Positions 1 through 64,000 of a DNA stretch of 64,000 bases are shown piece by piece (position 1 is the stretch's first letter; the number at the start of each line of letters is the position of its first letter). This stretch comes from a bacterium (GTDB lineage Bacteria > Patescibacteriota > Minisyncoccia > Phycocordibacterales > UBA6899), in NCBI GenBank assembly GCA_043756865.1, contig JAYUQG010000014.1, positions 2,349 through 66,348 of the forward strand. The letters are read 5' to 3'. The position numbers and the translations under genes were made by a program. Under the pieces are notes generated by a model that saw nothing but the letters and a program-made list of their open reading frames with translations, had not been told where the DNA came from and made no database searches.

Positions 1-700
1 ATACAATGAAATATTTACCTTGAAATGTTTTTGCGTCCTGCTGAAGTGAAATGTCAAAAGGATCTGGGGCAATGTTGTCTTCATGTACAATCTTGAGCCA
101 CTCATTTGATAACCCTTTTGAAACGAGCGCACGAGTATAGTCCCCGCCAATGGTTGCGAGCGGTGCAGGCGTACCGAATCCGTCATTCAATAATACCTGT
201 GTTCCTTCTTGAAATTGCACCGACATAGCAACACTACCAGTTGCCACCTTTCCACCAATCATGTTACCGGGGATGCTAAAGATTATTTTTGCAAGAATGT
301 TTGTTTTGCCGGGGTCACCCTGCACTCGCCCGCAATAGCCTGCGGGAATACCTCCTTCAAACGAGACAACTCCTTTCTCGTGGTCAACGAGCGGCTCAGT
401 AGGCCAAAGTGAGAGCAGTGATTCGCCTTTTGATACCGCAGATGCCTTCATCCAGTCTTTTGGGTACGAAATCTTTGCCGCAACCGCATTGACACAGTCT
501 GCACCATCTGGGTCTAGCCGCACCGTAAGTACAAATGTGTCCCCCGGTCCATATTCACCCGTTCTAGGTTCAATGGAAAGCGTCGCAGCAAAAAGCGTTG
601 TCGGCAGTATGTAAACCACAGCAGTGAGCACAAACAGCGCAATTGCTCCAACCGTTTCGCCTATTGTGGTTCGGGATTTAGTAGTTATCTTTGTGTTCAT
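1..700 (-). CDS. cohesin-domain secreted protein, N-terminal part; gene continues past the window start
   Basis: ATG at 698-700 on minus strand; signal peptide MNTKITTKSRTTIGETVGAIALFVLTAVVYILP followed by cohesin-like beta-sandwich (LSIEPRTGEYGPGDTFVLTVRLD...ISYPKDW...SLWPTEP...VSFEGGIPAGY); paralogous to the N-terminus of 31885..33372; absent from the ORF track because it runs off the edge. Confidence 0.5.
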   Translation of the reverse strand, partial: MNTKITTKSRTTIGETVGAIALFVLTAVVYILPTTLFAATLSIEPRTGEYGPGDTFVLTVRLDPDGADCVNAVAAKISYPKDWMKASAVSKGESLLSLWPTEPLVDHEKGVVSFEGGIPAGYCGRVQGDPGKTNILAKIIFSIPGNMIGGKVATGSVAMSVQFQEGTQVLLNDGFGTPAPLATIGGDYTRALVSKGLSNEWLKIVHEDNIAPDPFDISLQQDAKTFQGKYFIV

Positions 701-758
701 TGTGTTGCACTCATTGTATCTTTTCTATTGGCTAGTGACTACTTACCACTGACTGTGT

Positions 759-1940
759 CTACCCAGTCCAATGGAACAAAAGGATAGAGAAGTCTGTGAG
801 GTTCACTCTGCCATCCGAGTTTAAGTCTGCAATGCCGTGGTCTGTATCCCAATGGAAGAGCAATATAGAGAAGTCTACAAGATTCACACGACCGTCCCCA
901 TTCAAGTCGGCATTACCAGGCTCTTTTGCATCTTGGGTGCCCACATAGAAATTTATGGCTTGACTGTATCCACTTTTCGCCTGAGGAGGTGTACCAATTT
1001 GTTCAAACATTCCACGTACGGCATGAAATACCTCATCATCAAGACCTGCAGTTGATAAACTGGCATTCCAGAGCCCCGTCGGACTAGAAGTTCCTGTGCC
1101 GCGGGGTTCTTTTTCTTTGTTCACATATAAGGTGACTTTCGCATTTGGTGCAGTGGTGCCGAGTGCATCGAGCACATCTCCGACAGCTACTTTTTTTGTT
1201 GGGAGATCTATTGTCGGAGGAAGAAAAATATTTGAAACAGTAGTGACTGCATTTTGCGTAACCTGAAAGGTTGTCGTAAACATTACAGACCGTACACCAC
1301 GCGCATCGGTCGCCCAAAAACCAAATGTGGTGGGCCCGGGGCTAATTTCCGAAGTTTCGTAAGAAAAATTAGCATTTACATCCGCCTGTGCAACTGCCAC
1401 AACGGTGCCGTCCTTAAGTACGTTCACGTTTGCACTTGGATAGGCCTTACCCTCAAGCACGACTCGTGTTCGCGCACTTACTGGCACGTTTCCATCAAAT
1501 ACGCCGCCCCCACCACTACCACCTGGAGGTGGGGTTGGGGGTGGAGGTGGGGGTGCGGGAGGTGTGGTCGTCGAAATCGGCGGTGACTCCTGTACGCACA
1601 TATTCGTGCAGAGATCTCCAGAGACATTGTTGCCGTCATCGCATTGTTCAAGATAGAGCGCTTGGAGTGTCGAGTCTCCACAATACGGTCCGTAACCCGA
1701 GCATGTTGCATTGCATCGACGCTGTGCAGTGGTCGAGCCATAGGCACCATCGTTGAACAATCCGTCGTCACATACTTCTCCGGGATTAATAATTGCATCG
1801 TTGCAAATGGAGATGCGAATCGTCGTAGTCGCGAGTATTTGTGCGCGCACAACCGTGGGAACAAAAATGCCCTCACCCATTGGGAGGAGGAACAATGCCA
1901 CTAGCCCCACCCCGAGTACGTTTCGGAAAATATACTTCAT
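759..1940 (-). CDS. secreted dockerin-repeat protein with Cys-rich repeats, Pro-rich linker and Ig-like domain
   Basis: N-terminal signal peptide; repeated CxDGxxNxG...C motifs; PPAPPPPPPTPPPGGSGGGG linker; two C-terminal dockerin-type repeats DLNGDGRVNLVDFSILLFHW / DLNSDGRVNLTDFSILLFHW; lies 58 bp upstream of the cohesin gene at 1..700. Confidence 0.6.
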   Translation of the reverse strand: MKYIFRNVLGVGLVALFLLPMGEGIFVPTVVRAQILATTTIRISICNDAIINPGEVCDDGLFNDGAYGSTTAQRRCNATCSGYGPYCGDSTLQALYLEQCDDGNNVSGDLCTNMCVQESPPISTTTPPAPPPPPPTPPPGGSGGGGVFDGNVPVSARTRVVLEGKAYPSANVNVLKDGTVVAVAQADVNANFSYETSEISPGPTTFGFWATDARGVRSVMFTTTFQVTQNAVTTVSNIFLPPTIDLPTKKVAVGDVLDALGTTAPNAKVTLYVNKEKEPRGTGTSSPTGLWNASLSTAGLDDEVFHAVRGMFEQIGTPPQAKSGYSQAINFYVGTQDAKEPGNADLNGDGRVNLVDFSILLFHWDTDHGIADLNSDGRVNLTDFSILLFHWTG

Positions 1941-1951
1941 GAACTTGAATG

Positions 1952-2992
1952 CTATCGCTTACGTGAAAGGTCTACAACACCGCCTGACGCAACTGGGCGT
2001 CTACGCACAATTGGCTCATCGCGAGGCTCATCTCTTGGTGCAGAATCACGAGGTGTTCGCTCTTGGCGTCGTCTTGGCTTGCGCTTGAGGAATACAAAAC
2101 CCGCCACTATCGCCACCAGAAGTGTGGCGGGAATAATCACCGAAAGTTGATCTCCAATCCGCAGTCCTTCAAAGCCGTATGTCTCGTACCCCGTAATCGT
2201 GCCACGTGGAAGTACGGACATTGCGAGCTCACCTTGCTGCGCAACACGCTTTTCATCTTTTTGGATTGTATACTTTACGCGATAGCCTCCAGGAGGCAAC
2301 CACGTAGGCAAATACGCGAATACTTTTTTGGTATCAAATGGGAGTATTGTTTCAACAACATTTGTACTGAGTGTAGATTCTAACAGCTGCTGACCAGTCA
2401 CATCGTACACATCCATAGTCACCTTTGCAGGTGCGGAAGGTACATTTCCCGTATTTTCAATATACATCGCAAACTTAATTTTCCCAGGAAAGTCGAGCCA
2501 CCATTTGGCGTATCCTTGCTCTGCTTCAAAGAGTTCGACGCGTCGTACTTCAAAATTATATATCTCGTCAACAACATTCAGCTGTACATCAATTTGCGCA
2601 CCGAGCGCCAAAGAAACTCCTGTCGATGGGCCAGTTGAAGAAAATGTACGTATACGAATATTTCCATTATATGCGCCAAGTTTTGCGTCCTCAGGGACGC
2701 GCACCGTCACGTGCAGTTTCACCTGAGATTCACCCTTCGGAAGAATAAACTTCATGCCGCGGTCAAAAGAGAACCATCCTTCGATTGCGGGGAGGTTGAG
2801 TGCAAGTTCTGCGTTTAAGTCTTCAACTGGGTCACTGCGCACAATCACAATCTCCTGCGTGTACTCACTTCCAGGACGCAGTGTGTCATTGTGTACATAC
2901 GGAGGGGTAATACCAAAACCCGCGAATGCAAGATTCACAGTTCCTCCATAAAGGAAAACGCACACGGCAAAAAAAAGTATCCCCTGCCTCAT
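1952..2992 (-). CDS. CscA-like (DUF916/DUF3324-type) cell-surface protein: signal peptide, beta-rich ectodomain, C-terminal TM anchor and basic tail
   Basis: ORF 1952..3040 begins with a TTG; an ATG at 2990-2992 gives signal peptide MRQGILFFAVCVFLYGGTVNLAFA; GFGITPPYV motif near the N-terminus; C-terminal TM VIIPATLLVAIVAGFVFL followed by KRKPRRRQERTPRD tail; same architecture as 39358, 42093 and 43406 genes; start could also be 3019. Confidence 0.45.
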   Translation of the reverse strand: MRQGILFFAVCVFLYGGTVNLAFAGFGITPPYVHNDTLRPGSEYTQEIVIVRSDPVEDLNAELALNLPAIEGWFSFDRGMKFILPKGESQVKLHVTVRVPEDAKLGAYNGNIRIRTFSSTGPSTGVSLALGAQIDVQLNVVDEIYNFEVRRVELFEAEQGYAKWWLDFPGKIKFAMYIENTGNVPSAPAKVTMDVYDVTGQQLLESTLSTNVVETILPFDTKKVFAYLPTWLPPGGYRVKYTIQKDEKRVAQQGELAMSVLPRGTITGYETYGFEGLRIGDQLSVIIPATLLVAIVAGFVFLKRKPRRRQERTPRDSAPRDEPRDEPIVRRRPVASGGVVDLSRKR

Positions 2993-3074
2993 ATAATTAG
3001 GATACTGCAATTGTAACATGCACCACAAAATAAGATGCAAAAGAAGGATGTGGACGAGAAGTGGATATCCGCTC

Positions 3075-3215
3075 GGGATTATTCAAGCTGAAAGGCACAC
3101 GGTCGGCGCCTTCCGGCGAGCGCCGCCGTCACACTCGGGCAATTGCCCCATAAGAATGGGGACCAAGCCAATTGTCCTGCGTGAGACCTTTCAGCTTAAA
3201 TAATCCCTCGCTCCC
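3075..3215 (+). repeat. R1 structured repetitive element, copy 1 (candidate ncRNA or MITE-like element)
   Basis: core TGAAAGGCACACGGTCGG-hairpin-CCGCCGTCACACTCGG-hairpin-GACCAAGCCAATTGTCCTGCGTGAG-CCTTTCA closed by 11-bp inverted repeat AAGCTGAAAGG/CCTTTCAGCTT; two more copies at 10471..10608 and 31775..31880 whose internal hairpins have different sequences but preserved pairing. Confidence 0.55.
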
Positions 3216-3413
3216 GAGGTGAGAGTTAGCAATGTGTGGAGTCCCAAAACTTCATCATTCTCCTCGCTCCAAAGAAAAGAGCAAACAACTGTGCTGCGTG
3301 AGTGCTTTCATTTTGAACAGTCCTTCGCTCCAGAGGTGGGAGTTAACATTGTCGTCTGGAGTTCCAAAACTAGAACATTCTCCTCACTAAAAAGTACAGT
3401 GCTGGTGGCTGTG
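3167..3413 (+). repeat. imperfect tandem direct repeat (2 units of about 117-130 bp) duplicating the 3' tail of R1 copy 1
   Basis: unit a 3167..3283 and unit b 3284..3413 both start CTGCGTGAG.CCTTTCA....TCC.TCGCTCC.GAGGTG.GAGTTA..A.TGT...GGAGT.CCAAAACT..A.CATTCTCCTC.CT.AAAAG. Confidence 0.5.
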
Positions 3414-3429
3414 CTTTGTGTATTCTACT

Positions 3430-3562
3430 AAAAAACTTTCATAATTTTGATGGATTTCAGTTTTTTCGCGTCGGGAGTGTTTGAGAAGGTGTATGAGTTA
3501 TACATCATCCAAACCTTTCGACGATGAAAAAACTGAAAGGCGCAAAATTTGAAAGTTTTTTA
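3430..3562 (+). repeat. R2 structured element, copy 1 (nested inverted repeats), just past the stop of gene 3560..5467
   Basis: outer stem AAAAACTTTC (3431-3440) with GAAAGTTTTT (3551-3560); inner stem TTCAGTTTTTT (3456-3466) with AAAAAACTGAA (3527-3537); conserved GTGTATGAG, CCAAACCTTTC and ATTTTGATG blocks shared with copy 2 at 35054..35160. Confidence 0.5.
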
Positions 3563-5467
3563 CCAGTTGGCGCGCTCGCCGACAATACCTATAAGCGTAT
3601 TTTGACCTAAATAGTCACCAGAAAGTGTAATCGCTATGGGAACCGCGATGCCCCAATGTGTCGTACTTGATGCTTGCACACTAACGGAAGTTGATTTTGG
3701 AACGTTAAGCTCGATTTCGGCTCCTGGATTCGCAAGGAGTACCGTCGCTACTCCGTAGGCAAGTGTAGACGAGGCATATCTTTGGTTGGCGATAAAAATG
3801 GTTGAAGTTGCATTTCCAGAGCACGCTGCTGGGTAACCCGGACACATATTTACACCGTATAAAGTTTCATCCATTCCCACATTTCCCGCCGCGCGCAGTC
3901 CTGTTTGGTTTTGAGCTGTGTTTCCCACAGTGACTGTATCTTGCCCTGGTTGCAAACCTCCATAAGCGATAGTGGTAGTAGACACGGTGTATGCGAGAAA
4001 ACTTGTGAGCTCAGTACCTGATGTACTTTCAACGAGTGAGCTTGATGACGCATTGTCGTCGAATGCCCGAGCAGAGGCTAACCAGTTTTCTGCAAAATTC
4101 GGAGGATCTGTTGTGGGGACACCGTTACCATCCGTTGCTTCTGAAATATACCAAAGCGGAAATGTACAATCCCAAATGACATCTGAGTCTGTAGAACCGA
4201 GGCATGAAGTTGAACTTGCAACACAGTTCATGCTGTGCGTGGCAACAGTAGTCGTTGCAGGGCCAGGGTAACAATTGTTGGCATTATACTCCCCTGCTAT
4301 GTCGCAACCTGCCTGCGTTATTCCTGAGCGGTAAGTATTTGTGAACCCTGAAATAATCTCGCTTCCCGCAGCAAGATTCTGGCAACTATTCTGATCAGTG
4401 ACGGTGTATCGAACAGAAAATCCTTGCGTCTGAGTTGCAATGCCAGTAAGTGTGAGTGGTCCAGTCTGATCAGTATCAAGAAGTGAAATTGAAGCTGCAG
4501 CGATAGTTGGGGTCACATTGCTTACAAAAATCGAGGAATCCGCCCCCTGCGATCCCCCCGATGCCGCATGTGAACCGTGTTGGTCAATAATAAATCCAAA
4601 TGCCGTGTATGTTCCATCACGATAGGGAATCGCAAGCAATGTTGAAGTGGAAGGATTAGCTGCACTAAACGTGGATGTAGCCCACACTCCCCCTGGTCCG
4701 CAATTTGTGCCGGTAAAATCATTTGCACGGCAGACAAATAGTCTCACATCGTCTTGGTCAGCACCGATGTCCCCTGCGTATGTGTCAGTATCGGAGGAAG
4801 TTGCATAGAATATCACGGTACCACCCGGGTTTGTGGGGGAATTATCCATAAAAAAGGTAAATGTCGGGCGGTGGTTCACCACAAAAGGAGAACGCTCCCC
4901 CTCAGCACCGGGAGTGGTGGAACCTTGTCGAAATGCGGCATTGCAGGAGGCTCCGGGGCTTGTGCCGTCGCAAACCCAACCAAACCACGCATTAAACTCT
5001 GCGTTGAATTGCGAACCGATGCCTTCTGTTGTTGTGGTTGCAGCAGAAGCTCGAGCACCATTGGTGGTGGTTGCGGAAACCGCCCATTGGTTTGTATCGC
5101 CACCGTTACAATCGGGACGTCCGAGTGGACGTGGCGTGGGCAAGCCGCTTGTTTTGCAAATAAGTAGAAAGTAATTGTCGTTTGAAGAGTCGTTTGCTGA
5201 TCCTAGCCAAGTGATGACGCTTCCTGTATTTGTTGGTGTGGTTGTGGATGAAGGCGTGCTTTCATGTGCATCTTCAGCCCATTGCGGCGGAGTATTCAAT
5301 ACGGTAACTGAAGTAGTGGCTGAATCAGCCAATGCCACGTTCCCGCGGGGAATGTCCGCAACGAGCCCAAAACAAATAACAAATACGCCAAGTAGCGTTG
5401 TCGCGATACTGATTTTTCCCGTGATTGTGCTGTATCTTTCCCTCAACATATAGAAACTTAAGACCAT
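3560..5467 (-). CDS. large secreted Thr/Ser-rich hypothetical surface protein with N-terminal signal anchor
   Basis: 635-aa ORF; hydrophobic N-terminus ISIATTLLGVFVICFGLVA; many Cys pairs; no recognisable catalytic motif. Confidence 0.5.
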   Translation of the reverse strand: MVLSFYMLRERYSTITGKISIATTLLGVFVICFGLVADIPRGNVALADSATTSVTVLNTPPQWAEDAHESTPSSTTTPTNTGSVITWLGSANDSSNDNYFLLICKTSGLPTPRPLGRPDCNGGDTNQWAVSATTTNGARASAATTTTEGIGSQFNAEFNAWFGWVCDGTSPGASCNAAFRQGSTTPGAEGERSPFVVNHRPTFTFFMDNSPTNPGGTVIFYATSSDTDTYAGDIGADQDDVRLFVCRANDFTGTNCGPGGVWATSTFSAANPSTSTLLAIPYRDGTYTAFGFIIDQHGSHAASGGSQGADSSIFVSNVTPTIAAASISLLDTDQTGPLTLTGIATQTQGFSVRYTVTDQNSCQNLAAGSEIISGFTNTYRSGITQAGCDIAGEYNANNCYPGPATTTVATHSMNCVASSTSCLGSTDSDVIWDCTFPLWYISEATDGNGVPTTDPPNFAENWLASARAFDDNASSSSLVESTSGTELTSFLAYTVSTTTIAYGGLQPGQDTVTVGNTAQNQTGLRAAGNVGMDETLYGVNMCPGYPAACSGNATSTIFIANQRYASSTLAYGVATVLLANPGAEIELNVPKSTSVSVQASSTTHWGIAVPIAITLSGDYLGQNTLIGIVGERANW

Positions 5468-5614
5468 TATACATGAGCAATCCGCAAAAAAGGCAATAAG
5501 TTATACACAGTTTCAGAAAAAGATGGCAGAAATTTAGCCGAACCAGAAGAACAAAAAAAATATTGTCAGATTTTCTGTATTTTTCCTACTCCCTACTACT
5601 CCACTATCTTGCCA

Positions 5615-6823
5615 TTATTTATATCTAATCGCGTCAAGCGGATTTAAGCTTGCAGCGCGTCGGGCAGGAAATACTCCTGTCATAAAACCTACAATTGCAG
5701 AGAAAATGGCGATAAAAGTGAGAAATGTCAGAGGAAATGCAAAAAGGGAAACTGATTTTCCTCCAAAATTTGATGCGGCAACATTCATAGCACTATTAAT
5801 AACAAACCCAATAGTCCCGCCAAAAATAATACCCATGATTCCGCCAAGAAATCCCACAATGACTGCCTCTGCGACGAAAAGAATCTTGATGTCCCCCGAT
5901 GATGCACCGAGCGTGCGCATAATACCGATTTCTGCGGTGCGCTCGAGGAGGGTAACCGTCATGGTGTTGAACATTCCGATTGCAGATACCGTAAGCGCAA
6001 TACCTCCAAATACTGCAAGCACTGCCTGAATACCTTGAAAAATCTTATTCGCTTGTTCAACAGTCTTTGAGAGGGCAGTAACAACGAATCCTTTTTTTAC
6101 AATTTCTGCCTGGGTTGCGTCCAAAAACTCACTCTTTGTTATACGCACTTGCGCCTTATCGTAAGACTTTATTTCCAGATGTCCTGCGAGTTCAGCGAGT
6201 GTGATAATCGAAGCAATAAAATTTTCTTCGTTGGTGACCGCAACAATCTTATATGCCTTATTGATGGTCACCTCCTCGGAATCGTCCGTACCCTCGATGG
6301 GGACAAACACGCGAAATGTTGCCATCTTGCCCATGACGTCTTGTGGTTCTTTGTATCCAAAAAGCTTGAGTACCGCTTTTGTCACAATAATGCCATCTTT
6401 GTCCTTTGCTTCATTACCATCTTTAAAAAGCTCTCCCACAACAGCATTTGCACCGGTGTAGCGAAAGTATGGAGGTTCGGCACCCTGTAGAAAGGTATTC
6501 CCTGTAAGTCCGTCAATTGTAATAAGCGCAGGAAAACTGGCGAGTGGTGATACGTCCTTTACATCGGCCAGCCCTTCGAATTCTTTAATCGCTTTATCGG
6601 TAATCTGCACGACGCGCGAAGGAGGATTGTTTACCGCAAGTGAGAGTAGCGTCTCACCGAAAACGATTTGTTCGAGAATGATATTTTGTAGACCAAAGCC
6701 GAGTCCCACCAGTGTTACCACTGCGCCAGTACCCACACCCATGCCCGCAATAGTAAGCCACGTACGAGTGGGGTTCGTCTTAAACGCACGAGTGGAAAGC
6801 ATTGCGATGTCTTGCAGGCGCAT
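5615..6823 (-). CDS. ABC transporter permease, FtsX/MacB-like
   Basis: N-terminal TM, large extracytoplasmic loop, three C-terminal TM helices, C-terminal ...ARRAASLNPLDAIRYK typical of the FtsX family; ATG at 6821-6823 preceded by TTCTCTTCTATAATAGAATCAT promoter motif. Confidence 0.6.
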   Translation of the reverse strand: MRLQDIAMLSTRAFKTNPTRTWLTIAGMGVGTGAVVTLVGLGFGLQNIILEQIVFGETLLSLAVNNPPSRVVQITDKAIKEFEGLADVKDVSPLASFPALITIDGLTGNTFLQGAEPPYFRYTGANAVVGELFKDGNEAKDKDGIIVTKAVLKLFGYKEPQDVMGKMATFRVFVPIEGTDDSEEVTINKAYKIVAVTNEENFIASIITLAELAGHLEIKSYDKAQVRITKSEFLDATQAEIVKKGFVVTALSKTVEQANKIFQGIQAVLAVFGGIALTVSAIGMFNTMTVTLLERTAEIGIMRTLGASSGDIKILFVAEAVIVGFLGGIMGIIFGGTIGFVINSAMNVAASNFGGKSVSLFAFPLTFLTFIAIFSAIVGFMTGVFPARRAASLNPLDAIRYK

Positions 6824-6831
6824 ATGATTCT

Positions 6832-6837
6832 ATTATA
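6832..6837 (-). promoter_or_regulatory. -10 TATAAT box 8 nt upstream of the permease start codon (leaderless or short-leader promoter)
   Basis: minus-strand reading CGCTTCTCTTCTATAATAGAATCAT-ATG; same TTCTCTTCTATA(TA)ATAGAG motif precedes the ABC ATPase gene. Confidence 0.4.
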
Positions 6838-6952
6838 GAAGAGAAGCGAGAACTCACCAAGTTCTCTCCGCACGCTGTGTACCCAAAATTGACACGACGC
6901 GAGAATGACTTACTCTTGAAAAAGACTTCTTTTCTTTGAATAGGATACCCCC

Positions 6953-8251
6953 ATGTCCCTCGACATTTATGTAAAACGCCGCGCACGGCTTGCCAAAAAA
7001 TTGGGTACAGGTGCGGTTGCAATTATTCCCAGTGGACGAATGGTGCAGAGGAACGGTGACGTGCATTACCCATTTCGCCCCGATAGCGACTTCTTCTACC
7101 TTACAGGTTTCTCGGAACCAAATGCGCTCATTGTCCTTACGGGCGGTAAAGCAACATGCTCTGTGTTGTTCTGTGCACCGAAGGATCCAGAGAAGGAGTT
7201 GTGGGAGGGAGAGCGCATTGGCCCGAGAAAGGCGAAGCGTAACTTTGCATTTACTGCAGCCTACCCTGCCACATACGACGAAGATATGTGGCAACGCATT
7301 CGCGTATTCACAAACCCCGCAGTGAAAAAAGGCTTGCTTTCTTTTGCCGCGGGAGCACAGTCTCTCCTTCCTGAAGTAGTTGACCCCTCCGCAAAGAGCG
7401 CTACTGACCTGGCTGCATGCATTGGTGAAATGCGTCTTATCAAGTCTGCAAATGAGATTGCCACAATGCAGAAGGCGGCGAGTATTTCTGCGCGCGCACA
7501 CAAGGCGATACTTTTCATTGCGAAACCGCATATGCGCGAGTATGAACTTGAGGCCGAGCTCGCCTATCGTTTTCGCATCGCGGGCGGAGACCCACTCCAT
7601 GCCTACCCCCCGATTGTTGCGTCAGGAAAAAATGCATGCACGCTCCACTACACCAAAAATGACGCACTCCTTCGGAGTGGAGACCTCGTTCTCATTGATG
7701 CGGGTTGTGAGTATGAGGGATATGCCTCTGACATCACAAGGACGTTCCCCGCCAACGGCAAATTCACCAAAGCCCAGCGGACTCTATATGACATGGTGCT
7801 TCGTGCGCAGCTTGCTGCAATCAAAAAAGTGAAACCTGGCGTGCCACTCCATGAAGTGCACACCGCTGCAGCACTGGTCATTGCAGCAGGATTGTTGGAA
7901 CTTGGTTGGGTATATGCTGACGACGCATGGGAAGTTATTGCACGCAATCTTCATCGCCCCTACTTTCCGCATGGTACGAGCCACTGGCTAGGAAGTGACG
8001 TACATGACTCAGGCAATTACGAGCGGAGCGAAGATACGCGCAAGGCTATGCGGGTGCTTGAACCAGGAATGGTCATTACCGTGGAACCGGGACTCTATGT
8101 ACGCCCACAGAAAGGGATTCCGAGGGCATTCTGGAACATTGGTATCCGCATTGAAGATGATGTTCTTGTTACCAAGGACGGAAACACGGTACTCTCAAAG
8201 GAGGCGCCGAAAGATCCGGACGAAATTGAAAACATCATGGCTGCCAAGTAG
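6953..8251 (+). CDS. pepP: Xaa-Pro aminopeptidase (M24B family)
   Basis: 432 aa; HGTSHWLGSDVHD metal-binding motif, EPGMVITVEPGLY and IRIEDDVLVT pita-bread fold motifs. Confidence 0.7.
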   Translation: MSLDIYVKRRARLAKKLGTGAVAIIPSGRMVQRNGDVHYPFRPDSDFFYLTGFSEPNALIVLTGGKATCSVLFCAPKDPEKELWEGERIGPRKAKRNFAFTAAYPATYDEDMWQRIRVFTNPAVKKGLLSFAAGAQSLLPEVVDPSAKSATDLAACIGEMRLIKSANEIATMQKAASISARAHKAILFIAKPHMREYELEAELAYRFRIAGGDPLHAYPPIVASGKNACTLHYTKNDALLRSGDLVLIDAGCEYEGYASDITRTFPANGKFTKAQRTLYDMVLRAQLAAIKKVKPGVPLHEVHTAAALVIAAGLLELGWVYADDAWEVIARNLHRPYFPHGTSHWLGSDVHDSGNYERSEDTRKAMRVLEPGMVITVEPGLYVRPQKGIPRAFWNIGIRIEDDVLVTKDGNTVLSKEAPKDPDEIENIMAAK

Positions 8252-8260
8252 CCCACAAAC

Positions 8261-8287
8261 AACCGACCCACATAGGTCGGTTTTTTA
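8261..8287 (+). terminator. rho-independent terminator after pepP
   Basis: AACCGACC-CACATA-GGTCGGTT followed by TTTTTT. Confidence 0.55.
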
Positions 8288-8370
8288 TTAACTACAGACA
8301 CCAGACAAAGACAAAGACAAAGAATTTTACCCTTAATTTCGTTTTCTACAACTCTTAAACTTTGCCACAG

Positions 8371-8502
8371 TAGCAGTCGCAAAATTTTGGATGGAATGCG
8401 AGGCGACAAGGGTATGATGTTTGAGCGGACGTACTCCTCGTACGTTCGCCAAACTCATGCCCGCAGTCAACAAAGCAGTCCGCCAAAATTTTGCGACTGC
8501 TA
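8371..8502. repeat. perfect 20-bp inverted repeat pair flanking a 92-bp spacer
   Basis: TAGCAGTCGCAAAATTTTGG at 8371-8390 and its exact reverse complement CCAAAATTTTGCGACTGCTA at 8483-8502; the right arm overlaps the stop codon of the ABC ATPase gene; the spacer carries its own imperfect hairpin GGACGTAC-TCCTC-GTACGTTC. Confidence 0.5.
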
Positions 8503-9828
8503 GTGGTGGGCTTCGCCGGTGCGTGGAATACCCAATGCAATCAACTTCTCAATCAACCTTGTCACATCAAACGACTGTTTCTTGTTTAACCCCACTCCCC
8601 CTTCTTTCGTGGAAAGTTCAATTTGTGCCGAAAATTCATCACGTTTTGTAAATCCGCCAATACGTTGCGCGATGAAGTCTTCAAAGTGTTGTTTTTCGGA
8701 AGGTGCGAGCGAAAGAGAGAACTGATCTGAAACAAATTCAGCAATACGGTTTATAAATTCCATGTCGCGGATCTGTGTCCCTATTGCATTCTTGCGTCGA
8801 CGAAAACGCTGAATATCGAGGGAATGCTCGACAACAGACATCAATTTTGAAGACATTTCTGATGCGCGTGCCACAGGAAGTCCGACTCCTCCGCTTTCAA
8901 AATCTGCCATGAGTATGCGCAGGTATGCTGAGCCATCCATACGTCCGGAAATAACTGCCTCAGTTACTTTTTGTAAGCGCATAATTTGATCAAAGGTCAA
9001 TTCCTCGATGAGGTAATTGACGATGCTCTTCACCTGCAGTTCGTTTGGTGAGTCATAGGGATAAATACGGGCAATCTGCTCAATCTCGGTGACTATTGTC
9101 GTACCGGGTGCAAGCTTGAGAATTTGTTTCTTTTCAGGGTTTGGCACAATACGCTCAATCTTTCCGTCTGCCATATACACAATGCGGTGAGCATATGGGA
9201 GGTACTTTGCATCGTGTGTCACAAGAATAACCGTCTTTTTATCTTTATCGTTTATCTCTGCAAGTGTATTCATAACCTGTGCCGCAGTGATGGAGTCAAG
9301 GTTTCCGACCGGCTCATCAGCAATCAAGATCTGTGGATCATTCACCAAGGAGCGTGCGACAGAAACGCGCTGCTGCTGTCCACCCGAGAGCAGTGTCGGA
9401 CGTTTGTTTGCAACGTGGTCAATCATAAAACGGCGACACAATTCCATGCCACGCTCATAACGCTCATTGGGAGCAACTCCGTCAAAAATAAGCGGAAGCG
9501 CAACATTGTCCAAGACCGTAATAGATGGAATAAGGTTAAACGACTGGTACATGATACCCATCGTCTTACGTTGAAAGTGCACCATCTGCATTGGCGTAAA
9601 GTCATAGATACTTTCACCATTCACGTACATCTTCCCCGCCGAAGGCTCCAGCACTCCGAACATACAATAGAGCAGGGTCGACTTTCCGCAACCAGATGGA
9701 CCGAAAAGAATGATGTATTCTTGGTCAAAAATCTCGACGGTAGCACCCTTATTTGCCTTGAATTCATTCTCCTTTCCAAGGTTATAGGTAATTTCAATCT
9801 GGTCTCCAAAAATAATCGGTTTTGCCAT
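8500..9828 (-). CDS. ABC transporter ATP-binding protein (MacB-type ATPase) with roughly 200-aa C-terminal extension
   Basis: Walker A GPSGCGKST, signature LSGGQQQRV, Walker B LIADEP; ATG at 9826-9828 (MAKPIIFGDQ) is preferred over the ORF-track start at 9858 because the conserved TATAAT motif sits between them. Confidence 0.6.
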   Translation of the reverse strand: MAKPIIFGDQIEITYNLGKENEFKANKGATVEIFDQEYIILFGPSGCGKSTLLYCMFGVLEPSAGKMYVNGESIYDFTPMQMVHFQRKTMGIMYQSFNLIPSITVLDNVALPLIFDGVAPNERYERGMELCRRFMIDHVANKRPTLLSGGQQQRVSVARSLVNDPQILIADEPVGNLDSITAAQVMNTLAEINDKDKKTVILVTHDAKYLPYAHRIVYMADGKIERIVPNPEKKQILKLAPGTTIVTEIEQIARIYPYDSPNELQVKSIVNYLIEELTFDQIMRLQKVTEAVISGRMDGSAYLRILMADFESGGVGLPVARASEMSSKLMSVVEHSLDIQRFRRRKNAIGTQIRDMEFINRIAEFVSDQFSLSLAPSEKQHFEDFIAQRIGGFTKRDEFSAQIELSTKEGGVGLNKKQSFDVTRLIEKLIALGIPRTGEAHH

Positions 9829-9838
9829 GGCTCCCTCT

Positions 9839-9844
9839 ATTATA
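9839..9844 (-). promoter_or_regulatory. -10 TATAAT box 10 nt upstream of the ABC ATPase start codon
   Basis: minus-strand reading GATTCTCTTCTATATAATAGAGGGAGCC-ATG. Confidence 0.4.
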
Positions 9845-9917
9845 TAGAAGAGAATCAAAACCTCCCATGGGGAAACCCACTTTTCATAAGTGCGCTACAG
9901 AATTAATGCACTTTGAT

Positions 9918-9946
9918 TTGCTATTTCTTTAATAGTGTGATATAAT
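9918..9946 (+). promoter_or_regulatory. sigma70-like promoter for the SET gene (TTGCTA-N17-TGaTATAAT)
   Basis: -35 TTGCTA 9918-9923; extended -10 TGATATAAT 9938-9946; RBS AAGGA 9964-9968 seven nt before the ATG at 9976. Confidence 0.45.
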
Positions 9947-9975
9947 AATATAGTTCAACAAACAAGGAATTCAGG

Positions 9976-10320
9976 ATGAAACTGTCCTTCTTTCTCAAGC
10001 CCGAAAGTCTCGAACGCATCGTCATCGTGAGCGCGCAGGACATCCCCGCAGGCACGTACTTGCCAATCTTCGCAGCAAAGGACTACCGTCTGATGCGCAA
10101 AAAGACACTGACAAACATGCCGATGTCGGACGTCTTCGCGAACTACTGCGTTCTTGACTCGAGCGGTGTGCATGCGCCGAGCGACTTCAATCACATGTCT
10201 ATCGGCTGGTACATTACCCACTCCGACGTCCCCACGGCGCTCCACCGCAACTACCGCTACTACGCGGCCCGCGACATCAAGGCGGGAGAAAAAATCGCGG
10301 TGGACTTCAAGACCCTCTGA
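9976..10320 (+). CDS. minimal SET-domain protein (putative protein lysine methyltransferase)
   Basis: 114 aa; IVIVSAQDIPAGTYL resembles the GWGVRA...DIPKGTFI motif, FNHMS resembles NHSC, RNYRYYAARDIKAGEKIAVDF matches the ARDIKAGEELTFDY SET C-terminal motif; same size as viral vSET. Confidence 0.5.
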   Translation: MKLSFFLKPESLERIVIVSAQDIPAGTYLPIFAAKDYRLMRKKTLTNMPMSDVFANYCVLDSSGVHAPSDFNHMSIGWYITHSDVPTALHRNYRYYAARDIKAGEKIAVDFKTL

Positions 10321-10340
10321 CACAAGACCCTCTCTCAACC

Positions 10341-10376
10341 AGCTGCTTCACCCGAAGCAGCTTTCTGTTATTTTTT
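10341..10376 (+). terminator. rho-independent terminator after the SET gene
   Basis: AGCTGCTTC-ACCC-GAAGCAGCT followed by TTCTGTTATTTTTT. Confidence 0.55.
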
Positions 10377-10470
10377 GCCGCATGATAGTCACCGATTACC
10401 TATCAAAGTTTCTAACGAACCACATGAAACAATACTAAGCTATAGTCTCCCACACACTCAAACGCCGACG

Positions 10471-10608
10471 CTCCTGAGCGAGGGATTCTTCTGTTTGAAA
10501 GGACTCACGCAGGACAATTGGCTTGGTCTCCATTCTGATGGAGCAATTGGCCGAGTGTGACGGCGGACTCCGCAGGAGAGTCCGACCGTGTGCCTTTCAC
10601 ACAGAAAA
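10471..10608 (-). repeat. R1 structured repetitive element, copy 2, on the sense strand directly after the stop of the FN3 gene
   Basis: minus-strand reading TGAAAGGCACACGGTCGG-ACTCTCCTGCGGAGT-CCGCCGTCACACTCGG-CCAATTGCTCCATCAGAATGGAGACCAAGCCAATTGTCCTGCGTGAGTCCTTTCA; closing stem CTGTGTGAAAGG/CCTTTCAAACAG. Confidence 0.55.
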
Positions 10609-10621
10609 ACCCCGAGCGGCC

Positions 10622-12121
10622 CTATTTTCCGATGTTCTTAACCCAGCCAAACTGCCCCTCAAAGTTCTCCAAAATAATATCAATAATTGACTTCTCTTTG
10701 TTCGGTGTAAATAACACAAAGTTTTCCGACTTCGTCTTGTTCTTTGCATCATCGCGGCACTCTACCCAGAACTGATATACAGTGGAAGGCAGAAACTCTA
10801 CAACGACCTGCACATGAGATGTGCGTGGCTCTTTTTCCTCGCCAAGCCCCGTCGCTTCAGTTGCAGGATTCAATCCTTCGCGGAAGTAGAACTGGCAATA
10901 CGACTCCTCATCGGTTCCCCATGACACGATAGTTTGCACTTTCGCATCAGCGGAGGGATACAACGTAGACTCGTTCGACACTTTAGAAATTATTGGGGGA
11001 GCAATGTCTTTTATGGTTGTGAAGAAAAGCTGATTCGAAGTGACCTTCTCCCCCACCGCATTTTCTGCTTTCACCACCGCACTATAACGCACACCGAGTG
11101 ACAGTCCCGCAATTTTGACCTGCTGTGACGACGAGAAAATCGGCGAACCAGCAGACTTTATCTCTCTGGTCTTAATATTGGTGTACTCGACAACACCTGA
11201 TGCAGGAATATTTGTACGCCACGTAAGCGTTGCGGAATCTTCTTCGACTTTCGCAACACGAAAATTGGTGATAGTCGGGAGCGCAGCCTTCGTGGTGAAT
11301 GCACTGTCGCGGGACACTCCCGTGAGTTGCAACTCACCCTCAGACGCAACTTGAAAATGGTAGGTCGTACCTGCAATAAGTCCTGTGACGCGCACTTCGT
11401 GATCTTTGATGCGCTCTCCCTCATCTCCCGACTCGGTAGTGTAGGGATCCTCTGCGTCGGGGTTGTATTCTGATTCACGCACATAACGCACCACCGAACT
11501 TGCGTCGAGGTCGGTCGCCCAGCTAATCACGGCATAGTCGCTTCCTACCTCTTTCACTCTCGGACTACCTATGATGCGCGGAGCCTCCAGAATTTTTTGT
11601 GCAACTTCACCAAGTTCTGCCGCAACCATACGTACACCCTCGGGAGTCTTCAGTTCTCTAATTGATGCAATCGCGCGCTCAATAACCATACGCTCTTCTG
11701 GGGGAATATCTTCAATATCTTTAATATTCATCACCGCCTTTGTCGCTAGCACGTAGTCGCCAGAAAGTGCCTGATTCCCACCATAATCCTGTGAGCCAAT
11801 ACGGATATGATAAAAAACGGAAGGCTCAAGATCATCCAGAAGGACGCGATGCTTTTTCTTGTTTGGAAGTGGGTCTCTCGCCACACCGTAATCTTTGGTG
11901 AGACCGAAATTCACCTCTGAATCTGCTTCTTCGTCAGTTTCCCATGTGATTAATGCGGAAGTGGCGGTGGGAGAAACAATCTGAATATTTGAGAGTTTTG
12001 GCGGAATCCCGTCTCCTGACACCTGCGCAAAGAGTGAGTGCGGACCGAAAAGTCCGTACCCAAAGAGGCCTCCCACGATTGTGAGGAGTAAAAATGACCC
12101 CAATGTGCGCATGCGCGACAT
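10622..12121 (-). CDS. secreted protein with four fibronectin type III-like repeats
   Basis: ATG at 12119-12121 (MSRMRTLGSFLLLTIVGG signal peptide); repeated ...TDEEADS..., ...YHFQV/YHIRI FN3-like units; promoter motif TCTCTATATAATAGAGAGAGT directly before the ATG. Confidence 0.55.
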   Translation of the reverse strand: MSRMRTLGSFLLLTIVGGLFGYGLFGPHSLFAQVSGDGIPPKLSNIQIVSPTATSALITWETDEEADSEVNFGLTKDYGVARDPLPNKKKHRVLLDDLEPSVFYHIRIGSQDYGGNQALSGDYVLATKAVMNIKDIEDIPPEERMVIERAIASIRELKTPEGVRMVAAELGEVAQKILEAPRIIGSPRVKEVGSDYAVISWATDLDASSVVRYVRESEYNPDAEDPYTTESGDEGERIKDHEVRVTGLIAGTTYHFQVASEGELQLTGVSRDSAFTTKAALPTITNFRVAKVEEDSATLTWRTNIPASGVVEYTNIKTREIKSAGSPIFSSSQQVKIAGLSLGVRYSAVVKAENAVGEKVTSNQLFFTTIKDIAPPIISKVSNESTLYPSADAKVQTIVSWGTDEESYCQFYFREGLNPATEATGLGEEKEPRTSHVQVVVEFLPSTVYQFWVECRDDAKNKTKSENFVLFTPNKEKSIIDIILENFEGQFGWVKNIGK

Positions 12122-12130
12122 ACTCTCTCT

Positions 12131-12136
12131 ATTATA
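12131..12136 (-). promoter_or_regulatory. -10 TATAAT inside the palindrome CTCTCTATATAATAGAGAGAG, 9 nt before the FN3 gene start
   Basis: minus-strand reading TCTCTATATAATAGAGAGAGT-ATG; the palindrome CTCTCTATA/TATAGAGAG could also be an operator. Confidence 0.4.
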
Positions 12137-12171
12137 TAGAGAGACCTCGTTCACGAAAAGGCACAACCCTC

Positions 12172-15100
12172 TTAATTCGCAATAAAGTAGTTAGTCCCCG
12201 AGTGTGTGGTTGCAGCCGTACCGTTTGGAACTCCAAGCCCCCAATACACGTCTTTAAAGAACGGGTTTGTCGACGTAGGCTTCGTCACGCCGATATTATA
12301 CGGATTACTCGTAGTTGCGAGGAGGTTACAACCCGCACATCCCGAATAGGTGAAGGTTGAAGTGGCATACTTCTGTTGGTTGACGGCAATTGTCGAAGAG
12401 GCTGCGGTCATCGGAGACCCTGACAACAAGAGATTCAAGATTGTATTTCCCGTGTTTGTCACTGTCGTTGTCGAATTTGCCGCACCCGTATCTGCGCCTA
12501 CGGTAATTGAGCCGTAGTTCAGGCTTGAAGGAATGGTCAGCCCCTTAAGTGTGTACACATCCTGTGATGAGGATGCTCGTGCATGCGAGTTCGACGTATC
12601 CCATACGTCGATGAGCGCCTGCCAGTTTTCCGCTACGAATGTACTTCCAAAGTCAGTTGGGTCTGCAAAGTAATACATATCCGCGGTGCATGAAACCGTA
12701 CAGGAGTTCCCTGAACAGTTAATAAAGCTACATGAACTGGTGCTGATTTGATAACAGTTATTGTTGTCGGCGGTGCAGGCTGTCGAAGAAGATAGTCCCG
12801 AACGGAAAAACGTTGAGGATGCAAAAGAGAGGTCTGCATAACCGTTGTAATCAGTAACAGTTGAAGTCGCAAAAATCGTCGTTGTGGCACCTTCCGTCAG
12901 TGCAATGCTTGCGTTGTTGTTGAATGAGAAATTAGAAAGGACTGGTGCATGCAAAATGCGCAACTCAGCAACCTTGGTGTAATTATCAAGTGCACTACCT
13001 GAATTGGTGGTACGGAAACAGTAGGCATCCTGTGACGCAAATGCCGTCATCTGGAAGTTATATTCCACTTCAGTAAATTCACCTGATGCAAGCGACACAT
13101 TGCCCGTTTGATTTGACGGGTCCTCAAGTATTTGGCCGTAAGTAAACGTTTGCCCCGTCGGGATAGACAGTAATTGTGTTGTCGAAGACTTGTCACTGAA
13201 CTGTGTAGATGTTTTCATACATGCAGCACCTGAGCCACAACCCGCTCCGGAAGTCGTGGGTACGTCAACATAGCTTCCCCCAGATACTGATTCACAATTC
13301 GGTGAAACCGACTTCGGTGCAACCTGTAGTCTGAAGTTATTATTGTTAATTGGTGCGCCCGAATTTCGCACGGTCACGCGGAGGCGGAGATTTTCGTTAA
13401 TGAGCTGATTTGCCAGTGTTGTATTTTCAGCTGTCTTCCATGTTGCACCAGAGTCCGCCTGTTCTAACCCAAATACTGCGCCCGGTGCCGTGGCAATGTA
13501 CTCTCGAGCAGACGGGATATCCCAGCCTCCATGCTGACCCCAATATGCAAATCCTATCCCACCTGACGTATATGAGGAATCTGTGGCAGATGTTGTGGCA
13601 AATACGCTACCTGCTGAGTCGTACACGGTCACATTAATTTGATTGTTCGAGAGCCAGTTGATCGATGCCTCATACCACCCTGTCGCGTATGTGACACTGG
13701 TTGTTGCAAGTTGCGTCGCTCCGTCATTGCGACCATTATTTGCCGCATTCTTTGCTATGACGACTTTATCTGTCCCCGAAAATGGGGTGAGGCACACAGC
13801 ATAATTTTGATGCAAAGTTATGGGAGATTGGATAGCGAAAAGAAAACACGGCTCATTGGATCCACCGGCTGCAATATCAATATACTGAAAGAACCTAATC
13901 GTAGTATCGCGCCCCACTCCAGCAGACATCTGCCCGATACCGTCGGTGGTCTTTCCTGAAGCCTCATTACCCAGAGAGGCATCAATGCCACGTGTACGCT
14001 CGTAATTAAAGGCTGTAGATTGCTCAAAAAGAGTAGTGTTTCCAGAATATTCTGACATACTTCCATCCTCGAAATCGTCAAAGAATTTGAACGTACTGGT
14101 GCCGCTGGTTCCTCCGGCTACCGTCGCATGGCCGTAGTACATAAAGATATCTGCCATACCGGAAGCAGGAAGTGCCGGTACTTTCACCCATACGGTTGAT
14201 GATGCTGCTGCAGTAAGGCTCTCTATCCAATACGGAATAGATGTCGTTCCGGACGAGTCCGTGAATCGTAAATCATCGAAGTCACTTTGCATATCAGAAT
14301 CGTAGACAACATTAAATTTCACCTCGATGTTTACCTCAGACGAGGTTGCGTTGTTGTTGATTCGCACGCGCTTACGCTTTGACCAATTTTGGTCATACCA
14401 TTCAGTCGAAGGAACACCCTCTGCTCCGTTGTCATTTCGCCATCGGTAAGTCCGCTGATCAGAGAACAGACATGAACTATCGGTCCATCGGATAGACCCA
14501 CATCCATCATTTCCGTCGTTATCACGGGACTCAAGCGCCATATTGCCGTATTCACTTGCAAAAGTGATGGCATTTGTTGTCGTACCGATACGCGAAACAT
14601 TTGCTCCTTCTATTGCTGTGGTTGTGGCAAATCGTACGTAGAATATTTGACCTGACGCATTTTGGTCTATGGTGGTTGACGCGATGGTGATCATGCTGCC
14701 ACCCGATAGTCCGAGCTCAAAGTCCCCGTTTGAGAGTGAGGTGATGGTCGTCGTGCCACTCATATCAAGTCCCGCGGTATTCATGTTTCGGAACTGATAG
14801 TACTGCGCATTGATGTATGAGGAGCTGAGTGAAAGCCCATAGTTACCTGTCGTCGCACGATCAACTGTTGTAGACGCCGTACTAATACCTAACATCTGGA
14901 GCGTTGATGCATTTGAGAATGCTGCAGCCGCAGAAGGACCAAACCGCACATTCACCTGACGCGAACTACCGCCGAGTGCGGTGCCGTCGAAATCGGTGGC
15001 GTAGCTCCAATAGTCGGTACCCGTTGTGCGCGTGTATGCTCCATAAATGTGGAGAGTACCATCCACCGCTGCATGGTCTTGTGCATACACCGAAGTACCC

Positions 15101-18100
15101 GTGCCAAGCTCGTATGCAGCTGCAGAAGAATTCCAGTTGCGCACTATCGTGTTTGTACCAAGACGGATTATGCCATAGAGGTCTCCACCTGCTGTTTTGC
15201 TGTTCATGTTCAAACTGGTGCCTGAGTTGAGTGCGAGTCGGGAACCACTCCACGTAGTGGAGGCACCACCCAGATTGTTGGTAAATATTCCTCCGACTGC
15301 AAGTGCAGAAGAAGATGCTTGGATGAAGTTTCCGCTTGCAATAGTCATACTTCCTGTTGTTGTCGCAGATGCAGAAATATTCACAGTCGCAGCAGGAGCT
15401 CCTGCGACATACACTCCCGTAAGCGTTGAATTTCCTAGTGCCACAAGCGACGTTCCTGAGGTAGGGTTGAATGTTACAAGCGACGTCGTGGCTACGGCAA
15501 TGGTACCCGTCGCGATAAATGACCCACCAACGGTAAATGCTGCATTGGGGAGCGTTGAAGTTCCTGATGCAAAAATGACGTCGCCGGTAGCTGTGGCATT
15601 CGTATCAGTAAATGTAAACGTTCCTACGTCTGCGATAAAGAGATTGGCAAGACTCGAGCCATTCATGCGTATGATTCTTCCCGACGATGTGGCAGTCATA
15701 CGAATAGTTCCTCCATTTGCTGTCACTCCCCCACTTTGATTGTTGAGGTCTGTTCCGATTGCGAGTACGCCCGTCGGTAGTGTCGTGGTGCCGTTTTTCA
15801 AAAGTACTGCCCCTGTTGCGGTTGCATTTGTATCGAGGAAGGACCACCCGCCTCCGACTCCATCGAATTCAAGGTTCGCAAACGCAGAGGTAAGAGCGCG
15901 GATATTTTTCCCCGTTGCGGTAGACGTAAATTTCACCACGCCGGAATTGTGCAAGAATACACCGCCAGAGTTATCAAAAGTCCCGCCCACGGCAAGCGTG
16001 CCCGATGGGAGTGTTGTGGTTCCCGCAGAGAAAGTAAGGTTATTCGAGGTAGTTCCGACACCACCAATATTCCATGTACCACCACTGCCGCTCATGGTCA
16101 TGTTGTAAAACGTGAGTGAAGATGATGCCGAAACAAACTTGCCTGTTGTCGATGCGTTAAAGAAAAATGTTGAATTCGCAGGTGCAACCGAAGCCCCGCT
16201 CGCTGCGTAGAAAGAGCCGGCCAGTGTGTGCGTCTGTGTACCCGCCGCACTCCACGTCGAACTTGCGTACAGTTTCACCGTACCATCACGATCACTGCCC
16301 AGTGCATTACCATGTACGGTTACATCCCCTGCAGGTGCAAAGACTTTGCTGGTCCAAACAATCAGTGTGGTGTTCGATGGAAGCACAAGCGTATCTGGTG
16401 CTCCGGTGGTTGCCTTGAAACGAATATCGGTGTCTTGGTCGGAATCGTATTGATTCATGTTTGCAATCGAAAGTGCTGTTCCTCCTTCGTGGCGCACAAT
16501 AACTCGATCGCGATAGAGATGCATGTTTGCGATATTTGTTGCGGGGTCAACCGTGACGTTTGCCGCGGTAGTTGAACTGTTGGTGTCGAGATAAAGTGTC
16601 AGCACATCCCCTGGGTTAAAGACGACACTCGAGATTGAAAAAGCTCCCGTCGTGGAATTACAAGCCGATGTATATGCTCCAGCACCCTGTACTCGCAGTC
16701 GTACCGTTTGGGTCGACCCATCACAGGTTGGACCACCAACAGGAGTAATTCCCTCATCACCATAAACGTTACCTGAAATGGTAATATTCGCGGCTGAGTC
16801 GTCCCACACAATGTAACCGGGATCACCCCCTGGGTCAGAGTCAAACGCTTCGCCCGCAAGCACACCGAGTGAGGTCGGAGTCCCCGCAAAACGCCAAATT
16901 GATGCTGAGACTCCGGTGGCCTTAACGTTAAACCCTGAGCCCACACCTGTTGAAGTCCCAAAATAATTACGACTGAATATCTTAAGGGGATTTGCATCAA
17001 TTGTCGCACCCGCAACGGTAATCATACTTCCAGCCGCAACCCCAAGTTCGAAGTCTACGTCATCCATGAGATTCACAACTGGTGTTCCCGAAAAATTGAG
17101 TCCATTTCCGTCCACCCCACGGAAGCGTACGTACTTCATAGTTGTCGAACCACCAGAAATATTGAGTGCGTAGGTACCGAGCGTTTGTATGCTAAGGCTT
17201 GTCGATGCAGTATTTGTCCCGAGTATTTCAAGAGCACCGGTACCGGAAATAGAGATACTTGAGGCAGTGGCAAAGCGCACATTTGCCTGACGCGAGCTAA
17301 CGCCAAGTGCGGTGCCGTCGAAATCAGTGGCGTAACTCCAATAGTCAGTGCCTGCGGTACGCGCGTACGACCCCCAAATATACAGTTCGCCTGAAGTACT
17401 CGCATGATTCTGTGAATACAGACTCCCCGTAGCTGCGACGGCGGTCGTTGTTGCCGACGAGGCCCACATGCTTATCTTTGTACTTCCCCCCACTTGGAGT
17501 GTTTCATAGCGGTCACCCCCAAGAGCCTTCGTGTTCATTGCTGAAGTGACTCCAGAGTTCAAGTAGAGAGTCGAGCCTGTCCACGTCGTTGCACTTCCGC
17601 CTACAGCGTTGGTAAATACACCGCGCACTTCAAGTGTTGTGCCCGATGCCATGACAAACGATGATACCTGTGTGATGGAGAAGTTATTCGTAGTGGTTGC
17701 ATTTCCGAGTATCGTCCATCCGCCGATTGCAGCATTAAATGCTGCATTGTAAAACGCTGATGTACTCGGTGTAATTGTGCGTCCAGTGGTAGTTGCGACA
17801 AAAGAAACGGTTCCTGCGGACGGGGTATATGTTCCCTGATTGTACCAGTCACGATAAATATTAAAGGCGGCGCTATCAGACCCAACCAATGTTGCACTGC
17901 TCCTAATAATGAGGTCACCTTCGACATTCACTATGGGGTCATTTGTGGTAACGGTGGTCGTTCCACTATTTACTCCATCCCCCACCGTTAGGCTATTTCG
18001 CACGGTAAATGTTCCTGCCGAAAGCGAATATGTCGGACCACCCGCTCCACTTGGCGCAAGATAGAGACGATAATAATTTGCCGCAGCAACCGTCGTATTT

Positions 18101-21100
18101 GCAGTCGAGCTAAATCGAAAAACGGAAACCTCAGGATTCAGTGTTCCCGTAATCACCAAGGGAGTGGCGCCTCCTGTCAAATTCCACGCAGAGGGAACAC
18201 CTGCGTTAAGTGTATGCCCAGCAGTGACCGTCATTATGGTGGCTATAGAGATTGTCGAAGAACCGGTCTTCGTCGTTGTGCCACCCGCACCATTTCCAAA
18301 ATTGAGGTTATTGAAACTCCAGTTCGTGTTCCCCCCAAAAGTGCCTCCATTTGCAAATGTGACACTACCACCCGTCATAGCGACTGTACCAGCTCCCGTC
18401 ATATTGACGCCAGAGATAGTCATCGAATTTGCACCAACGAGTGTTCCCTGTGTGACCGTCAAATCATTTCCCGTGTTTGTCGTTTGGTTTACTGACCACT
18501 CCCCGCCACTTCCATTAAACACGAGATTCCAGAAATTAATCGGCGTAATACCCACGAGCAACTTCCCTGTTGTGGTGGCAGTAAAGGTGAATGTCGAAGA
18601 TGCAGCCGTAAAGGTTGCTCCTGCATCAAGGGCGAACCGCCCACCTACCGAGTGTGATTCATTTCCCTGTGCAGTAAATATGGCATTGTTGTCGACGTGG
18701 AATGTACCGTCCCAGTTGTTTCCCGAACCACCGGAGTTCAGTGTGATATTGCCATTTGGAATAAAGGTTTTTGCATTCCAGACCCAAAATTCTGTTTCTG
18801 GATTCACTGCAAGCGTGTTGGGTCCCGTTGTTGCGGCAGAGTATGAAATATCACTGTCATTGCCCGCGTCATATGCATTCATGTGCTCAATCCCAAGTGC
18901 AGCGGTATCTTCGTGTCGGACAATCACGCGGTCTTGATAAAGATTAATGCCGGTTAAGTCCGCAGATGCAGACCTCGTAACCAACGTTGCTTTTCGCCCA
19001 CCGTTTGTATCGAGGTAAACGGTCATCACCGTATCTCCAATAAACGTCACCCCCGGTACCGTATAGGTACCGTTAGCTGACGAGCATGGTGCTGCAAAGT
19101 TGCCGAGCCCGTTCACTCTGACGCGCACATTTGGTGTCACGTTATCACATGTTGTTGTGGACATCGGGGTTACGCCGGCGTCGCTATAAACCGTTCCTGA
19201 AATGGAGATGACAAAAATACTGTCGTCCCATCTTATGTATCCGGGGTTACCGCCAGGATCATTGTCATTGGACTCTCCTGCAATATTTCCATAATGCTGC
19301 CTAAAACGGATGAATGATGATCCCGCCGGAGTTCCGATTTCTGTAACGTTAAATGCCAAAATCGCTGTGGTTGTTGCAAACCGCACGGTGAACAGTTGAA
19401 TTCCGGTGTTCTGGTCGACGGTCGTCGACGCAATGGTGATTCCACTACCGCCATTCGTAGCAACTTCAAAATCTCCATAAGACAGTGAGGTGACGGTTGT
19501 TGTACCCGCAAGCTCAAGTCCGCGCGCACCCATGTTTCTAAACTGATAATAATTCGCATTCAAGGTTGCGTCTGAAAGTGCAACGACAAAACTTCCCGTT
19601 GTTGCGCGGTCTATGGTGGTTGAAGCGGTCGTGGATCCGATTATTTGGAGAGTTGCATTTGTGGTAAAGCTGGAAGTTGCGGTGGGTGCAAAGCGTACAT
19701 TTACCTGTCTTCCACTCCCCCCAAGTGCAGTGCCGTCAAAATCTGTCGCAAAACTCCAGTAGTCTGTTCCCGTTGTGCGAATATAGTTCCCACCAATAAA
19801 GAGCGAGCCATCTAATGCACTATCATCTTGGGAATACATCGACGACGTAGGGGTGAACTGGTACGTATTGCTCGAAGAATTCCACATGCGTACATTTGTC
19901 CCCAGAGCGAGACGCAGTGTCGCATAGCTATCGGCGCCTGTTGTTTTTGTATTCAGTGTGTAGCTCGTGCCCGAATACAGTGTGAGTGTAGTGCCGGTCC
20001 ACGTCGTCGAAGCACCACCGACATTATTGGTGAACGTACCTCCAACTGCAAGTGCAGTTGCCGTGGCCTGCGTGAAACCACCGGAAATAAGTGTAAATGC
20101 CGCCGTTGCCGTGGCGTTCCCGGTAATGCTTATGGTTGCAGTTGGCGTCGCGAGCACATTCACCGTTGCAAATGTTGAAGGTCCCGCAGAAACAGTTTTT
20201 GTTCCTGAAGCAGGGTTAAAATGTACCGCTCCGGACCCGGAAACAAATGCTCCAGTGGCTGAGAAGTTTCCTCCAATCGCAAAATTCGCCGTGGGTAATG
20301 TTGTGGTGCCCGCGGCAAATATTACATCACCTGTGGCGGTCGCGTTTGCGTCGGCAATTGTAAATCCGCCTGCGTTCGCGACAAAAAAGTTTGCAAGTGT
20401 TGAGCCGGAGAGGCGCACGATGCGGCCGGAAAGCACCGAGGTCATGCGCAGTGTTCCTCCGTTTGCAACGAATGCTCCTGATTGATTATCAAAGGTATTT
20501 CCCGCTTCGAGTGTTCCACTTGGCAATGTGGGTGTACCTGCAGTGATATAAAATGTTCCCACCGTGGTTGCATTTGTATCTTGGAATGTCCAAGCACCTC
20601 CAGCGCCAGCAAATAATATGTCATTCCACAACGAACCGTTCGCGCGCACATTTTTGCCCGATGCGGTGGAGGTGAAGCGTACAACACCGGAATTGTGGAC
20701 GAACGCCCCTGCTGTGTTTGAGAATGATCCCCCTATCGCCAGAGTTCCTGAGGGTAACGTAGTAGTTCCTACACCTGTAATTGCGAAATCATTGGTTGTG
20801 GTTGCATTGGTGTTCTGCCAAATCCATGTCCCTCCTACGCCACTAAAGGTCGTGTTGTAAAAATTCGATACACCTTGGTTTATTGTTTTGCCGGTTGTTG
20901 TTGCAGCAAAATCAACGGTACCCGTAAGTGAGGTAAAGGTTCCCGTGTTGTTCCAATTTTCCAGCACCGTCAATGTGTATGCGCTGCCGGCAGAAAGTGT
21001 GTCATCTGCTCCTATTACAATGTTTGTGGCCTTCACCGAGGATCCGAGTGTGAGCGTTTTTGCGGTACCATTGACCACCACATTCCCGAGGTCCTGCTTT

Positions 21101-24100
21101 GCGGCGGTATTGTCTGTCCATATTCTCGCAGCGGTGCCGGAAAATGTAGTTGTTGCAGTGCCCTTGATAAAGGTGCCTGACGCACCAATAGTGAGGTCCC
21201 CCTGCAGTGTGATGTCATTTGTGCCTTGTGAGGTCGTCCCAAAACTCATCGCAACAGTACCTGTGGCCACAAAGGCAGAACTCAGATTCCACGTCGCGGT
21301 GTTACCTGATTCTCCGAATGTAACATTATAAAATGTTGAGGTTGCTGCGCCCGTCGAGTCAATAGTGCGTGTTGAACTGGTGCCGTTAAAAATTACGGTT
21401 GAGGCATTTGAAGTAAAGCCGCCTAGGTTTCCCCATGAACCACTCACCTTGATGGTATTCGTATCTGCAAACAAAAATCCATTCACCCGCATATCCCACG
21501 TATTGATGGTCTCGGATGTTGAAGTTGCGGGTCTGAATGTGTTTGAAAACACGTGAATACTTGAATCGAGACAGGAGCCCACGACGCAATTATTAAAGTC
21601 ATTTCCTGCGTCGATATCGTAGAAAATATCTTCACTCCCTGAAACTGAATTATCATATTTCGCAAGATCGGTGAGGCTGATGGACTGACCTGTAGTAGAG
21701 GCAGAACCGATTGTGACCCAACGTTCACTGATTCGCATTCCTCCCATATCACCGGGGCCTGTATACTTCGCAACCGTAACAGCCTCATTAAAATCGTTTG
21801 CACCACTGATAAACACGGTCAGTGTGTTGCCGGGAAATACGGTGACATTGTCTATAAACCAGTCTCCGTTTGCAATCGTGCCGGTTCTCCCCACTTGGAG
21901 TGAGCCGTTAACTGCAACTGCCACTGTTCCCGAGGTGACAGTTGAGGTGAGATCATGCAGGCGCGCAGTTCCCGATATGCGAACCCCAGCCGCCCACTCA
22001 ACCGTCCAATCGTTAAGGGTCGGGCAAACCCCAGACATACAGGTCAGTGTCCCCTTTAAGCGTATGACATTGTAAAGAGTGGTATCCAGCGCAGTAATAC
22101 TGATAGGCGAAGTAGTAGTTCCTACAGAATTTCCAGGAATCAACGTGTCTGGAATTAGGGCCCACGTTCCCGATGCGTTTTGATATTGCACCTGTGTCAT
22201 AAAAGTGGTTTCCCCTGGTGTGGTTGCGTCCCACTTCACACGTTGCCACGCAGGTGCAATACCATCATCGTAGTCGATTGGTGTTCCAATAATGGTACCA
22301 ACGGACAAAGGACTTTGTGGAGCCATATAGAACGGTTCTCCGAAGGGACTCGCGGTGACCGAAGCAGTATCTTCGATTGTTTGGTGGTTCTCCCACGTGG
22401 AGGAGCCTACAAGCTCAGCATATTCATAATCAGTGCCCACATGGTCAAAAAACATCCCGAGCATAGTTCCAGAGGCAGAAGTGCGCACGAGCTGATTAGT
22501 GAATGAAGTGGGAAAGGTTGTTCCTCCCGTTGAAGCCATGTTGCGCTCCCCTTGATAAAGCACTCCATCCCAAAAACGCCATCGTGTTCCTGTCGTATCT
22601 GCATAGGGAACCATGATGTAGTTGGTGCGGCCACTTATGGTTTCGTACTGGCAATCAACAGGTCGACCATTGAAAGATTGTCCCGTGATCTCCAATTCGG
22701 TAAATGCTGCCCACGTATTAGTGGATCCCGTCCATCGTATAACGCCAATATCATTGTCCTGGTCGATATAACAAAGAGCCATATCGTCATTGGTCTTATT
22801 TCTCCGAAGGTTTCCACTTTCAAAATCGTCGCCGAGCGCAACCGTCGCGGTTGCCGTCCACGATGCACCATTCCAACTTTTCCATACAAAACTCGCATTT
22901 ATTCCATTGGATGCCACAACGACTGCATCGGTTCCCGAGTTCTCATACTCCACTGCCATGCCCTCATGCGCGATGTCTCGCATCGAGCCGAGCACCGTCG
23001 CATTTCCCCATGATGATGTGGTGGCATTCCACACCTGTGCCTCGTACATAGAACCGGTGTTGCGGAACAATCCGATGATTTCATTTGAAATGGGGTGAGA
23101 TGCCAGACGTACCCATTCACAATTTGTTGCGAAAGAAAGATTGACCGTGCCGGTTGCTGACCAGGCGCTCCCCGTCCAAATACGATATCCTGCCGTGGGG
23201 GAACTGTCACAAGTAACGGCAATCGCTCTTCCTGACACGGTTTCGTAGGCGACATCAAAACTCCTGCGTTGGGGCGACGGTGCAGCAGTCCCCGTTTCTT
23301 GAAGATTCGCCCATGCGCCACTTTCATATACTTGAAAGTTTGTGTCGCGGTCTGACCCAAGCGTACCCAGAATATATTGCGAGATAAGGGGAGAAGACTT
23401 CACGATTACCCACTGAATAGTAGCGCCAACAGAAAGCGCTGTTTGCTCACCCCCCAGTGTGATTCCATCAAAAATACGGAACCGTGGAGTTTGCACGGTG
23501 CCTTCACCGTAGGCCAGCATGACTTCATCCGTCGTGGTAGCAACGGTGGTTGAACCTGTACCCGTCAGGCGAAGTGAGGAGAGTGTGTCAGTCCTGAACT
23601 GGTCGTCCACGGTCTGAAACCACGTCGCAATAGTGATGGAAAGATCCACGGTGAAACTTCGTGTTTCCGAATAGAATGAATACGTATTCGCGCCAGTAGG
23701 ATCACGTCCGCGCACGCGCCAGAAGTACGTGCTCGAAGCAATAAGCGCATCTCCGGGCTGAATCGTGAAACGAATACGATCGCTTGAATTAAATGGTGTG
23801 GTGTCGGTGGCATTCTGAATATTTTGGAATCCAAGATTTACTCCGGAATTGCGTGTCGTGGATGAAGTAAACGCAGATGTGGTTGACCACTGGATTTCAT
23901 ACTCAATCGGGTCGCCCTGAGGGTCAGCGGCAGTCCATTCAAATGTAGGCGTCGTTGTATTTAGCTTGGCATTACTAAATGGTAAGTACAATGTCGGAGT
24001 TCCCACAGTAAAGCCCCAATCAATTGTCCAATCAAATAATACTGGTGTCCCCGTCGTATTCGTGAGATTCGCGCGTATGCGTATCGTCGCATACACCGTT

Positions 24101-27100
24101 GGGTCGATACTCAGCAGCGACACAGGTGAAGCTCCGAATCCCGCACCATTACCGGGGAGTGCAGTATCGGGGACCAGTGCCCACGATGATGTCGAGGTGA
24201 GATATTCTATTTGATACCCCACTGTTCCATAGACCTCACTATCGCTAAAACGCAGATTTCCCCACACCGAACCAATTGTTTTAATATTAAAATCAATTGC
24301 TGAAGAATATATGGTTCCCGTAGTTGAGCCGTTGATGAGCATCACGGCATCTGTGGCCGTTGAGTGTACTCCTGAAAGCGTGTCGAGTTGGAACTGATCA
24401 CGTGTGGTTTGGTGCCACGTTGATACCACTACCGCCGTATCAACGGTGAGACTGCGCGCGGTGGACCACTCACCCCACTGGTTAGACCCGCTCGAATCCT
24501 TTGCTCGTACTCGCCACCAATACGTACTACCGTTTGTGAGGGCAGTTGCTGATTTGAACTGAATTTTGTCTCCTGAATTAAAGGGTGCCTTGTTTGCAGG
24601 GGTATCCACATTTTCAAAAAGATCGGGGTCTGCGAGTGAATCTGAGTCTATAACGGAAGTAGTAAATGTCGCTGAAAATGAAATCTGCACTTGGTAATCA
24701 AGGTCATTGACCTCCCCATCGGTCGCGGTGAATTGAAATGATGGAGTTGTGGTGCCCACCTTCTCAAACGAAAATGGCGCAGATTGGACTGTTACCCCCG
24801 GTGATGCGTTGGTCAAGACAAGCGGATAATTCACATAGGTATCAAGCGGTGTACCATCTGACTTCACCATCCTAAAACAATACCGCGTATTCGGTGCTGC
24901 CAGATTGTCCTGAACGACCCAATCCCATTCTCCGACTCCACCAATCGGAACTTGTGTCCGTGTAGTCGTGGAATTATTTTCTTCAGCGTAAGCCTCGGCC
25001 ACTGTAGAGGATGAAAGGAGGAGCGTCGTGAGCGTCGCCCCATCGGAAACTCCCGTGTTATTGAATCCCCGCCATAGTGCGGTTGAGGAAGCGAGCGGGG
25101 AAACATCACTCCAATTCAATGCGGACTCGCAAATGGGGTCACTTGAATACTGGAGCTTAAATGCCTGAACTCCCACAGTGGAGGTCGCATTCCCCACAGA
25201 CACATTCATACGCAGACGAATTTTGTCGGTGGGTTTTAGGCTATCAAGCGATGTTTCAATCGGAGTATTTTCCGCGAGATCAGACCCACCAGGAGGCCAA
25301 GGGTCTGTCGGAGTCAACAGATTTGCGTTATTGTAGACCCGATAAGAATCTTGTGTAAATACAGGAACCCCAGAAAGTCGTTTTCCAAATATTACCTCGA
25401 CGTACCGAGGAAGCTGGCTTTCCGTAGAAAAACCCGTTAGGTCTACTGAATGCACATGTGTTGTTGGTGCCGCCTGTACACCAATACGTCCGGGGGCGCT
25501 TTCAGACGACGCACCCGTTACCGCACCCGTCATGTCCGAGTACGTATGGTCAACAGCTCCACCCGTTCCCCCATACGTGCTTGATGCTTTCACAAACTTT
25601 CCATTGAGTGTGCCACCGATGTCAGAAATTCGTGACCAGCCCGCCGCGGGGTCATTGTCCCACATGGTTATCATGTAATTTGAAGTGCCCGTCGCGGTCG
25701 CAAGCTTTGCAAATAACATTTCCACGTTGGGTGGTTCGCTATTTACGAGTGGGGTATTTGTGGCCGTAAGTGTGTGTGTGTGGTTTTCAGCAGAAGGAAG
25801 CGGGGTCGACTGAGTCCCTCCGAGGCGTGAGCGATATCTCTGCGGTGAGACACCGACTGTTGAAGAACCAGTCATAGGATGGATGTGCGTGTTTGAACCT
25901 GTAGCGGTACCGGCAGTATTTTGACCAAACGGATAATATCCATCTTGTGGTGTGTATCGATTCCAACCGGTTGGCAATGAAGACGAGGCGATATCAAAAA
26001 GTGCAATAGCACCGGCGGGAATAGTTGCGGGTTCACCTGCACTATTTGCCTGAATGACACGCAGCTGTCGAGAAAGCGGAACCGTGCTGGTTGCCCCGAC
26101 GGATACAGAGAGAGTGTGTGCGTGGGATATACCCGCCAAGAGTGTATTCACTACTGAATTTTCTGTTACCCCCGTTGACCCTGTGTTGAAAACAGTTGCG
26201 GTGACTGAATGGGTGCTGGTGGGTACTCCTCCAAACCCCCCGTATGTAGACGACCCGAAAGGTAATCGTTCATAAAAGGGATCCGTCGTGAGACAGGACA
26301 CACACGTCCAAGTGGCAGGGATGGTGACATTGTCATCCCAAAAAAGCATCATCTTCCCTGCTGCATCTGACGCTATCTGCCACTTTCGCGCTTCCACAAA
26401 CGAGTCATCTTCCCCACCCATAGAAAGTGGGCCCATGAGATAAAGGTACGGTGAAACATCAGGAGCATCAAATGTATATGCAAAGTCAACCACTCCGCCC
26501 GCTTCCAACTTTGTCGGCCACGATGCAGTCATAAAGGTGTGTGCATCGTCGCCCCAAGCAAGCGTGGCATTCCCACGGTCAATCACGATAAAGTCGCCGG
26601 GGATGCGCTCGACAATGTTTCCCTCAAATGCCTCAATCGCGCGCACACGTATCTTCATCGGATAGTGCGCTAAGGGGAAGATGCGTGTTGGTCCCACACG
26701 TTCGATTACATAGGGTACATAATCACGTACTTCGAACGTATCGGTCACTTGGCTCGCGACATTCTCGTTCACATCGAGACGCACAAGTTTTGCTTTATAC
26801 GTTCCCGTTGCTGCCAGCGGTATGTCGTATGCGGCAGCATAGTCGGGAACATCTACTACATTGTTACCGTTGCACTTCCCCGATGCCGTGACGGGGACCT
26901 CCGTCTCAGTCCCTCCCGGTGTGGTCACCCACAGTTTAAGCGGTGCATCACAGATGGTATTTCCATTGTTCGAAAGTGCGGCCAGCGAAATATCGAGACG
27001 CTCACCGGGCAGGGAAATACTCTTCGCATAATTGATAGCTAACACACCCCAATAGAAATCGAACTCATCTGTGTACGTATCGCCCCCCTCTTCAATCTCA

Positions 27101-30100
27101 ATATGCAGTGTGTACTTGCCGGGGCGAACGGCTCCGGTGTCGTCTTTTAACTGGAGTGACCACTCCCCGCCCTCACCATACTTCACATCATACTCCGCAG
27201 GTTTGTCTCCAAAATGTGGGTGGCGCAGCATAATGCGTGCAACAGTAAATGACTGCACGCCGAGCAGCTTCCGCACACCCTGCATCAGGCCGCTTGATTG
27301 GCTCTTGTATTGAAATCGAAATGTCGGCTTTTGGTGTAACGAGAACTCACGCTCTTTGGAGAGTAGCGTATCGACATGCTCTTTATCTTTGCCATCATCA
27401 GTCACATCGAGTTTGCGATGCTCACCGGGAACCACAAACTCAGTCTCCCCAAGTTGTAGTGTCACAAGCGCAGCACCCGGGGCACGCGAAAGTGCAGCAC
27501 TCTCAAGCATACGCACGCCCGCCCGCCCCATACCGACACCCGCCTCCGAGAATGTTCCTGCGGGTATTGCCATGCCTAAAAACTGAGTCACACTTCCTGA
27601 AACAGCCCGGAGCGTAAAGCCAAGCGGAAACACTCCGCTCTTGGGAAGAAAGTGTGTGGCACCGGGGCTATTTCCCCGTCCATGACATGTTGATGAAGCA
27701 ATCATTGTCCCCTCTTCGTCATAGAGTCCAAATAGGACGGGCTCAGGTGTGGGAGCACACACGAGGGCAATGTGACTTGCATCAAATGGGGAACGATAAC
27801 TTCCACCCATAAGACTACGGGGTAGTATGCTCAATAAAGATTCGGGGGGGGTCATGAGTCCCCCAATCGGTTGAGTGTGCGCGTCCACGCGAAATGCCTC
27901 CGCACCATCCAGCGGTCCAGAGTTACACTGGTCGACAACAAAACTCGCTCCCGCGCGTCGACCGTCGATGGATTTTCGCGCGCCACTTGCACACAGTGCA
28001 GTGATGTCGGTACCATCGTTTCTCACTCCAACCGTAATCTTTCCAAGCGCGAGTCCAAAGAGCGATTCGGTGGTAGCAGAAGGGATTGGTGTCGGTGCTC
28101 CACCTTCACCTCCTACGAGTGTGAGTACTGCATCGCGGTCGAGGTCAACAAGTACACTGTCTGAAAGTGTTATCGGTCGACGCACAATCGAACCGAAAAT
28201 AGGGTCAATGGACTCAACCGTGCCGCCAACACCGATTGCGCCATGAACTGCCTCACTATCAAGCGCTGCAATAGCGAGCTCACGTTCGCCACCAATTCCT
28301 GGGAGTACGAAATGCTCCCCTGCATATCCCAACGGAACATAAACGGCAACGGGCGAAACGGCAATCACCGATGCGGTAATCGGTCCATCCGCATGCACAA
28401 TAGTGCTGGGTTGAATTCCAGAAAAGAGCGCACTCTCTCCCTGCTCCAGAGTAACTGATTGTTGGTCTTCAATTTCCACACGCACATGAGGAGCGAGGGC
28501 AAGTACATGGAGTGTCATGTCCAGTTGACTACCTCCAAACACTACGCCGCGTGGAGTTAGTGCCGTGGTGCGAAACGGAGTGAATTCATTCGAGCGCGAA
28601 GTTGCGAACTGATCTCCAAAATACACATATACACTCGACGTAGCTCCCGCAGATAGTTTGGGTACACGCACCCACGCAAGTCCACGCTGTTCTTCACTAT
28701 TAAATTCAGCAAGCCAATATGGAAGTTCTATCTTCCCACTTTCATCGACGAAACGAATATCGGAACCGGAAGCAGAAACATACTCCCAGAAGTCTGCGGA
28801 CATCCCCGCAAAATCAACAGGGATGGCAAACTCTCCGTCCGCGCTCACCGCACTGCTGTCCCATGTTATTGGTATGCGATGATTCCACGAACCACCCCAA
28901 TCAGTGTGGAGCAATCCGTACGCACCCGACTCTGCGGCTGCTTCGATTGCGAGATCCCCACGTGCATTGAGTGGCACATCCAGTGTGACGCGAAAGTACA
29001 TGGTCTGCCCCGGATTCAAAAGTACGGAGTCGGCGAGATATGACTCCGCACGAAGTGAGGATGGAATCAAGTCAACGGGCATTTCTGCAACCAAGAAATC
29101 AATCGCCTTTGTAAATATCCCGCTTTCGTCAGCAATGGCACCCCGTGTAATTGGTAAAGTCGTCCAACCATCGCGATAGCGCGTTTCTGTCTCAAGCCCG
29201 ACACCGACTCCTTTTGCAATACAATTTGTACCTTCGATATTCAGTGCGTCACATGTCGCACGCTCCCGCGTCTCCACGCAGCTATACGCATCCGATCCGG
29301 AGTCTCTCGTACTCTCGTTCTCCCAACCCGCTGCACAAAAATATCCCACGTCGTCATACTTCAGTGCGCTGCCCTGATAGGGAGTATTGTGTGACCAGCG
29401 CGACAAAGTGCGCACCGTTGCTCCCTCATCTTGAAAACGAAACTGTAATTTCAATACCTCCGCTTCGGTGCTCTCATTTGTCACGTTGACGTATGCATCC
29501 ATGGTGCCAAGTGCGTGGTACGTTTTTTTGTCGCTTTTTATGACAAGCTTCTGTCCCTCATGCGCCTCTCCATTGGTAAACAATATCGTTCCCTCTTCAG
29601 GCGTGACCAGTTGGTCGCGACGCGCCTTGCGTGCCTCAGCATCCCGCGCGGACAGTGTGCTCCTGATATTCGCACCCGAAAGCGCAAACTCTTCGGCAGA
29701 TGAGTTCAGTGTAGTGTCTTGATAACGCACGTTTACCCAGAGGCCGTCCACATACACCGCAGCATCCTCTTCACTTGCGCGGTCATACTCCAGCACAACC
29801 TTCAAGTCTGACAAATCATCCCACGTTGAAATATTTGGAAGTTCAAATTTGAGATACCCCGCACGTTTCGCGTTAGACAACTCCCCCCGAATCTCAGAAC
29901 TTCCGAGAAATTCCCAGCGACCTGCGAGATAGGCGCGCACAAGCACACGGTCATATTCCCCGCTGGAGTAAGCACCTCGTCCTGCGAGCGAGAGCTCGAG
30001 TGTTGCACCAGCAACTGCTTTACCCTCGAGTGTACCGCCGAGGCCAAACCCTACATACTCGGCGAGATGACATGTTTTTCCAAACGTACTGCAAAGGGAG

Positions 30101-30912
30101 ACCGAGTATGGGTCGGGTGACTGCGTCGACTCAGCAACCGCAGCAAGCGGTGTGCCCGACGCTTGAGTGCTTGATGCTGCATCAGCAGCGCTCACAGGTA
30201 GCGGGTTCTTTTCCAGAGATGGGTCAGGGCTCTGCACAACAGAGACTACTTTCTCTTCTGTCTCTATAAGTTCGGGGATAGGCGAGGAATCGCCCGAGGG
30301 TGCTGCGGCGACTTCGGGCACATCTTGCGCCAACACTTTTTCACCTGCAAGAAAACCTGAAAACATGTGGCGCACGCGCTGCATTAAAAATGCCTCGGGT
30401 GCGCCCTGAGGGGCCACAGTGTCCGCGGGAGTTACGGTGGGGGAAACTGACGGTTCTTCTGGTGTCAGGAGCGGCATGAAAGGATTCGGGGTCGAAACAC
30501 TTTCGTTCGGTATTATTTCGGAAGGAACCTCTGAAGGAGGCGGCGTGGTGTCTGCCGTATCGGGTGTGACTCCCTCCAGTGTGGGTACGTCTTCGCCCTC
30601 AGTAGTCGTACCTACTTCAAGTGAAGCTCCGAAGTATACATAGGCAGAATTCTCTCGGCTAAAATCTGCGAGCTCGGCGTCCATCGAGAGGTCTTGACCA
30701 AGAGAAAGTTCACCCCCCTCCCACCCTTCAGTGACAACATTCGACGGTGACACATACACATGGGCTTCTTTCTCCGCAAATACGAACTCTGAGAGAAACC
30801 AGAGGCCGAACACTACAGCACTAAGCGCGACAAAAGCCCGAAAACGCCTTCCTGTGTGCGAGGTGAAACGCCAATGAAACTGCTTTGTGTGGGTGCGCAA
30901 AAAATGAAACAT
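12172..30912 (-). CDS. giant (6246 aa) secreted adhesin-like protein: signal peptide, two DUF2341-like domains, at least three long super-repeats of beta-helix-like units, WxL-like C-terminus
   Basis: uninterrupted 18.7-kb ORF; signal peptide RFRAFVALSAVVFGLWFLSEFVFA; DUF2341-like segments (IRFVDESGKIELPYWLAEFNSEEQRGLAWVRVPKL and DLRFTDSSGTTSIPYWIESLTAAASSTVWVKVPAL); three copies of the YSQDxxAxDGxLxIxGxYxRTxGTDYWSxATDFDGTALG super-repeat; about 60-aa NxxGAFVxNSG... units; DNA 15.2-16.1 kb and 19.9-20.9 kb are clearly paralogous. Confidence 0.7.
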   Translation of the reverse strand: MFHFLRTHTKQFHWRFTSHTGRRFRAFVALSAVVFGLWFLSEFVFAEKEAHVYVSPSNVVTEGWEGGELSLGQDLSMDAELADFSRENSAYVYFGASLEVGTTTEGEDVPTLEGVTPDTADTTPPPSEVPSEIIPNESVSTPNPFMPLLTPEEPSVSPTVTPADTVAPQGAPEAFLMQRVRHMFSGFLAGEKVLAQDVPEVAAAPSGDSSPIPELIETEEKVVSVVQSPDPSLEKNPLPVSAADAASSTQASGTPLAAVAESTQSPDPYSVSLCSTFGKTCHLAEYVGFGLGGTLEGKAVAGATLELSLAGRGAYSSGEYDRVLVRAYLAGRWEFLGSSEIRGELSNAKRAGYLKFELPNISTWDDLSDLKVVLEYDRASEEDAAVYVDGLWVNVRYQDTTLNSSAEEFALSGANIRSTLSARDAEARKARRDQLVTPEEGTILFTNGEAHEGQKLVIKSDKKTYHALGTMDAYVNVTNESTEAEVLKLQFRFQDEGATVRTLSRWSHNTPYQGSALKYDDVGYFCAAGWENESTRDSGSDAYSCVETRERATCDALNIEGTNCIAKGVGVGLETETRYRDGWTTLPITRGAIADESGIFTKAIDFLVAEMPVDLIPSSLRAESYLADSVLLNPGQTMYFRVTLDVPLNARGDLAIEAAAESGAYGLLHTDWGGSWNHRIPITWDSSAVSADGEFAIPVDFAGMSADFWEYVSASGSDIRFVDESGKIELPYWLAEFNSEEQRGLAWVRVPKLSAGATSSVYVYFGDQFATSRSNEFTPFRTTALTPRGVVFGGSQLDMTLHVLALAPHVRVEIEDQQSVTLEQGESALFSGIQPSTIVHADGPITASVIAVSPVAVYVPLGYAGEHFVLPGIGGERELAIAALDSEAVHGAIGVGGTVESIDPIFGSIVRRPITLSDSVLVDLDRDAVLTLVGGEGGAPTPIPSATTESLFGLALGKITVGVRNDGTDITALCASGARKSIDGRRAGASFVVDQCNSGPLDGAEAFRVDAHTQPIGGLMTPPESLLSILPRSLMGGSYRSPFDASHIALVCAPTPEPVLFGLYDEEGTMIASSTCHGRGNSPGATHFLPKSGVFPLGFTLRAVSGSVTQFLGMAIPAGTFSEAGVGMGRAGVRMLESAALSRAPGAALVTLQLGETEFVVPGEHRKLDVTDDGKDKEHVDTLLSKEREFSLHQKPTFRFQYKSQSSGLMQGVRKLLGVQSFTVARIMLRHPHFGDKPAEYDVKYGEGGEWSLQLKDDTGAVRPGKYTLHIEIEEGGDTYTDEFDFYWGVLAINYAKSISLPGERLDISLAALSNNGNTICDAPLKLWVTTPGGTETEVPVTASGKCNGNNVVDVPDYAAAYDIPLAATGTYKAKLVRLDVNENVASQVTDTFEVRDYVPYVIERVGPTRIFPLAHYPMKIRVRAIEAFEGNIVERIPGDFIVIDRGNATLAWGDDAHTFMTASWPTKLEAGGVVDFAYTFDAPDVSPYLYLMGPLSMGGEDDSFVEARKWQIASDAAGKMMLFWDDNVTIPATWTCVSCLTTDPFYERLPFGSSTYGGFGGVPTSTHSVTATVFNTGSTGVTENSVVNTLLAGISHAHTLSVSVGATSTVPLSRQLRVIQANSAGEPATIPAGAIALFDIASSSLPTGWNRYTPQDGYYPFGQNTAGTATGSNTHIHPMTGSSTVGVSPQRYRSRLGGTQSTPLPSAENHTHTLTATNTPLVNSEPPNVEMLFAKLATATGTSNYMITMWDNDPAAGWSRISDIGGTLNGKFVKASSTYGGTGGAVDHTYSDMTGAVTGASSESAPGRIGVQAAPTTHVHSVDLTGFSTESQLPRYVEVIFGKRLSGVPVFTQDSYRVYNNANLLTPTDPWPPGGSDLAENTPIETSLDSLKPTDKIRLRMNVSVGNATSTVGVQAFKLQYSSDPICESALNWSDVSPLASSTALWRGFNNTGVSDGATLTTLLLSSSTVAEAYAEENNSTTTRTQVPIGGVGEWDWVVQDNLAAPNTRYCFRMVKSDGTPLDTYVNYPLVLTNASPGVTVQSAPFSFEKVGTTTPSFQFTATDGEVNDLDYQVQISFSATFTTSVIDSDSLADPDLFENVDTPANKAPFNSGDKIQFKSATALTNGSTYWWRVRAKDSSGSNQWGEWSTARSLTVDTAVVVSTWHQTTRDQFQLDTLSGVHSTATDAVMLINGSTTGTIYSSAIDFNIKTIGSVWGNLRFSDSEVYGTVGYQIEYLTSTSSWALVPDTALPGNGAGFGASPVSLLSIDPTVYATIRIRANLTNTTGTPVLFDWTIDWGFTVGTPTLYLPFSNAKLNTTTPTFEWTAADPQGDPIEYEIQWSTTSAFTSSTTRNSGVNLGFQNIQNATDTTPFNSSDRIRFTIQPGDALIASSTYFWRVRGRDPTGANTYSFYSETRSFTVDLSITIATWFQTVDDQFRTDTLSSLRLTGTGSTTVATTTDEVMLAYGEGTVQTPRFRIFDGITLGGEQTALSVGATIQWVIVKSSPLISQYILGTLGSDRDTNFQVYESGAWANLQETGTAAPSPQRRSFDVAYETVSGRAIAVTCDSSPTAGYRIWTGSAWSATGTVNLSFATNCEWVRLASHPISNEIIGLFRNTGSMYEAQVWNATTSSWGNATVLGSMRDIAHEGMAVEYENSGTDAVVVASNGINASFVWKSWNGASWTATATVALGDDFESGNLRRNKTNDDMALCYIDQDNDIGVIRWTGSTNTWAAFTELEITGQSFNGRPVDCQYETISGRTNYIMVPYADTTGTRWRFWDGVLYQGERNMASTGGTTFPTSFTNQLVRTSASGTMLGMFFDHVGTDYEYAELVGSSTWENHQTIEDTASVTASPFGEPFYMAPQSPLSVGTIIGTPIDYDDGIAPAWQRVKWDATTPGETTFMTQVQYQNASGTWALIPDTLIPGNSVGTTTSPISITALDTTLYNVIRLKGTLTCMSGVCPTLNDWTVEWAAGVRISGTARLHDLTSTVTSGTVAVAVNGSLQVGRTGTIANGDWFIDNVTVFPGNTLTVFISGANDFNEAVTVAKYTGPGDMGGMRISERWVTIGSASTTGQSISLTDLAKYDNSVSGSEDIFYDIDAGNDFNNCVVGSCLDSSIHVFSNTFRPATSTSETINTWDMRVNGFLFADTNTIKVSGSWGNLGGFTSNASTVIFNGTSSTRTIDSTGAATSTFYNVTFGESGNTATWNLSSAFVATGTVAMSFGTTSQGTNDITLQGDLTIGASGTFIKGTATTTFSGTAARIWTDNTAAKQDLGNVVVNGTAKTLTLGSSVKATNIVIGADDTLSAGSAYTLTVLENWNNTGTFTSLTGTVDFAATTTGKTINQGVSNFYNTTFSGVGGTWIWQNTNATTTNDFAITGVGTTTLPSGTLAIGGSFSNTAGAFVHNSGVVRFTSTASGKNVRANGSLWNDILFAGAGGAWTFQDTNATTVGTFYITAGTPTLPSGTLEAGNTFDNQSGAFVANGGTLRMTSVLSGRIVRLSGSTLANFFVANAGGFTIADANATATGDVIFAAGTTTLPTANFAIGGNFSATGAFVSGSGAVHFNPASGTKTVSAGPSTFATVNVLATPTATISITGNATATAAFTLISGGFTQATATALAVGGTFTNNVGGASTTWTGTTLTLYSGTSYTLNTKTTGADSYATLRLALGTNVRMWNSSSNTYQFTPTSSMYSQDDSALDGSLFIGGNYIRTTGTDYWSFATDFDGTALGGSGRQVNVRFAPTATSSFTTNATLQIIGSTTASTTIDRATTGSFVVALSDATLNANYYQFRNMGARGLELAGTTTVTSLSYGDFEVATNGGSGITIASTTVDQNTGIQLFTVRFATTTAILAFNVTEIGTPAGSSFIRFRQHYGNIAGESNDNDPGGNPGYIRWDDSIFVISISGTVYSDAGVTPMSTTTCDNVTPNVRVRVNGLGNFAAPCSSANGTYTVPGVTFIGDTVMTVYLDTNGGRKATLVTRSASADLTGINLYQDRVIVRHEDTAALGIEHMNAYDAGNDSDISYSAATTGPNTLAVNPETEFWVWNAKTFIPNGNITLNSGGSGNNWDGTFHVDNNAIFTAQGNESHSVGGRFALDAGATFTAASSTFTFTATTTGKLLVGITPINFWNLVFNGSGGEWSVNQTTNTGNDLTVTQGTLVGANSMTISGVNMTGAGTVAMTGGSVTFANGGTFGGNTNWSFNNLNFGNGAGGTTTKTGSSTISIATIMTVTAGHTLNAGVPSAWNLTGGATPLVITGTLNPEVSVFRFSSTANTTVAAANYYRLYLAPSGAGGPTYSLSAGTFTVRNSLTVGDGVNSGTTTVTTNDPIVNVEGDLIIRSSATLVGSDSAAFNIYRDWYNQGTYTPSAGTVSFVATTTGRTITPSTSAFYNAAFNAAIGGWTILGNATTTNNFSITQVSSFVMASGTTLEVRGVFTNAVGGSATTWTGSTLYLNSGVTSAMNTKALGGDRYETLQVGGSTKISMWASSATTTAVAATGSLYSQNHASTSGELYIWGSYARTAGTDYWSYATDFDGTALGVSSRQANVRFATASSISISGTGALEILGTNTASTSLSIQTLGTYALNISGGSTTMKYVRFRGVDGNGLNFSGTPVVNLMDDVDFELGVAAGSMITVAGATIDANPLKIFSRNYFGTSTGVGSGFNVKATGVSASIWRFAGTPTSLGVLAGEAFDSDPGGDPGYIVWDDSAANITISGNVYGDEGITPVGGPTCDGSTQTVRLRVQGAGAYTSACNSTTGAFSISSVVFNPGDVLTLYLDTNSSTTAANVTVDPATNIANMHLYRDRVIVRHEGGTALSIANMNQYDSDQDTDIRFKATTGAPDTLVLPSNTTLIVWTSKVFAPAGDVTVHGNALGSDRDGTVKLYASSTWSAAGTQTHTLAGSFYAASGASVAPANSTFFFNASTTGKFVSASSSLTFYNMTMSGSGGTWNIGGVGTTSNNLTFSAGTTTLPSGTLAVGGTFDNSGGVFLHNSGVVKFTSTATGKNIRALTSAFANLEFDGVGGGWSFLDTNATATGAVLLKNGTTTLPTGVLAIGTDLNNQSGGVTANGGTIRMTATSSGRIIRMNGSSLANLFIADVGTFTFTDTNATATGDVIFASGTSTLPNAAFTVGGSFIATGTIAVATTSLVTFNPTSGTSLVALGNSTLTGVYVAGAPAATVNISASATTTGSMTIASGNFIQASSSALAVGGIFTNNLGGASTTWSGSRLALNSGTSLNMNSKTAGGDLYGIIRLGTNTIVRNWNSSAAAYELGTGTSVYAQDHAAVDGTLHIYGAYTRTTGTDYWSYATDFDGTALGGSSRQVNVRFGPSAAAAFSNASTLQMLGISTASTTVDRATTGNYGLSLSSSYINAQYYQFRNMNTAGLDMSGTTTITSLSNGDFELGLSGGSMITIASTTIDQNASGQIFYVRFATTTAIEGANVSRIGTTTNAITFASEYGNMALESRDNDGNDGCGSIRWTDSSCLFSDQRTYRWRNDNGAEGVPSTEWYDQNWSKRKRVRINNNATSSEVNIEVKFNVVYDSDMQSDFDDLRFTDSSGTTSIPYWIESLTAAASSTVWVKVPALPASGMADIFMYYGHATVAGGTSGTSTFKFFDDFEDGSMSEYSGNTTLFEQSTAFNYERTRGIDASLGNEASGKTTDGIGQMSAGVGRDTTIRFFQYIDIAAGGSNEPCFLFAIQSPITLHQNYAVCLTPFSGTDKVVIAKNAANNGRNDGATQLATTSVTYATGWYEASINWLSNNQINVTVYDSAGSVFATTSATDSSYTSGGIGFAYWGQHGGWDIPSAREYIATAPGAVFGLEQADSGATWKTAENTTLANQLINENLRLRVTVRNSGAPINNNNFRLQVAPKSVSPNCESVSGGSYVDVPTTSGAGCGSGAACMKTSTQFSDKSSTTQLLSIPTGQTFTYGQILEDPSNQTGNVSLASGEFTEVEYNFQMTAFASQDAYCFRTTNSGSALDNYTKVAELRILHAPVLSNFSFNNNASIALTEGATTTIFATSTVTDYNGYADLSFASSTFFRSGLSSSTACTADNNNCYQISTSSCSFINCSGNSCTVSCTADMYYFADPTDFGSTFVAENWQALIDVWDTSNSHARASSSQDVYTLKGLTIPSSLNYGSITVGADTGAANSTTTVTNTGNTILNLLLSGSPMTAASSTIAVNQQKYATSTFTYSGCAGCNLLATTSNPYNIGVTKPTSTNPFFKDVYWGLGVPNGTAATTHSGTNYFIAN

Positions 30913-31160
30913 ACGGACAAAAGCCGCCCTCCAACGATGGGCCGGTTATGCCCCTTATTTTATCAAGAAATTAGTAAAATATGGCTTTATTTCAATGCAA
31001 AATGACCATACATTGCATGGCTCTGTTGCAAGGGATTTATATGCTGATAAAAGTTTTCCACAGGTTTCCCTCGCTCGCGCGTCCTTATATATTCAAAAAT
31101 TGACATAATATTATTTTTAGTTCATAGTTATTTCAGAACCCACTCCAAAGACGAAGGTGG

Positions 31161-31589
31161 ATGATGGAAAATCTCAACCCCGAAGTAGAAGATGACTCTG
31201 CGGACTCCACACTCAGTCTGCTACGAAAAATACTTGTCACTTATGTTTTTGCGCTCATGTCTTCAGGATGCGCATTCCTGTTCTGCGCAATTACATCGTC
31301 AAACTACTCAATGAACGATGTGAGTATTGCACTCTTCCTTGCAAACATCTCGCACCTCACCAGCCTTCGCCACAAAGACACATGGGAGTATGCGAAGAAA
31401 ATATCACTGTTCAACTACGCAACCGAACGCGCAATTGCGGTAACTGGTTCAGTACTAATTTTCTTTGCGTTTCTTGCGCCGTGGTTTCCACGGATGGTAT
31501 TTGCATTTACGCTACTCGGGATCTTCTCCCTCATTACTGCCGCAATTATCTTCCGGCTTCGCGTGCTTGGCACTCCCCTGTTGAAATAA
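31161..31589 (+). CDS. small integral membrane protein (about 4 TM)
   Basis: 142-aa ORF with hydrophobic segments; followed by a clean terminator. Confidence 0.4.
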   Translation: MMENLNPEVEDDSADSTLSLLRKILVTYVFALMSSGCAFLFCAITSSNYSMNDVSIALFLANISHLTSLRHKDTWEYAKKISLFNYATERAIAVTGSVLIFFAFLAPWFPRMVFAFTLLGIFSLITAAIIFRLRVLGTPLLK

Positions 31590-31628
31590 TCCAGTATCCC
31601 CAAGAACAAACATAGGTCTCATAGTTGA

Positions 31629-31656
31629 ACCCGCCACAAGGCGGGTTTTGTTTTCT
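31629..31656 (+). terminator. rho-independent terminator between convergent genes
   Basis: ACCCGCC-ACAA-GGCGGGT followed by TTTTGTTTTCT. Confidence 0.6.
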
Positions 31657-31774
31657 ATAATAAATTACTCAATGTATTAAACGTTGCAAAATAAGACTTT
31701 TTAATAGTTAGTATGCCAACTATTTCAATTACAATGATTTGTCCTTGCACGAGCCTAACACTGGCCCTACGAGA

Positions 31775-31880
31775 GAGGGTCTGACGCATGGCAATCGGCT
31801 TGGTCACCGTTCTGACGATGCTATCATTCGAGTGCGACAACTGCGCCCGTAGGGGGCGCCGATTGTGTGTCTTTCAAAAG
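31775..31880 (-). repeat. R1 structured repetitive element, copy 3 (diverged), on the sense strand after the stop of the cohesin gene 31885..33372
   Basis: minus-strand reading TTGAAAGACACACAATCGG-CGCCCCCTACGGGCG-CAGTTGTCGCACTCGA-...CATCGTCAGAACGGTGACCAAGCCGATTGCCATGCGTCAG; both hairpins keep pairing with different sequence. Confidence 0.5.
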
Positions 31881-31884
31881 GGGC

Positions 31885-33372
31885 CTACATGAGGAGTTTG
31901 CGGACGTCTTCCACTTCTTTGGACAACAATTCCTCCGAAAGATCGATGGCCTCATTCATATTCTCCATCACTTCCCTGTCCTGTGCTGAGGGATTAGGCT
32001 TCTGGAAAAGCATACCTGCCTGCTCGCCCACTTCCTCGCGGAGTGCCGCAAAGATATTGCCCATGTTGTCGCGCAGTTCATCAGCCTCGCGTTTTGCAAC
32101 ATATTTTTCTCTTCGGAACATTTTTCGCTCATACCATAGATATCCGAGGAGGAAGGCGATAAATGCCACTAGTCCTATGTCAATAAAGAGTCGCCAGTCA
32201 GTTGGTTTTGGCTCGCCCTCTTCTGCAGACTTTTTCGTTGATGGCTCTTCACCCTCGATGGTATATTTTCCTTCAGCAGAGGTGCTATTCCCCGCCTTAT
32301 CAAACACATTGAGCACAAGCGTATGTTTGCCTGGCTCTTGTTCTGAAAGCGTGTATTCACCATTTTTCACCTCGACAAGAGCGACCTTGGTGGGTGGATT
32401 ACCATCAATAGCTATTTCGTAACGATCAAGCTGTGAGAGTGTATCGGTGGCCTGAAACTTAATTATGACCTCAGTAGATGATGCTGGCACCGAAAGATCA
32501 AGTGTGAAAGGTTCGGGAGGGGTCTTGTCCACGAGTATCTTTTTGTGTGCGGTTGGCCCCGCGCCTGCTTCGTTGACATAGCGTAAATGAAAATACATCA
32601 CTCCGTCAGTGAGCTGGTCAAATTCCTTCTCGTCTATTGCGGGGTCGTAGCTCGTTGTGGGCACGGTCTTGTCTTTCGTATCCAAACTCATACGCACCAC
32701 TGTGACATCAAGTGGGGGCTCCCACTTAAACATTGCCTTCGATAAATTGTAATAAAACTTCTCATCGAGGTGGGTAGTTGAAGTGACGTCAGGAATATCA
32801 GGTTTGGGTATAAGTACCGACGGTGGAGTGGGTGGGGGCGGAGGGGGTGGGTCTCCCGCTGCTGCGGTATTAATAGTGTATTCGCCGCCAAGCCAGAGGT
32901 CTTTAGCGGTAAGTTCGGTGCCTTTACCATCTGCAGCAAGGACGGTGCCTTCTACAAAAGACACCTTTGCTACTCCTTCCTTGAGAGCCTTAAACGTAAT
33001 CGATAGAATATTTTTCTTCCCTGATATTGCGGGTGGCGTTTTTCCTCCAGCAAAACTAATAGTTCCCGCAGTCGAGTCGGTTGCTGGTTCTTCTGGCCAA
33101 AGTGAAAACGCAGAATTATTTTTAGACAATCCCTGAACAGAAAGCAGTTCTTTGTCATAGGAAAGTTTTCCACCTCCAGAACCAAACTCCTTGGTGGATT
33201 CAATAACAATTTGTACAGTAAAGGTCTTCCCTAGACCGTAAGCACCGGTGGCGGGTGAAATCGACATAGTCGCACCAGTTGTCTGCGCGAGCGACAAGGA
33301 AGGTGCTGCAACGAGTGCGAGCATCAAACCTGCCGTAATCAACCGCATACGAAAAGTGCGAGAAATTATCAT
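31885..33372 (-). CDS. membrane-anchored cohesin-domain scaffold-like protein: signal peptide, cohesin, Pro-rich linker, Ig/FN3-like domain, TM, cytoplasmic coiled-coil tail
   Basis: cohesin-like N-terminus MSISPATGAYGLGKTFTVQIVIE...LSYDKELL...SLWPEEP...ISFAGG paralogous to the 1..700 product; PPPPPPPTPP linker; TM LFIDIGLVAFIAFLLGYLWY; charged C-terminal tail. Confidence 0.55.
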   Translation of the reverse strand: MIISRTFRMRLITAGLMLALVAAPSLSLAQTTGATMSISPATGAYGLGKTFTVQIVIESTKEFGSGGGKLSYDKELLSVQGLSKNNSAFSLWPEEPATDSTAGTISFAGGKTPPAISGKKNILSITFKALKEGVAKVSFVEGTVLAADGKGTELTAKDLWLGGEYTINTAAAGDPPPPPPPTPPSVLIPKPDIPDVTSTTHLDEKFYYNLSKAMFKWEPPLDVTVVRMSLDTKDKTVPTTSYDPAIDEKEFDQLTDGVMYFHLRYVNEAGAGPTAHKKILVDKTPPEPFTLDLSVPASSTEVIIKFQATDTLSQLDRYEIAIDGNPPTKVALVEVKNGEYTLSEQEPGKHTLVLNVFDKAGNSTSAEGKYTIEGEEPSTKKSAEEGEPKPTDWRLFIDIGLVAFIAFLLGYLWYERKMFRREKYVAKREADELRDNMGNIFAALREEVGEQAGMLFQKPNPSAQDREVMENMNEAIDLSEELLSKEVEDVRKLLM

Positions 33373-33379
33373 GGAGAAA

Positions 33380-33895
33380 TTAAGAACCCGAGTCTACCTT
33401 CTCGACATGCATACGCATTTTATTGTTTGCATGACCCTTGAGTGGTAGATGGAGTACGAGTACGCCGTCTTTGACCTTTGCTTGCGCAGCCTGTGCGTCT
33501 ACTTCTTGAGGAAGAATAATCTGGCGGAAAAATTTACCCCAAGCACATTCTTCGAGAGTAAATCCGTCGTGCTCTTCGCTTGCGTGCTGCACTCCTTGCG
33601 AGATTGCAACAACACCCTCGATTTTCACCTGAATCAAGTCTTCGGGGCGATGTGAGCTGCCGGAAATAGTAATGACATCATTGTCACCCTCTATGGACAC
33701 ATCAAGATCTTTGATTTCCGCACCGGGAACCTGAGCATAGATGATAATTTCTGTATCACTTTGCTTCACATCGACGGGGAGTTGCGAGACGCCACTCGGC
33801 ACCTCAGATTTAGCTGGTAGGCTTGCCGAGGAGACCGTATGGTCGTCCGAGACTCCCACGCCCTTGCCCTTGAGCTTTTGTAAAAAAGAACTCAT
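33380..33895 (-). CDS. Hsp20/alpha-crystallin family small heat-shock protein
   Basis: alpha-crystallin domain DVKQSDTEIIIYAQVPGAEIKDLDVSIEGDNDVITISG...GKFFRQIILPQEVDAQAAQAKVKDGVLVLHLPL. Confidence 0.6.
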   Translation of the reverse strand: MSSFLQKLKGKGVGVSDDHTVSSASLPAKSEVPSGVSQLPVDVKQSDTEIIIYAQVPGAEIKDLDVSIEGDNDVITISGSSHRPEDLIQVKIEGVVAISQGVQHASEEHDGFTLEECAWGKFFRQIILPQEVDAQAAQAKVKDGVLVLHLPLKGHANNKMRMHVEKVDSGS

Positions 33896-33992
33896 AGATT
33901 AAAAGTACAAATTAATTGTTAAGCAGCGCTTCCTCAAAACGCACAACGGTAGAGTTATATACATTATACGCGCATACGTGAGTGGCGTGCAA

Positions 33993-34340
33993 TCAAGTTG
34001 TGGAGAACAAGTGGATACTGCCCAGCAACTCAGTAAAGTTGCCTGCAATGGTCACGCGATTGACCGTGCGGGTAATCACTCCGTGTTCAATGAGGAAACC
34101 TTCCGCCCCGACAGAGTAGTCGCCAGTCGCGAGGTTAACGCCGTCGCCCATAATGCCGATGACGAGTAGTCCGTACGCAATATTTCGAATAAGTCCATCA
34201 CGCAGGATGACACTTGTGTGATCACCGCTTAGTACCCGCGGAGCAAAACAGACGTAAGTCTGTTTTTTATGACTGACAAAAACGTGTTGCCGTGCGTTGC
34301 TAGATGAATTTTGCGCAGTGCGCGATTGCCTGTACGTCAC
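33993..34340 (-). pseudogene. remnant of a TldD/PmbA-family metalloprotease gene (C-terminal roughly 75 aa only)
   Basis: AYGLLVIGIMGDGVNLATGDYSVGAEGFLIEHGVITRTVNRVTIAGNFTELLGSI matches the conserved C-terminus of PmbA/TldD ([49 protein letters not shown]) but stops early and lacks the N-terminal roughly 370 aa; its 5' side overlaps the collagen-like gene. Confidence 0.5.
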
Positions 34341-34971
34341 GGAGCTGACCGCTATTGTTTATTGCCGTGACCATCCAGACTCGCTGTCCGATCATAACAA
34401 TCGACGCTCTCGTGATATCTACTCCGCCCCCGCTCACGTCATATCCTCCCCCAACCATAGTCTCACCTTCTTGGCAGTACGCGAGTGCGTCTGCAATAGC
34501 AGGGACTGAAACCCATGCACTGGGGCGCAGAAAGACGACCATATTGCCACCTGTTCCAGTACCAGGAATACCCGGTGCTCCTGTTAGACCTTGAATTCCC
34601 TGTACACCTTGCGCACCCTGTGCGCCCGCTGGGCCTTGCAGTCCCATAGGGCCAACTTGACCTTGTGCGCCTGCTCCGCCCTGTGGTCCGACTGCCCCCG
34701 TATCGCCCTTCGGTCCGATTGCACCATCAGCACCCTGCGTTCCTTGTGTGCCGGGGATGCCCTGAATATTCCAAGAAAGCAATTTGTCCTGCGCGCGACA
34801 ATCGGTGCGCCGAAACCCTTCTCCAATAAAATACATCGCTCCGCTATTTCTTACACACACAGTAATCGCATGAGTATCTGCGAGCGCCACAGCACCGACA
34901 GCGAGACCTCCCGCCGAGAGCACAGTAAGTGCGCCAATAACCGCACGTTTAAGTAAAAGTGGTGTATTCAT
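34300..34971 (-). CDS. secreted collagen-like (Gly-X-Y triple-helix repeat) protein
   Basis: signal peptide [31 protein letters not shown]; about 30 GXX triplets ([34 protein letters not shown]...); Cys-containing globular ends. Confidence 0.6.
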
Positions 34972-35053
34972 AGTAAAAGTCGTTTATAATTATATACAAA
35001 AAGACTACTCCCATTCTAGTAAATGACAAGCAACGTGGAAAATATACACGCAT

Positions 35054-35160
35054 AAAAACTTTTACGATTTTGATGCAATTCAGTTTTTCATGAGGAAAGT
35101 GTATGAGAGGACGTATACGGATACGTCCTCCAAACCTTTCTGAAATAAAAAACTGAAGAG
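35054..35160 (+). repeat. R2 structured element, copy 2, 20 nt past the stop of the dockerin gene 35180..36922
   Basis: stem TTCAGTTTTT (35079-35088) with AAAAACTGAA (35148-35157); central perfect hairpin GAGGACGTAT-ACGG-ATACGTCCTC (35107-35130); shares ATTTTGATG, GTGTATGAG and CCAAACCTTTC blocks with copy 1. Confidence 0.5.
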
Positions 35161-35179
35161 CGCGGAAATAACCCTTTGA

Positions 35180-36922
35180 CTAGCCGGTCCAGTTGGAGAG
35201 CATAATCGAAAAGTCGGTGAGATTGACGATGCCGTCCTGATTAATATCTGCCGTCTCATCCGCCGTTCTCCAGTGAAACAACAAAATGGAGAAGTCAACG
35301 AGATTCACTTTTTTGTCTTTGTTTAAGTCTGAACGGTTGCCCATGTCGGGGTTCGGCTCCTCGCCGATACCCACATACACGACTGGCGATAAGAGGCTTT
35401 GATCTTTGCTTGAAATGAGAGAGATCATCTTTGCCTCATATGTCCCCTTTTTGAGCCCTGCGGTGGGGAGTGTGATTGACCAACCGCCGCTACCGTTTGC
35501 AGTTGTTGTTGCCGTCACTATCTTTCCCGTACTGGCCTCACCCTGCTTCGTCATAATTGCACGCACGTCTCGAAGCGCAATCGCGTAACCCGAAAGCACG
35601 AGGTCACCACCGAGTGCCACCGTAGTCGACGAACGATTGGTCGTTGGAGACAAATATACGGGTGCAATAATATTGTTTGACTTTGCAATAAGGTAAATAG
35701 TTGAAGAATAGGTCGAAGAATTTCTACCGTTTGCGTCACGCATGTATACACTCCATGTATATGTCCCACGCGGAAGGTTGGTAAATTTTTCAGAAAATTC
35801 TCCAAGAACGCTGACCACTGACTCCCTCACGTTAACTCCATCCTTGAGAAACACCGCGGTTACCCCAGGTGCGGCTTTTCCTTCGATCGTCACGTCACCA
35901 CCTGAAAGGAAGAGTCCTCCGCCGCCTCCCGGCCCTGATGGGCCGCCGCCTCCTGACGGAGGTGGGGGTGGAGGTGCGGGAGGAGTTGCCGTCGCACTTG
36001 GCACCACTCCCACCTCAAAGTTAATAAGATAGTCCGCGATATTGGGAATCTGTTGTGCATTCGCACACCGTACATAGAAATTATAAATAGTATTCGTCGC
36101 CGTGGTCACCGGTATGTAGTGCAGCGTAGCAACATTCGCTTGGGTAAAAATTGTCGAGGAGGACATAGTAAAGTACGGGACCCCAGCGGTCGTTGCATAC
36201 TTACACATCGCAAAAATATTGGTGTTGAGCGACATAAGCACACTTGCCGTTGTTCCCGGCAGAAGCCCTGTGGGCAAACCATTTGAGAGAACAGGAGGTG
36301 GGAATTGTTGCACGACTGCGCTCATTTGCACAGGATCGACAATAGCAATAATTGCTCCCTGTACATCAATCTGCACATCGCTTGCATCGCGCGTTTCAAT
36401 ATTTATGCGGTGTGAACCCACAGTTGAAGGTGACGTGATAAACTGATCCCCCGCCCCCCCAAAAAGTGCGATTGAACCTATTTCGATGGCCACCGTAGAA
36501 CTCGCGGCAATCCCAGCACCCGATGAGAGTGTAAGTGTAATCATACTAGGTGGGCCCGACGCCACACCAACGCCGTCTGCGACAGCAGACGGGAGTGTTG
36601 CAAGTGACCTCTCAGTAAAGGGCCCCGATGATGCGACTGCGGTAGAAAGGTCTATATCGGTAAAATCTAGTGCGCCGGGAATAGTGAACGCGGCGGCAAA
36701 TGTAAGCATTATTTTTCCATTGGCAGGAACGGCATTGGAGAGTGTAAACGTAACGGTGTGTGAAGTCGACGTAGACGATGGGGCCGAATTTGAAACAAGA
36801 TCACGCACATAGGTCAGATAGGCGGCAGATGCGTCTCGGGTAAAAAATGACGAAAACGCAATCACCAACACGGGTAGCAAGAGTAGTGCGCAAGTTGTCG
36901 AGTGAGTAAAACGGGAACGCAT
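35180..36922 (-). CDS. secreted dockerin-repeat protein with Pro/Gly-rich linker and Ig-like domain (paralog of 759..1940)
   Basis: ATG at 36920-36922 (MRSRFTHSTTCALLLLPVLVIAFSSFF; the ORF-track start at 36946 is GTG); PPAPPPPPPSGGGGPSGPGGGGG linker; C-terminal dockerin repeats DLNKDKKVNLVDFSILLFHW / DINQDGIVNLTDFSIMLSNW; GTTATAATATAGAT directly upstream of the ATG. Confidence 0.6.
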   Translation of the reverse strand: MRSRFTHSTTCALLLLPVLVIAFSSFFTRDASAAYLTYVRDLVSNSAPSSTSTSHTVTFTLSNAVPANGKIMLTFAAAFTIPGALDFTDIDLSTAVASSGPFTERSLATLPSAVADGVGVASGPPSMITLTLSSGAGIAASSTVAIEIGSIALFGGAGDQFITSPSTVGSHRINIETRDASDVQIDVQGAIIAIVDPVQMSAVVQQFPPPVLSNGLPTGLLPGTTASVLMSLNTNIFAMCKYATTAGVPYFTMSSSTIFTQANVATLHYIPVTTATNTIYNFYVRCANAQQIPNIADYLINFEVGVVPSATATPPAPPPPPPSGGGGPSGPGGGGGLFLSGGDVTIEGKAAPGVTAVFLKDGVNVRESVVSVLGEFSEKFTNLPRGTYTWSVYMRDANGRNSSTYSSTIYLIAKSNNIIAPVYLSPTTNRSSTTVALGGDLVLSGYAIALRDVRAIMTKQGEASTGKIVTATTTANGSGGWSITLPTAGLKKGTYEAKMISLISSKDQSLLSPVVYVGIGEEPNPDMGNRSDLNKDKKVNLVDFSILLFHWRTADETADINQDGIVNLTDFSIMLSNWTG

Positions 36923-36996
36923 ATCTATATTATAACAGAGGCACACAAGTTAGTACCGCGTCCACAGAGCTCCTATCCCGATAACACACATGCACA

Positions 36997-37866
36997 CTAG
37001 CGTGCACACCGAAATCCAACTGCAACACCGATAAATGACGGCTGAATCGTCGCGTTGATCGCATATATCCCCGCCTTTTCCTCCATCGACCAAAACCCCC
37101 CACGAAACATAGCACGTACTCCAGTAGACTCAATAAACCAGTGGTCACCACCAAACGTGTCTTGTGGCATGCTTCCGGTTGTGATGGGGACACCCCCAAG
37201 ATCGGCTTCACTCACGTATCCCTCAGTCGGAAGCGTGCGGTTGGAGTAGACTCCATCTGCCACCTCTGCATCAACCCATTCCCACACGTTTCCCACCATG
37301 TCGTAAGTTCCGTACGAAGACACACATGCATCATGACTTCCTGTATTGTCCGCACGTGCCTGCCCTGCGCGACCAAGCGCGCACTGTTTTTTGTCTTTGG
37401 AAACAGCGTCGGGGGTTCCCAAGGCGGCGCGGTACCACTCCTCGGGTGTTGCAAGATGTTTACCCGCACGGGCACACATGGACATCGCCTGGTGAAGCGA
37501 GATATTCACCCAAGGACGCTGGCCGGAATTCGATACAGCTCCACACTTTGGCTGCGCTATGTTTTCGTTTGTCTCAAATTGATTCAGTGGATCTTTGTGT
37601 CCACAAAACTCACCTGACGCAGCCTCATAGCGGTCAATGCAGAATCCACCCCCACCGCTAACAAATACCATATCGCTGGGACATTTTTCTTCAGTTATAC
37701 TGCCTCCCACACCAGCCAAAAGTGATACACCAGGGATGCGAAACGTATCACTTGCTTCAATAGCAAGTGTGGTGAGCACAATTGCTCCTCCCAATACAAC
37801 AATACTTTTCCATACGGAAACGGTTCGTTGCTTTTGCCGAGGAGGAGGAAGTCTCGTCGCATTCAT
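36997..37866 (-). CDS. membrane-anchored FGE/SUMF1-fold (formylglycine-generating-enzyme family, C-type-lectin-like) protein
   Basis: N-terminal TM; hallmark YDMVGNVWEWVD, RGGFWS and C-terminal GFRCAR motifs of the FGE-sulfatase domain. Confidence 0.6.
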   Translation of the reverse strand: MNATRLPPPRQKQRTVSVWKSIVVLGGAIVLTTLAIEASDTFRIPGVSLLAGVGGSITEEKCPSDMVFVSGGGGFCIDRYEAASGEFCGHKDPLNQFETNENIAQPKCGAVSNSGQRPWVNISLHQAMSMCARAGKHLATPEEWYRAALGTPDAVSKDKKQCALGRAGQARADNTGSHDACVSSYGTYDMVGNVWEWVDAEVADGVYSNRTLPTEGYVSEADLGGVPITTGSMPQDTFGGDHWFIESTGVRAMFRGGFWSMEEKAGIYAINATIQPSFIGVAVGFRCAR

Positions 37867-37905
37867 GAGTGTATTATACGTGATGTATCACCAAAGTGGC
37901 GCCTG

Positions 37906-38841
37906 TTATTTTGCACAGCGAAAACCCACAGCAACGCCAACAAACGAAGTAGGGATGGTTGCATTTAACGACGTAACTCCTGCCTTCTCCTCCATCGACC
38001 AGTATCCCCCACGAAACATTGCGCGCACCCCAGTATTGGCCGCAAAGAAATAATCTCGATGCCGGGTTTCTTCAGGTGTAATAGTTGTCATGAGCGGAAC
38101 GCCATCGACATCCACCACATCGACATACCCCTCGGCTGGGAGTGTCTCACCTTTGTAGACGCCGCCCCTGATCTCCCCGTCGACCCATTCCCATACATTT
38201 CCCACCATGTCGTATGTGCCGTACGAAGAGACGCATGCGTCATGACTTCCTGTGTTGTCCGCACGTGCCTGCCCTGCGCGACCAAGCGCGCACTGTTTTT
38301 TGTCTTTAGAAACAGTGTCGGGGGTTCCCAAGGCGGCTCGGTACCATTCCCCATTCGAGGGCAATCGTTTCCCTGCGCGCGAGCAAACCTCTTGTGCGAG
38401 TGTGAGTGAGATATTCACCCACGGTCGTGAATCTGGCTTTGATTCAGGCGCACATTGGGTTTGAATAAGGTTATTAATAGTTTCGAATTGGTTCAGTGGA
38501 TCTTTGTGTACACAAAATTCTCCTGCAGATGCTTCGAAACGGTCAATACAAAATCCGTCACCTTCACCAGTCACGTGCATCATTTCACTTGGGCAACGAG
38601 ATACGTTCTGGGTTCCCACTGCTGCTAGCTGCGTACTGTGAGGAGTTTTGAGTGCGTCACTTGCATGTATAATGAGGGTTGAGAAGACCGAAGCCAGTAG
38701 CACAATAAGTGCGGCACGCCCGAGATTACGCGGACTCTTGCGCTTTGGCACATCCTTTTTGGGTAGTTCATGTTTGGAAGCAACGCGTACTCCGCAGCTC
38801 TTGCGCAGGACCACTACTCCATGAGGTGAACGGTTCATCAT
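37906..38841 (-). CDS. membrane-anchored FGE/SUMF1-fold protein, tandem paralog
   Basis: same motifs (YDMVGNVWEWVD, RGGYWS, GFRCAK); a roughly 130-bp tract (38222-38355) is over 90 percent identical to 37307-37440 in its neighbour. Confidence 0.6.
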   Translation of the reverse strand: MMNRSPHGVVVLRKSCGVRVASKHELPKKDVPKRKSPRNLGRAALIVLLASVFSTLIIHASDALKTPHSTQLAAVGTQNVSRCPSEMMHVTGEGDGFCIDRFEASAGEFCVHKDPLNQFETINNLIQTQCAPESKPDSRPWVNISLTLAQEVCSRAGKRLPSNGEWYRAALGTPDTVSKDKKQCALGRAGQARADNTGSHDACVSSYGTYDMVGNVWEWVDGEIRGGVYKGETLPAEGYVDVVDVDGVPLMTTITPEETRHRDYFFAANTGVRAMFRGGYWSMEEKAGVTSLNATIPTSFVGVAVGFRCAK

Positions 38842-39290
38842 AGTCGCGTCTGTAGCTCTCCTTCGTGAGGACTTGGGTGCGATGCACTCACTCCCCGTTT
38901 CCAGTCAAGATAAAAGTTAAACAGTACAAGTAGGATAAGTACAAGCGACACAATCCCGAGCACAATAAGTGTGAGTTTATTGTTTGCGGCAATGGTTTCA
39001 CGGTATTCACGCCCAAGTGCTTCCTCGCGAGCAATCAGCGACTTTTCACGTTCTGTAAGTTCTGTTTGTTTTTGTTCAAGTGCCTGCGCAAGTGAGTTAA
39101 ATTCATTATCGGGAATTGCTGCACCGATACCGATTACCGAAGCCATATTTTCATAAGTAAAGTCTTGGATATGCTTCGCAGAATTACCAAGTGGTGCAAA
39201 TTGAATGACAGACACCAAAACAATGGCGAACGCCGAATATCGGAAAACAAGCCAGAAACGTGACTGCATAAGCGCGGCTAGCATATACAC
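38838..39290 (-). CDS. membrane protein with N- and C-terminal TM helices and central coiled coil
   Basis: 150-aa ORF; stop overlaps the start of the downstream FGE gene (ATGA at 38838-38841), suggesting translational coupling. Confidence 0.4.
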   Translation of the reverse strand: MYMLAALMQSRFWLVFRYSAFAIVLVSVIQFAPLGNSAKHIQDFTYENMASVIGIGAAIPDNEFNSLAQALEQKQTELTEREKSLIAREEALGREYRETIAANNKLTLIVLGIVSLVLILLVLFNFYLDWKRGVSASHPSPHEGELQTRL

Positions 39291-39357
39291 CTCATTGTAG
39301 CGCTAAAGCGCACATGGGTAAATGCGCTAATGAACCTTGTGTGCGCCCCTGCAGTTG

Positions 39358-40425
39358 CTATCCAACGAGGAAGAGCAGCACAACAAAACCTAAAATCACC
39401 GAGAGAAGGACTGCAATAACCACAATCGAGAGTTTCGAGAGCGCTGACGTATCCTTGCTGCTTGCCACTCTCTTACCGCCGGTGGCGCGAGAAATTTGTC
39501 GATTCACATACATTCGCAAAAGTACATAAAAGACGAGCAGGAAAACGAGGAGTCCTCCCAGAATCGGCAAAATGATGTTCAAGGGAATTATCCAGAAACT
39601 GAGTGTGGAATTGAGATTCTGCATACCCTGTGAGCCCTCGATAACAAGAGTGAGGTCAGCTCTGTACTTCCCTATTTGTAGTTTGTCGCTTGTCCAATCC
39701 ACCGTATAGGTGCGCTTCGATTTCGGGAATACTGAAGCACCGCCGTTATTAAAGGTAAGCGTTTCTACCTTGGTACCAAACATATTGATGATGTCGACAA
39801 AACCCTTTGGACGTGCAAATACATTGCCCATGTTGTCGATACGTGCACTAAATGTCACATTTGGCTGGTCATAAATCACCTTGTCGGCAAAAAACTCACC
39901 GAGGCGCGTGTCTTCAACAATATCGCCGGAAATACGAATAGCGAGAATTGAACCAACCTCATAACCGACAGCACTTCCTACAAGATTCGCAGGAGCTGCG
40001 GTGGAAATGGCGACCAATCCGATATGAGCGCCGGGGCCAGCAGTTGAGGGCACTTTTACGGTAAACCGGAGCTTCGCAGCACTTCTGGCAGGCACCCGAA
40101 GTTCACTCACATCAAAAGTTACCCACGATGAAAGTTCGTAGTCATTTGGATCCCCTGGCTTCGCAAATATAGGCTGTCCGCTTTCCGCAATTCCAACGAT
40201 ATCGCGGACTCGAGGATAAAATATCTCTGCTGTATCGCTCACATTCACAATATCCAGTGTATGTGCAAACATCGCCCCTGGATCGGTGCGCTCTTCTATG
40301 AGCGGAGGAGTGATTTTTGCTCCAATTTGTTCCTGCGCAAGTAGCGCATGAGGCGCAAAGACGAGTGCAGTAGCGCACAAAAGCGCGGCAATGACGCGAC
40401 GTGAGGGTGATGTAATGAATGCCAT
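39358..40425 (-). CDS. CscA-like (DUF916/DUF3324-type) cell-surface protein with C-terminal TM anchor
   Basis: ATG at 40423-40425 gives signal peptide MAFITSPSRRVIAALLCATALVFAPHALLA; AKITPPLIEE motif; C-terminal FWIIPLNIILPILGGLLVFLLVFYVLL TM plus basic tail; the upstream 93 codons of the ORF-track model are unlikely to be coding. Confidence 0.5.
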   Translation of the reverse strand: MAFITSPSRRVIAALLCATALVFAPHALLAQEQIGAKITPPLIEERTDPGAMFAHTLDIVNVSDTAEIFYPRVRDIVGIAESGQPIFAKPGDPNDYELSSWVTFDVSELRVPARSAAKLRFTVKVPSTAGPGAHIGLVAISTAAPANLVGSAVGYEVGSILAIRISGDIVEDTRLGEFFADKVIYDQPNVTFSARIDNMGNVFARPKGFVDIINMFGTKVETLTFNNGGASVFPKSKRTYTVDWTSDKLQIGKYRADLTLVIEGSQGMQNLNSTLSFWIIPLNIILPILGGLLVFLLVFYVLLRMYVNRQISRATGGKRVASSKDTSALSKLSIVVIAVLLSVILGFVVLLFLVG

Positions 40426-40582
40426 AGTAAAACTTGAGGTAGCGTTAATAGCGATAAATAAAGGTAGTGACAGTATACCTTGGCTTGTCCCACCCATCAA
40501 AGCAGCAACCCCGCAAGTGCGGGGTTGCTGTGTGGATAACCGTCCGGGTTTCCAAACGTGCTGGCAATTTGTCGAGCGCTGT

Positions 40583-41710
40583 CTAGAAAACTGGTGTACA
40601 AATGTACGTGAGTATATTTGCATAGTCAGTAGCCGCCTCCTGAAGCGCTCCAATCTGTATGCGGTAAGCCACCGTGGTCGTACCGATACCAATCGTTGTC
40701 CCATTTACTGGTGCGGAGTGGTACATAACGAGAAGCGGAGCTAGAGGTGCGAAGTTGCCTGTATAGAGTGTTCCTCCAGTAAATGGGTTTCCCGGTAACG
40801 TAGAGTCATCACTGGTGACACCAAAGTGACCATAGGTATTTTCTGAGCCAAGAATACTCGTGGGGGCAGACCACGCAGCAGGTGCTGCGGGGACGCCGTT
40901 TGCAAAGTAGTCAATATCGGCACCCGTATTTGACGTCAATGCTGCATTTGTCACGACAGTTACTGAATAGCCATTTTGCGCATTGGTTGATACCGATAGG
41001 AGCTGAGCACCAATTTCGTCATCAGCAACATCCAATGTACCGAATCCTATACCTGTAGCAGTGGTGGTTGTTGAAGTAGTTTGGCCACCAGTAAGTACGG
41101 TACTTGATGCAACTCCGGTAATTGTGAAGGTAAGCGATGTTGGCACACTCGCGCTCATGGTTACACCCTGAAGGATGGCCACGCGAGTATCTCCATTATG
41201 GGTCTGAGTACCTGCGATACGGATGACGTACGAACCAACAACGTTGGGGTTCGTAATACGGTTATTTGTAGCAGGAAGGGATATTGTTCCTAAGGGAATA
41301 GTATCACCAGCACAAACAGTGAGGGTGATTATATCCGGGTTAGAAGTGAATGCAACGGTTGCTTCATCTGTCCCAGCGCCACAGGCTCCAACAACAGCGA
41401 GACCTGTTTCACCGACAAAGTCTGCCGCAACAAGTCCAGCAATAGCAAAGAGACTTGTTGTTGGGTCGAGCTCTATGGTAATTGTTTGCCCTGCAGTAAC
41501 TGCCGCTGCTGATGTCCACAAAAATGTGTGATTCGTCGCGGTGGAGGTAGCGGAGCTGACGATCGTGTCGGAAACACTTGTCAGTGCCGCTGCTGATGCA
41601 ACATTAATAAAAGAAGGCAAACCCACTGCCCACGACAGCGTGGCTGCGATAAGAAACACTCCAAGCTGCTTTGCTCGTGAGAGTTTTTTGAATGAACGCG
41701 TATAGCTCAT
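40583..41710 (-). CDS. secreted protein with C-terminal WxL-like domain
   Basis: ATG at 41708-41710 (MSYTRSFKKLSRAKQLGVFLIAATLSWAVG signal peptide); C-terminal roughly 190 aa (IGFGTLDVADDEIGAQLLSVSTNAQNGYSVTVVTN...YANILTYICTPVF) align with the C-terminus of the 1790-aa protein (FGTLGVGVSEIGAHTLHVNTNATDGYQVLVSE...YETMIRYIVVPTF). Confidence 0.5.
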   Translation of the reverse strand: MSYTRSFKKLSRAKQLGVFLIAATLSWAVGLPSFINVASAAALTSVSDTIVSSATSTATNHTFLWTSAAAVTAGQTITIELDPTTSLFAIAGLVAADFVGETGLAVVGACGAGTDEATVAFTSNPDIITLTVCAGDTIPLGTISLPATNNRITNPNVVGSYVIRIAGTQTHNGDTRVAILQGVTMSASVPTSLTFTITGVASSTVLTGGQTTSTTTTATGIGFGTLDVADDEIGAQLLSVSTNAQNGYSVTVVTNAALTSNTGADIDYFANGVPAAPAAWSAPTSILGSENTYGHFGVTSDDSTLPGNPFTGGTLYTGNFAPLAPLLVMYHSAPVNGTTIGIGTTTVAYRIQIGALQEAATDYANILTYICTPVF

Positions 41711-41915
41711 AAAGAACTTTGTATAAAACGAATAATGGCTGTGAGAGAACTGCTGCATGTGTGTACGGTCTATATTTTTGATGTCTCTCCATTAGTGGGA
41801 TTAGAGAAACATAAAGACAACGCACCCCCGGACAGTGGACCACCAAGTCAGCGAATGACAAGATAATTCACCTAACCATTATTATACAATGAATAACGCA
41901 TAACGGGTGGATAAA

Positions 41916-42049
41916 CAGTGCGTAGGTGTGGATAAGCGCACCCATACTGTGGATACAGTTCAAGAAATATGCTTATTTACGAACAAACACAAAGTTTTTT
42001 TGCAAAATTCACTCGCAGGCATGTGGATAGCGTGGATAACCACGCTATA
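41916..42049 (+). promoter_or_regulatory. cluster of five same-strand DnaA-box-like 9-mers (TGTGGATAA and 1-mismatch variants)
   Basis: GGTGGATAA 41916-24, TGTGGATAA 41937-45 (perfect), TGTGGATAC 41958-66, TGTGGATAG 42032-40, CGTGGATAA 42041-49; AT-rich stretch CATTATTATACAATGAATAACGCATAAC just upstream. Confidence 0.4.
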
Positions 42050-42092
42050 ACTGCAACATGTTTGTGTTTGTCCTCTGTTTCCCCTGCTAGTA

Positions 42093-43403
42093 CTAAGGTA
42101 TGACGATATCCATTGCTCCGTTCTTTTTTATAACCATTTGGTATTCCCGCTCTGCCTTAAACACCGAAACAAAATACCAGCCAATCAGAAAAACACAAAC
42201 GAGGAGGACGAGCACAGAGCCGATAAACACACTGTAGCGTTTGATAAATCTAAAGTATGAAAATCGTCGTGCGGAGTGTCCCCTGAGCGAGCGGAGCTCT
42301 GCACCACCTTTTGCGAGTGGGCCATTAAGCACACGAAGTGTGAGGGCGGGTATTGCCTGTGCACTCGAATGTTTTTTGCCATCTACCCTTTGCTCCCCTT
42401 CTATTCGTGCATGCTCTAGCTGAATAGCCTCTGCAATGTAGCGGCGCAGCGCCCTACGGGTGAACCAGAAGAAAAAAGTCAGCGTGGTGAAAATGATGAG
42501 CAGGGGCACCCAAGGTACAACCCAAAAATGCACGTCCTTATATGCAGTCTTTGTCTTATCGTTACCGTAAGTAAGCACGGCGACGGCCTTGTAACGACCT
42601 ATGTCAAAAAAGTTTGACCCACCCTTCCATTCAAACGAAAATATACGAGATGCTCCCGGTAGTACCGTGCCGAATCGGTGCTCCTGATCAACAACAATTC
42701 GTCCACGTTCGCGCCCAAACATGTTAAAAATGATGATTTCGCCCTCGGGGTTAACGTGTACGTTGCCCGTATTTGTGAAACGCAAATCAAATCCTGCTTC
42801 TTGTTTCTGCACAAGGCCATGCTTGGGAAAAAGTCCGGTAATTTCTCCTTGTTCAATGATATTTCCCGATATCTTTACATAGAGAAGTGAGGAAACAAGT
42901 GAACTAAATGAGACATTACCTCCCCCACTTTGTGGGGAGGGGCCTATGAGTAACGCAGCATAGTGTCCACCCGGTTCGGCATTCATGGGAATTGTTATGG
43001 TAAAAGGTATGCGCACTTCTCCACCAGAAGGAACAAAAAAATCCTTATCGGAGAGCGTAACCCATGTCGCAAGTTCATGCGATGTTGGCTCATCTCTTGT
43101 CCCCGATGGAGCAAATACCGTCGCGCCGATTTGTCCATCAGCGCTGAAATTTTCGACAGTGGAACGGATTACCAGCTCGGTTTCCCCTCCATTGTGTAAA
43201 ATCACCGTACTTGACCACACTACTCCCCGCGCGAGGCCCAGCTGAAACAGCGGAGGTGAAACTGTCATCGTAACCCTCTCTGCGTGTTGCGGTGACTCCT
43301 CGGCAAAAAGCATATTCGGGAACAACATCCCAATAAGCAACAAGCAGGGAGTAAGGGCGCTGAGCACCGTGGAGAAAGTATTACGGAACGTTACTCCCGT
43401 CAT
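42093..43403 (-). CDS. CscA-like (DUF916/DUF3324-type) cell-surface protein with C-terminal TM anchor
   Basis: signal peptide; MTVSPPLFQ motif; C-terminal FWVVPWVPLLIIFTTLTFFFWF TM plus long basic tail; SD AAGAGGAAA 8 nt before the ATG; only 2 nt after the upstream paralog. Confidence 0.5.
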   Translation of the reverse strand: MTGVTFRNTFSTVLSALTPCLLLIGMLFPNMLFAEESPQHAERVTMTVSPPLFQLGLARGVVWSSTVILHNGGETELVIRSTVENFSADGQIGATVFAPSGTRDEPTSHELATWVTLSDKDFFVPSGGEVRIPFTITIPMNAEPGGHYAALLIGPSPQSGGGNVSFSSLVSSLLYVKISGNIIEQGEITGLFPKHGLVQKQEAGFDLRFTNTGNVHVNPEGEIIIFNMFGRERGRIVVDQEHRFGTVLPGASRIFSFEWKGGSNFFDIGRYKAVAVLTYGNDKTKTAYKDVHFWVVPWVPLLIIFTTLTFFFWFTRRALRRYIAEAIQLEHARIEGEQRVDGKKHSSAQAIPALTLRVLNGPLAKGGAELRSLRGHSARRFSYFRFIKRYSVFIGSVLVLLVCVFLIGWYFVSVFKAEREYQMVIKKNGAMDIVIP

Positions 43404-43405
43404 AT

Positions 43406-44746
43406 TTATTTCCTCTTTAAATCAACCACATGAGCGGGGTCAATTGGTTTTTTGACCTTTGCCACAAGGGTGGTGGGGGCAGGCATACGCTTAGGGGTGA
43501 TTTGAGATTTGGAAGGAATGGACTCACGCACAGGTGTGCTCGCCGGACTGCGTGCGACCATCGACAAAGACTCGGTGCGCATACGGGGTGGCGCGTAAGT
43601 CATTTTTGCCGGAATGCGCACCTCCGTAAACGCATTAATAGACGAAGTCGCAACATCCTCAATCTCTGCTCCTGATTTGCGCATATAGGGAAATGTAATA
43701 CGCGGAAAGTGTCCACGCAGCCGATCACGAAGTGTAAGTATGTCTGTCGGCTCATAAATTTCCTCGTCTTGTGCAGGTTCAACATCTGTCACATACACCA
43801 TCTTGCGCCCGCTCGTTGAATACGAATGAAAGAGGAGTGCAAGCATAACCATCAGCACCGAGAGTGAGAGGAAGTACGACAGAAGCTTCCCCCAAGGCAA
43901 AACCCAAAAGTACACCGTGTCCTGAATGACGCCACGGTCGCCATATTCGAGGTCGAGTATCGCTTTGTATTTACCGAACTCCCCTTGCGCAGCCCACACC
44001 GATGCGAGTTGTGCGTTGCCACTGGGCTCAATCTTTTCCCCATCTTCGTTTGCGGGCACAGAAGCAATCTCCTCTCCTTTTTTATCAAAGATGCGAATTG
44101 TCCCACGTGGTACCACACCGCGATTTCCTGTGTTTTCTATTCGATAATTAAACGATGCGGATTCGCCGCTAAAAATATTTTTGTCTGGTACGAAGGTGCC
44201 GAGTTGCAGATGCTCTTTTGCGTCATCAAGCACTTCAATATTGAGCATTACCTCGTGAGTAGCGTTTTTGTTTGCTTCCGCGCTGACTCGGTCGGGGCCC
44301 TCGGAAAAGTGCACGACCGCATGGTACATTCCCGGTTTTGCATTGAGATTTATCTGCACCAAGACGGGCACCTCGCGTTTGTCCCCTGGGAGTATGTCAA
44401 TCATGCTGCGTGTTACTTCTACCCAGCGCGTGAGTGACTCATGAGTCTCTTTTCCCTCGGTGCCACCAAGGTCTCGAGTACCACGCACGCCACTAACACC
44501 AAAGTCGGTCACCCACGGATAAATAGTGATTAGACGTTCACTGGCGTTTTCGATTGTCACGGTGTACCGAAGAATTTCGCGCTGCTTCCCTTTGCCGTCG
44601 ATCACCGCTGGCGTGACCACAATATCCTGCGCATACGCAATCGGCACAACTGCGGAAAAGCAGAAAAGGAGCGATATGAGCGCAAGTGCTATCCATCTCG
44701 TAGACCGAAATATCTTTGCAGAAAAATTGTAGAAGGTAGTCTTCAT
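43406..44746 (-). CDS. CscA-like (DUF916/DUF3324-type) cell-surface protein with C-terminal TM anchor
   Basis: ATG at 44744-44746 (MKTTFYNFSAKIFRSTRWIALALISLLFCFSAVVPIAYA); IVVTPAVIDG motif; C-terminal FWVLPWGKLLSYFLSLSVLMVMLALLF TM; CCATATAATAGAGTGTATTCA promoter motif before the ATG. Confidence 0.5.
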   Translation of the reverse strand: MKTTFYNFSAKIFRSTRWIALALISLLFCFSAVVPIAYAQDIVVTPAVIDGKGKQREILRYTVTIENASERLITIYPWVTDFGVSGVRGTRDLGGTEGKETHESLTRWVEVTRSMIDILPGDKREVPVLVQINLNAKPGMYHAVVHFSEGPDRVSAEANKNATHEVMLNIEVLDDAKEHLQLGTFVPDKNIFSGESASFNYRIENTGNRGVVPRGTIRIFDKKGEEIASVPANEDGEKIEPSGNAQLASVWAAQGEFGKYKAILDLEYGDRGVIQDTVYFWVLPWGKLLSYFLSLSVLMVMLALLFHSYSTSGRKMVYVTDVEPAQDEEIYEPTDILTLRDRLRGHFPRITFPYMRKSGAEIEDVATSSINAFTEVRIPAKMTYAPPRMRTESLSMVARSPASTPVRESIPSKSQITPKRMPAPTTLVAKVKKPIDPAHVVDLKRK

Positions 44747-44826
44747 TGAATACACTCTATTATATGGTATGTGGCGAGAAGCGAGGTGGGGACAAACCTT
44801 ATGTTGTGGAATATAAAACATATTCA

Positions 44827-47800
44827 TCAGAAGGTGGGGACTACAATATAGCGAATCATGGTCTCGTATTGACCGGCGGGAAGTAGAATATGGCGTTCAA
44901 CTCGGAATATAACGTCCGCAGTGTCCGTGGCGGTCGCGGGCACTGAGCCGTACATAACCTCGCGTGCAGGGGTTTCAAACTCCGCCCACGTGTCGTTAGG
45001 GGCAAACCGCGGTGAACCGCCAAATAGCGTGTTATCCCCTGCGTGATACCCAAAACACCCAGTCGAGGTGGCGGTGCAAGCCGTCGCCCATGGCATCGGT
45101 GTGGTGTTTGAGGCAGCAACTCCCGGAATTTCTGCCCCACCCGCAGAGATGAAATTTTGTGTTTCAGAGACCAGCACTTGGTATCCATCAGTCGCGTTTG
45201 TATTCACATGTAGTGTATGTGCACCTATTTCAGAAACCCCGACTCCCAGCGTGCCAAACGGTACTGCGGTTGGTGTTGTGGCAATTGTGGTCACAATACC
45301 TTCGGGTGTTGAGGATCCTGACACCACTCCAAGTACCGCAAAGGTGAGCGTCGTATCGCCTGTTGAAAGAGACGGATAAGACTTTCCGGTATCAATCGGA
45401 ACGGGGACACTGTTGTTCACGTCATAGAGCCTAAAAAAGTAAGTGGTGTTTGCCGCTGCTCCCGCATGGGTAATCGTGTACTCAAATTCATACGCAGTGT
45501 TGGCAAGCGGATCGATGGTTGCAGTCGTCGTTGGCGCCTCGTTGTGAGTACCGAATGCTGCGGAATCAGTAAGGAGGAGTGCGGTGATTAAACTTCCATC
45601 AGTATCTACTCCGTTTGCATAACACCACGCTGTTGTGCAGGAGGACGTCGCTGTTACGAACCCCACACCAGAGGAGAAATCGGAAAAGGTTGAGTATTGG
45701 AGGCGGAATTTTTGATTTACTCCACTGTGTCCGCGTGTATCAGAGGCCGTAATGCGCAGTTTTGCAATGTCACCCAACTTCAAGTTGACCGGTGCTATAT
45801 TTTCGCCAGCGAGTGCTGTTGTTGGAGTTTCATTGGTTTCATCGTCATACCACTTCCAGTTGCGTGACTTTGGAGTATATCCCGCGGTACGAATCATCGG
45901 ATATGCCGCGTAGTTTCCAAACGAAGTGCCTCCACTATAAGCCATACGGAAGCAATAATCAGTATTTGTGGCAGCGCCATTATCCTGAAGCACCCAGTCG
46001 TACTCAACGTCTTCTCCGATAAATACTGCGAAGGGGTTTCCTTTACTATTATTTACTTCTTCAAAAGTTCCCGCGCGATCAGAAAGCGAAAGGACCAAAT
46101 CCCCTCCCGTTGGCGGGTCACCCGAAAGATTTGTCTCGTCAGCTACGGCCGTATTAAAACCTCTCCATATTGAGCCGCTTCCAATACCCCCCACTGCAGA
46201 CCACGTTCCTCCGAGGTTTCCACATGTTGAGGTTGGTGTTCCATATTGAAGCGTAAAAGCCGTCGATGAAGCCAGTAGCGTAGTGGTCGACACATTAAAA
46301 CTCATGCGGAGTCGCACCACATCGCCGGAGTCGGGAGGAACATCCAGTGCCGTAATGTTCGTATTTTCACTCAAATTTACTGCTCCGGCAGGCCATGGGT
46401 CAGTCGGGAGCAACGCGTTATTGTTCACGTAGTAGCGGAAGTAGTCTTGCTGCAAAACGGGTGCCTTGAGCTGAAAATTGGTGTCATACGTCAAGACCAT
46501 CTCGCTGTTGGCTGCATATTCTTCAGTTTGATTACCGCGCACGAGTGTTTGGAATGCGCGCGTATTCCATGTAATAGGCGCACCAAAAGTGAAATTCGTC
46601 GACGTTGCCTGCGTGAGATATATTGCTCGGAAATTCTCGGCATCTTCTGTTCCTTCACTTATGGTCACAGGTGACCCGCCGGAAAGTGAGATGCGGACCG
46701 TACCGGGAATGATCGATGTAGCATCCGTATGCATGACCGAAGTGGAAAGGTAACTCGATCGATAGGTTTTCGTTACGGTTTCGGGAAGCGTAATAACAAA
46801 TGGAATTGAGTTGTCAGAATTTGCAAGTGCGGGAACCGCACTCGAGCTCCCGCCAAAAAACTTTCCCGTCTTCGTCACAGGACCATTAAGATTTCCTGCC
46901 CAATGAAACGTAATAAACGCCTCAACCCCGACTGCTGCATCGTACGTTGCCGCCTGATGGCGCACATCAATACTAAGGGTGGTAGTGGTACCGCTCCACG
47001 ATGAAGTCGCAGCACCCATGTCGTGAATAATGCGCATTTCACCACCACGGGGGAGTGAAAGTGTTGCGGTATACGTCACACCCGTCGTCGCTGAATTTCC
47101 TATTTTTCCCCCCACCGCAAGAAAGGGTGTATTCGTCACTGAGTCGTGTACTTTGTACCAGAGATTTTTTACCGTTGAGCTTCCATTTAATATCGTTGCA
47201 CTTTGCGTATAGGATGAAGACGCGGTCGCAGGCAGTGCAGCGGCCTGACCCATCCAGTATTGCACCGTTTCGGTTTGAATAGTCGCACCCGTCGAATATT
47301 TGTAGGTTATAACCACTTCCCCACCCAGTCCTCCAATAGCAGCAGTCGCGACTGCAATATTAAGTGTTTGTGATGATGTAGCTAAATTCACTCCTCCAAT
47401 CAATGGACGATACAGCAGAAAGCGCTCCATGCCGTCATTTAATACCTCAAGCGCATTATGTACTGCACCCACTGCGCCACCGCTGATTGAAGGGGTGACA
47501 TCAGCTGCTGCATTTTCGACATAGGAAATTTCAAAGAACGCGTCAACGATGTCTGAAGTGGTCGCAAGGTCAGGAACGTTTATTGCGTACCCAAACGCGC
47601 ATGTGGCCCCGGCGGCACAATCAGTACGCCTCGTGCCACTGTCACCAGCTTGTGTTGAACGAAGTGGGAAGCGCACTGTTTTCAGTGCCGTGTGTGGAAT
47701 AAGTGAATAGTCCTCTTCGTATGTAACGATCAGCTTCATCGTAGCCAAGTGCCACGTGGGTCCTGTGACCGAGAGCATGCCCACCACTGCGAGGCCACTG

Positions 47801-50199
47801 TTCCATTGGCTGTCTGTTTGTGTCTGAAAAAGTGAAGTGACATTCGCTTTTGCAGAAAGCAGCGGTGAAGAAACACCAGAATTGTCTACAAAAATAGCCG
47901 TCGCGGCATTACTTGCAACAGTGTCAGCGGCAATGTCCTCCCCCGATGCAATGCCGGGACTCACATCTAGTGTCATTTCAAAGTTTGATATGTCAGTCGA
48001 TGTGATAACACTCGAGGTTGTATCAAGGTATGCAGAAAGTACGCGAATACCCGAACCGAAGATCTGGACTGATTTTGTCCCCGCACTGCCCTTGGTGCTA
48101 TTCCAGGCACTCCCTGCATACACGTTGTCATCGGACGCGCGAGCAACACCGTTGTTGTCGGTTCCCGTTTGTGTGGCCGCAGCACCAGCCCCTCCCCCCA
48201 AAACGAATTCTACGGTGCGCAATTGTTTTCCCTCGCTCGCTTCTGGGTCATTCCCCGAGAGGTTGGCATCATACGTCACCACCATTTCGCTGTTGGCTGC
48301 ATACTCTTCAGTTTGATTACCGCGCACCAGCGTCGCAAACGCGCGACTCACCCAAGGAATCATTGCGTCGGGTGTAAAATTCGTTGAAGTAGCCTGCGTC
48401 ATGTACATTGCGCGAAAATTCTCCAAGTCTTCGGTTGCTTCAGTTATCGCCACGGGTGCGCCACCAGAGAGGGAGATACGTACGGTGCCGGAGAGAATCG
48501 CCGTCAGGTCAGTATGCATGACGGAGGTAGAAAGATAACTCGAACGATAAGTCTTTGTCACTGTTTCAGGAAGTGTCACCGTAAATGAAAACATATTGTC
48601 ACTATTTGCCAGTGCGGGGACACCACCAGATGAACCTGCAAAGAATTTTCCCGTTTTTGTTACGGCACCGTATGCCCCCCCCGACCAATGAAATGTAATC
48701 ATTGCTTCCACACCGGGTGCTGCATCATACGTCGCTGCCTGATGGCGCACGTCTATCGAAAGCGTGCTCGAGGCGCCGCTCCACGACGTCGTCGCAGCGC
48801 CCATATCGTGGATAATACGCAGCTCTCCACCGCGCGGATTCGCAAGCGTGCCAGTATAGGTCACTCCCGAAGTTGCAGAGTTGCCAACCTTTCCGCCTAT
48901 CGCAACAAACGGGGTGTTCGTCACCGAATCATGTACACGAAACCAAATGGACTTTGGATTCGCACCACCATTTACCAGTGTGGCGACTTGAGTAAATGTC
49001 GATGATGCCGTGCCGGGGAGTGCGCGCTGTTGTCCCATCCAATATTGCACTGTTTCTGTTTGCGTCGGTGCGTCACTTAAAAATTTGTAGGTCACCACTA
49101 TTTCACCCCCGAGTCCTGCGATGGTTCCTGTCGTTCCCACATCAAGTGTCTGCGCGGTATTAGAAAGATTGGGTGTCCCAATCGCGGGGCGATAAATAAT
49201 AAACCGCTCCATGCCATCAACTGCCACCTCAAGCGGATTATGCAAACTCCCTGCTGCCCCACCATTGATGGAGGGCGTGAGCACCGATGCACCGTCTTCG
49301 ATATAGGAAAGTTCAAACCATGCATCAACAATGTCCGCTGTTGCAACCAGCTCCGGAATATCGAGCAGATAGCTAAACGAACATGTGCCCACGGTACAGT
49401 CGGTGCGTTTTGTGCCAGAATCCCCCGATGCGGTGGACCGAAGCGGAAAGCGCACGGTCTTCATTTCCTGATGACTTGCTTCTGAGTAATTCTGCTCATA
49501 GGTAATAACAAGCTTCATGGTCGCGAGTGTCCATGTGGGCCCCGTGACTGAAAGCATGCCCACTACGGCGAGACCAGTATTCCACTGTCCGTCTGTCTGA
49601 GTTTGAAAAAGCGAAGTGACGTCTGCTTTTGCAGAAAGAATGGGCGACGAAAGTCCCGACGTATCGCTATACACCAAGCCCGTGCCATTTCGGGCAACTT
49701 CACCCACGGCCACATCGTCACCAGCACCTATCCCAGGACTTACATCGAGCGCAATTTCGATGTCGGTGACGTCTATTGCAGTAACCAGCGCTGAAGTGAG
49801 ATCGAGATATGCAGACAGCACTCGAATCCCCGAACCGGGTATCTGAACAGTTTTTGTCCCCGCAGTGCCCTTGGTGATATTCCACGAACTCCCCGCATAT
49901 ACATTATCGTCGGAGGTACGAGCAACCCCGCTATTATCAGTACCCGTCTGCGTTGCAGCAGTACCAACACCAGAGCCGAGTGCGTACTCGACAGTACGCA
50001 ACTGCTTGCCAGTATATGCGGCTTCCGCGCGTTTCGTGGTTTCACCAAAAAAGAATTCGTACCCACCCATGCCCGAGATGAGTAACGCGAGTATAACCAG
50101 AGAGGGTGGCACTCGTCGCAAACCCCCCATGACAAATTGCAACTTGCCATTCACGAAACAAAAAAACACGTTTAGTCGCCTTGCGTTGTCGTATTTCAT
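44827..50199 (-). CDS. 1790-aa secreted adhesin-like protein with two tandem roughly 590-aa repeats and WxL-like C-terminal domain
   Basis: N-terminal TM/signal; repeat 1 GKQLRTVEYALGSGVGTAATQTGTDNSGVARTSDDNVYAGSSWN... and repeat 2 GKQLRTVEFVLGGGAGAAATQTGTDNNGVARASDDNVYAGSAWN...; C-terminus ...YETMIRYIVVPTF aligns with the 391-aa protein; start overlaps the upstream gene by 4 nt. Confidence 0.6.
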   Translation of the reverse strand: MKYDNARRLNVFFCFVNGKLQFVMGGLRRVPPSLVILALLISGMGGYEFFFGETTKRAEAAYTGKQLRTVEYALGSGVGTAATQTGTDNSGVARTSDDNVYAGSSWNITKGTAGTKTVQIPGSGIRVLSAYLDLTSALVTAIDVTDIEIALDVSPGIGAGDDVAVGEVARNGTGLVYSDTSGLSSPILSAKADVTSLFQTQTDGQWNTGLAVVGMLSVTGPTWTLATMKLVITYEQNYSEASHQEMKTVRFPLRSTASGDSGTKRTDCTVGTCSFSYLLDIPELVATADIVDAWFELSYIEDGASVLTPSINGGAAGSLHNPLEVAVDGMERFIIYRPAIGTPNLSNTAQTLDVGTTGTIAGLGGEIVVTYKFLSDAPTQTETVQYWMGQQRALPGTASSTFTQVATLVNGGANPKSIWFRVHDSVTNTPFVAIGGKVGNSATSGVTYTGTLANPRGGELRIIHDMGAATTSWSGASSTLSIDVRHQAATYDAAPGVEAMITFHWSGGAYGAVTKTGKFFAGSSGGVPALANSDNMFSFTVTLPETVTKTYRSSYLSTSVMHTDLTAILSGTVRISLSGGAPVAITEATEDLENFRAMYMTQATSTNFTPDAMIPWVSRAFATLVRGNQTEEYAANSEMVVTYDANLSGNDPEASEGKQLRTVEFVLGGGAGAAATQTGTDNNGVARASDDNVYAGSAWNSTKGSAGTKSVQIFGSGIRVLSAYLDTTSSVITSTDISNFEMTLDVSPGIASGEDIAADTVASNAATAIFVDNSGVSSPLLSAKANVTSLFQTQTDSQWNSGLAVVGMLSVTGPTWHLATMKLIVTYEEDYSLIPHTALKTVRFPLRSTQAGDSGTRRTDCAAGATCAFGYAINVPDLATTSDIVDAFFEISYVENAAADVTPSISGGAVGAVHNALEVLNDGMERFLLYRPLIGGVNLATSSQTLNIAVATAAIGGLGGEVVITYKYSTGATIQTETVQYWMGQAAALPATASSSYTQSATILNGSSTVKNLWYKVHDSVTNTPFLAVGGKIGNSATTGVTYTATLSLPRGGEMRIIHDMGAATSSWSGTTTTLSIDVRHQAATYDAAVGVEAFITFHWAGNLNGPVTKTGKFFGGSSSAVPALANSDNSIPFVITLPETVTKTYRSSYLSTSVMHTDATSIIPGTVRISLSGGSPVTISEGTEDAENFRAIYLTQATSTNFTFGAPITWNTRAFQTLVRGNQTEEYAANSEMVLTYDTNFQLKAPVLQQDYFRYYVNNNALLPTDPWPAGAVNLSENTNITALDVPPDSGDVVRLRMSFNVSTTTLLASSTAFTLQYGTPTSTCGNLGGTWSAVGGIGSGSIWRGFNTAVADETNLSGDPPTGGDLVLSLSDRAGTFEEVNNSKGNPFAVFIGEDVEYDWVLQDNGAATNTDYCFRMAYSGGTSFGNYAAYPMIRTAGYTPKSRNWKWYDDETNETPTTALAGENIAPVNLKLGDIAKLRITASDTRGHSGVNQKFRLQYSTFSDFSSGVGFVTATSSCTTAWCYANGVDTDGSLITALLLTDSAAFGTHNEAPTTTATIDPLANTAYEFEYTITHAGAAANTTYFFRLYDVNNSVPVPIDTGKSYPSLSTGDTTLTFAVLGVVSGSSTPEGIVTTIATTPTAVPFGTLGVGVSEIGAHTLHVNTNATDGYQVLVSETQNFISAGGAEIPGVAASNTTPMPWATACTATSTGCFGYHAGDNTLFGGSPRFAPNDTWAEFETPAREVMYGSVPATATDTADVIFRVERHILLPAGQYETMIRYIVVPTF

Positions 50200-51953
50200 G
50201 GCAGTACGGAATTATCAGCACCACTATCGTCTTCACCTCGTGGGGTAGTGCTCGAACTTCCACCAATAGGAAGTGCGGCCTGATCACCCTGTGTTATCGG
50301 AGTCTCCGGCGGCGCACGATACGGCCCTTCGGGAAGCCGCGAGGACTCGCTGGTAAGGTCTACTTTTTTGCCCGTGGCCACATCATAACTCATCAGTCGT
50401 GCACGACCCTCTTGGTCTCGCTCTTCCCATGTAATTGCAAATCTAGGGTTCTCACTTTTCACTCCATCACTTGAAAGTTTGGTGCGTGTTTTCTCTACGA
50501 TGCTGTATGCATACACGACCCAGTTTTCCCCTTCGTGTGACTGCCACGTTACGATGTCGCCATGAAGTGACGGAAACATATCGTGCTCAGTATTCTCGGT
50601 AAGTCGCACCACCTCCCACTCGGGGCCTACGTTCATTAGTCGATTTGCGAGAGGTAAATGTTCACCTGCTAAGGGTGAAGAGTGCACACGACGGGTGGCC
50701 AAAAATACTTCCCAGTTTTCATCAACCCACCCTTGCCAAACGATATGGTTACCAGCAACCTTTGGATTAAAATTACTCTCGCGCGAGTCAGTGACTTGCA
50801 TCACACGTGGCGGTTCGCTTCCGGAAGTATCGGCATAGAAAATCTGCCATCGTCCACCTTTCATACCCTGCCAAACGAAGTGCACGCCCGAAATGTCTTG
50901 CGCTGGGAACGCATCATCCCACTCATTCTCAGTAAGCTGCATGCGCACTCCACCCTTGTCGATAAAAATTTCTTTGTCCCCTCCTGCTCCTTCGACGGCC
51001 TCCACCGTAACCATCGTCGCCTTTGGAGTGCCCGCTGCGCCCTTCTGCGTTCCATCTTTTATGCAGTAGTAGCCCGTATGTTCAAATGAAATACAGCCAC
51101 TCAAAAATTCTGCCTCGACTTCGCGTTTGAGTTCTGCGCGAAGTTGCGCTTCACGATAAAGTGCTGCACCTTCATCGGGTAGATGGACGTTGTCAGGATT
51201 CTCGGGCACTGCTTCCCCATCACCCACGAACTCGTCAGTTGTTGTCGCGTCACTGTCATTTTGTATATCTGGAGACACCTCGTCTGTTGTGGTTGCGCCC
51301 CCACCTCCGTCCTCTGTGTTTGCAACATCGGAAACCGTGGAGGTGGCCTCACTGTCAAACGCTCCTCCGCCACCCGTAGTATCCACGGGTGGTAATACTT
51401 CTTCGGTGCTCGACGCAACAGCCCGCTCGTCTGCGGTTGGCGAGGGAGGCTCGGTGACTTCTTCGGCGGGATGAACTTCAGATGGTTCATCTGGAGGTGC
51501 TGTTGGCAGCTCATCAGGAATATCAGAATGAGCAGGCTGAGCATCTTCGGAAGTGGATTGAGGAACAGTTTCCTCACTGATGGAGAGCGGAGCTTCTGTC
51601 GCAGATACGGGTGTGTCACTTGCGGGTGCAACCGATTCGTCCGCCGCATACAACGGAAGTAGCGGCTGAAGAAAAATCATCGGCACGAGGAGTATCGACG
51701 CCACTTTTCCGAGCAAGCCGGTTGCAAGGGTGAGGCCAAACGTGGAACTCAGTGCGTGCCGACGCTTATCCTCAATTGCCACTTTGATGGTGCGGCGAAG
51801 CGCACTACCTTTTAGTTGTATCGTGGTGTGTGCTTTGTGGGGAATGTTCACCGCGCGAAGTACGGTGCCTCGAGAAACTTTGGCATGTGGGGCGAGACGC
51901 ACAATATGTGTTGAATCATCGTACTTCATGGTGATATGTTCGGGCTCCAACAC
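50196..51953 (-). CDS. bitopic membrane protein: N-terminal cytoplasmic domain, TM, acidic Pro/Thr-rich linker, C-terminal beta-propeller-like repeats
   Basis: TM LGKVASILLVPMIFLQPLLPLYA; repeats HFVWQGMKGGRWQIFYAD / HIVWQGWVDENWEVFLAT / DIVTWQSHEGENWVVYAYS; domain assignment uncertain. Confidence 0.4.
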   Translation of the reverse strand: MLEPEHITMKYDDSTHIVRLAPHAKVSRGTVLRAVNIPHKAHTTIQLKGSALRRTIKVAIEDKRRHALSSTFGLTLATGLLGKVASILLVPMIFLQPLLPLYAADESVAPASDTPVSATEAPLSISEETVPQSTSEDAQPAHSDIPDELPTAPPDEPSEVHPAEEVTEPPSPTADERAVASSTEEVLPPVDTTGGGGAFDSEATSTVSDVANTEDGGGGATTTDEVSPDIQNDSDATTTDEFVGDGEAVPENPDNVHLPDEGAALYREAQLRAELKREVEAEFLSGCISFEHTGYYCIKDGTQKGAAGTPKATMVTVEAVEGAGGDKEIFIDKGGVRMQLTENEWDDAFPAQDISGVHFVWQGMKGGRWQIFYADTSGSEPPRVMQVTDSRESNFNPKVAGNHIVWQGWVDENWEVFLATRRVHSSPLAGEHLPLANRLMNVGPEWEVVRLTENTEHDMFPSLHGDIVTWQSHEGENWVVYAYSIVEKTRTKLSSDGVKSENPRFAITWEERDQEGRARLMSYDVATGKKVDLTSESSRLPEGPYRAPPETPITQGDQAALPIGGSSSTTPRGEDDSGADNSVLP

Positions 51954-52392
51954 TCTTTGCGGTCTGATTAGGGCGATACGTATGCACTACTTCGGTTTGT
52001 GTTTGCTTACGGAGCGATACACCGAGCGAGTCAGCGAGCATGTAACAAAGGAATATGGCAAAAAGCCCAAGTACTATAAGTAGCAGGTAAAGCACGCTGC
52101 GGTATGCAGTAAGGACGCGCGAAGGAAACACCCCCTCAATGACTCGGTCCAAAATGACTTCTTTGTGAGGATCTGCAGGCAACGTATCGTCTTGCTTGGG
52201 TACCTTCAAGAGGTAAGCTTCCATTGCCTCCGGTGTGGTCATCCAGACCACATTTGCGTACACTTGCTTCCCTTCAATTTTTCCCTTACGTATAAGCTGG
52301 CCGATATAGTCTGCCGAGTACCCAAACTGCTCACTCGCTTCCTTGAGGGTGATATAACCGTCTTGTTTCTCAATCGGGGTAGTCATATTCAA
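51916..52392 (-). CDS. membrane-anchored helix-turn-helix DNA-binding protein
   Basis: N-terminal HTH YITLKEASEQFGYSADYIGQLIRKGKIEG (excisionase/MerR-type); C-terminal TM SVLYLLLIVLGLFAIFLCYML; overlaps the downstream gene by 38 nt. Confidence 0.45.
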   Translation of the reverse strand: MNMTTPIEKQDGYITLKEASEQFGYSADYIGQLIRKGKIEGKQVYANVVWMTTPEAMEAYLLKVPKQDDTLPADPHKEVILDRVIEGVFPSRVLTAYRSVLYLLLIVLGLFAIFLCYMLADSLGVSLRKQTQTEVVHTYRPNQTAKSVGARTYHHEVR

Positions 52393-52420
52393 TTATTCCT
52401 CTGTACTGTGTATAAGTCTC

Positions 52421-52538
52421 GAGGGTCGATATTTCTATTTTACATTGAAAAATAAGGAAATAATAAAGTTATCCCCAGACAACCAACACGTTATACTGTC
52501 AATTGTCCACAGATTTCTCGACGGTCGATATTTTCTAT
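52421..52538. promoter_or_regulatory. pair of 21/22-bp direct repeats with palindromic core TCGACGGTCGA in a divergent promoter region
   Basis: CTCGAGGGTCGATATTTCTAT (52418-52438) and CTCGACGGTCGATATTTTCTAT (52517-52538); candidate operator for the adjacent HTH protein. Confidence 0.35.
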
Positions 52539-52603
52539 GCGACCTAAAGAAATATCCTTTAAAATTCATTAGTAACCCAATATATAGTTTTGGATGATAA
52601 AAC

Positions 52604-52632
52604 TTGCTATATTTCTACATAAATGGTATAAT
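52604..52632 (+). promoter_or_regulatory. sigma70-like promoter TTGCTA-N17-TGgTATAAT
   Basis: -35 TTGCTA 52604-09; extended -10 TGGTATAAT 52624-32; same -35 hexamer and geometry as the SET promoter. Confidence 0.4.
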
Positions 52633-52674
52633 ATTCATATGGTTTTTACGCCACTGCGAGTCGAGAGACATCGG

Positions 52675-53241
52675 ATGAATCAGGAGCAAACAAGCTTCCT
52701 TCTGTTTGCATGTGCAATTTTTACGATAGGTATTTTATTTGGATCATTGCTTGCCTCGTATGGCACATTCCCCGCACGCACTGCCACGAACCTCAATACG
52801 TCTGCAGTCATACTCTCTCACATCACAACCACTGCGACTCCCGAAGTCAGGGTGCCACTCGCTACAGAAACCACTACAAATTCCAGAGATGCACTCCCCA
52901 CCGAGGAGATCGGCACTGAATCAATTTTTGAGAATGCAGAGGCAATTGATGGGTTTTTTTCAGAGACGCTCACGCTCGTACGCACTGAAGTCGAGGAGAA
53001 AACAGCACGGACAAACGTACTCAGTACTGAAATTGAACGACTCACCAATGCGTCCGTTGTACTCATAGCTGGTTTTGAGCAGAGCTGTGGTAACTGGGCT
53101 GATACATGCGCAACCGCATACAAAAACGAGCTTGATAAAAATAATGCTTCCTATAACAGGCTTTCGGGGGAACTTGAATTGCTGTTAGCTGAAATTGAAC
53201 GCGCACAAGAAAGCGAGAGAATTATTCTCGCTTCGCAGTAA
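52675..53241 (+). CDS. membrane-anchored Thr-rich protein with C-terminal coiled coil
   Basis: ATG at 52675 (MNQEQTSFLLFACAIFTIGILFGSLLA); ORF-track start at 52594 is upstream of the predicted promoter. Confidence 0.4.
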   Translation: MNQEQTSFLLFACAIFTIGILFGSLLASYGTFPARTATNLNTSAVILSHITTTATPEVRVPLATETTTNSRDALPTEEIGTESIFENAEAIDGFFSETLTLVRTEVEEKTARTNVLSTEIERLTNASVVLIAGFEQSCGNWADTCATAYKNELDKNNASYNRLSGELELLLAEIERAQESERIILASQ

Positions 53242-53267
53242 TTATGTTTCTTCGCTGCGCGCTTATA

Positions 53268-53840
53268 CTAAGCTGACGGGATATGCCCGCGTTGCTTGAG
53301 AAACGCAAACGCAACCCAAATCTTTGGGTCAACACTGATATCCCCTTTCGTGAGATAGTCGAAAAGCGCATCAAGCGGGACAAGTACGGTGGTAATCATC
53401 TCTGCTGCACCAAGCAAAGTGTTGCTCTGCTTTTGTGCGTCCAAACCTAAGAATACATATGTTTCAGAGTCTGAATTACCAGGGTCGTTGGGAATGCACG
53501 CAAGCAGTGTGGTGCTGCTCACTACGTAGCCGGTCTCTTCCTTCAACTCTCGCTCTGCGATTGCTCTCGGCTCTTCTCCTCCTATATCATCACAACCGCC
53601 AGGGAGTTCGAGTACTTCCCGCCTAAGTGGAATGCGGTACGTGCGCTCGAGCACAATCTGCTTGTCCTTTGTAATCGCCGCGATAACAGCACCCGGTCCG
53701 CGCGTATTCAAGGAAATCATTTCCCATACATGTGGTACACCTTCCGTGTCGGTGTAGTGGCGCACTACCATGCGGGTATACGCGGTTTCATGCACGACCT
53801 CGTCATGGTCAATTGTTATTGCACGTAGGTGCTTTTTCAT
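53268..53840 (-). CDS. NUDIX hydrolase
   Basis: Nudix box GGCDDIGGEEPRAIAERELKEETGY (GX5EX7REUXEEXGU). Confidence 0.6.
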   Translation of the reverse strand: MKKHLRAITIDHDEVVHETAYTRMVVRHYTDTEGVPHVWEMISLNTRGPGAVIAAITKDKQIVLERTYRIPLRREVLELPGGCDDIGGEEPRAIAERELKEETGYVVSSTTLLACIPNDPGNSDSETYVFLGLDAQKQSNTLLGAAEMITTVLVPLDALFDYLTKGDISVDPKIWVAFAFLKQRGHIPSA

Positions 53841-54394
53841 TTAATTCGAGGAAGGTTCACGTCCTGCGGAATATTTGGAATCTGGTTGTATTTATATTTC
53901 AGTGTGGCTCCATCCTCAGGCCCGTAATTCACCAAAATGTGGTCGTTATTCTTCAGTTCATAAAACGAAAGTTCAGAGACTGCCACCGGAAGTCCGTTTA
54001 TAACTGCGCGCAAGGTGTTGTTGTCATCATTGCAAAACTTTCCATCATCGGGGGTTTCAATGCACGAAGCGGTCATGTTGACTCCCAGTGTTCTAAAAAA
54101 AGTAGGCAGCGTCACTCCGGTGGCATGCTTGTGCACAATAAAGCACTCATCATCTTCAAAGTGCGCAACGCGACTTTTCAACATGTACGCGGGCTTGCAA
54201 AAATTAACGGATTCTTTTCCTATCATGACGAGCAGTGCGATATGCGCATGCTCACTTCCCAGCTCACCGAGTGCGGGGACTTCCCTTGGAGGCGGGGGCG
54301 GGACGCTCAGTATCTTGTAGCCGTACGCTCCACCTGCAATGAGTATTGCGATTGCTGTAGCGATAATATAGGTCATACGAGTAGTCATTTGCAT
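53837..54394 (-). CDS. membrane-anchored hypothetical protein
   Basis: ATG at 54392-54394 (MQMTTRMTYIIATAIAILIAGGAYGY TM); PPPPP linker; four Cys; stop-start overlap with the NUDIX gene. Confidence 0.35.
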   Translation of the reverse strand: MQMTTRMTYIIATAIAILIAGGAYGYKILSVPPPPPREVPALGELGSEHAHIALLVMIGKESVNFCKPAYMLKSRVAHFEDDECFIVHKHATGVTLPTFFRTLGVNMTASCIETPDDGKFCNDDNNTLRAVINGLPVAVSELSFYELKNNDHILVNYGPEDGATLKYKYNQIPNIPQDVNLPRIK

Positions 54395-54456
54395 AAGCAC
54401 ATTATAGCACCTCACGTAGACGCATGTGAACCATGCGCACTGAACTAAAAACAAAA

Positions 54457-54485
54457 AACACTCGAGCGAACTCGAGTGTTTTTTG
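54457..54485 (-). terminator. rho-independent, potentially bidirectional terminator after the RRM gene
   Basis: AACACTCGAG-CGAA-CTCGAGTGTT with A-run 5' and TTTTG 3' on the plus strand (T-run on the minus strand too). Confidence 0.55.
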
Positions 54486-54495
54486 TGGGTATCGC

Positions 54496-54813
54496 TTAGT
54501 TGCGATCACGCCAACCTCCGCGGCGGTCACCACCAGCACCACCACCACCTCCCTGTGGGCGGTCCTCCTTCGGGCGAGCGACGTTCACTGTGAGTGTACG
54601 TCCGCCGAATTCCTTACCGTGCCACATGTCGATAGCAGCCTGCGCCTCTCCTTCCGATGCCATTTCGACGAAGCCGAATCCGCGTGAGCGGCCGGTCATA
54701 CGATCGGTGACAATCGACGACGAGACTACCGAACCCGCTGTCGCAAATGCGTCACCGAGTTCCTGATCTGTCGTAGAGTAGGGCAATCCTCCTACGTATA
54801 GCTTTTGAGCCAT
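54496..54813 (-). CDS. glycine-rich RNA-binding protein (RRM domain)
   Basis: RNP-2 LYVGGL and RNP-1 RGFGFVEM; C-terminal GGGGGAGGDRRGGWRDR tail. Confidence 0.7.
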   Translation of the reverse strand: MAQKLYVGGLPYSTTDQELGDAFATAGSVVSSSIVTDRMTGRSRGFGFVEMASEGEAQAAIDMWHGKEFGGRTLTVNVARPKEDRPQGGGGGAGGDRRGGWRDRN

Positions 54814-54975
54814 TTTGTGTCTGAACTACTTGCATAAAACATCGCGTACGACCTTCTCGATGCACTTAAGCGAATGCTCAGCCACTGATGCGAGAAACAC
54901 ACGAATGGAAACATTATACACGTTTATAATAAAAGCGCAACCCATTAGGAAGCGCTGTGTTAAGCTGTTATTTGG

Positions 54976-55149
54976 CTACTTGTTGGGAAACAGCGGAACA
55001 TAATTCCCTTGTACATTTCCTTCTTTAGTTTGGACTTTCGGATGTTCGCCTTCCTTGAGTGCGTTGAGCAATCTCTTTGCTTGCCGCTCTTCAAATTGTT
55101 TAAGAACGCTTTCCGCGCGTTCATTGCGGAGATGGTATCCACGAGACAC
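54976..55149 (-). CDS. candidate unannotated small basic protein (57 aa, GTG start), weakly S21-like
   Basis: MSRGYHLRNERAESVLKQFEERQAKRLLNALKEGEHPK...; preceded on the minus strand by TTGCGC-N16-TTATAT and an AAGGG Shine-Dalgarno 9 nt before the GTG; below the ORF-track length cut-off. Confidence 0.2.
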   Translation of the reverse strand: MSRGYHLRNERAESVLKQFEERQAKRLLNALKEGEHPKVQTKEGNVQGNYVPLFPNK

Positions 55150-55241
55150 GGTCGTGACCCTTCATTTCAACAGTGAAGTCTCGGATATAACAGAGGTGCG
55201 TATTCTGCGCAAAAAAACAGAGCGGAAGGCCTCCATTTTGT

Positions 55242-55994
55242 TTACTCTAGGACGAAACTTGCGCGCACGGTCACAAAGACTTCTTTATCGATATGCATCG
55301 TATCAAAGGAGCCGTAGTCAGAAACTTCGCCGGAGTTTACTGGCAACACTTGCACCACTCCTGACGATGCAGCCTTGAGCATTCCCACACGCTTGCTGTC
55401 CGCTCCGGCAATCTCCGTTGCACGGGCGCGAGCATCCTTGAGCGCGGCACCGAGAAGTTTGACCCGTAAGTCCGCAAGCTTTGAGTAATAATACTCGAGC
55501 GCAAGGGTGTTCACGAAGACCCCTTGGCCAACAAGTGTGTCGGTATTTTTGGCGAGCGTTGTGACCTTCCCCACATCATCGGCATGAACGACAATCGTTG
55601 TGCGTAGCATATACTCACGGGGGGTTCCATGTTGCTTGTTGTAGTCATAATTTTCCGAGGTATATACAGGTGTGGTGGTGATACTTTCCGCGGCAATTCC
55701 CGCCCCCGTAAGCCAAGTTGTGGCAGACGCGAGGTCGTCTTTCATCGCTTTGTTTGCCTCTTTTAACCCTGTCTCGTTGGTGCGGCGAGTAATTTCCATT
55801 GTCCACTTCACCGTGTCGGAAGTGACACGCTCTTTCGTAGAGCCGGTGACTGAAAGTGCATTATCAAACCCACGTACCGTCTTCCATGCAGACGTGCCAA
55901 TAAGTGTCGCGAGGACAAGTGCGAGACCCACGACAAGTGCTGCACTAATGACCGCAAGGCGGATATCTTTTGAATCAAGTTTGATGTTTTCCAT
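55242..55994 (-). CDS. SIMPL-domain (DUF541, YggE-like) periplasmic/membrane protein
   Basis: N-terminal TM; overall SIMPL-like pattern ...TTTPVYTSENYDY...LRTTIVVHADDVGKV...ATEIAGADSKRVGMLKAASSG... Confidence 0.45.
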   Translation of the reverse strand: MENIKLDSKDIRLAVISAALVVGLALVLATLIGTSAWKTVRGFDNALSVTGSTKERVTSDTVKWTMEITRRTNETGLKEANKAMKDDLASATTWLTGAGIAAESITTTPVYTSENYDYNKQHGTPREYMLRTTIVVHADDVGKVTTLAKNTDTLVGQGVFVNTLALEYYYSKLADLRVKLLGAALKDARARATEIAGADSKRVGMLKAASSGVVQVLPVNSGEVSDYGSFDTMHIDKEVFVTVRASFVLE

Positions 55995-56021
55995 GACGAG
56001 AAGTAGTGTTAATGTGCATTC

Positions 56022-56050
56022 ATTATAATATGCGGGGTGTGAGTTGGGAA
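56022..56050 (-). promoter_or_regulatory. sigma70-like promoter for the SIMPL gene (TTCCCA-N17-TATAAT)
   Basis: minus-strand reading GATTCCCAACTCACACCCCGCATATTATAATGAAT. Confidence 0.3.
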
Positions 56051-56101
56051 TCTTTCAAAATACTGAGTACGCCCTCTACACTGGGGTACGACAAACATAA
56101 A

Positions 56102-56129
56102 TAGACTTTTGTGCCTATAACTGTAGAAT
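56102..56129 (+). promoter_or_regulatory. sigma70-like promoter for 56164 gene (TAGACT-N16-TAGAAT) with GGAG Shine-Dalgarno
   Basis: -10 TAGAAT 56124-29; GGAG 56153-56 seven nt before the ATG. Confidence 0.3.
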
Positions 56130-56163
56130 ATTGCTCAGGTCATTTCGTTAATGGAGTCATGCA

Positions 56164-56430
56164 ATGGTTCTCGAAGCTTCCAAACGCATTGGGCTTTCAT
56201 CGCTCATGTTGGGTCTCACGTTTCTCTTTCTACTCTTTTCCGCGTGGTGCGGCTCCATCAATCCCTACATGCCAAACTTTCCTCTGATCAAGGAAACGTT
56301 CGCCATGATGCTCATCTTCGGGGTCGCCATAGGCCAAGTTGGAGCGACCGTAGGAATAGTGCTCGCCCTTATCGTTCTCTTCGTACCCACAAAGTGTGAG
56401 CCCGAGGAGAAAGAACTCGGTGCCTCATAA
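56164..56430 (+). CDS. small integral membrane protein (2-3 TM)
   Basis: 88-aa hydrophobic ORF followed by terminator. Confidence 0.4.
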   Translation: MVLEASKRIGLSSLMLGLTFLFLLFSAWCGSINPYMPNFPLIKETFAMMLIFGVAIGQVGATVGIVLALIVLFVPTKCEPEEKELGAS

Positions 56431-56461
56431 AAAACCCCCGCAGAGCGGGGATTTCTTTTTT
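56431..56461 (+). terminator. bidirectional rho-independent terminator between convergent genes (56164 gene and pepA)
   Basis: AAAAA-CCCCGC-AGA-GCGGGG-ATTTCTTTTTT. Confidence 0.6.
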
Positions 56462-56472
56462 GAACAAAAAAT

Positions 56473-57888
56473 TTATGGAGTGTTCTTTTCGAATGTTTCG
56501 AGTAATCGGACAAGTAGCCGCACAGGCTCACCTGCCGCCCCTTTTGCAAGGTAATCCCCTTCACAGGTCGTCATGCGCGGAGCGATATCGATGTGTACCC
56601 AAGGATATACGGGCGCATCTTTTTTCCCCTCTTTGGTAAACTGATAGAGAAATATAGCACCAGAAATTGCGCCTGCAAGTCTCCCTTTCCCAAGGTTTGC
56701 CCAGTCACCAAATGTGCCCTTGATATCTGCCTCATATTCATCCCAAAGCGGAAGTGGCCACACATAGTCACCCGTCGCTTCGCCAATTGCTCGGAAGCGT
56801 TCTTCAAGAAGAGTATCCTTTGTAAAAAGTGCTGAGGCCTTATTCCCTAGTGCAATGAGTGCAGCACCCGTCAGTGTCGCAACGTCCACCACAAGGGCGG
56901 GTTTAAACTGTTTTGCATAATGAAGCGCATCCGCAAGCACCACTCTTCCTTCGGCATCAGTATTTAATACTTCAATGGTTTTTCCAGACATGCTCCGTAT
57001 TACATCACCCGGGCGGTAACTCTCTCCTGATGGCATATTTTCTGCTGCAGGAACAAGGGCGACAATATTGCTTTTTAGCTTGAGGCGAGCGGCAATAATG
57101 ATTGCGTGGATGACCGCAGCACCTCCCGACATATCCATATGCATTTCATAAATTGCGTCAGATGGTTTCAGGTTGAGACCACCGGTGTCAAATGTAATTC
57201 CTTTTCCAACAAGCACAATGGGCTGTGCTTCGCGGTCACCCCCACGATATTCCATGCGAATAAACCGCGGTTTTGCATGCGAACCCTTTCCGACTGCGAG
57301 AATCGCGCCCATGCCCAGCTCTTTCATGGCATGCTCGTCATACACTGTGACCTCTATGGGAAGCCCTTGGGCGAGCTGGGTAGCCTCCTCTGCCAAAAGG
57401 GCAGGCGTCATGTCGCCACCGGGAGTGTTTGCGAGCGCGCGTGTTGCATTCACACCTTCCCCAATTATTTTTCCTTTTTTAATTCCCATCTCTACTTCCT
57501 TTGTAGCAGCGCAAACCAGCGTCAGTTCAGAAACGGCGTTCCAGCCATCCTTTGGTTTGGTCTTGTATTTTGTATACGCAAAATTCGCCATTTCACAATT
57601 TACTGCAACAAGTTCAGCGAGTTGCGCGGATGAAAGTGCGAGTTGAGGAAACTGCAGTGCAGTCCAATCAATAGCCAACTTGGATTGTTTTGCAGCAGTA
57701 GCTGCTGCAATCATTTTGCGAATGGTCGTGATGAGCTTGCGGAGTGTCATGGCCTCCCGACTGCCAATCCCAACCTCAATCACCATCTTTCCATTTGCAC
57801 CGCGCACAACCATGTCGGCACCTTCTATAAACACCACGCGTGCGATGTCGCTATCTTTTGGAGTCTTTGTGGAAAATATATATTTCAT
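56473..57888 (-). CDS. pepA: leucyl aminopeptidase (M17 family)
   Basis: NTDAEGRVVLADALHYA signature (NTDAEGRL), DVATLTGA, metal-binding residues in the C-terminal domain. Confidence 0.75.
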   Translation of the reverse strand: MKYIFSTKTPKDSDIARVVFIEGADMVVRGANGKMVIEVGIGSREAMTLRKLITTIRKMIAAATAAKQSKLAIDWTALQFPQLALSSAQLAELVAVNCEMANFAYTKYKTKPKDGWNAVSELTLVCAATKEVEMGIKKGKIIGEGVNATRALANTPGGDMTPALLAEEATQLAQGLPIEVTVYDEHAMKELGMGAILAVGKGSHAKPRFIRMEYRGGDREAQPIVLVGKGITFDTGGLNLKPSDAIYEMHMDMSGGAAVIHAIIIAARLKLKSNIVALVPAAENMPSGESYRPGDVIRSMSGKTIEVLNTDAEGRVVLADALHYAKQFKPALVVDVATLTGAALIALGNKASALFTKDTLLEERFRAIGEATGDYVWPLPLWDEYEADIKGTFGDWANLGKGRLAGAISGAIFLYQFTKEGKKDAPVYPWVHIDIAPRMTTCEGDYLAKGAAGEPVRLLVRLLETFEKNTP

Positions 57889-57981
57889 AAAATGCTGTGC
57901 GTGTAAGCAAAACTAATACTACTGCAAATAATGTGTGACTATTATACTATTCTGCACAAACTTGACTCCACGTCACTACCA

Positions 57982-60276
57982 CTAGAACCACTGTGCGATG
58001 TAGTCAGAAAACGGCTGCGTGATGCCACGATAGCCCTTTGCCATCATCACCGTCTTTCTCCGGCAATTTTTCGCGACTTGCTCTGGAACAGAACCAATCC
58101 CAATTACCTGCGTAATGCCGCCACGTGCAGCAGGAAGCAAGACCACATCCGAACCTGAGGCGGCCTTGAGAATGCCGGAGGCAAGATAGTCGGAATACAC
58201 AAGTTGTGAAGTGACATTCTGATCTTTGATTTTTAGCTCACGCACACGCTCCTCAAGAACCTTGCGATAGTATGCATCACTTTTACCGCGTACGTCTTCA
58301 GGTACAACCATGGCCACCGTCACTTTTGAACCATAGGTATGACAGAGCGCGGTTGCCACTTTGCCGGTGAATCGCAAATTTGGATTCCCGTCCACGGCAA
58401 CTGGAATGAACACCTGTTCCATCTTTGGTGTTGTGCCGAGCTTCACGGTAAGCAGGTCGCACTTAGCACGATGCAGTACCACGTCAATCTTCCTTCCAAA
58501 AATAAACCCTTTGGTGTCGACACCTCCATCCCAATTTAAAATAACGAGGTCAGCGTTCTCAGAAGCAACGGTTTCAAGAATTGCATCGGGGATGGAGTGT
58601 GCCGCAACAATACGCGTGTCGACGTTTTGCCGCTTACGTGACATATTCTCTTCTATTTCTTCGAGTACACGCTTCTCTCGTGAAGACTGAAATGCGTCGT
58701 CAACATGGTCACCCGCATGTATTTCGTGAATTTTTAGTGCAATTAAGTCACCTCCTTCTTCTTTGGTCATTGCAGAGGCAATGTCTGCAAAGGCTTGCCA
58801 GTTGCGTTCATCCCCCACAGGAAGGACAACTCTGTACTCACTCTTGGGGTGAAATCGTGTTGAATGCTCATACACAACATCGCGTGCGTGGTCTTCTCGT
58901 CTAATGCGTTTTGCATAACCAAGATAGTTGACGAGTCCGATGAGAATCCAAATCAACAGAAAATAAAGTGCGGTTGTCGACACGTGGAAGAGTGCGATAC
59001 CCAAGAGTCCGTACAAGAATACTGCAAACAAGGGGAGGACTGGCTCAAACGGTACCACATACTGCCAGCGTGCCTCGGGTTTTTGTCGGCGTAGCTGCAC
59101 ATATGCGTAATTGAGTTGCATAAAAAGTACAATAAAGAGAATACTTGCCGCACTCGCAATGTCCTGGAGTGGCAACGCGACGGCCACGAGAATAATTGCA
59201 ATAAGGGAAGCTATGAGTGCACGCGCAGGAATGTAGTTAACAGGGTGCATGACACCAAGTCCCGCGAAGACAAGCTTGTCTCGCCCAAGCGAGAAAAGTA
59301 CACGTGAGGAGGAGTAGATAGTTGCATTCAGTGCAGCAAGGTTCGCCAAGAGTCCCGCCACCAACATAATAATGTACCCAAATGGCATAAACTGCTCGGC
59401 AGACTCGATGATTGCCCGTTCGTGCACTGTACCCAAGAACTGCCACGAGGGTTCACCTGCGGAACCCGCTGTTGCGCCTGTAATAACAATCGCGATGAGC
59501 ACATAAATAATTGATACGACTGCCCACGAACTAAAGAGTCCAATTTTTAGCACACGTGCAGGGTTTTCAACCTCCTCACCGGTTTGAGCCTGGATTTCTG
59601 ATCCCTCAAACGCGATATAAAACAGGCCCGCAGCCTGTATGACACCCGCCAACCCCATAGGAAGAAGAGGAGTGAAATTGTGCACTGCCAATGCAGTATT
59701 TCCAATCATTGACTTGAGTCCTGAGACAATATAGAGGAAAAGAATGGCGAGTATTATGACTGCGATACCACCTCCCACTTTGCCAGAAAGTTGTACGCCT
59801 CGGTAGTTAATAAGCCCAAAAAGCAAAATGACACCAACAGTAAACAATGTTGCCCATGTGTCGTAAGTGAATAGGGCCGACGGGAGAGCAAGAAAATCAA
59901 ATAAAAATTCTTCGAGAAAAAATCCAAACGATACTGCATAGAGCGCACAGGCCACCGCAGACGCCATCCATGAACACCAGCCAGAAAGAAAACCGCTGAG
60001 ATCGCCCAGGCCTTCACGGACCCAATGATATCCCCCACCCGCCTGAGGAAACGTCGTCGCAAGCGCCACATACGCGTTCAAATTTATAAATGCAATACCC
60101 GCACCGAGGAGCATTGCAAATACAAGGCCTCCTCCCGCAATTCCCGACACAGTGCCAAGCAATGTAAACACGCCACCACCAAGCAGTGCGCCAATACCGA
60201 GGAGTGTCACTTCCGGTATGCCAAGGGAGCGAGCGAGTGTCGGGTCAGTTGATTGCTGCTTGCGATGGTTGTTCAT
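57982..60276 (-). CDS. APC-family amino acid permease fused to two C-terminal universal stress protein (UspA) domains
   Basis: roughly 12 TM N-terminal 440 aa with APC-like pattern; C-terminal DLVILNWDGG and DVVLLPAARGG Usp-like nucleotide-binding folds. Confidence 0.55.
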   Translation of the reverse strand: MNNHRKQQSTDPTLARSLGIPEVTLLGIGALLGGGVFTLLGTVSGIAGGGLVFAMLLGAGIAFINLNAYVALATTFPQAGGGYHWVREGLGDLSGFLSGWCSWMASAVACALYAVSFGFFLEEFLFDFLALPSALFTYDTWATLFTVGVILLFGLINYRGVQLSGKVGGGIAVIILAILFLYIVSGLKSMIGNTALAVHNFTPLLPMGLAGVIQAAGLFYIAFEGSEIQAQTGEEVENPARVLKIGLFSSWAVVSIIYVLIAIVITGATAGSAGEPSWQFLGTVHERAIIESAEQFMPFGYIIMLVAGLLANLAALNATIYSSSRVLFSLGRDKLVFAGLGVMHPVNYIPARALIASLIAIILVAVALPLQDIASAASILFIVLFMQLNYAYVQLRRQKPEARWQYVVPFEPVLPLFAVFLYGLLGIALFHVSTTALYFLLIWILIGLVNYLGYAKRIRREDHARDVVYEHSTRFHPKSEYRVVLPVGDERNWQAFADIASAMTKEEGGDLIALKIHEIHAGDHVDDAFQSSREKRVLEEIEENMSRKRQNVDTRIVAAHSIPDAILETVASENADLVILNWDGGVDTKGFIFGRKIDVVLHRAKCDLLTVKLGTTPKMEQVFIPVAVDGNPNLRFTGKVATALCHTYGSKVTVAMVVPEDVRGKSDAYYRKVLEERVRELKIKDQNVTSQLVYSDYLASGILKAASGSDVVLLPAARGGITQVIGIGSVPEQVAKNCRRKTVMMAKGYRGITQPFSDYIAQWF

Positions 60277-60494
60277 GGTTGTGGGTCATCGCATCTTAGG
60301 CGACAGAGCAAAAGAGTCAATGTCGAAACAGGGTGATTATACATCGCTTCCCACTACATGGGGAAGGCACGCAACACAAGAAACGCAACAATAGTGTTTG
60401 AGCCTTTAATAGGCAATGTGTCAATATTTTTGACCGCTATTCGAACGTTAAACTTTCTTATAATATAGAGAGTAATTAATCGCATTTACTTATC

Positions 60495-62489
60495 ATGACA
60501 AAAAAGCATGTTTGGATTGGAGTTATTGCACTCGTCGTTCTCGCAGGTGGTATCGCATTCACTTTCTCAGGGGATGCAACAGTTATAACAAAAGACACAT
60601 CTATTGCAGGCGACTTTGCTGTGCCCGGAGGCAAACATATCGTTATAAAAAACGGCGCAACACTCACCGTAGAAGGTAACCTAACGGTTGACGGCATGCT
60701 CTCCTGCCAAGATGGTGCACTATCCTTGCGTGTGGGAGGAGACCTCTTGGTAAACGGAACGGTTGACTGTCTGCTTGTCGAAAGTGGCGCGAAAAAAACC
60801 ACAGGAGTAAGCATTGCAATTGCCGCAGGTCATGTTGAGTTCGGTGAAGCCTCGACGCTTATTACGAACGGGCATATTGATATTGTGGGTGACAGCGCGA
60901 AACTGCTCGGGAGTGCAGCGGCGATTTCTGCACTTTATGACGAGACAATCGTTGACAGCGGAAGTACTCCACGCATCGGTCCGATGGTCGCAGAGAATCC
61001 CACTCGGAAGATTACTGCATTCAAAGGTGTGCGTACTGCGTCAGTAAACACCATTTCCGCAACTGATGAGACGGGGGGTTCTATTATTCCACGCGCATAC
61101 GCACACGGTGGAGACGATGCTGAAATCGGGGTTCGAAATGTCATATTGCGCGGTACGTGGCATGTTGGTGACGGCACTCCCCCGCCCGCTCATCTCGACC
61201 TCCCGACACCACCGAAGAATGTGAAAAAAATATTGGTGCACTTTGACTTTGGAGATAACGGAAAAATGAAAATTGCCAACTTCCGACTTATAGGGCCAGA
61301 TGGCGCGGATGGCGAAGGTGACATCGATGCATCTTGTGTAGCACGAGGGAGCGACGGTGAAAATGCAATGCGCATGCGCGCAAATGCGGGAAACATCAGC
61401 ATCAATGAATTTACACTTGAGCTTGGGGCAGGCGGTAATGGCGGAGCAGCAGCAACCTCAAATGACTGTGCAGATGGAGTGGCGCAAGGTGGAGCTGGTG
61501 GCGAAGCGGGCAACTTTAAAATGACCGCAACTGAATCAATCGATATAAAAAGCTTTCACCTTGTTCCGGGGGTTGGAGGAAATGGCGGTGACGCTACGGC
61601 AACGGGAAAAGACGGTGCAGATGCATGCCCGGGTACGGCTGGCGGCAATGCGACCGCAACCGGAGGCGTAGGTGGCGCAAACAAAAAAGAACTTTCGGCC
61701 CTTGGTGCCGTAAGCGGAATCGAGAGCGTTACTATTGATCGAGTGAAGGGCGGCATGGGTGGGAATGCGCTTGCAAACCCCGGTCGAGGTGGTGATGGAA
61801 CCGCATGTAATTGCGCTGGGGGTAAAGGTGGAGATGGAAAAGCGACGGGAGGCAGGGGTGGCGAAGCGACGGCATCCGCACCAGCAAGTACAGTGGAATC
61901 ACATGGCGGTGATGGGGGCGACGCTACAGCAGAAGGTGGAGGTGGTGGTCTTGGAGGACACTGCCCACTTAAACCCGCGGGTGGCAACGGGGGAAATGGG
62001 GGTAGTGCGGACGCCACGGCAGGAAAGTTTGGAAAAGGAAAAACTGTTAACGGCAATGACGGTGACATAAAAAATGAAAAGGGTGGTGACGGTGGAAATG
62101 GTGGTGACGGATGTGGCCCGGGCAAAGGAGGAAGAGGTGGACTCGGTGCACCACTCGGCACACCCGGCAAGGATGGTACAAAGATTTGCACAGAAGAGGA
62201 TAAGAAAATCATGGTAGTCCCGGGCGGTGGAGGAGTTACTCCACCCGAGCCAAAAGTAGACCCGATAACCACTCCACAAATCAAAGCGATTCTTTTTAGG
62301 GGAAAATACCTTCCCGTAGATCAACTCATTATTGAGAACGAAGCAGGCTGCGGTGCAGAGCACTGGCACGCAGAGGGTGGGGTGGTTGAAGCGACAGACA
62401 AATCAATGATAGAAGACCCCGGACCCCTATGTGGATACGGAAAAGTGAAAAACAACCCCACTGTATTAGTTCCTGCATCCATCGAGTAA
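60495..62489 (+). CDS. membrane-anchored Gly/Asp/Ala-rich repeat protein with predicted beta-helix N-domain
   Basis: N-terminal TM IGVIALVVLAGGIAF; beta-helix-like IVIKNGATLTVEGNLTVDGMLSCQDGALSLRVGGDLLVNGTVDC; about 15 repeats of GGxGGDATAxGKDG; TATAATATAGAGAG motif 29 nt upstream. Confidence 0.5.
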   Translation: MTKKHVWIGVIALVVLAGGIAFTFSGDATVITKDTSIAGDFAVPGGKHIVIKNGATLTVEGNLTVDGMLSCQDGALSLRVGGDLLVNGTVDCLLVESGAKKTTGVSIAIAAGHVEFGEASTLITNGHIDIVGDSAKLLGSAAAISALYDETIVDSGSTPRIGPMVAENPTRKITAFKGVRTASVNTISATDETGGSIIPRAYAHGGDDAEIGVRNVILRGTWHVGDGTPPPAHLDLPTPPKNVKKILVHFDFGDNGKMKIANFRLIGPDGADGEGDIDASCVARGSDGENAMRMRANAGNISINEFTLELGAGGNGGAAATSNDCADGVAQGGAGGEAGNFKMTATESIDIKSFHLVPGVGGNGGDATATGKDGADACPGTAGGNATATGGVGGANKKELSALGAVSGIESVTIDRVKGGMGGNALANPGRGGDGTACNCAGGKGGDGKATGGRGGEATASAPASTVESHGGDGGDATAEGGGGGLGGHCPLKPAGGNGGNGGSADATAGKFGKGKTVNGNDGDIKNEKGGDGGNGGDGCGPGKGGRGGLGAPLGTPGKDGTKICTEEDKKIMVVPGGGGVTPPEPKVDPITTPQIKAILFRGKYLPVDQLIIENEAGCGAEHWHAEGGVVEATDKSMIEDPGPLCGYGKVKNNPTVLVPASIE

Positions 62490-62516
62490 TTAGGAGGAAG
62501 AAATACAGTGCCTGAA

Positions 62517-62542
62517 ACACCCCTACACCTAGGGGTGTTTTC
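62517..62542 (+). terminator. rho-independent terminator after the Gly-rich protein gene
   Basis: ACACCCCTA-CACC-TAGGGGTGT followed by TTTT. Confidence 0.45.
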
Positions 62543-62631
62543 GTGTATCAAATCTTCTCCTGCTCATCCTCTGGAAAAACAAAACCCGAATAGTCCTTGG
62601 ATGCTTCATTTATAAGCACATATTTGCATAG

Positions 62632-62645
62632 CGAACGATTGTTCG
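62632..62645 (+). promoter_or_regulatory. LexA operator (Cheo-type SOS box CGAACGATTGTTCG)
   Basis: perfect palindrome CGAAC-GATT-GTTCG 14 nt upstream of the lexA ATG. Confidence 0.6.
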
Positions 62646-62658
62646 CTATCCTCTACTA

Positions 62659-63225
62659 ATGGACGAACACCACAAAAAACACATACTGCAGTTCCACGAA
62701 AAACATCAACGGATGCCCTCGTACAGTGAACTCATGGGGCAAACAGGTTTCACCTCACGTGCCTCAATCTTTAAGCTCATTCGTCGACTTACGGAAGAGC
62801 GGTTCCTCACAAAAGACGCACACGGGCATATTGCCCCTGGTAGTACGTGGGGAGGCCTGCGCGTACTTGGGTTGGTCGAGGCAGGCTTCGCATCCCCCGC
62901 CGAAGAAGACCGCGGAGACAGACTTTCGCTTGATGAATTTTTGATACCCGACCGAGACGCGTCATACATGCTCCGTGTCAAAGGCGACTCAATGAAAGAC
63001 GCGGGAATTGTTGACGGAGACATGGTCATTGTAGAGCGCGGAGCACAAGCCAAGGTCGGGTCAATCGTCATTGCCGAAGTAGATGGCGGCTGGACGATGA
63101 AATATTATCGCACCAAAGGAGGCAAGCCATATCTTGAGGCAGCAAATAGCGCATATAAACCCATCTACCCCACCCAAGATTTAACCATCGCAGCGGTTGT
63201 GCGCGCTGTTGTTCGTAAGTACTAG
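62659..63225 (+). CDS. lexA: LexA repressor
   Basis: N-terminal wHTH; S24 peptidase motifs VKGDSMKDAGI (Ser nucleophile) and GDMVIVER...K; 188 aa. Confidence 0.8.
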   Translation: MDEHHKKHILQFHEKHQRMPSYSELMGQTGFTSRASIFKLIRRLTEERFLTKDAHGHIAPGSTWGGLRVLGLVEAGFASPAEEDRGDRLSLDEFLIPDRDASYMLRVKGDSMKDAGIVDGDMVIVERGAQAKVGSIVIAEVDGGWTMKYYRTKGGKPYLEAANSAYKPIYPTQDLTIAAVVRAVVRKY

Positions 63226-63237
63226 CACCTTGTACAC

Positions 63238-64000
63238 ATGCGTACGCAACACCACACAGCGTTTACAAAAAACGTCTTTCCGAAAGCAATCCTCCACCTC
63301 GACGGCGACGGATTTTTCGCAGGCTGCGAAGTTGCAAAAGACCATCGACTCCAAGGAAAGCCCGTAGTGGTTGGACGCGAGCGCGGGATGGCAATTGCGA
63401 TGAGCAATGAGGCAAAGGTGCGCGGGGTGAAACGGGGCATGACGCTTCGCGAAGCAAAGGGCGTCTGCCCCGACGTTATTTTTCTAGATGCGGACCACGA
63501 GAGCTACGGACTCTTCTCGGGGCGCATGAACAACATCATCGAGCGGTACACGCCATTGATTGAACGCTACTCAATCGATGAATCATTTGCTGACCTCTCC
63601 GGCATGCGACTTCCCACGCATCAATCTTATAGAGCGGTTGCTGAAGATATAAAATCCACGCTCAAACGCGAACTAGGAATGACCTTCTCGCTCGGTATCG
63701 CCTCCACAAAAGTGCTCGCAAAAGTAGGTTCGAAGTTCAAGAAGCCTGACGGCTTAACCATTATCCCAAACCCCGACATACCCCATTATCTGGCACAGGT
63801 CGCAATCGGCGACGTATGGGGAATCGGGCGGCAAACCACTGCGTATCTCGAGGGGTACGGAATCAAAACGGCGCACGACTTCACAGAGAAAACGTTTGTG
63901 TGGGTGCAAACCCACCTTGCAAAACCGTATCGAGAAATCTGGCATGAACTCCGAGGAGAGAGTGTGCTTGAATTGCAGATAGGCGCACGGCCAGAGGAGC
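63238..64000 (+). CDS. dinB: Y-family DNA polymerase (DinB/UmuC-like), N-terminal part; continues past the window end
   Basis: ATG at 63238, 12 nt after the lexA stop; ILHLDGDGFFAGCEV (DxD), SIDESFADLSG (SIDEAFLD motif), GIGRQTTAYL; no stop before the window end. Confidence 0.65.
   Translation, partial: MRTQHHTAFTKNVFPKAILHLDGDGFFAGCEVAKDHRLQGKPVVVGRERGMAIAMSNEAKVRGVKRGMTLREAKGVCPDVIFLDADHESYGLFSGRMNNIIERYTPLIERYSIDESFADLSGMRLPTHQSYRAVAEDIKSTLKRELGMTFSLGIASTKVLAKVGSKFKKPDGLTIIPNPDIPHYLAQVAIGDVWGIGRQTTAYLEGYGIKTAHDFTEKTFVWVQTHLAKPYREIWHELRGESVLELQIGARPEE

Follow-up and report, generated by a model that had tools for sequence, protein, structure and literature searches.

Why should a member of the Parcubacteria/Paceibacteria (Patescibacteria, CPR) carry cohesin and dockerin genes next to each other in a region where no carbohydrate-active enzyme is apparent? 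The stretch of DNA analysed here, referred to below as the window, is 64,000 nucleotides long, and a preliminary description made from its sequence alone had read the cohesin and dockerin proteins as a generic surface-assembly scaffold. No published description of the gene cluster was found in the searchable literature. A six-frame motif scan combined with family HMM searches puts the number of dockerin ORFs in the window at exactly two and that of cohesin ORFs likewise at two; these are placed as follows:

1..700, reverse strand: CohA, of whose 359 residues the window covers the first 233; the reading frame begins at 700 and is cut by the window edge
759..1940, reverse strand: DocA, a secreted protein with an ORF of 393 residues (Pfam, NCBIfam)
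762..908, reverse strand: dockerin module of DocA, residues 345-393 (Pfam, 32.6 bits; gathering score 22.9)
1581..1829, reverse strand: Cys-rich DUF4215 / 'myxo_disulf_rpt' region of DocA, residues 38-120 (Pfam, NCBIfam, alignment)
31885..33372, reverse strand: CohC, a paralogue of CohB (see below), with a Pfam cohesin at 32.1 bits against a threshold of 24.1
35180..36922, reverse strand: DocB, with a Pfam dockerin at 27.1 bits against a threshold of 22.9

From its N- to its C-terminus, DocA comprises a signal peptide (its sole hydrophobic segment is N-terminal), Cys-rich repeats matched by DUF4215 in Pfam (E 1.5e-9) and by TIGR02232, the cysteine-rich acidic repeat, in NCBIfam, a Pro/Gly linker, two Ig domains (Pfam Big_6, E 3.5e-7) and the dockerin. 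Eight Cys of the repeats are invariant in the family alignment. The C-terminus, DLNGDGRVNLVDFSILLFHW-DTDHGIA-DLNSDGRVNLTDFSILLFHWTG, holds the two dockerin repeats that had been noticed at the outset: two 12-residue Ca-binding loops of the form D-x-N-x-D-G-x-V-N-x-x-D, each followed by a helix FSILLFxW. The module is unusually compact, with seven residues separating the repeats and loop 2 following loop 1 at a distance of 27 residues. Across 38 sequences D345, D349, D356, D372, D376 and D383 as well as N353 are invariant, and N347, N374 and N380 show at least 90% conservation; with a mean pairwise identity of 71%, the DocA dockerin is the most highly conserved module of the cluster. DocB was likewise rightly singled out as a second dockerin protein, and consists of a signal peptide, a domain resembling the W391 protein described below (approximately residues 1-230), a Pro/Gly linker, two Ig domains and the dockerin (35183..35329). 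Tandem Ca-binding loop-helix repeats, an HMM score above the gathering score and a C-terminal position thus characterize both predicted dockerins. The proposal that the dockerin carriers bear Cys-rich repeats and Ig domains in place of enzymes is supported.

The cohesin side of the pair is less evident from profile searches. CohA was completed to 359 residues from an identical overlapping public contig (L001:5195-6274), and has a signal peptide, a cohesin at approximately residues 38-192 (window 125..589), an Ig-like domain, a transmembrane (TM) helix at residues 322-347 and a short tail, which is the topology of a type I membrane protein. The suggestion that the gene might continue into scaffoldin-like repeats beyond the window, making CohA a multi-cohesin scaffoldin, is ruled out by the full gene, with its single cohesin. 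Against the Pfam Cohesin family, CohA remains below threshold (16.4-17.6 bits as compared with 24.1), and in a sequence-level search the CohA family profile did not reach any of the solved cohesins; searches of CohA, CohC and the neighboring proteins P362 and W391 against solved structures by sequence likewise gave nothing useful. An AlphaFold2 (AF2) model of CohA calculated from a 45-sequence alignment has a pLDDT of 85, and the best 50 matches of this model in a Foldseek search of the PDB are all cohesin-containing entries (single-module TMt 0.45-0.78, E down to 2e-9), with the cohesin+FN3 double module 2w1n at rank 2 and 2xdh reaching a TMt of 0.78. By these matches the model has the cohesin fold, a nine-stranded jelly-roll, which CohB, CohC and the cohS protein introduced below would share as homologues of CohA or CohC. 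Since these fold matches agree with an alignment of CohA to the Pfam-significant cohesin of CohC (34% identity, E 1e-16), the N-terminal domain of CohA is, as modeled, a cohesin by fold despite missing the Pfam threshold; the possibility, raised in the preliminary description, that such regions are generic Ig-like domains finds no support in the model. Relative to CohC, CohA carries a conserved Cys-pair insertion, GYCGRVQGDPGKTN, which could reshape its binding face. Its cohesin is the best conserved among the cohesins, with a mean pairwise identity of 48%.

Directly after CohA, outside the window, the public contig holds the full sequence of a second TM-anchored protein with a single cohesin, CohB, which scores 14.7 bits against the Pfam cohesin (threshold 24.1) and aligns to CohC with an E of 2e-36. 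CohC is the cohesin of the window that passes the PF00963 gathering score, CohA, CohB and cohS falling below; the HMM check proposed for the first reading of this DNA thus succeeds for the dockerins of DocA and DocB and for CohC, and fails for CohA. CohC was also correctly recognized as a membrane-anchored cohesin protein: its signal peptide is followed by the cohesin (residues 34-166, window 32875..33273), a poly-Pro linker, a beta domain together with an Ig domain of the Big_13/OmpL47 type, a TM helix at residues 395-413 and a charged cytoplasmic tail of 82 residues. In other species a DocB-related gene of the W391 family and a CohC-type gene lie within the main cluster, and the DocB/CohC locus (32-37 kb) and the DocA/CohA locus are paralogous pieces of one system.

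Related loci hold one further component, cohS, a small protein in which a cohesin and a dockerin of two repeats are joined in a single chain; it is present in 55 of 80 loci. Judged by eye, a dockerin ends approximately 57 of 60 cohS-type ORFs, and in six of ten sampled cohS proteins it exceeds the Pfam threshold; the cohesin scores 15.8-19.7 bits, below the threshold of 24.1. No cohS was found for the present genome: the window holds none, and it is not locatable further on because the public contig ends 156 bp past the CohB stop codon, where the end of an opposite-strand ORF is not dockerin-like.

The genes described so far belong to a multi-gene cluster whose order is strongly conserved over deep divergence in the Parcubacteria/Paceibacteria: ABC ATPase, FtsX/MacB permease, P635, P362, DocA, in many species W391, CohA, CohB/C and cohS. 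CohA was found in at least 227 species-level genomes of this lineage. The proximity of DocA and CohA is not due to chance, because 58 out of 65 informative loci from other species have DocA upstream of CohA at a distance of no more than three genes; CohB/C follows directly downstream of CohA in 59 of 67. P635 is present in 52 of 80 loci, with P362 directly downstream in 46 loci and FtsX directly upstream in 25 of 29 informative ones, and the ABC ATPase is found upstream of FtsX in other loci as well. While the preliminary description of a surface scaffold thus agrees with what we consider the natural reading, namely surface tethering, its qualification as generic does not hold for a specific and ordered multi-gene cluster. 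Scans for promoters and terminators across the cluster gave background levels only. The remaining members of the cluster in the window, and their relatives, are the following:

1952..3040, reverse strand: P362, WxLIP-like; 346 residues in the public annotation, which starts the gene at 2992
3560..5467, reverse strand: P635, with an N-terminal TM or signal segment and a Cys-rich, beta-type ectodomain of about 600 residues; the first gene of the conserved core
5615..6823, reverse strand: ABC permease of the FtsX/MacB type, with FtsX and MacB periplasmic core domains
8500..9858, reverse strand: ABC ATPase of the MacB/LolD/FtsE type, 452 residues (Pfam, NCBIfam)
39358..40704, reverse strand: W448, a P362 paralogue with two Ig-like domains and TM segments
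40583..41710, reverse strand: W391, 375 residues, a secreted two-domain beta protein with a conserved C-terminus TLTY(V/I)xTPxF
42093..43403, reverse strand: W436, with the same P362-paralogue architecture as W448
43406..44827, reverse strand: W473, with the same P362-paralogue architecture as W448
44827..50199, reverse strand: W1790, a large secreted protein which shares homology with the C-terminal domain of W391 over its last 180 or so residues
50196..51953, reverse strand: a protein of 585 residues with a TM segment, an acidic low-complexity region and a WQ-repeat beta domain (cluster family HMM, E 9e-52)
51916..52392, reverse strand: a protein of 158 residues with a weak HTH_17 match and a TM segment (cluster family HMM, E 4e-36)

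The HMMs for the last two families were built from the clusters of other species. The transporter shows the domains of a MacB-type ABC system (PF02687, E 1.7e-14, and PF12704, E 5.8e-13, in the permease; PF00005, E 1e-28, in the ATPase); its top NCBIfam matches are MacB, LolCE, DarD, LolD and FtsE, each under the equivalog cut-off, and the C-terminal half of the ATPase (about 215 residues) is without annotation. P362, of 346-362 residues, has a signal peptide, two Ig-like domains, a C-terminal TM helix and an Arg/Pro-rich tail, with hydrophobic segments at residues 21-39 and 299-317. P635 has no family match in Pfam or NCBIfam, Pfam scans of the P635 and W391 families gave nothing above noise, and NCBIfam holds no name for P635, P362, CohA or cohS. 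The AF2 model of W391 has a pLDDT of 91 and finds its best Foldseek matches in the N2N3 adhesins of the MSCRAMM group (with low TM scores), BslA and TasA, resembling a generic two-Ig adhesin. W391 orthologues lie between DocA and CohA in many species.

We suggest, with a probability of approximately 0.6, that the core of this conserved envelope gene cluster of the Parcubacteria/Paceibacteria is a cohesin-dockerin tethering system of a non-cellulosomal kind. DocA and DocB, with an N-terminal signal only, are exported proteins whose sole possible anchor is the C-terminal dockerin, and CohA, CohB and CohC, all of type I membrane topology with a signal peptide, each combine one N-terminal cohesin with an Ig-like stalk and a C-terminal TM helix; surface tethering is the natural reading because the cohesin carriers are membrane-anchored, and most likely it is these proteins that hold the secreted dockerin proteins on the cell surface. 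DocA and DocB would leave the cell by Sec export, after which their Ca2+-loaded dockerins would bind the cohesins of the membrane proteins and hold the Cys-rich and Ig heads of DocA and the adhesin-like heads of DocB at the surface, with cohS possibly acting as an adaptor or chain-extender between layers. Binding and the choice of partners are suggested by gene adjacency, by the fusion in cohS and by matched levels of conservation; the last of these (71% for the dockerin, 48% for the cohesin) makes the DocA dockerin and the CohA cohesin the likeliest primary pair. Because the neighbors are co-conserved, a single envelope complex seems preferable to a free-standing pair: the MacB/FtsX-type ABC transporter, P635, the WxLIP-like P362, W391 and W1790 would be part of the same complex, which would probably serve to build or attach the outer surface of monoderm, ultra-small and probably host-associated cells rather than to degrade polysaccharides.

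This proposal has to be weighed against the possibility that the modules do not bind each other. In that case the dockerin would be a Ca2+-binding, EF-hand-like end piece which stabilizes the protein or binds glycans of the wall or the host, the cohesin-like domains would be generic beta-sandwich spacers, and their adjacency would reflect a shared envelope function. Orphan dockerin-like modules are common, and are reportedly found in many genomes without known cohesin partners. EF-hand families do score weakly on the same dockerin segments, and the sub-threshold Pfam scores of CohA, CohB and cohS, together with the failure of the CohA family profile to reach a solved cohesin, also speak for this reading. 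We nevertheless consider this unlikely, given that the 50 best fold matches of CohA all fall on cohesins and none on another type of beta-sandwich, that cohS fuses the one module with the other, and that cohesin and dockerin are co-inherited in a fixed order over deep divergence; moreover, the dockerin is more conserved than the presumed functional head of DocA, the pattern expected of a module with a conserved protein partner. That chance motif matches or non-coding ORFs gave rise to the whole picture, for which only the sub-threshold Pfam score of CohA could be adduced, is already refuted by hundreds to thousands of full-length homologues with the domain order kept, by the confident models of CohA and W391, and by the preserved synteny.

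A minimal display of enzymes resembling a cellulosome, in which dockerin-bearing hydrolases encoded elsewhere are loaded onto the membrane cohesins to digest polysaccharides or a host wall, seems very improbable. Cohesin and dockerin domain proteins of a CPR (Shapirobacterales) MAG have been interpreted as a cellulosome in a metaproteomics study (10.1101/2021.08.21.457207), and the portion of the present genome inspected amounts to 64 kb plus 3 kb. However, in agreement with the first reading of this DNA, Pfam searches of the large ORFs of the window gave no catalytic CAZyme domain and no CBM, and thus no dockerin-bearing CAZyme; the dockerin carriers here and in approximately 800 kb of related sequence (80 loci) are only the non-enzymatic DocA/DocB-type and cohS-type proteins. 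Each of CohA, CohB, CohC and cohS has one cohesin and carries no CBM, so that a multi-cohesin scaffoldin is missing as well. DocA has more than 1879 homologues, and among the matches listed (46-76% identity) nearly all show the non-enzymatic combination PF00404+PF13948. As far as the sequence inspected shows, the cohesin and dockerin genes of this cluster are unrelated to cellulose breakdown.

Returning to the tethering system, a more far-reaching version of it is conceivable, and we put it forward as tentative and on balance doubtful: an undescribed layered envelope machine, a hallmark of the Parcubacteria/Paceibacteria, in the form of an S-layer-like coat, a fiber or a host-attachment organelle. 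CohA, CohB and CohC, a self-linking cohS (potentially a head-to-tail polymer) and the WxLIP-like proteins would assemble DocA, DocB, W391 and W1790, with the dedicated MacB-type ABC transporter servicing or energizing the assembly. If this were true, cohesin-dockerin interaction would be a primary envelope-building principle of a major bacterial lineage and not an accessory of cellulolytic Firmicutes. Little is known of how CPR/Patescibacteria build their surface and attach themselves to hosts, and most of their surface proteins are unannotated; a cluster conserved throughout a class now appears to have at its center a lock that is well understood and experimentally tractable, with DocA and CohA providing handles for locating the structure in situ. 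Cohesin-dockerin biology would thereby be extended to a TM-anchored, enzyme-free and operon-encoded form.

Comparison with known systems places the cluster between several of them. Like the MacB, FtsEX and LolCDE systems, which act on extracytoplasmic partners by mechanotransmission, the transporter combines an FtsX and MacB_PCD permease with an ATPase nearest to DarD, LolD, FtsE and MacB and is genetically coupled to extracytoplasmic proteins; unlike in these systems, the ATPase has an extra half of about 215 residues, and the tie to the cohesin-dockerin proteins consists in conserved adjacency. The saccharibacterium Southlakia has an essential dockerin protein, SEML1_0315 (PMC10633639), which was considered as an orthologue and rejected, as it is a 927-residue Ig-rich protein in an unrelated neighborhood and provides a parallel only.

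The WxL clusters of Lactobacillales comprise a small WxL protein, a large WxL protein and a WxLIP (DUF916-DUF3324-TM) of 337-365 residues (Hassan & Williamson, PMC9772566, PMC10599100). The WxLIP architecture of signal peptide, two Ig-like domains and C-terminal TM helix is common to P362, which is also of similar size, and to its three paralogues, which have 436-473 residues as called. In hhalign comparisons with seven WxLIPs, P362 reaches 97.3% (E 2e-11) at full length, collinear by domain, and a modest 60.8% (E 8e-5) for the ectodomain alone, with signal peptide and TM helix removed, as opposed to controls of at most 0.5%; Pfam finds WxLIP_HBD (E 0.019) and WxLIP_PGBD (E 0.086) each in one of 30 P362-family members. 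[quoted passage not shown] The C-terminus TLTYVATPxF had suggested that W391 might itself be a WxL-domain protein, which profile comparison did not support (W391 and W1790 against WxL domains, hhalign approximately 1%; no match to the Pfam WxL family, PF13731). Cohesin and dockerin modules are absent from WxL clusters, whereas the cluster described here has no LPXTG proteins or sortase. Taken together, these similarities hint that the cluster may be remotely connected with the WxL/WxLIP surface complexes of Gram-positive bacteria.

The type I pairs of Clostridium (Acetivibrio) thermocellum and its OlpA and OlpC share the cohesin jelly-roll with CohA (3ul4 and 4dh2 rank high among its fold matches), and the DocA dockerin resembles dual-binding type I dockerins in being a duplicated Ca-binding loop-helix, the two copies almost identical. 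The arrangement predicted here, in which one cohesin on a cell-bound protein retains a secreted dockerin protein, is also that of the single-cohesin anchors of C. thermocellum. In contrast to the cellulosome of that species, the cluster lacks enzymes, CBM and a multi-cohesin scaffoldin; in place of SLH domains or sortase, its cohesin proteins use a C-terminal TM helix as anchor, and seven residues link the two repeats of its compact dockerin. The genome is the reduced one of a CPR bacterium, and the same cluster encodes a MacB-type ABC transporter and proteins resembling WxLIPs. Closer in this respect are the non-cellulosomal cohesins of Archaeoglobus fulgidus (2xdh) and of Clostridium perfringens GH84C (the cohesin-FN3 structure 2w1n), both top fold matches of CohA, and cohesin and dockerin modules are said to occur in organisms that do not degrade cellulose. 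In those non-cellulosomal cases the modules belong to scattered genes or to complexes of toxins and glycosidases. Here, by contrast, they sit in an operon-like cluster that is fixed throughout the lineage and encodes three to four proteins with a cohesin and two to three with a dockerin.

With few exceptions the genes of the window are on the minus strand, among them those encoding the dockerin protein DocA and the members of a second dockerin-cohesin pair:

759..1940 (-): DocA, dockerin protein of 393 aa with an N-terminal signal-like segment
31885..33372 (-): CohC, cohesin membrane protein; cohesin 32.1 bits, passing the Pfam threshold; TM helix at residues 395-413, followed by an 82-aa charged tail
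35180..36922 (-): DocB, dockerin protein; dockerin 27.1 bits (Pfam)

DocA has no hydrophobic stretch besides its N-terminal segment. Pfam matches comprise DUF4215 Cys-rich repeats (E 1.5e-9), a Big_6 Ig domain (E 3.5e-7) and Dockerin_1 (32.6 bits; gathering score 22.9), and the cysteine-rich acidic repeat TIGR02232 was matched in NCBIfam. The C-terminal 49 residues form two near-identical Ca-binding loop-helix repeats, DLNGDGRVNLVDFSILLFHW and DLNSDGRVNLTDFSILLFHW, joined by a linker of only 7 residues; dual-binding type I dockerins likewise have near-identical repeats. The Ca ligands are invariant or near-invariant in the family alignment. DocA has more than 1879 homologues (46-76% identity); nearly all of those listed share the dockerin+DUF4215 architecture, and they are annotated merely as "cysteine-rich repeat protein" or hypothetical.

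The neighboring gene at 1..700, encoding the candidate cohesin protein CohA, starts at 700 (-) and continues beyond the window edge. A public Logan contig, identical to the window across a 5,894-base overlap and reaching 2.2 kb further, completes CohA to 359 aa: a signal peptide, a beta domain, a second beta domain, a C-terminal TM helix and a short tail. CohB (548 aa) follows 42 bp downstream with the same layout. The complete sequences of both settle the question, raised in the preliminary description, of whether scaffoldin-like repeats lie past the window: there are none, and each protein carries one cohesin. CohA scores 16.4-17.6 bits with the Pfam cohesin model, below the threshold of 24.1, and no solved cohesin was found by sequence with a 45-sequence CohA family profile. 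An AlphaFold2 model built on that 45-sequence alignment is confident (pLDDT 85), and its best 50 Foldseek matches in the PDB are cohesin entries without exception (50/50), spanning cellulosomal types I, II and III and including an archaeal non-cellulosomal cohesin (2xdh, TMt 0.78) and a cohesin+FN3 double module (2w1n). The CohC cohesin aligns with CohA over 184 residues (34% identity, E 1e-16), and the match between CohB and CohC spans the entire ectodomain (E 2e-36). Given the model, the structural matches and the CohC alignment, we regard CohA, CohB and CohC as homologues, each a type I membrane protein with one cohesin. At least 452 proteins of ~350 aa make up the CohA family, in which the motifs C69/C123, GGIPxGYCGR, LNDG.G and DKQSG are invariant.

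A six-frame motif scan and family HMM search of the window revealed no dockerin or cohesin beyond DocA, DocB, CohA and CohC, and no large ORF in it carries a catalytic CAZyme domain. The observation of adjacent cohesin and dockerin genes without glycoside hydrolases, together with a second dockerin protein, a membrane-anchored cohesin, and Cys-rich and Ig-like domains in a dockerin protein, is confirmed. Other features of the window are:

10622..12166: 514-aa fn3/purple-acid-phosphatase-N protein, preceding the giant ORF at lower coordinates
12172..30912 (-): giant ORF (6246 aa) containing DUF2341 twice and an Ig domain resembling Ig_Rha78A_N, without catalytic domain or dockerin
33380..33895 (-): HSP20 small heat-shock protein, between CohC and DocB
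34300..34971 (-): 223-aa protein, also between CohC and DocB, with N-terminal TM and collagen triple-helix (G-x-y) repeats
36997..38841 (-): tandem pair of paralogues with FGE-sulfatase (formylglycine-generating-enzyme-like) domains, adjoining DocB on its upstream side, same strand
57982..60276 (-): amino-acid permease with a fused universal stress protein (Usp) domain
60495..62489 (+): 664-aa ORF, no family match
62659..63225 (+): LexA-like S24 peptidase

A taxonomic scan taking one genome per species placed CohA relatives in at least 227 species-level genomes, 80 of whose loci were examined by calling ORFs and labeling them by comparison with the window proteins. Lloydbacteria are closest (~60% identity), and Kaiser-, Adler-, Nomura- and Campbellbacteria, Spechtbacterales and unclassified Paceibacterota/Parcubacteria are also represented. 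Many of the records were submitted as "uncultured Candidatus Saccharibacteria"; as these TPA records bear the cluster, their taxonomic assignment calls for caution. Two contigs labeled Acidimicrobiales (JBLIMJ010000001.1) and Gammaproteobacteria (CAYVIA010000014.1) hold a full Parcubacteria-type cluster, and are probably mis-binned CPR contigs.

The gene order across the 80 loci is markedly constant: ABC ATPase, FtsX/MacB permease, P635, P362 and DocA; then, in many lineages, a secreted protein of the W391 family (375-390 aa), followed by CohA and CohB/C; then, again in many lineages, a ~220-aa TM/helical protein, followed by the small protein cohS and two further conserved proteins. Of 65 informative loci for CohA, 58 have DocA no more than three genes upstream, and in 37 it is the adjacent upstream gene; CohB/C lies immediately downstream of CohA in 59/67, and P635 has FtsX directly upstream in 25/29. 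The small protein cohS (225-260 aa) begins with a hydrophobic segment, contains a cohesin that is homologous to those of CohA/B/C and ends in a two-repeat dockerin (above the Pfam threshold in six of ten sampled); it is a natural cohesin-dockerin fusion. The ~220-aa protein, present between CohB/C and cohS in 29 loci (e.g., L026 8781-9449, L027 8752-9432), has an N-terminal TM and a helical region with two Cys; no homologue was found within the window.

In this genome the gene set is distributed over three places:

1-9.9 kb plus ~2.2 kb beyond the window: main cluster
31.9-36.9 kb: DocB and CohC group
39.4-52.4 kb: third group, with W391, W1790, three P362 paralogues and two further conserved families

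The C-terminal domain of W1790 (1790 aa) matches that of W391. The first half of W391 is homologous to the DocB N-terminal domain, which links the "second" pair with the main cluster. The FtsX permease (5615..6823) and ABC ATPase (8500..9858 (-)) genes, which adjoin in other species, are here separated by an opposite-strand gene for an M24 Xaa-Pro aminopeptidase (6953..8251 (+)), which looks like a local insertion. ABC ATPase models cover only residues ~20-257 of the 452-aa ATPase; its C-terminal half, roughly 200 aa, has no family match. A 448-aa ORF (39358..40704 (-)) shares 122 nt with the 3' end of W391 (40583..41758 (-)); the ORF's signal-like segment at residues 104-122 places the true start probably ~100 codons downstream. 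W391 itself most likely starts at 41710 and would then have 375 aa, the length of the public protein P0241.

P362 (346-362 aa) and its paralogues (436-473 aa as called) resemble the WxL-interacting proteins (WxLIP) of Lactobacillales (337-365 aa; PMC10599100) in size and layout: in both, a signal peptide is combined with a pair of Ig-like domains and a TM helix. For profile-profile comparison, seven WxL clusters with annotation were taken from plasmids of enterococci, Melissococcus and lactobacilli:

Profile-profile comparison of the P362 family with WxLIP
Full length: probability 97%, E 2e-11
Minus signal peptide and TM helix: probability 61%, E 8e-5
P362 domain 1 with PGBD: probability 52%, E 1.4e-4
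P362 domain 2 with HBD: probability 22%, E 1e-3
Swapped domains and unrelated Ig-containing controls: probability ≤0.5%

Pfam gave two faint WxLIP-domain matches in the P362 family, in one member each. Distant homology is on these sequence comparisons plausible but unproven. The small W391 and large W1790, with their common C-terminal domain, mirror the small and large proteins of WxL systems (PMC9772566); W391 itself has no sequence similarity to WxL domains in Pfam or profile comparison. W391 was modeled with confidence (pLDDT 91) and has two beta domains. In the PDB the model comes closest to MSCRAMM adhesin N2N3 regions, BslA and TasA, with global TM scores low throughout, which is compatible with, but not diagnostic of, an adhesin or fibre subunit. 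Family searches detected no relatives of known function for P635. In enterococcal WxL clusters the WxLIP gene is followed, directly or after a sortase, by a 150-195-aa hypothetical and a ~480-aa "helix-turn-helix domain" protein (L082 7588-9489, L083 8780-10709, L086 8720-10727), and in Parcubacteria clusters a 133-158-aa protein with a weak HTH_17 match and TM adjoins a ~570-aa protein (window 50196..52392 (-)); this may be a further WxL parallel.

The Doc proteins are secreted, with the dockerin as sole anchor candidate; the Coh proteins are anchored in the membrane and carry their cohesin at the far end. The two modules are co-inherited and, in cohS, fused. In the 31 loci with the complete set of components, conservation peaks in the DocA dockerin (mean pairwise identity 71%, against 58% for the Cys-rich head of DocA); of the cohesins CohA is highest (48%), followed by CohB/C (41%) and cohS (34%). 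We suggest that Ca2+-dependent binding joins the dockerins to the membrane cohesins, whereby DocA and DocB would be displayed on the cell surface. DocA-CohA would be the likeliest primary pair, cohS could serve as adaptor or chain-extender, and the MacB-type transporter, P635 and P362 may belong to the same envelope complex. The earlier interpretation as a generic surface-assembly scaffold is partly supported: the modules and the absence of enzymes agree with it, but the scaffoldin expectation was wrong, and "generic" is too generic for a fixed multi-gene cluster.

The modules belong to the cohesin and dockerin families. The cluster is not a cellulosome, since it lacks the multi-cohesin scaffoldin, the enzymes and the CBM of one. 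Enzyme-free modules outside cellulolytic bacteria, reportedly described by Peer et al. in 2009 and exemplified by 2xdh and 2w1n, make this a kind already known. Four things appear new: single cohesins anchored by a TM helix, a putative mini-adaptor that joins a cohesin to a dockerin, a multi-gene cluster of fixed order that also holds a MacB-type transporter and WxLIP-like proteins, and the conservation of this cluster throughout one whole CPR class. Full-text searches of open-access papers and preprints found no literature linking cohesin/dockerin to Parcubacteria/CPR in this sense; the nearest mentions are a Shapirobacterales MAG interpreted as "cellulosome" (10.1101/2021.08.21.457207) and a saccharibacterium with an essential dockerin-domain protein (PMC10633639), the gene neighborhood of which is unrelated to this cluster. 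At the level of modules the structure is ordinary; the conserved cluster provides a concrete, testable way into the cell-surface biology of Parcubacteria.

Follow-up and report, generated by a model that had tools for sequence, protein, structure and literature searches.

The ERIC (IRU) elements of enterobacteria, the bcr1 elements of the Bacillus cereus group and the Correia, BOX and RUP repeats are ~100–200 nt long, present in multiple copies, extragenic and found in either orientation. Repeats of the ERIC type are often co-transcribed at the ends of genes, mutations in their long terminal pairing are compensated, they are distributed patchily among relatives, and partial copies of them occur. 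REP elements are hairpins of ~35 nt that carry a conserved head of the GTAG type and are associated with a RAYT gene, and a role in stabilizing the 3′ ends of mRNAs has been proposed for REP and BIME sequences. For PATEs and for the guide-RNA scaffolds of TnpB and IscB, copies may stand without a protein gene. To our knowledge, almost no regulatory RNAs have been described in the Candidate Phyla Radiation (CPR), the members of which have tiny genomes. We analyzed a stretch of bacterial DNA of 64,000 nucleotides (the window) that contains three copies of a structured element, here called R1. R1 is best read as a dispersed structured repeat, selected at the RNA level and situated either in 3′ UTRs or on its own, for which we infer a mechanism below.

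The initial annotation had described the three copies, and searches with models of R1 recovered them at roughly the same positions (c1, c2 and c3; Table 1). The blocks of sequence that it reported as shared are exact in c1 and c2, but c3 carries the variants TGAAAGACACACAATCGG, GTCGCACTCGA and GACCAAGCCGATTGCCATGCGTCAG. Its hairpins were correct apart from a bulged A in the 3′ arm of hairpin 1 in c1, as was its covarying closing stem apart from one G/A mismatch in c2. The unit itself proved to be longer than described, however; conserved flanks (5′ CCGCTCGGG and 3′ CCCTCGCTC) and then a small purine-loop hairpin lie outside the extent first given. The core measures ~145 nt and the element with its tail ~185 nt. 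The most conserved block, the 25-nt GACCAAGCCRATTGYCNTGCGTNAG, has exactly three sites in the window at up to 3 mismatches, with a shuffle expectation of 0.00, and c1 and c2 were also called as inverted repeats of each other (107 nt at 83% and 38 nt at 84%). From 5′ to 3′ the core of c1 consists of CCGCUCGGG, the closing stem P1, a three-way junction with P2 and P3, and CCCUCGCUC. When folded individually and compared with dinucleotide shuffles, c1 (−68.8 kcal/mol, z = −6.0) and c2 (−63.8 kcal/mol, z = −5.4) adopted the same shape; between them, both partners had changed in seven base pairs without loss of pairing, a change in one partner alone occurred in no pair, and three pairs were broken. 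The fold of c3 on its own was no better than that of its shuffles (z = −0.84), with a closing stem that is only degenerate. Compensatory changes have kept P2 and P3b in this copy, whereas P1 and P3a are degenerate. The decay of c3 shows that not every copy is maintained.

Table 1. Positions in the window of R1 copies, their tails and flanking box, and copies of the S2 element.
Feature	Position	Strand	Context	Score or basis
Tandem box GTGGAC-N5-GTGGATAT, DnaA-box-like	3050..3068	+	1 nt upstream of c1	
R1 copy c1, core	3069..3213	+	Stand-alone; antisense between two minus-strand genes	156 bits (R1 model), 142.6 bits (R2 model)
c1 tail: CCUCG/CGAGG hairpin with SD-like GAGG, then GAGUUAGCAAUGUGUGGAG	3214..3286	+	Second CCTCGCTC motif at 3262	Tail comparison across copies
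Unit B, tandem 3′ partial copy of R1	3287..3345	+	Behind the c1 tail	nhmmer 3′-module profile, E = 0.0014
S2 copy	3424..3562	-	Directly after the stop of gene 3560-5467 (-); convergent with the transcript direction of c1	nhmmer E = 4e-23
S2 copy	8380..8492	-	Directly after ABC ATPase gene 8500-9858 (-)	nhmmer E = 5e-17
c2 tail: CGCU/AGCG hairpin with AGGAG-type loop, then GCGUUUGAGUGUGUGGGAG	10446..10475	-		
R1 copy c2, core	10476..10619	-	Sense; begins 2 nt past the stop codon of FN3-domain gene 10622-12166 (-)	162.9 bits (R1 model), 150.4 bits (R2 model)
R1 copy c3, divergent	31751..31896	-	Begins at the stop codon of cohesin-domain gene 31885-33372 (-)	90-97 bits (R1 and R2 models)
S2 copy (repeat family D12)	35054..35171	-	Directly after gene 35180-36946 (-)	nhmmer E = 1e-8

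The consensus fold of R1 is a three-way junction formed by the closing stem P1, the hairpin P2 and a two-part arm, P3. P1 has 3 + 13 pairs (16–21 bp) and an A/U-rich inner part (UUUUGAAAG/CUUUCAAAA); P2 has 11 pairs and a UCCNGCG loop; and P3 is built from a basal helix with an invariant G-U pair, a middle helix, a conserved asymmetric internal loop (GACCAAGCC) and an apical hairpin. In an alignment of 14 distinct copies, fitted to a covariance model that favors the structure, 41 of the 45 predicted pairs showed at least one double compensatory change, including all 13 pairs of the P1 closing stem, the arms of which differ between copies yet stay complementary. Standard pairs occupied 91.1% of the cells in this model-fitted alignment, as compared to 66.5% ± 1.2 after shuffling of the 3′ partners (none of 500 shuffles reached the observed value), and pairing fell to 34–52% when the register was slid by 1–3 columns. 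An independent MAFFT/RNAalifold analysis of five sequences recovered this fold as well, and 13 of its 46 pairs were compensated; covariation was also computed on a set of 11 sequences. Even between c1 and its positional orthologue in locus L007, in which 52 of 90 paired columns differ, 23 pairs were compensated. The selection on an RNA (or DNA-hairpin) fold for which the initial annotation had argued from three copies is thus borne out by doubly changed pairs in members from several genomes, and we are highly confident that R1 is a real family selected for its structure. G-U pairs were about as frequent as A-C mismatches once the invariant G-U was set aside, and pair types by themselves therefore prove neither the strand nor whether RNA or single-stranded DNA is the selected form. 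Every stem covaries, and the near-invariant bases are nearly all unpaired: besides the internal loop of P3, these are the junction strands CACA, CUCGG and CUGCG..AG and the flanks CGCUCGG and CCUCGCU.

R1 did not match any cataloged family. A scan of the whole window with Rfam 15 (4227 models), a step that the initial annotation had proposed, gave no match at the gathering threshold; a permissive scan of the window, L001–L003 and L007 at E up to 5–10 gave only snoRNA and miRNA matches at chance level, none of them common to the R1 copies. The families without a match include hammerhead, twister, pistol, hatchet, HDV-like, HEARO, Y-RNA-like, 6S, SRP and the riboswitches. ARAGORN predicted no tRNA or tmRNA in the window. 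The earlier view that this is not a known common RNA therefore holds, and literature searches brought up no account of an element of this kind in Parcubacteria; R1 is a genuine, previously uncataloged family of structured RNA. The core has no consistent reading frame and was rejected as coding, with stops in all frames in c1, c3, L010 and the first L002 copy (L002a), and open frames that differ among copies. An integron attC site was rejected for want of cassette arrays and of a consistent GTTRRRY, a fragment of a retron or group II intron for want of a reverse-transcriptase gene and a domain V motif, and a TnpB/IscB guide RNA for want of such genes nearby.

A covariance-model search, also suggested at the outset, yielded more copies in related genomes, partly at orthologous positions. 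A scan of a genome collection recovered a full copy and a 3′ partial copy in the metagenome-assembled genome 'bacterium GFS_1518' (L001 and L002), and a pattern scan of metagenomes recovered one true copy (L003) and two chance matches (L004 and L005); the patterns used in both scans were biased to one subfamily (A, below), and the range and copy number seen are limited accordingly. Covariance models built from five and then from 11 copies were run on syntenic loci of relatives, and the five-copy model revealed, in L001 and L002, another three copies of far greater divergence. In all, 17 copies were found in the loci examined, in both orientations and all intergenic: three in the window and 14 in L001, L002, L003, L007 (=8, 9), L010, L016 (=17, 18), L023 (=24) and L033 (weak). 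Searches of 21 kb from each of L012, L013, L019 and L021 found none. BLAST searches of phage and plasmid collections with c1 and a strict search of viral contigs with the 25-nt pattern returned no R1; a looser three-block pattern gave 22 matches in viral contigs, approximately the chance number, all of which were rejected by the model. Homologues of the ABC ATPase in the window place its source in the Parcubacteria, near Ca. Lloydbacteria, and within the data searched R1 is confined to Ca. Lloydbacteria-like Parcubacteria, a small lineage of ultra-small groundwater bacteria within the CPR.

The copies fall into two placements. Five start 0–3 nt past a stop codon, in the sense orientation: c2 and L023 1137 (behind FN3 genes), c3 (a cohesin-domain gene), L001 2732 (an ABC-2 permease) and L016 14719 (a 621-aa gene). 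Eight others stand alone between genes, each 1–5 nt behind GTGGATA(A/T) or GTGGACAA, so that these loci abut the arrangement GTGGAY-N5-GTGGATAA, of which GTGGATAA matches the DnaA-box consensus TGTGGATAA. In 267 kb there are 45 GTGGAYAW boxes; seven of them lie 1–5 nt upstream of the 5′ end of a same-strand R1, where ~0.02 would be expected; the eighth box-associated copy, L002b, is at the edge of its locus and outside this count. An upstream half-box (GTGGAC, GGGGAC, GTGGAT or GTGGAA) precedes the main box in six stand-alone copies, with a spacing of 11 nt in c1, L007, L010, L016 and L023 and of 9 nt in L002a. The box is kept in the alignment of c1 orthologues and is absent from all five post-stop copies. 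This split is as expected if R1 must be transcribed on the annotated strand, the post-stop copies by read-through from the gene before them and the stand-alone copies from their own box-associated sites, and we infer from it that the strand matters. The box next to c1 may be a promoter or a regulator site of stand-alone copies. No sigma-70 promoter was predicted at R1, and GTGGATAA was rejected as a -10 or -35 hexamer after no consistent partner hexamer was seen by eye. In L013 a box lies 6 nt upstream of a perfect TATAAT, which makes it look more like a regulator's site than part of a core promoter. A cluster of five boxes lies at 41906-42039. The idea that the DnaA-box cluster marks a replication origin was rejected; neither GC skew nor gene orientation switches there, and the skew turns near 58–60 kb.

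The neighbors of R1 are unrelated to one another (FN3, cohesin, ABC-2 permease and DEAD helicase genes, and unknowns). Copies lie either behind a stop codon or in antisense or convergent orientation relative to the adjacent genes, and some form convergent pairs (L001 2732/2948 and L016 14719/14915). They do not lie upstream of a recurrent class of same-strand gene, and on this ground a riboswitch or cis-regulatory 5′ leader was rejected. At the end of R1 in c1, c2 and L007 no terminator was predicted on the R1 strand, and R1 has no U-tract, which leaves termination by R1 itself unsupported; the sole terminator-like site, on the tail hairpin of c1 (3206-3219), lies on the opposite strand.

Comparison of orthologous positions in relatives showed that R1 is both inherited and turned over. 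The slot of c1, between a 62x-aa gene and a ~350-aa gene and antisense to both, is filled with position and orientation conserved in the window, L007/8/9 (15799-15951), L010 (18525-18678), L023 (12427-12569) and L016 (14915-15022), the last of which has lost P3; it is empty in L013–15, L019 and L021. Conservation of this slot across relatives points to vertical retention under structural selection. The slot of c2 has an orthologous post-stop copy at L023 1137-1290. Sequence subfamilies are out of step with slot orthology. Subfamily A (78–90% identity) unites c1, c2, L003 and L001 2948, and its members are 84–90% identical between the window and GFS_1518, the syntenic proteins of which (L002) share only 41–54%; subfamily B (78–87%) unites the c1-slot copies of L007 and L010 with the c2-slot copy of L023; and identity between c1 and the L007 copy at the orthologous position is only 51%. 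R1 is thus shown to be a dispersed repeat: its structure persists even as single copies arise, disappear, are exchanged and undergo partial duplication (see below).

The search for empty sites also brought to light a second structured element of ~130 nt, S2, located right after the stop codon of the FN3 gene in relatives. S2 is a rod-like hairpin flanked by an A-run and a U-run, with conserved GCGC and UGCAUC motifs and an apical GUAC..GUAC hairpin, and in its consensus fold 27 of 36 pairs show double changes. It follows many genes in all of the related genomes and has three copies in the window (Table 1); the slot of the copy behind the ABC ATPase gene is also filled in L007, L010, L016, L021 and L023. 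At three gene ends, R1 alternates with S2, the hairpin that usually fills the post-stop position in this lineage. The 3′ end of the FN3 gene carries R1 in the window and L023 and S2 in L007, L010, L016, L021 and L013; that of the cohesin gene carries R1 (c3) in the window and S2 in L031 and L033; and that of the 62x-aa gene carries R1 in L016 and S2 in the window, L007, L021 and L023. R1 thus substitutes for S2 in these slots and is not inserted beside it.

Beyond the core, the tails of R1 form hairpins with purine-rich AGGAG or AGGA loops, sometimes in tandem, and lack U-runs. Behind the c1 tail lies unit B, which is made up of CUGCGUGAG, a stretch like the 3′ strand of P1, CCUUCGCUCC and a purine-loop hairpin, with a more degenerate repeat beyond it to ~3420. 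The repeated 3′ module comprises the J3/1 strand CUGCGNAG, the 3′ strand of P1, CCUCGCUY, the purine-loop hairpin and GCGUUGGGG. By profile search, one or two extra modules follow four of the 14 full copies and occur nowhere else in the loci examined; the architecture of unit B recurs after L002 2881-2987, L002 7841-7990 and L023 1137-1290. Behind L007 15799-15951, CTCGCT motifs at a spacing of ~56 nt were seen by eye, without a profile match. These partial copies share their 3′ ends and vary in their 5′ break points, which fall at CUGCGNAG in three and at GACCAAGCC or the 3′ strand of P1 elsewhere.

Based on these results we propose that R1 would enter the RNA pool either at the very start of the 3′ UTR of the gene upstream or as RNA that arises from the box-associated stand-alone loci. 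P1 together with the junction would make up a compact fold that resists nucleases and is probably bound by a protein; this fold would define or protect the 3′ ends of transcripts, and a small RNA may be processed out of it. The role of R1 would be analogous to that of the S2 hairpins that it replaces, and gene conversion or duplicative replacement would account for the exchange of copies between slots. We assign a probability of about 0.45 to this functional reading, in which the RNA of the annotated strand is a 3′-end or stable-RNA module that probably binds protein and is interchangeable with S2. The near-invariant junction bases exceed the needs of a simple stabilizer hairpin, which suggests a specific role involving a ligand, a protein or catalysis; they are the main feature that a plain stabilizer leaves unexplained and keep the more interesting readings alive.

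One such reading is that the copies are genes for trans-acting small RNAs, for example protein-binding or sponge RNAs with the three-way junction as their core, the stand-alone loci being the real genes and the post-stop copies being derived from 3′ UTRs. The unpaired junction bases and the UCCNGCG loop of P2 are kept in all subfamilies, the synteny of the c1 locus is conserved together with the adjoining box, and the AGGAG/AGGA loops of the tails recall binding sites of the CsrA type or anti-SD sites. Against it, R1 is patchy among close relatives, being absent from the four 21-kb loci above, and some copies are degenerate (c3, L016 14915 and L033); moreover, no partner protein or target was found, and neither a promoter nor a terminator was predicted. 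We therefore consider trans action unlikely, if well worth keeping in mind.

A different reading, in which R1 is selfish, non-autonomous mobile DNA of the MITE, PATE or REPIN type, would have a transposase encoded elsewhere read the fold as single-stranded DNA and insert the element beside GTGGATAA boxes, immediately downstream of stop codons or within S2 hairpins. The number of copies, their occurrence in both orientations and in convergent pairs, and the 3′ partial copies with common ends are all in keeping with mobility, as is the close identity of subfamily A across genomes with diverged proteins. Presence and absence at orthologous sites, as is typical of MITEs, was observed for the three post-stop slots and the c1 slot. 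The sequence CGCTC flanks nearly all copies on both sides, and positions 42031-42050 of the window (GTGGATAACCACGCT), a syntenic site, could be an empty site. CGCTC is, however, invariant, and similarity continues for 30–40 nt past the 3′ one, so that it does not represent an ordinary target duplication; no target-site duplication that varies among copies was seen. Likewise, the closing stem covaries and is not conserved in sequence, which argues that it is not a terminal repeat bound by a transposase. No gene for a transposase, TnpA, RAYT, TnpB or a reverse transcriptase is present in the ~270 kb of loci examined, R1 is absent from the viral, phage and plasmid collections, and the c1 slot has been inherited vertically with compensatory evolution. 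The initial annotation had put forward a small ncRNA family or a structured MITE. A MITE in the strict sense does not fit, given the covarying terminal repeats and the missing variable target duplication, yet the family does behave as a dispersed repeat with gain and loss. Purely selfish DNA thus seems to us rather improbable.

The two ideas may also be combined. R1 could be a new functional RNA, either self-cleaving or guiding or binding a dedicated protein, that is in addition mobile in a site-specific manner, as a module peculiar to the CPR; its targets would be the positions beside GTGGATAA sites and the nucleotides immediately following a stop codon, from which it would displace the resident S2. 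We regard this joint proposal, targets included, as quite a long shot. Less plausible still is a small self-cleaving ribozyme of a new class, or an RNA with some other catalytic activity or with a ligand. In favor of this, the three-way junction is compact and its stems covary freely around unpaired bases that hardly vary; with multiple copies, no fixed gene partner and tandem partial units, R1 also behaves in the genome as hammerhead, twister and pistol ribozymes of bacteria typically do. No Rfam model of a ribozyme or riboswitch matched, however, inspection revealed no pseudoknot between the junction strands and no cleavage-site signature, and most copies lack the same-strand downstream gene that a riboswitch would control; a catalytic or ligand-binding R1 is accordingly very doubtful. 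Hardly credible, finally, is a 5′ leader of a short downstream ORF (in c1 an MCGVPKL... mini-ORF behind an SD-like GAGG sequestered by CCUCG): although the tails contain anti-SD/SD-like hairpins followed by AUG, UUG or GUG, and a GVPK motif recurs in c1, the c1 duplicate and L007 with changes that are mostly third-position (one, Leu to Val, is first-position), the putative peptides range from 5 to 71 aa and are unrelated between copies, so that the tail mini-ORFs were rejected as coding, c2 encodes MCGRL and then a stop, L010 has no equivalent peptide, and many copies have no ORF before the convergent gene.

Whichever role R1 has, this lineage keeps two covariation-supported families of ~130–150 nt exactly at the 3′ ends of genes, one of them, R1, associated with a box as well. 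If R1 is truly a 3′-end or stability module, or a protein-binding RNA, it would represent an RNA-based layer of expression control in organisms that cannot yet be grown on their own. If it is truly mobile, it would be among the first small structured repeats to be characterized in the CPR and a marker of recombination between CPR genomes. With the R1 covariance model, the family can be searched for in all CPR genomes and metatranscriptomes.

With regard to known systems, R1 is like ERIC, bcr1, Correia, BOX and RUP in size, copy number, extragenic sites, compensated pairing, patchiness and the occurrence of partial copies, a likeness of behavior. Multi-copy, extragenic, found in both orientations and compensated in structure, it has these features in common with the ERIC/bcr1-like elements taken as a functional class. 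It differs from them in having a three-way junction with near-invariant junction bases where they have a simple imperfect palindrome, in starting 0–3 nt past stop codons or abutting a GTGGATAA box, and in having no variable target duplication. With REP/BIME and REPIN sequences it shares a location in 3′ UTRs or between convergent genes, inverted pairs and compensated hairpins, but it is four times longer than a REP and branched, and no RAYT or IS200-like gene is present in any locus. S2 occupies the same slot directly after the stop codon; however, S2, a rod with an A-run and a U-run, resembles a long bidirectional terminator, whereas R1 is branched and lacks a U-tract. PATEs derived from IS200/IS605 and the TnpB/IscB guide scaffolds are, like R1, structured and strand-specific and may abut a fixed flank; in contrast to these, R1 has no TnpA, TnpB or IscB nearby, HEARO gave no match, and a scaffold-plus-guide organization is not evident. 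Covarying stems, conserved junction bases and a narrow range are features that R1 has in common with orphan three-way-junction motifs of Rfam, from which it departs in that it is not a 5′ leader, is multi-copy and has copies that turn over. Taken together, the behavior of R1 is closest to that of ERIC, bcr1, Correia and REP/BIME, and its architecture is closer to that of the orphan structured ncRNA motifs.

Divergent from c1, a stand-alone copy of the structured repeat R1, lies a gene for a signal-peptide/TM protein of ~350 aa, which is served by an extended -10 promoter, TGnTACAAT, at window 3010-3018 (minus-strand reading TGTTACAAT). The motif is conserved in the related loci L007, L010, L016, L019 and L023, and ordinary sigma-70 signals are therefore in use in this lineage. 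R1 itself, unlike this neighbouring gene, is without them. Mini-ORFs lie 3′ of the copies in the c1 slot in the window and in L007 (see table); they share only their MC..GVPK(L/V) start, the remainder being unrelated. Differences within this start are mostly at third positions, with one first-position change, Leu to Val, and the equivalent at the second copy, c2, reads MCGRL and then stops. The likeness probably reflects nucleotide-level conservation of the R1 tail (UGUGUGGAG) rather than of a peptide. An ordinary G+C-rich hairpin (AAAACCCGCCTTGTGGCGGGTT) is found between convergent genes at 31628-31646, ~110 nt downstream of the third copy, c3; a conventional terminator, separate from c3, therefore serves the 3′ UTR in which this copy lies.

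L033 has an R1-like copy at 3146-3291 (-), a weak one of 21.7 bits, lying antisense and flanked by a TldD/PmbA gene and an HSP20 gene. It retains CCGCUCGG, hairpin P2, arm P3 and GACCAAGCC, while the closing stem P1 is ruined, which suggests that decayed copies are more numerous than the models report. The stretch GTGGATAACCACGCT at 42031-42050 of the window may be either an empty R1 site or a 5′ remnant. Five DnaA-box-like 9-mers (TGTGGATAA, at most one mismatch) cluster at 41906-42039 (+), all on a single strand and partly spaced by 21 nt, in the intergenic region between genes 40583-41758 (-) and 42093-43403 (-); in the syntenic intergenic region of L002, an R1 copy comes after boxes of a similar kind. 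Neither GC skew nor gene orientation switches at the cluster, and the GC skew of the window turns near 58-60 kb.

The window also holds a giant ORF of 6246 aa (12172-30912, -) with internal repeats of ~2.3-4.7 kb (families D2, D8-D10). Its size (6160-6253 aa) and position, with the FN3 gene coming after it, are conserved in all related loci, where the counterparts are DUF2341 / LamG-like. Large internal or tandem duplications were also observed in a 1790-aa ORF (44827-50199, -), with units of ~1.78 kb (46478-48360 vs 48263-50010), and as a 909-nt repeat (37003-38350) that extends across two neighbouring genes, 36997-37866 and 37906-38841.

The second structured family, S2, forms a rod-like hairpin of ~130 nt that starts immediately 3′ of stop codons and is bracketed by an A-run and a U-run. 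GCGC and UGCAUC motifs are conserved, the apical hairpin is GUAC..GUAC, and double changes occur in 27 of the 36 pairs. S2 had no match in Rfam. It is probably an elaborate bidirectional terminator or 3′-UTR element of the lineage.

S2 copies and c1-slot mini-ORFs in the window and related loci
Feature	Locus	Position	Strand
S2	window	3424-3562	-
S2	window	8380-8492	-
S2	window	35054-35171	-
S2	L007	8206-8342	
S2	L007	11325-11456	
S2	L007	15070-15209	
S2	L010	5909-6049	
S2	L016	9429-9569	
S2	L021	8413-8557	
S2	L021	15956-16093	
S2	L023	11101-11240	
S2	L031	2118-2229	
S2	L033	5525-5650	
mini-ORF	window	3232-3390	+
mini-ORF	L007	15521-15736	-

Compared with R1, S2 shows a weak likeness at the junction beside the closing stem, GC(A/G)CAC ... 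CUGC(G/A)U.

Follow-up and report, generated by a model that had tools for sequence, protein, structure and literature searches.

R2, a stop codon-associated hairpin repeat of Parcubacteria with possible affinities to sites handled as folded single-stranded DNA

Several classes of small hairpin element are known from bacterial intergenic regions. The ERIC/IRU and Correia (NEMIS) sequences are TA-duplicating miniature inverted-repeat elements of enterobacteria and Neisseria, and REP/REPIN sequences are recognised as folded single-stranded DNA by RAYT (Y1 HUH) transposases, with G.T mismatches tolerated in the stem. Within mRNA, the hairpins of REP, ERIC and Correia elements act as exonuclease blocks, processing sites or termination/attenuation sites. 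The genomes of CPR bacteria (Patescibacteria) are tiny and densely packed and, to our knowledge, almost nothing is known about their non-coding DNA and mobile elements. The subject of this analysis, which we call R2, is a strongly covarying element of about 133 nt, outside Rfam, that lies at the 3' ends of housekeeping genes. Rfam 15 at gathering scores gave no match anywhere in the window (the whole 64,000-nt stretch of DNA that was analysed), and at an E-value threshold returned for R2 only generic long-hairpin plant miRNA precursor models, at 36 bits versus gathering scores of 90-330. Literature searches revealed no account of such an element in CPR bacteria. Judged by their neighbouring proteins, the host organisms are Parcubacteria/Paceibacterota, and R2 is a previously undescribed lineage-specific repeat family of this part of the CPR.

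The window derives from a metagenome assembly (Logan SRR23617209) and contains three copies of R2. The original prediction had described two of them, both of which proved to be genuine and whose limits are here refined to 3429-3562 (copy 1) and 35053-35180 (copy 2); it overlooked a third at 8371-8502 (copy 3). That the element is itself oriented on the plus strand, directly 3' of minus-strand genes, was borne out. The blocks said to be common to copies 1 and 2 occur far above chance: with up to three mismatches ATTTTGATGNNNTTCAGTTTTT has two matches in the window against 0.05 expected, and TCCAAACCTTTC has two against 0.31, in each case the two copies themselves, which share 76% column identity when aligned with their flanks. 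The stem TTCAGTTTTT/AAAAACTGAA and the central hairpins do exist, but as parts of one continuous hairpin and not as the nested repeats that had been proposed.

Copy 1 is a complete element on the plus strand (129.5 bits with the covariance model described below; inverted repeat I5), the plus strand of which folds at -63.5 kcal/mol (z = -10). In this fold the arms of the outer stem occupy 3429-3448 and 3544-3562 and are followed inwards by an asymmetric internal loop, GATGGAT (3449-3455) opposite AGGCGC (3538-3543), and by a long inner stem and an apical hairpin at approximately 3489-3507. The outer stem AAAAACTTTC/GAAAGTTTTT, as already described, covers the stop TTA at 3560-3562, which in the ORF list is the minus-strand TAA of a 635-amino acid gene (3560-5467) and lies within the 3' arm. 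This gene, upstream of copy 1, specifies a conserved Parcubacteria protein for which 646 homologues were found (top non-self match, 65% identity) and in which no Pfam domains were detected. A conserved AACTGTGTATAACT followed by TGTATAAT is present upstream of it at 5468-5614 in the window, as well as at 7201-7289 in locus L087 and 7061-7190 in L089; this pair probably represents the promoter plus operator of the gene.

Copy 3 (plus strand, 79.4 bits) is divergent and richer in G+C (50%), and possesses a perfect 20-bp outer stem, TAGCAGTCGCAAAATTTTGG/CCAAAATTTTGCGACTGCTA. Its final three bases are the stop CTA (= TAG) of the upstream ABC transporter ATPase gene (8500-9858, minus strand; Pfam ABC_tran, E = 1e-28), and its fold energies are -84.9 for the plus strand versus -70.5 for the minus strand. 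Downstream of this copy is an opposite-strand ORF of 432 amino acids with its own terminator at 8261-8290. Copy 2 (plus strand, 88.7 bits) retains an intact core and its plus strand folds at -42 kcal/mol (z = -6.9). By the limits of the covariance model its 3' end, at 35180, reaches one base into the stop codon (35180-35182) of the upstream gene for a dockerin-bearing protein (35180-36946, minus strand; Pfam Dockerin_1), the product of which ends in NWTG. The 5' outer arm of copy 2 (TAAAAACTTTTACGATTTTG) is that of the AAAAC subfamily and cannot pair with the copy's own 3' arm, and copy 2 is therefore chimeric or damaged. Comparison with L076a and L028 revealed that it is orthologous to L076a, yet bears a 5' outer arm of another subfamily; the mismatched arm indicates a breakpoint inside the element.

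The original prediction had proposed a wider covariance-model search, and this, together with pattern searches, yielded 22 copies outside the window besides the third within it. The resulting 25 copies thus comprise three from the window and 22 from a Candidatus Lloydbacteria MAG, metagenomes and window-syntenic loci. Species-representative genomes scanned with the 3' blocks of R2 gave 14 pattern matches, one of which was genuine (L015, Lloydbacteria), while a metagenome scan with the apical blocks added approximately 18 copies. Eighteen copies were aligned to build the covariance model (named R1, and distinct from the R1 repeat family discussed below), which located five more in window-syntenic loci retrieved through homologues of the 635-amino acid protein. 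A sixth syntenic copy, of the copy-3 type, lies directly after the ABC ATPase gene in L087 and was overlooked by the model. Among viral contigs there were three pattern matches, none genuine. An A+T-rich subfamily, which we call young, comprises copy 1, L015, L024, L027, L050, L072a, L080 and L087; its members are mostly 75-93% identical, with a few pairs at 64-72%, and are scattered over differing loci and genomes. In a G+C-rich subfamily (copy 3, L076b, L033b, L090a, L090b and L086b) the stems have been replaced wholesale, with compensation.

Every copy of R2 is predicted to form a single hairpin of about 133 nt with 51 pairs. The outer stem, of 12-20 bp, differs in nearly every copy while its complementarity is kept (for example AAAACTTTCA, GCAGTCGCAA, CAGTTTCTTG, GGCCAACGAT and CTAGTCCTTA), and more than ten unrelated outer-stem sequences occur among the 25 copies. 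Inward from it come the conserved stem AAUUUGG/CCAAAUU, an asymmetric internal loop that is likewise conserved (GG-A-UGC-AA-UUC opposite GAA-GG-GCG-CC), about 20 bp of further stem, a bulged U and a bulged A spaced five pairs apart (GGAAG-U-GUUUG-A-GAAG opposite CUUC-CAAAC-CUUUC), and a short apical hairpin with a variable loop. In a model-based alignment of 19 copies, standard pairs fill 95.8% of cells and both sides have changed at 40 of the 51 pairs. Sliding the partners by one to three columns lowers pairing to 39-52%, and none of 500 shuffles attained any of the observed pairing values. Apical conservation is inflated, since the metagenome pattern demanded exact apical blocks; in the copies found by the model alone these blocks vary too, with compensation. 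The core is 75-93% conserved between genomes in which the flanking intergenic DNA cannot be aligned. With hypervariable ends and a conserved centre, recognition is expected to proceed via the folded core, and the hypervariability of the outer stems rules out sequence-specific terminal repeats.

It is hardly credible that the copies resemble one another by chance, or that R2 is a functionless palindrome kept symmetric by template switching (quasipalindrome correction). Template switching would change both arms together in the absence of selection, and could explain outer stems that are perfect yet wholly changing. Against this reading, the asymmetric bulges and loops have been conserved and not corrected away, the wobble pairs show a strand bias of 7 to 1, the core is conserved across genomes, and the 25 copies attain covariance-model scores of up to 138 bits. 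Five further candidates were rejected. A small ORF within R2 (ATG-CAA-TTC...) does not keep its frame between copies. A variable or template repeat of a diversity-generating retroelement (DGR) disagrees with copy differences that are compensatory and not adenine-specific, and no reverse transcriptase lies nearby. An invertible promoter is at odds with a segment that is palindromic throughout. Likeness to a XerCD/dif-like duplex in the folded stem is limited to one outer-stem subfamily, and the AA/GG layout of the internal loop misfits the tandem sheared G.A pairs of a kink-turn.

The two strands of R2 are not equivalent. The predicted pairs of the plus strand include 64 G.U or U.G cells versus nine A.C or C.A cells, which is the 7 to 1 bias mentioned above, and the plus strand is the more stable in 24 of 24 copies. 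Mean energies for the plus and minus strands are -68.6 versus -52.8 kcal/mol with RNA parameters and -38.9 versus -33.0 with DNA parameters. Because the plus strand is so clearly favoured, the fold cannot be called strand-symmetric. The earlier argument that symmetric stems would retain the fold in the transcript stands to the extent that the mRNA-sense strand still folds, but it does so on average 16 kcal/mol more weakly. Deamination of the non-transcribed or leading strand enriches G and T on the gene-sense strand, and the GC skew of the window's plus strand is negative. A mutational origin of the G.U bias was rejected, as the biases expected from deamination and skew run in the opposite direction; since the bias opposes mutation pressure, we infer that it reflects selection. 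Wobble pairs and energies together place this selection on the strand that is not mRNA, and asymmetric bulges mark one strand of R2. The structurally selected strand is not the one evidently transcribed, and this is the chief oddity of the family.

For 21 of the 25 copies, counting from the R2 3' end, a stop codon is found at -13 to 0, within the outer stem or at its base, and belongs to a long ORF of the opposite strand; L078, L045/L061 and L033b do not conform, nor does the second member of the L087 tandem. All 21 anchored stops are TAA or TAG; TGA, with a 16% share of the stops of these loci, is absent from them (P ~0.01-0.03). TA is mirrored at the 5' boundary in approximately 13 of 25 copies, a picture that a TA target duplication and, TA being self-complementary, an extension of the stem would produce alike. 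A fixed cleavage distance from the core was rejected, the stop codon lying 12-18 nt from the GCGC block. The better-folding strand of R2 is the template (antisense) strand of the adjacent stop-anchored gene.

The genes next to R2 encode an ABC ATPase, FtsX, ribonucleotide reductase, PilM, a multicopper oxidase, an AI-2E transporter, HSP20, and fn3 and dockerin proteins, and the wider neighbourhoods consist of housekeeping genes. As the adjacent genes are unrelated to one another, the association with surface-protein genes is accidental; Pfam scans of the neighbours do not uphold the tie to such genes made in the original prediction. No transposase, recombinase or reverse transcriptase was seen beside any copy in the fetched loci (up to 20 kb), and no transposase figures among the 25 families listed of the 75 Pfam families matched by 81 neighbouring proteins. 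In L015 (5421-5648) the Lloydbacteria copy is followed by a gene whose beginning encodes an InsA/IS1-like zinc-ribbon (a weak Pfam match, E = 8.5e-4); this is the sole transposase-like neighbour of R2 seen, and the locus ends within the gene. In L045 (2931-2949) and L061 (1925-1943) a 20-nt duplicate of the R2 3' arm (GCCGATTATGAAAGTTTTTT) lies directly 5' of the 5' arm, as if a neighbouring copy had been deleted and had left it behind. The L045/L061 copy is also among the few that are oriented like their flanking genes.

With regard to transcription, the 70 nt upstream on the plus strand lack any -10-like hexamer in 16 of 24 copies, and those hexamers that exist are not clustered in position. 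No conserved promoter motif was found 5' of R2 on the plus strand, and a consensus scan found no promoter upstream of the three window copies. TGnTATAAT promoters are used elsewhere in R2-bearing genomes, one being conserved upstream of the 635-amino acid gene. Small conventional terminators lie between R2 and the next gene in L072a, L072b, L045 and L033a, and others just 5' of several copies; at copy 2 a promoter-like site of the next gene comes directly after the element. Since R2 follows the stop codon and precedes whichever promoter or terminator comes next, it must be transcribed in the mRNA sense, as part of the 3' UTR of the upstream gene, and a dedicated plus-strand transcript is unlikely. 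In L030 (770-813) the conserved TTGCAT of R2, the reverse complement of GGATGCAA, precedes by 18 nt a perfect TATAAT situated just beyond the element, and this hexamer in turn ends 14 nt before the MetRS start codon. The pair may constitute a hybrid outward promoter; its spacing is not repeated at most other R2 copies.

These observations bear on whether R2 is a family of plus-strand sRNAs, convergent with the upstream gene and acting in trans (e.g. by protein titration) or by blocking antisense transcription. The covariation does resemble that of an RNA, since G-C, G-U and A-U pairs replace one another on the plus strand, the bulges and internal loops are conserved, and so is the core, at 75-93%, amid flanks that defy alignment; a plus-strand gene upstream of copy 3 could moreover read through into it. 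We nevertheless consider an sRNA family rather unlikely. There is neither a conserved promoter nor a -10 box upstream, and an internal promoter cannot serve, since the paired 5' outer arm must be within the transcript. Small terminators stand immediately 5' of several copies, the next gene starts only 20-40 nt from R2 in L030 and L076b, about half of the copies are missing a 3' U-tract, and presence or absence at orthologous sites would be unusual for an sRNA gene.

A host cis-acting element of the 3' UTR or intercistronic RNA, which blocks 3'-5' exonucleases, serves as an RNase III processing site, or terminates or attenuates transcription, seems to us somewhat unlikely, though it has several points in its favour. 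R2 invariably comes after the stop codon but ahead of the next promoter or terminator, and hence in the mRNA; its mRNA-sense strand folds at about -53 kcal/mol on average; a copy-3 type has been retained at one site in three genomes; the site that holds R2 in L024 and L090 holds R1 in the window, as though either could serve as the 3' module; and AAAAC-type copies carry A and T runs. On the other hand, every copy has its wobble pairs and energies tilted towards the strand that is not mRNA, whereas selection on the mRNA would reverse this pattern, and many orthologous genes have no R2 while some copies decay. Termination in particular is poorly matched. The suggestion that R2 might be a bidirectional terminator was not upheld, as A/T runs flank the element only in the AAAAC/GTTTT subfamily, where the T runs form part of the stem; most copies are without a U-tract, and the terminator scan flagged none of the three window copies.

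Comparison of related genomes reveals a feature absent from the original prediction, namely gain and loss of R2. Filled and empty sites were compared among genomes whose closest relatives are 59-65% identical in the neighbouring protein. The 58-nt spacer at 701-758, between the genes at 759-1940 and 2-700, is an empty site, and in L027 and L086 the orthologous position after the first gene (dockerin gene X) carries a copy, of a different subfamily in each. Likewise, the 7-nt spacer between the HSP20 and cohesin genes (33373-33379) is empty in the window and filled in L076. R2 follows FtsX in L015 only. After the fn3 gene, L024 and L090 have R2 and the window has an unrelated R1 element. The site after the 635-amino acid gene is occupied by copy 1 in the window and by a copy only 59% identical to it in L086, where 24 nt of a copy-1-like element survive as well; in L090 the R2 of this site has decayed, and in L087 and L089 the site is without R2. 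Related copies follow the ABC ATPase gene in the window (copy 3), L087 and L090, the old copy of L087 standing in tandem with a second, young one. Near-identical elements (92-93%, outer stem included) are found beside unrelated genes in two cases, L028 (PilM) with L076a (dockerin) and L024 (fn3) with L027 (dockerin). Against the nearest genomes, which are only about 60-85% identical in protein, no clean target-site duplication emerged. The ABC ATPase-FtsX interval (window 6824-8499; L087 3835-5866; L089 2877-5680; L090 6469-8355) differs in gene content from genome to genome.

R1 is a second, unrelated structured repeat family of about 133-150 nt, with the core GAAAGGCACACGGTCGG ... CCAATTGTCCTGCGTGAG.CCTTTC, and it likewise has no match in Rfam. 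Copies lie in the window at 3067-3218 (plus), 10460-10640 (minus) and 31776-31878 (minus), with a partial one at 3266-3335 (plus), and in L050 at 4792-4936. A 21-bp outer stem surrounds two hairpins, and of the two strands the one antisense to the upstream gene again gives the more stable structure, by a small margin. Two copies come directly after stop codons (genes 10622-12166 and 31885-33372), one of them at the site where L024 and L090 carry R2. The window also encodes a giant ORF of 6246 amino acids and a paralogue of 1790 (12172-30912 and 44827-50199), alongside cohesin-, dockerin-bearing and collagen-repeat proteins (31885-33372, 759-1940 and 35180-36946). As predicted from their sequences, these constitute a cohesin-dockerin surface system of a CPR bacterium.

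Being gained, lost, tandemly duplicated and recombined, R2 shows the behaviour of a small non-autonomous mobile element. Our preferred reading, which we hold tentatively, is that of a mobile hairpin repeat, specific to one strand and defined by its structure, which resembles REPIN, ERIC and attC sequences in kind and is passive in 3' UTRs. Orthologous gene pairs with and without R2 point to mobility, as do tandem, remnant and decayed copies, exchanges of subfamily or with R1, copies 92-93% identical beside unrelated genes, and the breakpoint inside copy 2; the lack of a promoter and the small terminators just 5' of several copies favour it over a plus-strand RNA. Such an element would be small, non-autonomous, mobile or recombining, and defined by structure and not by terminal sequence. 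When the plus strand became single-stranded DNA it would fold into the R2 hairpin; a trans-acting, structure-specific enzyme would recognise the hairpin via its conserved core, and would copy, move or recombine it. Thereafter the RNA of the upstream gene would carry R2 passively, as a weaker hairpin, in its 3' UTR or between cistrons.

Several points weigh against a mobile repeat. In the fetched loci of up to 20 kb no transposase, recombinase or reverse transcriptase gene was seen to accompany any copy, the neighbours being housekeeping genes, and the TA mirrored at the 5' boundary, besides its restriction to about half of the copies, would also be a product of stem extension. If genes run with replication, the plus strand is the leading-strand template, which is the least often single-stranded. 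The copy-3 type is kept at one site in three genomes with its unpaired sequence conserved, which suggests a function at the level of the host. A mobile repeat does not by itself explain the turnover of outer stems with kept complementarity, and G.U-rich covariation is a classic signature of RNA and not of DNA. A more far-reaching proposal, and in our estimation an unlikely one, is that the R2 and R1 families are both substrates of a new structure-specific ssDNA recombination or transposition system of the CPR, in which a folded template-strand hairpin would be read via its asymmetric core and the TA of stop codons would be targeted, in the manner of attC sites without an integron. In a related alternative, the strand complementary to the mRNA would be functional by virtue of its production as cDNA from the 3' UTR.

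If the single-stranded DNA reading is true, a new structure-specific recombination or transposition activity is reshaping gene ends in the CPR; if the plus strand is transcribed, R2 is a new class of multi-copy non-coding RNA from an uncultivated phylum. Either way, the covariance model can be used to annotate a recurrent feature of Paceibacterota genomes and to flag sites of rearrangement.

How, then, does R2 compare with described elements? Three types could be set aside. An intrinsic terminator is a short G+C-rich hairpin with a U-tract, and separate small terminators of this kind follow several R2 copies. IS200/IS605 ends or PATEs consist of separate LE and RE hairpins and R2 of one self-pairing hairpin. 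Retron msr/msd is also discounted, R2 being one hairpin only and its neighbours diverse housekeeping genes. Like the REP/BIME mRNA stabilisers of E. coli and intrinsic terminators, R2 is a hairpin just after the coding region, in the 3' UTR, but it is 5-10 times longer, usually has no U-tract, and has its fold optimised on the strand that is not mRNA.

The ERIC and Correia elements resemble R2 in being multi-copy, intergenic, TA-associated sequences of 100-170 bp that form one long imperfect hairpin, are often co-transcribed at gene 3' ends or in operons, and show presence/absence polymorphism. As expected of such elements, R2 displays insertion polymorphism and near-identical copies at unrelated loci. 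However, in ERIC and Correia elements the terminal inverted repeats are conserved and either orientation is found, while in R2 the termini are hypervariable and the centre is conserved; no conserved terminal inverted repeats were found among the 25 copies. R2 further differs in its fixed orientation to the upstream gene, its strand-specific fold and its abutment on the stop codon. With the REP/REPIN-RAYT system it shares the properties of non-autonomous extragenic hairpin repeats that persist for long periods and are vertically inherited. Unlike REPINs, R2 has no GTAG/CGTC head, does not consist of two short REP palindromes, and is conserved centrally and not terminally. GTAG occurs in copy 3 and L072b only, where it contains the TAG stop codon, and no RAYT gene was seen near R2 in loci of up to 20 kb.

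Integron attC sites resemble R2 in being imperfect palindromes that are defined by structure, reach about 140 nt at most, and overlap the ORF stop or come directly after it; their functional strand is the template (bottom) strand, marked by extrahelical bases and an unpaired spacer. R2, too, lies directly 3' of an ORF and folds on the strand complementary to it. One might therefore ask whether R2 consists of integron-type attC sites, with the folded bottom strand as substrate of an IntI integrase. In agreement with this, a 133-nt imperfect palindrome starts at the upstream ORF stop with the template strand folding, conserved extrahelical bases and an unpaired central region are present, structure is kept more than terminal sequence, 11 of 19 copies have AAC...GTT at 12 nt outside GATG, and just after several copies the gene content varies. 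Actual membership is nevertheless very improbable and has largely been refuted. The unit of gain and loss is the element alone and not a gene plus site. The R and L box consensus (RYYYAAC/GTTRRRY) is wanting, and eight of the 19 copies are without even AAC/GTT, among them copy 3, L015, L050, L078, L072b, L030 and L033a. The fetched loci and the Pfam listing contained no integrase, attI or cassette array, and the bulges lie on the 5' arm of the folded strand. A conserved centre with variable ends is, moreover, the reverse of attC. By analogy with these systems, R2 may behave as do those sites that are handled as folded single-stranded DNA, namely integron attC, REP/RAYT and the ends of IS200/IS605, which we tentatively take as the likeliest mechanism.
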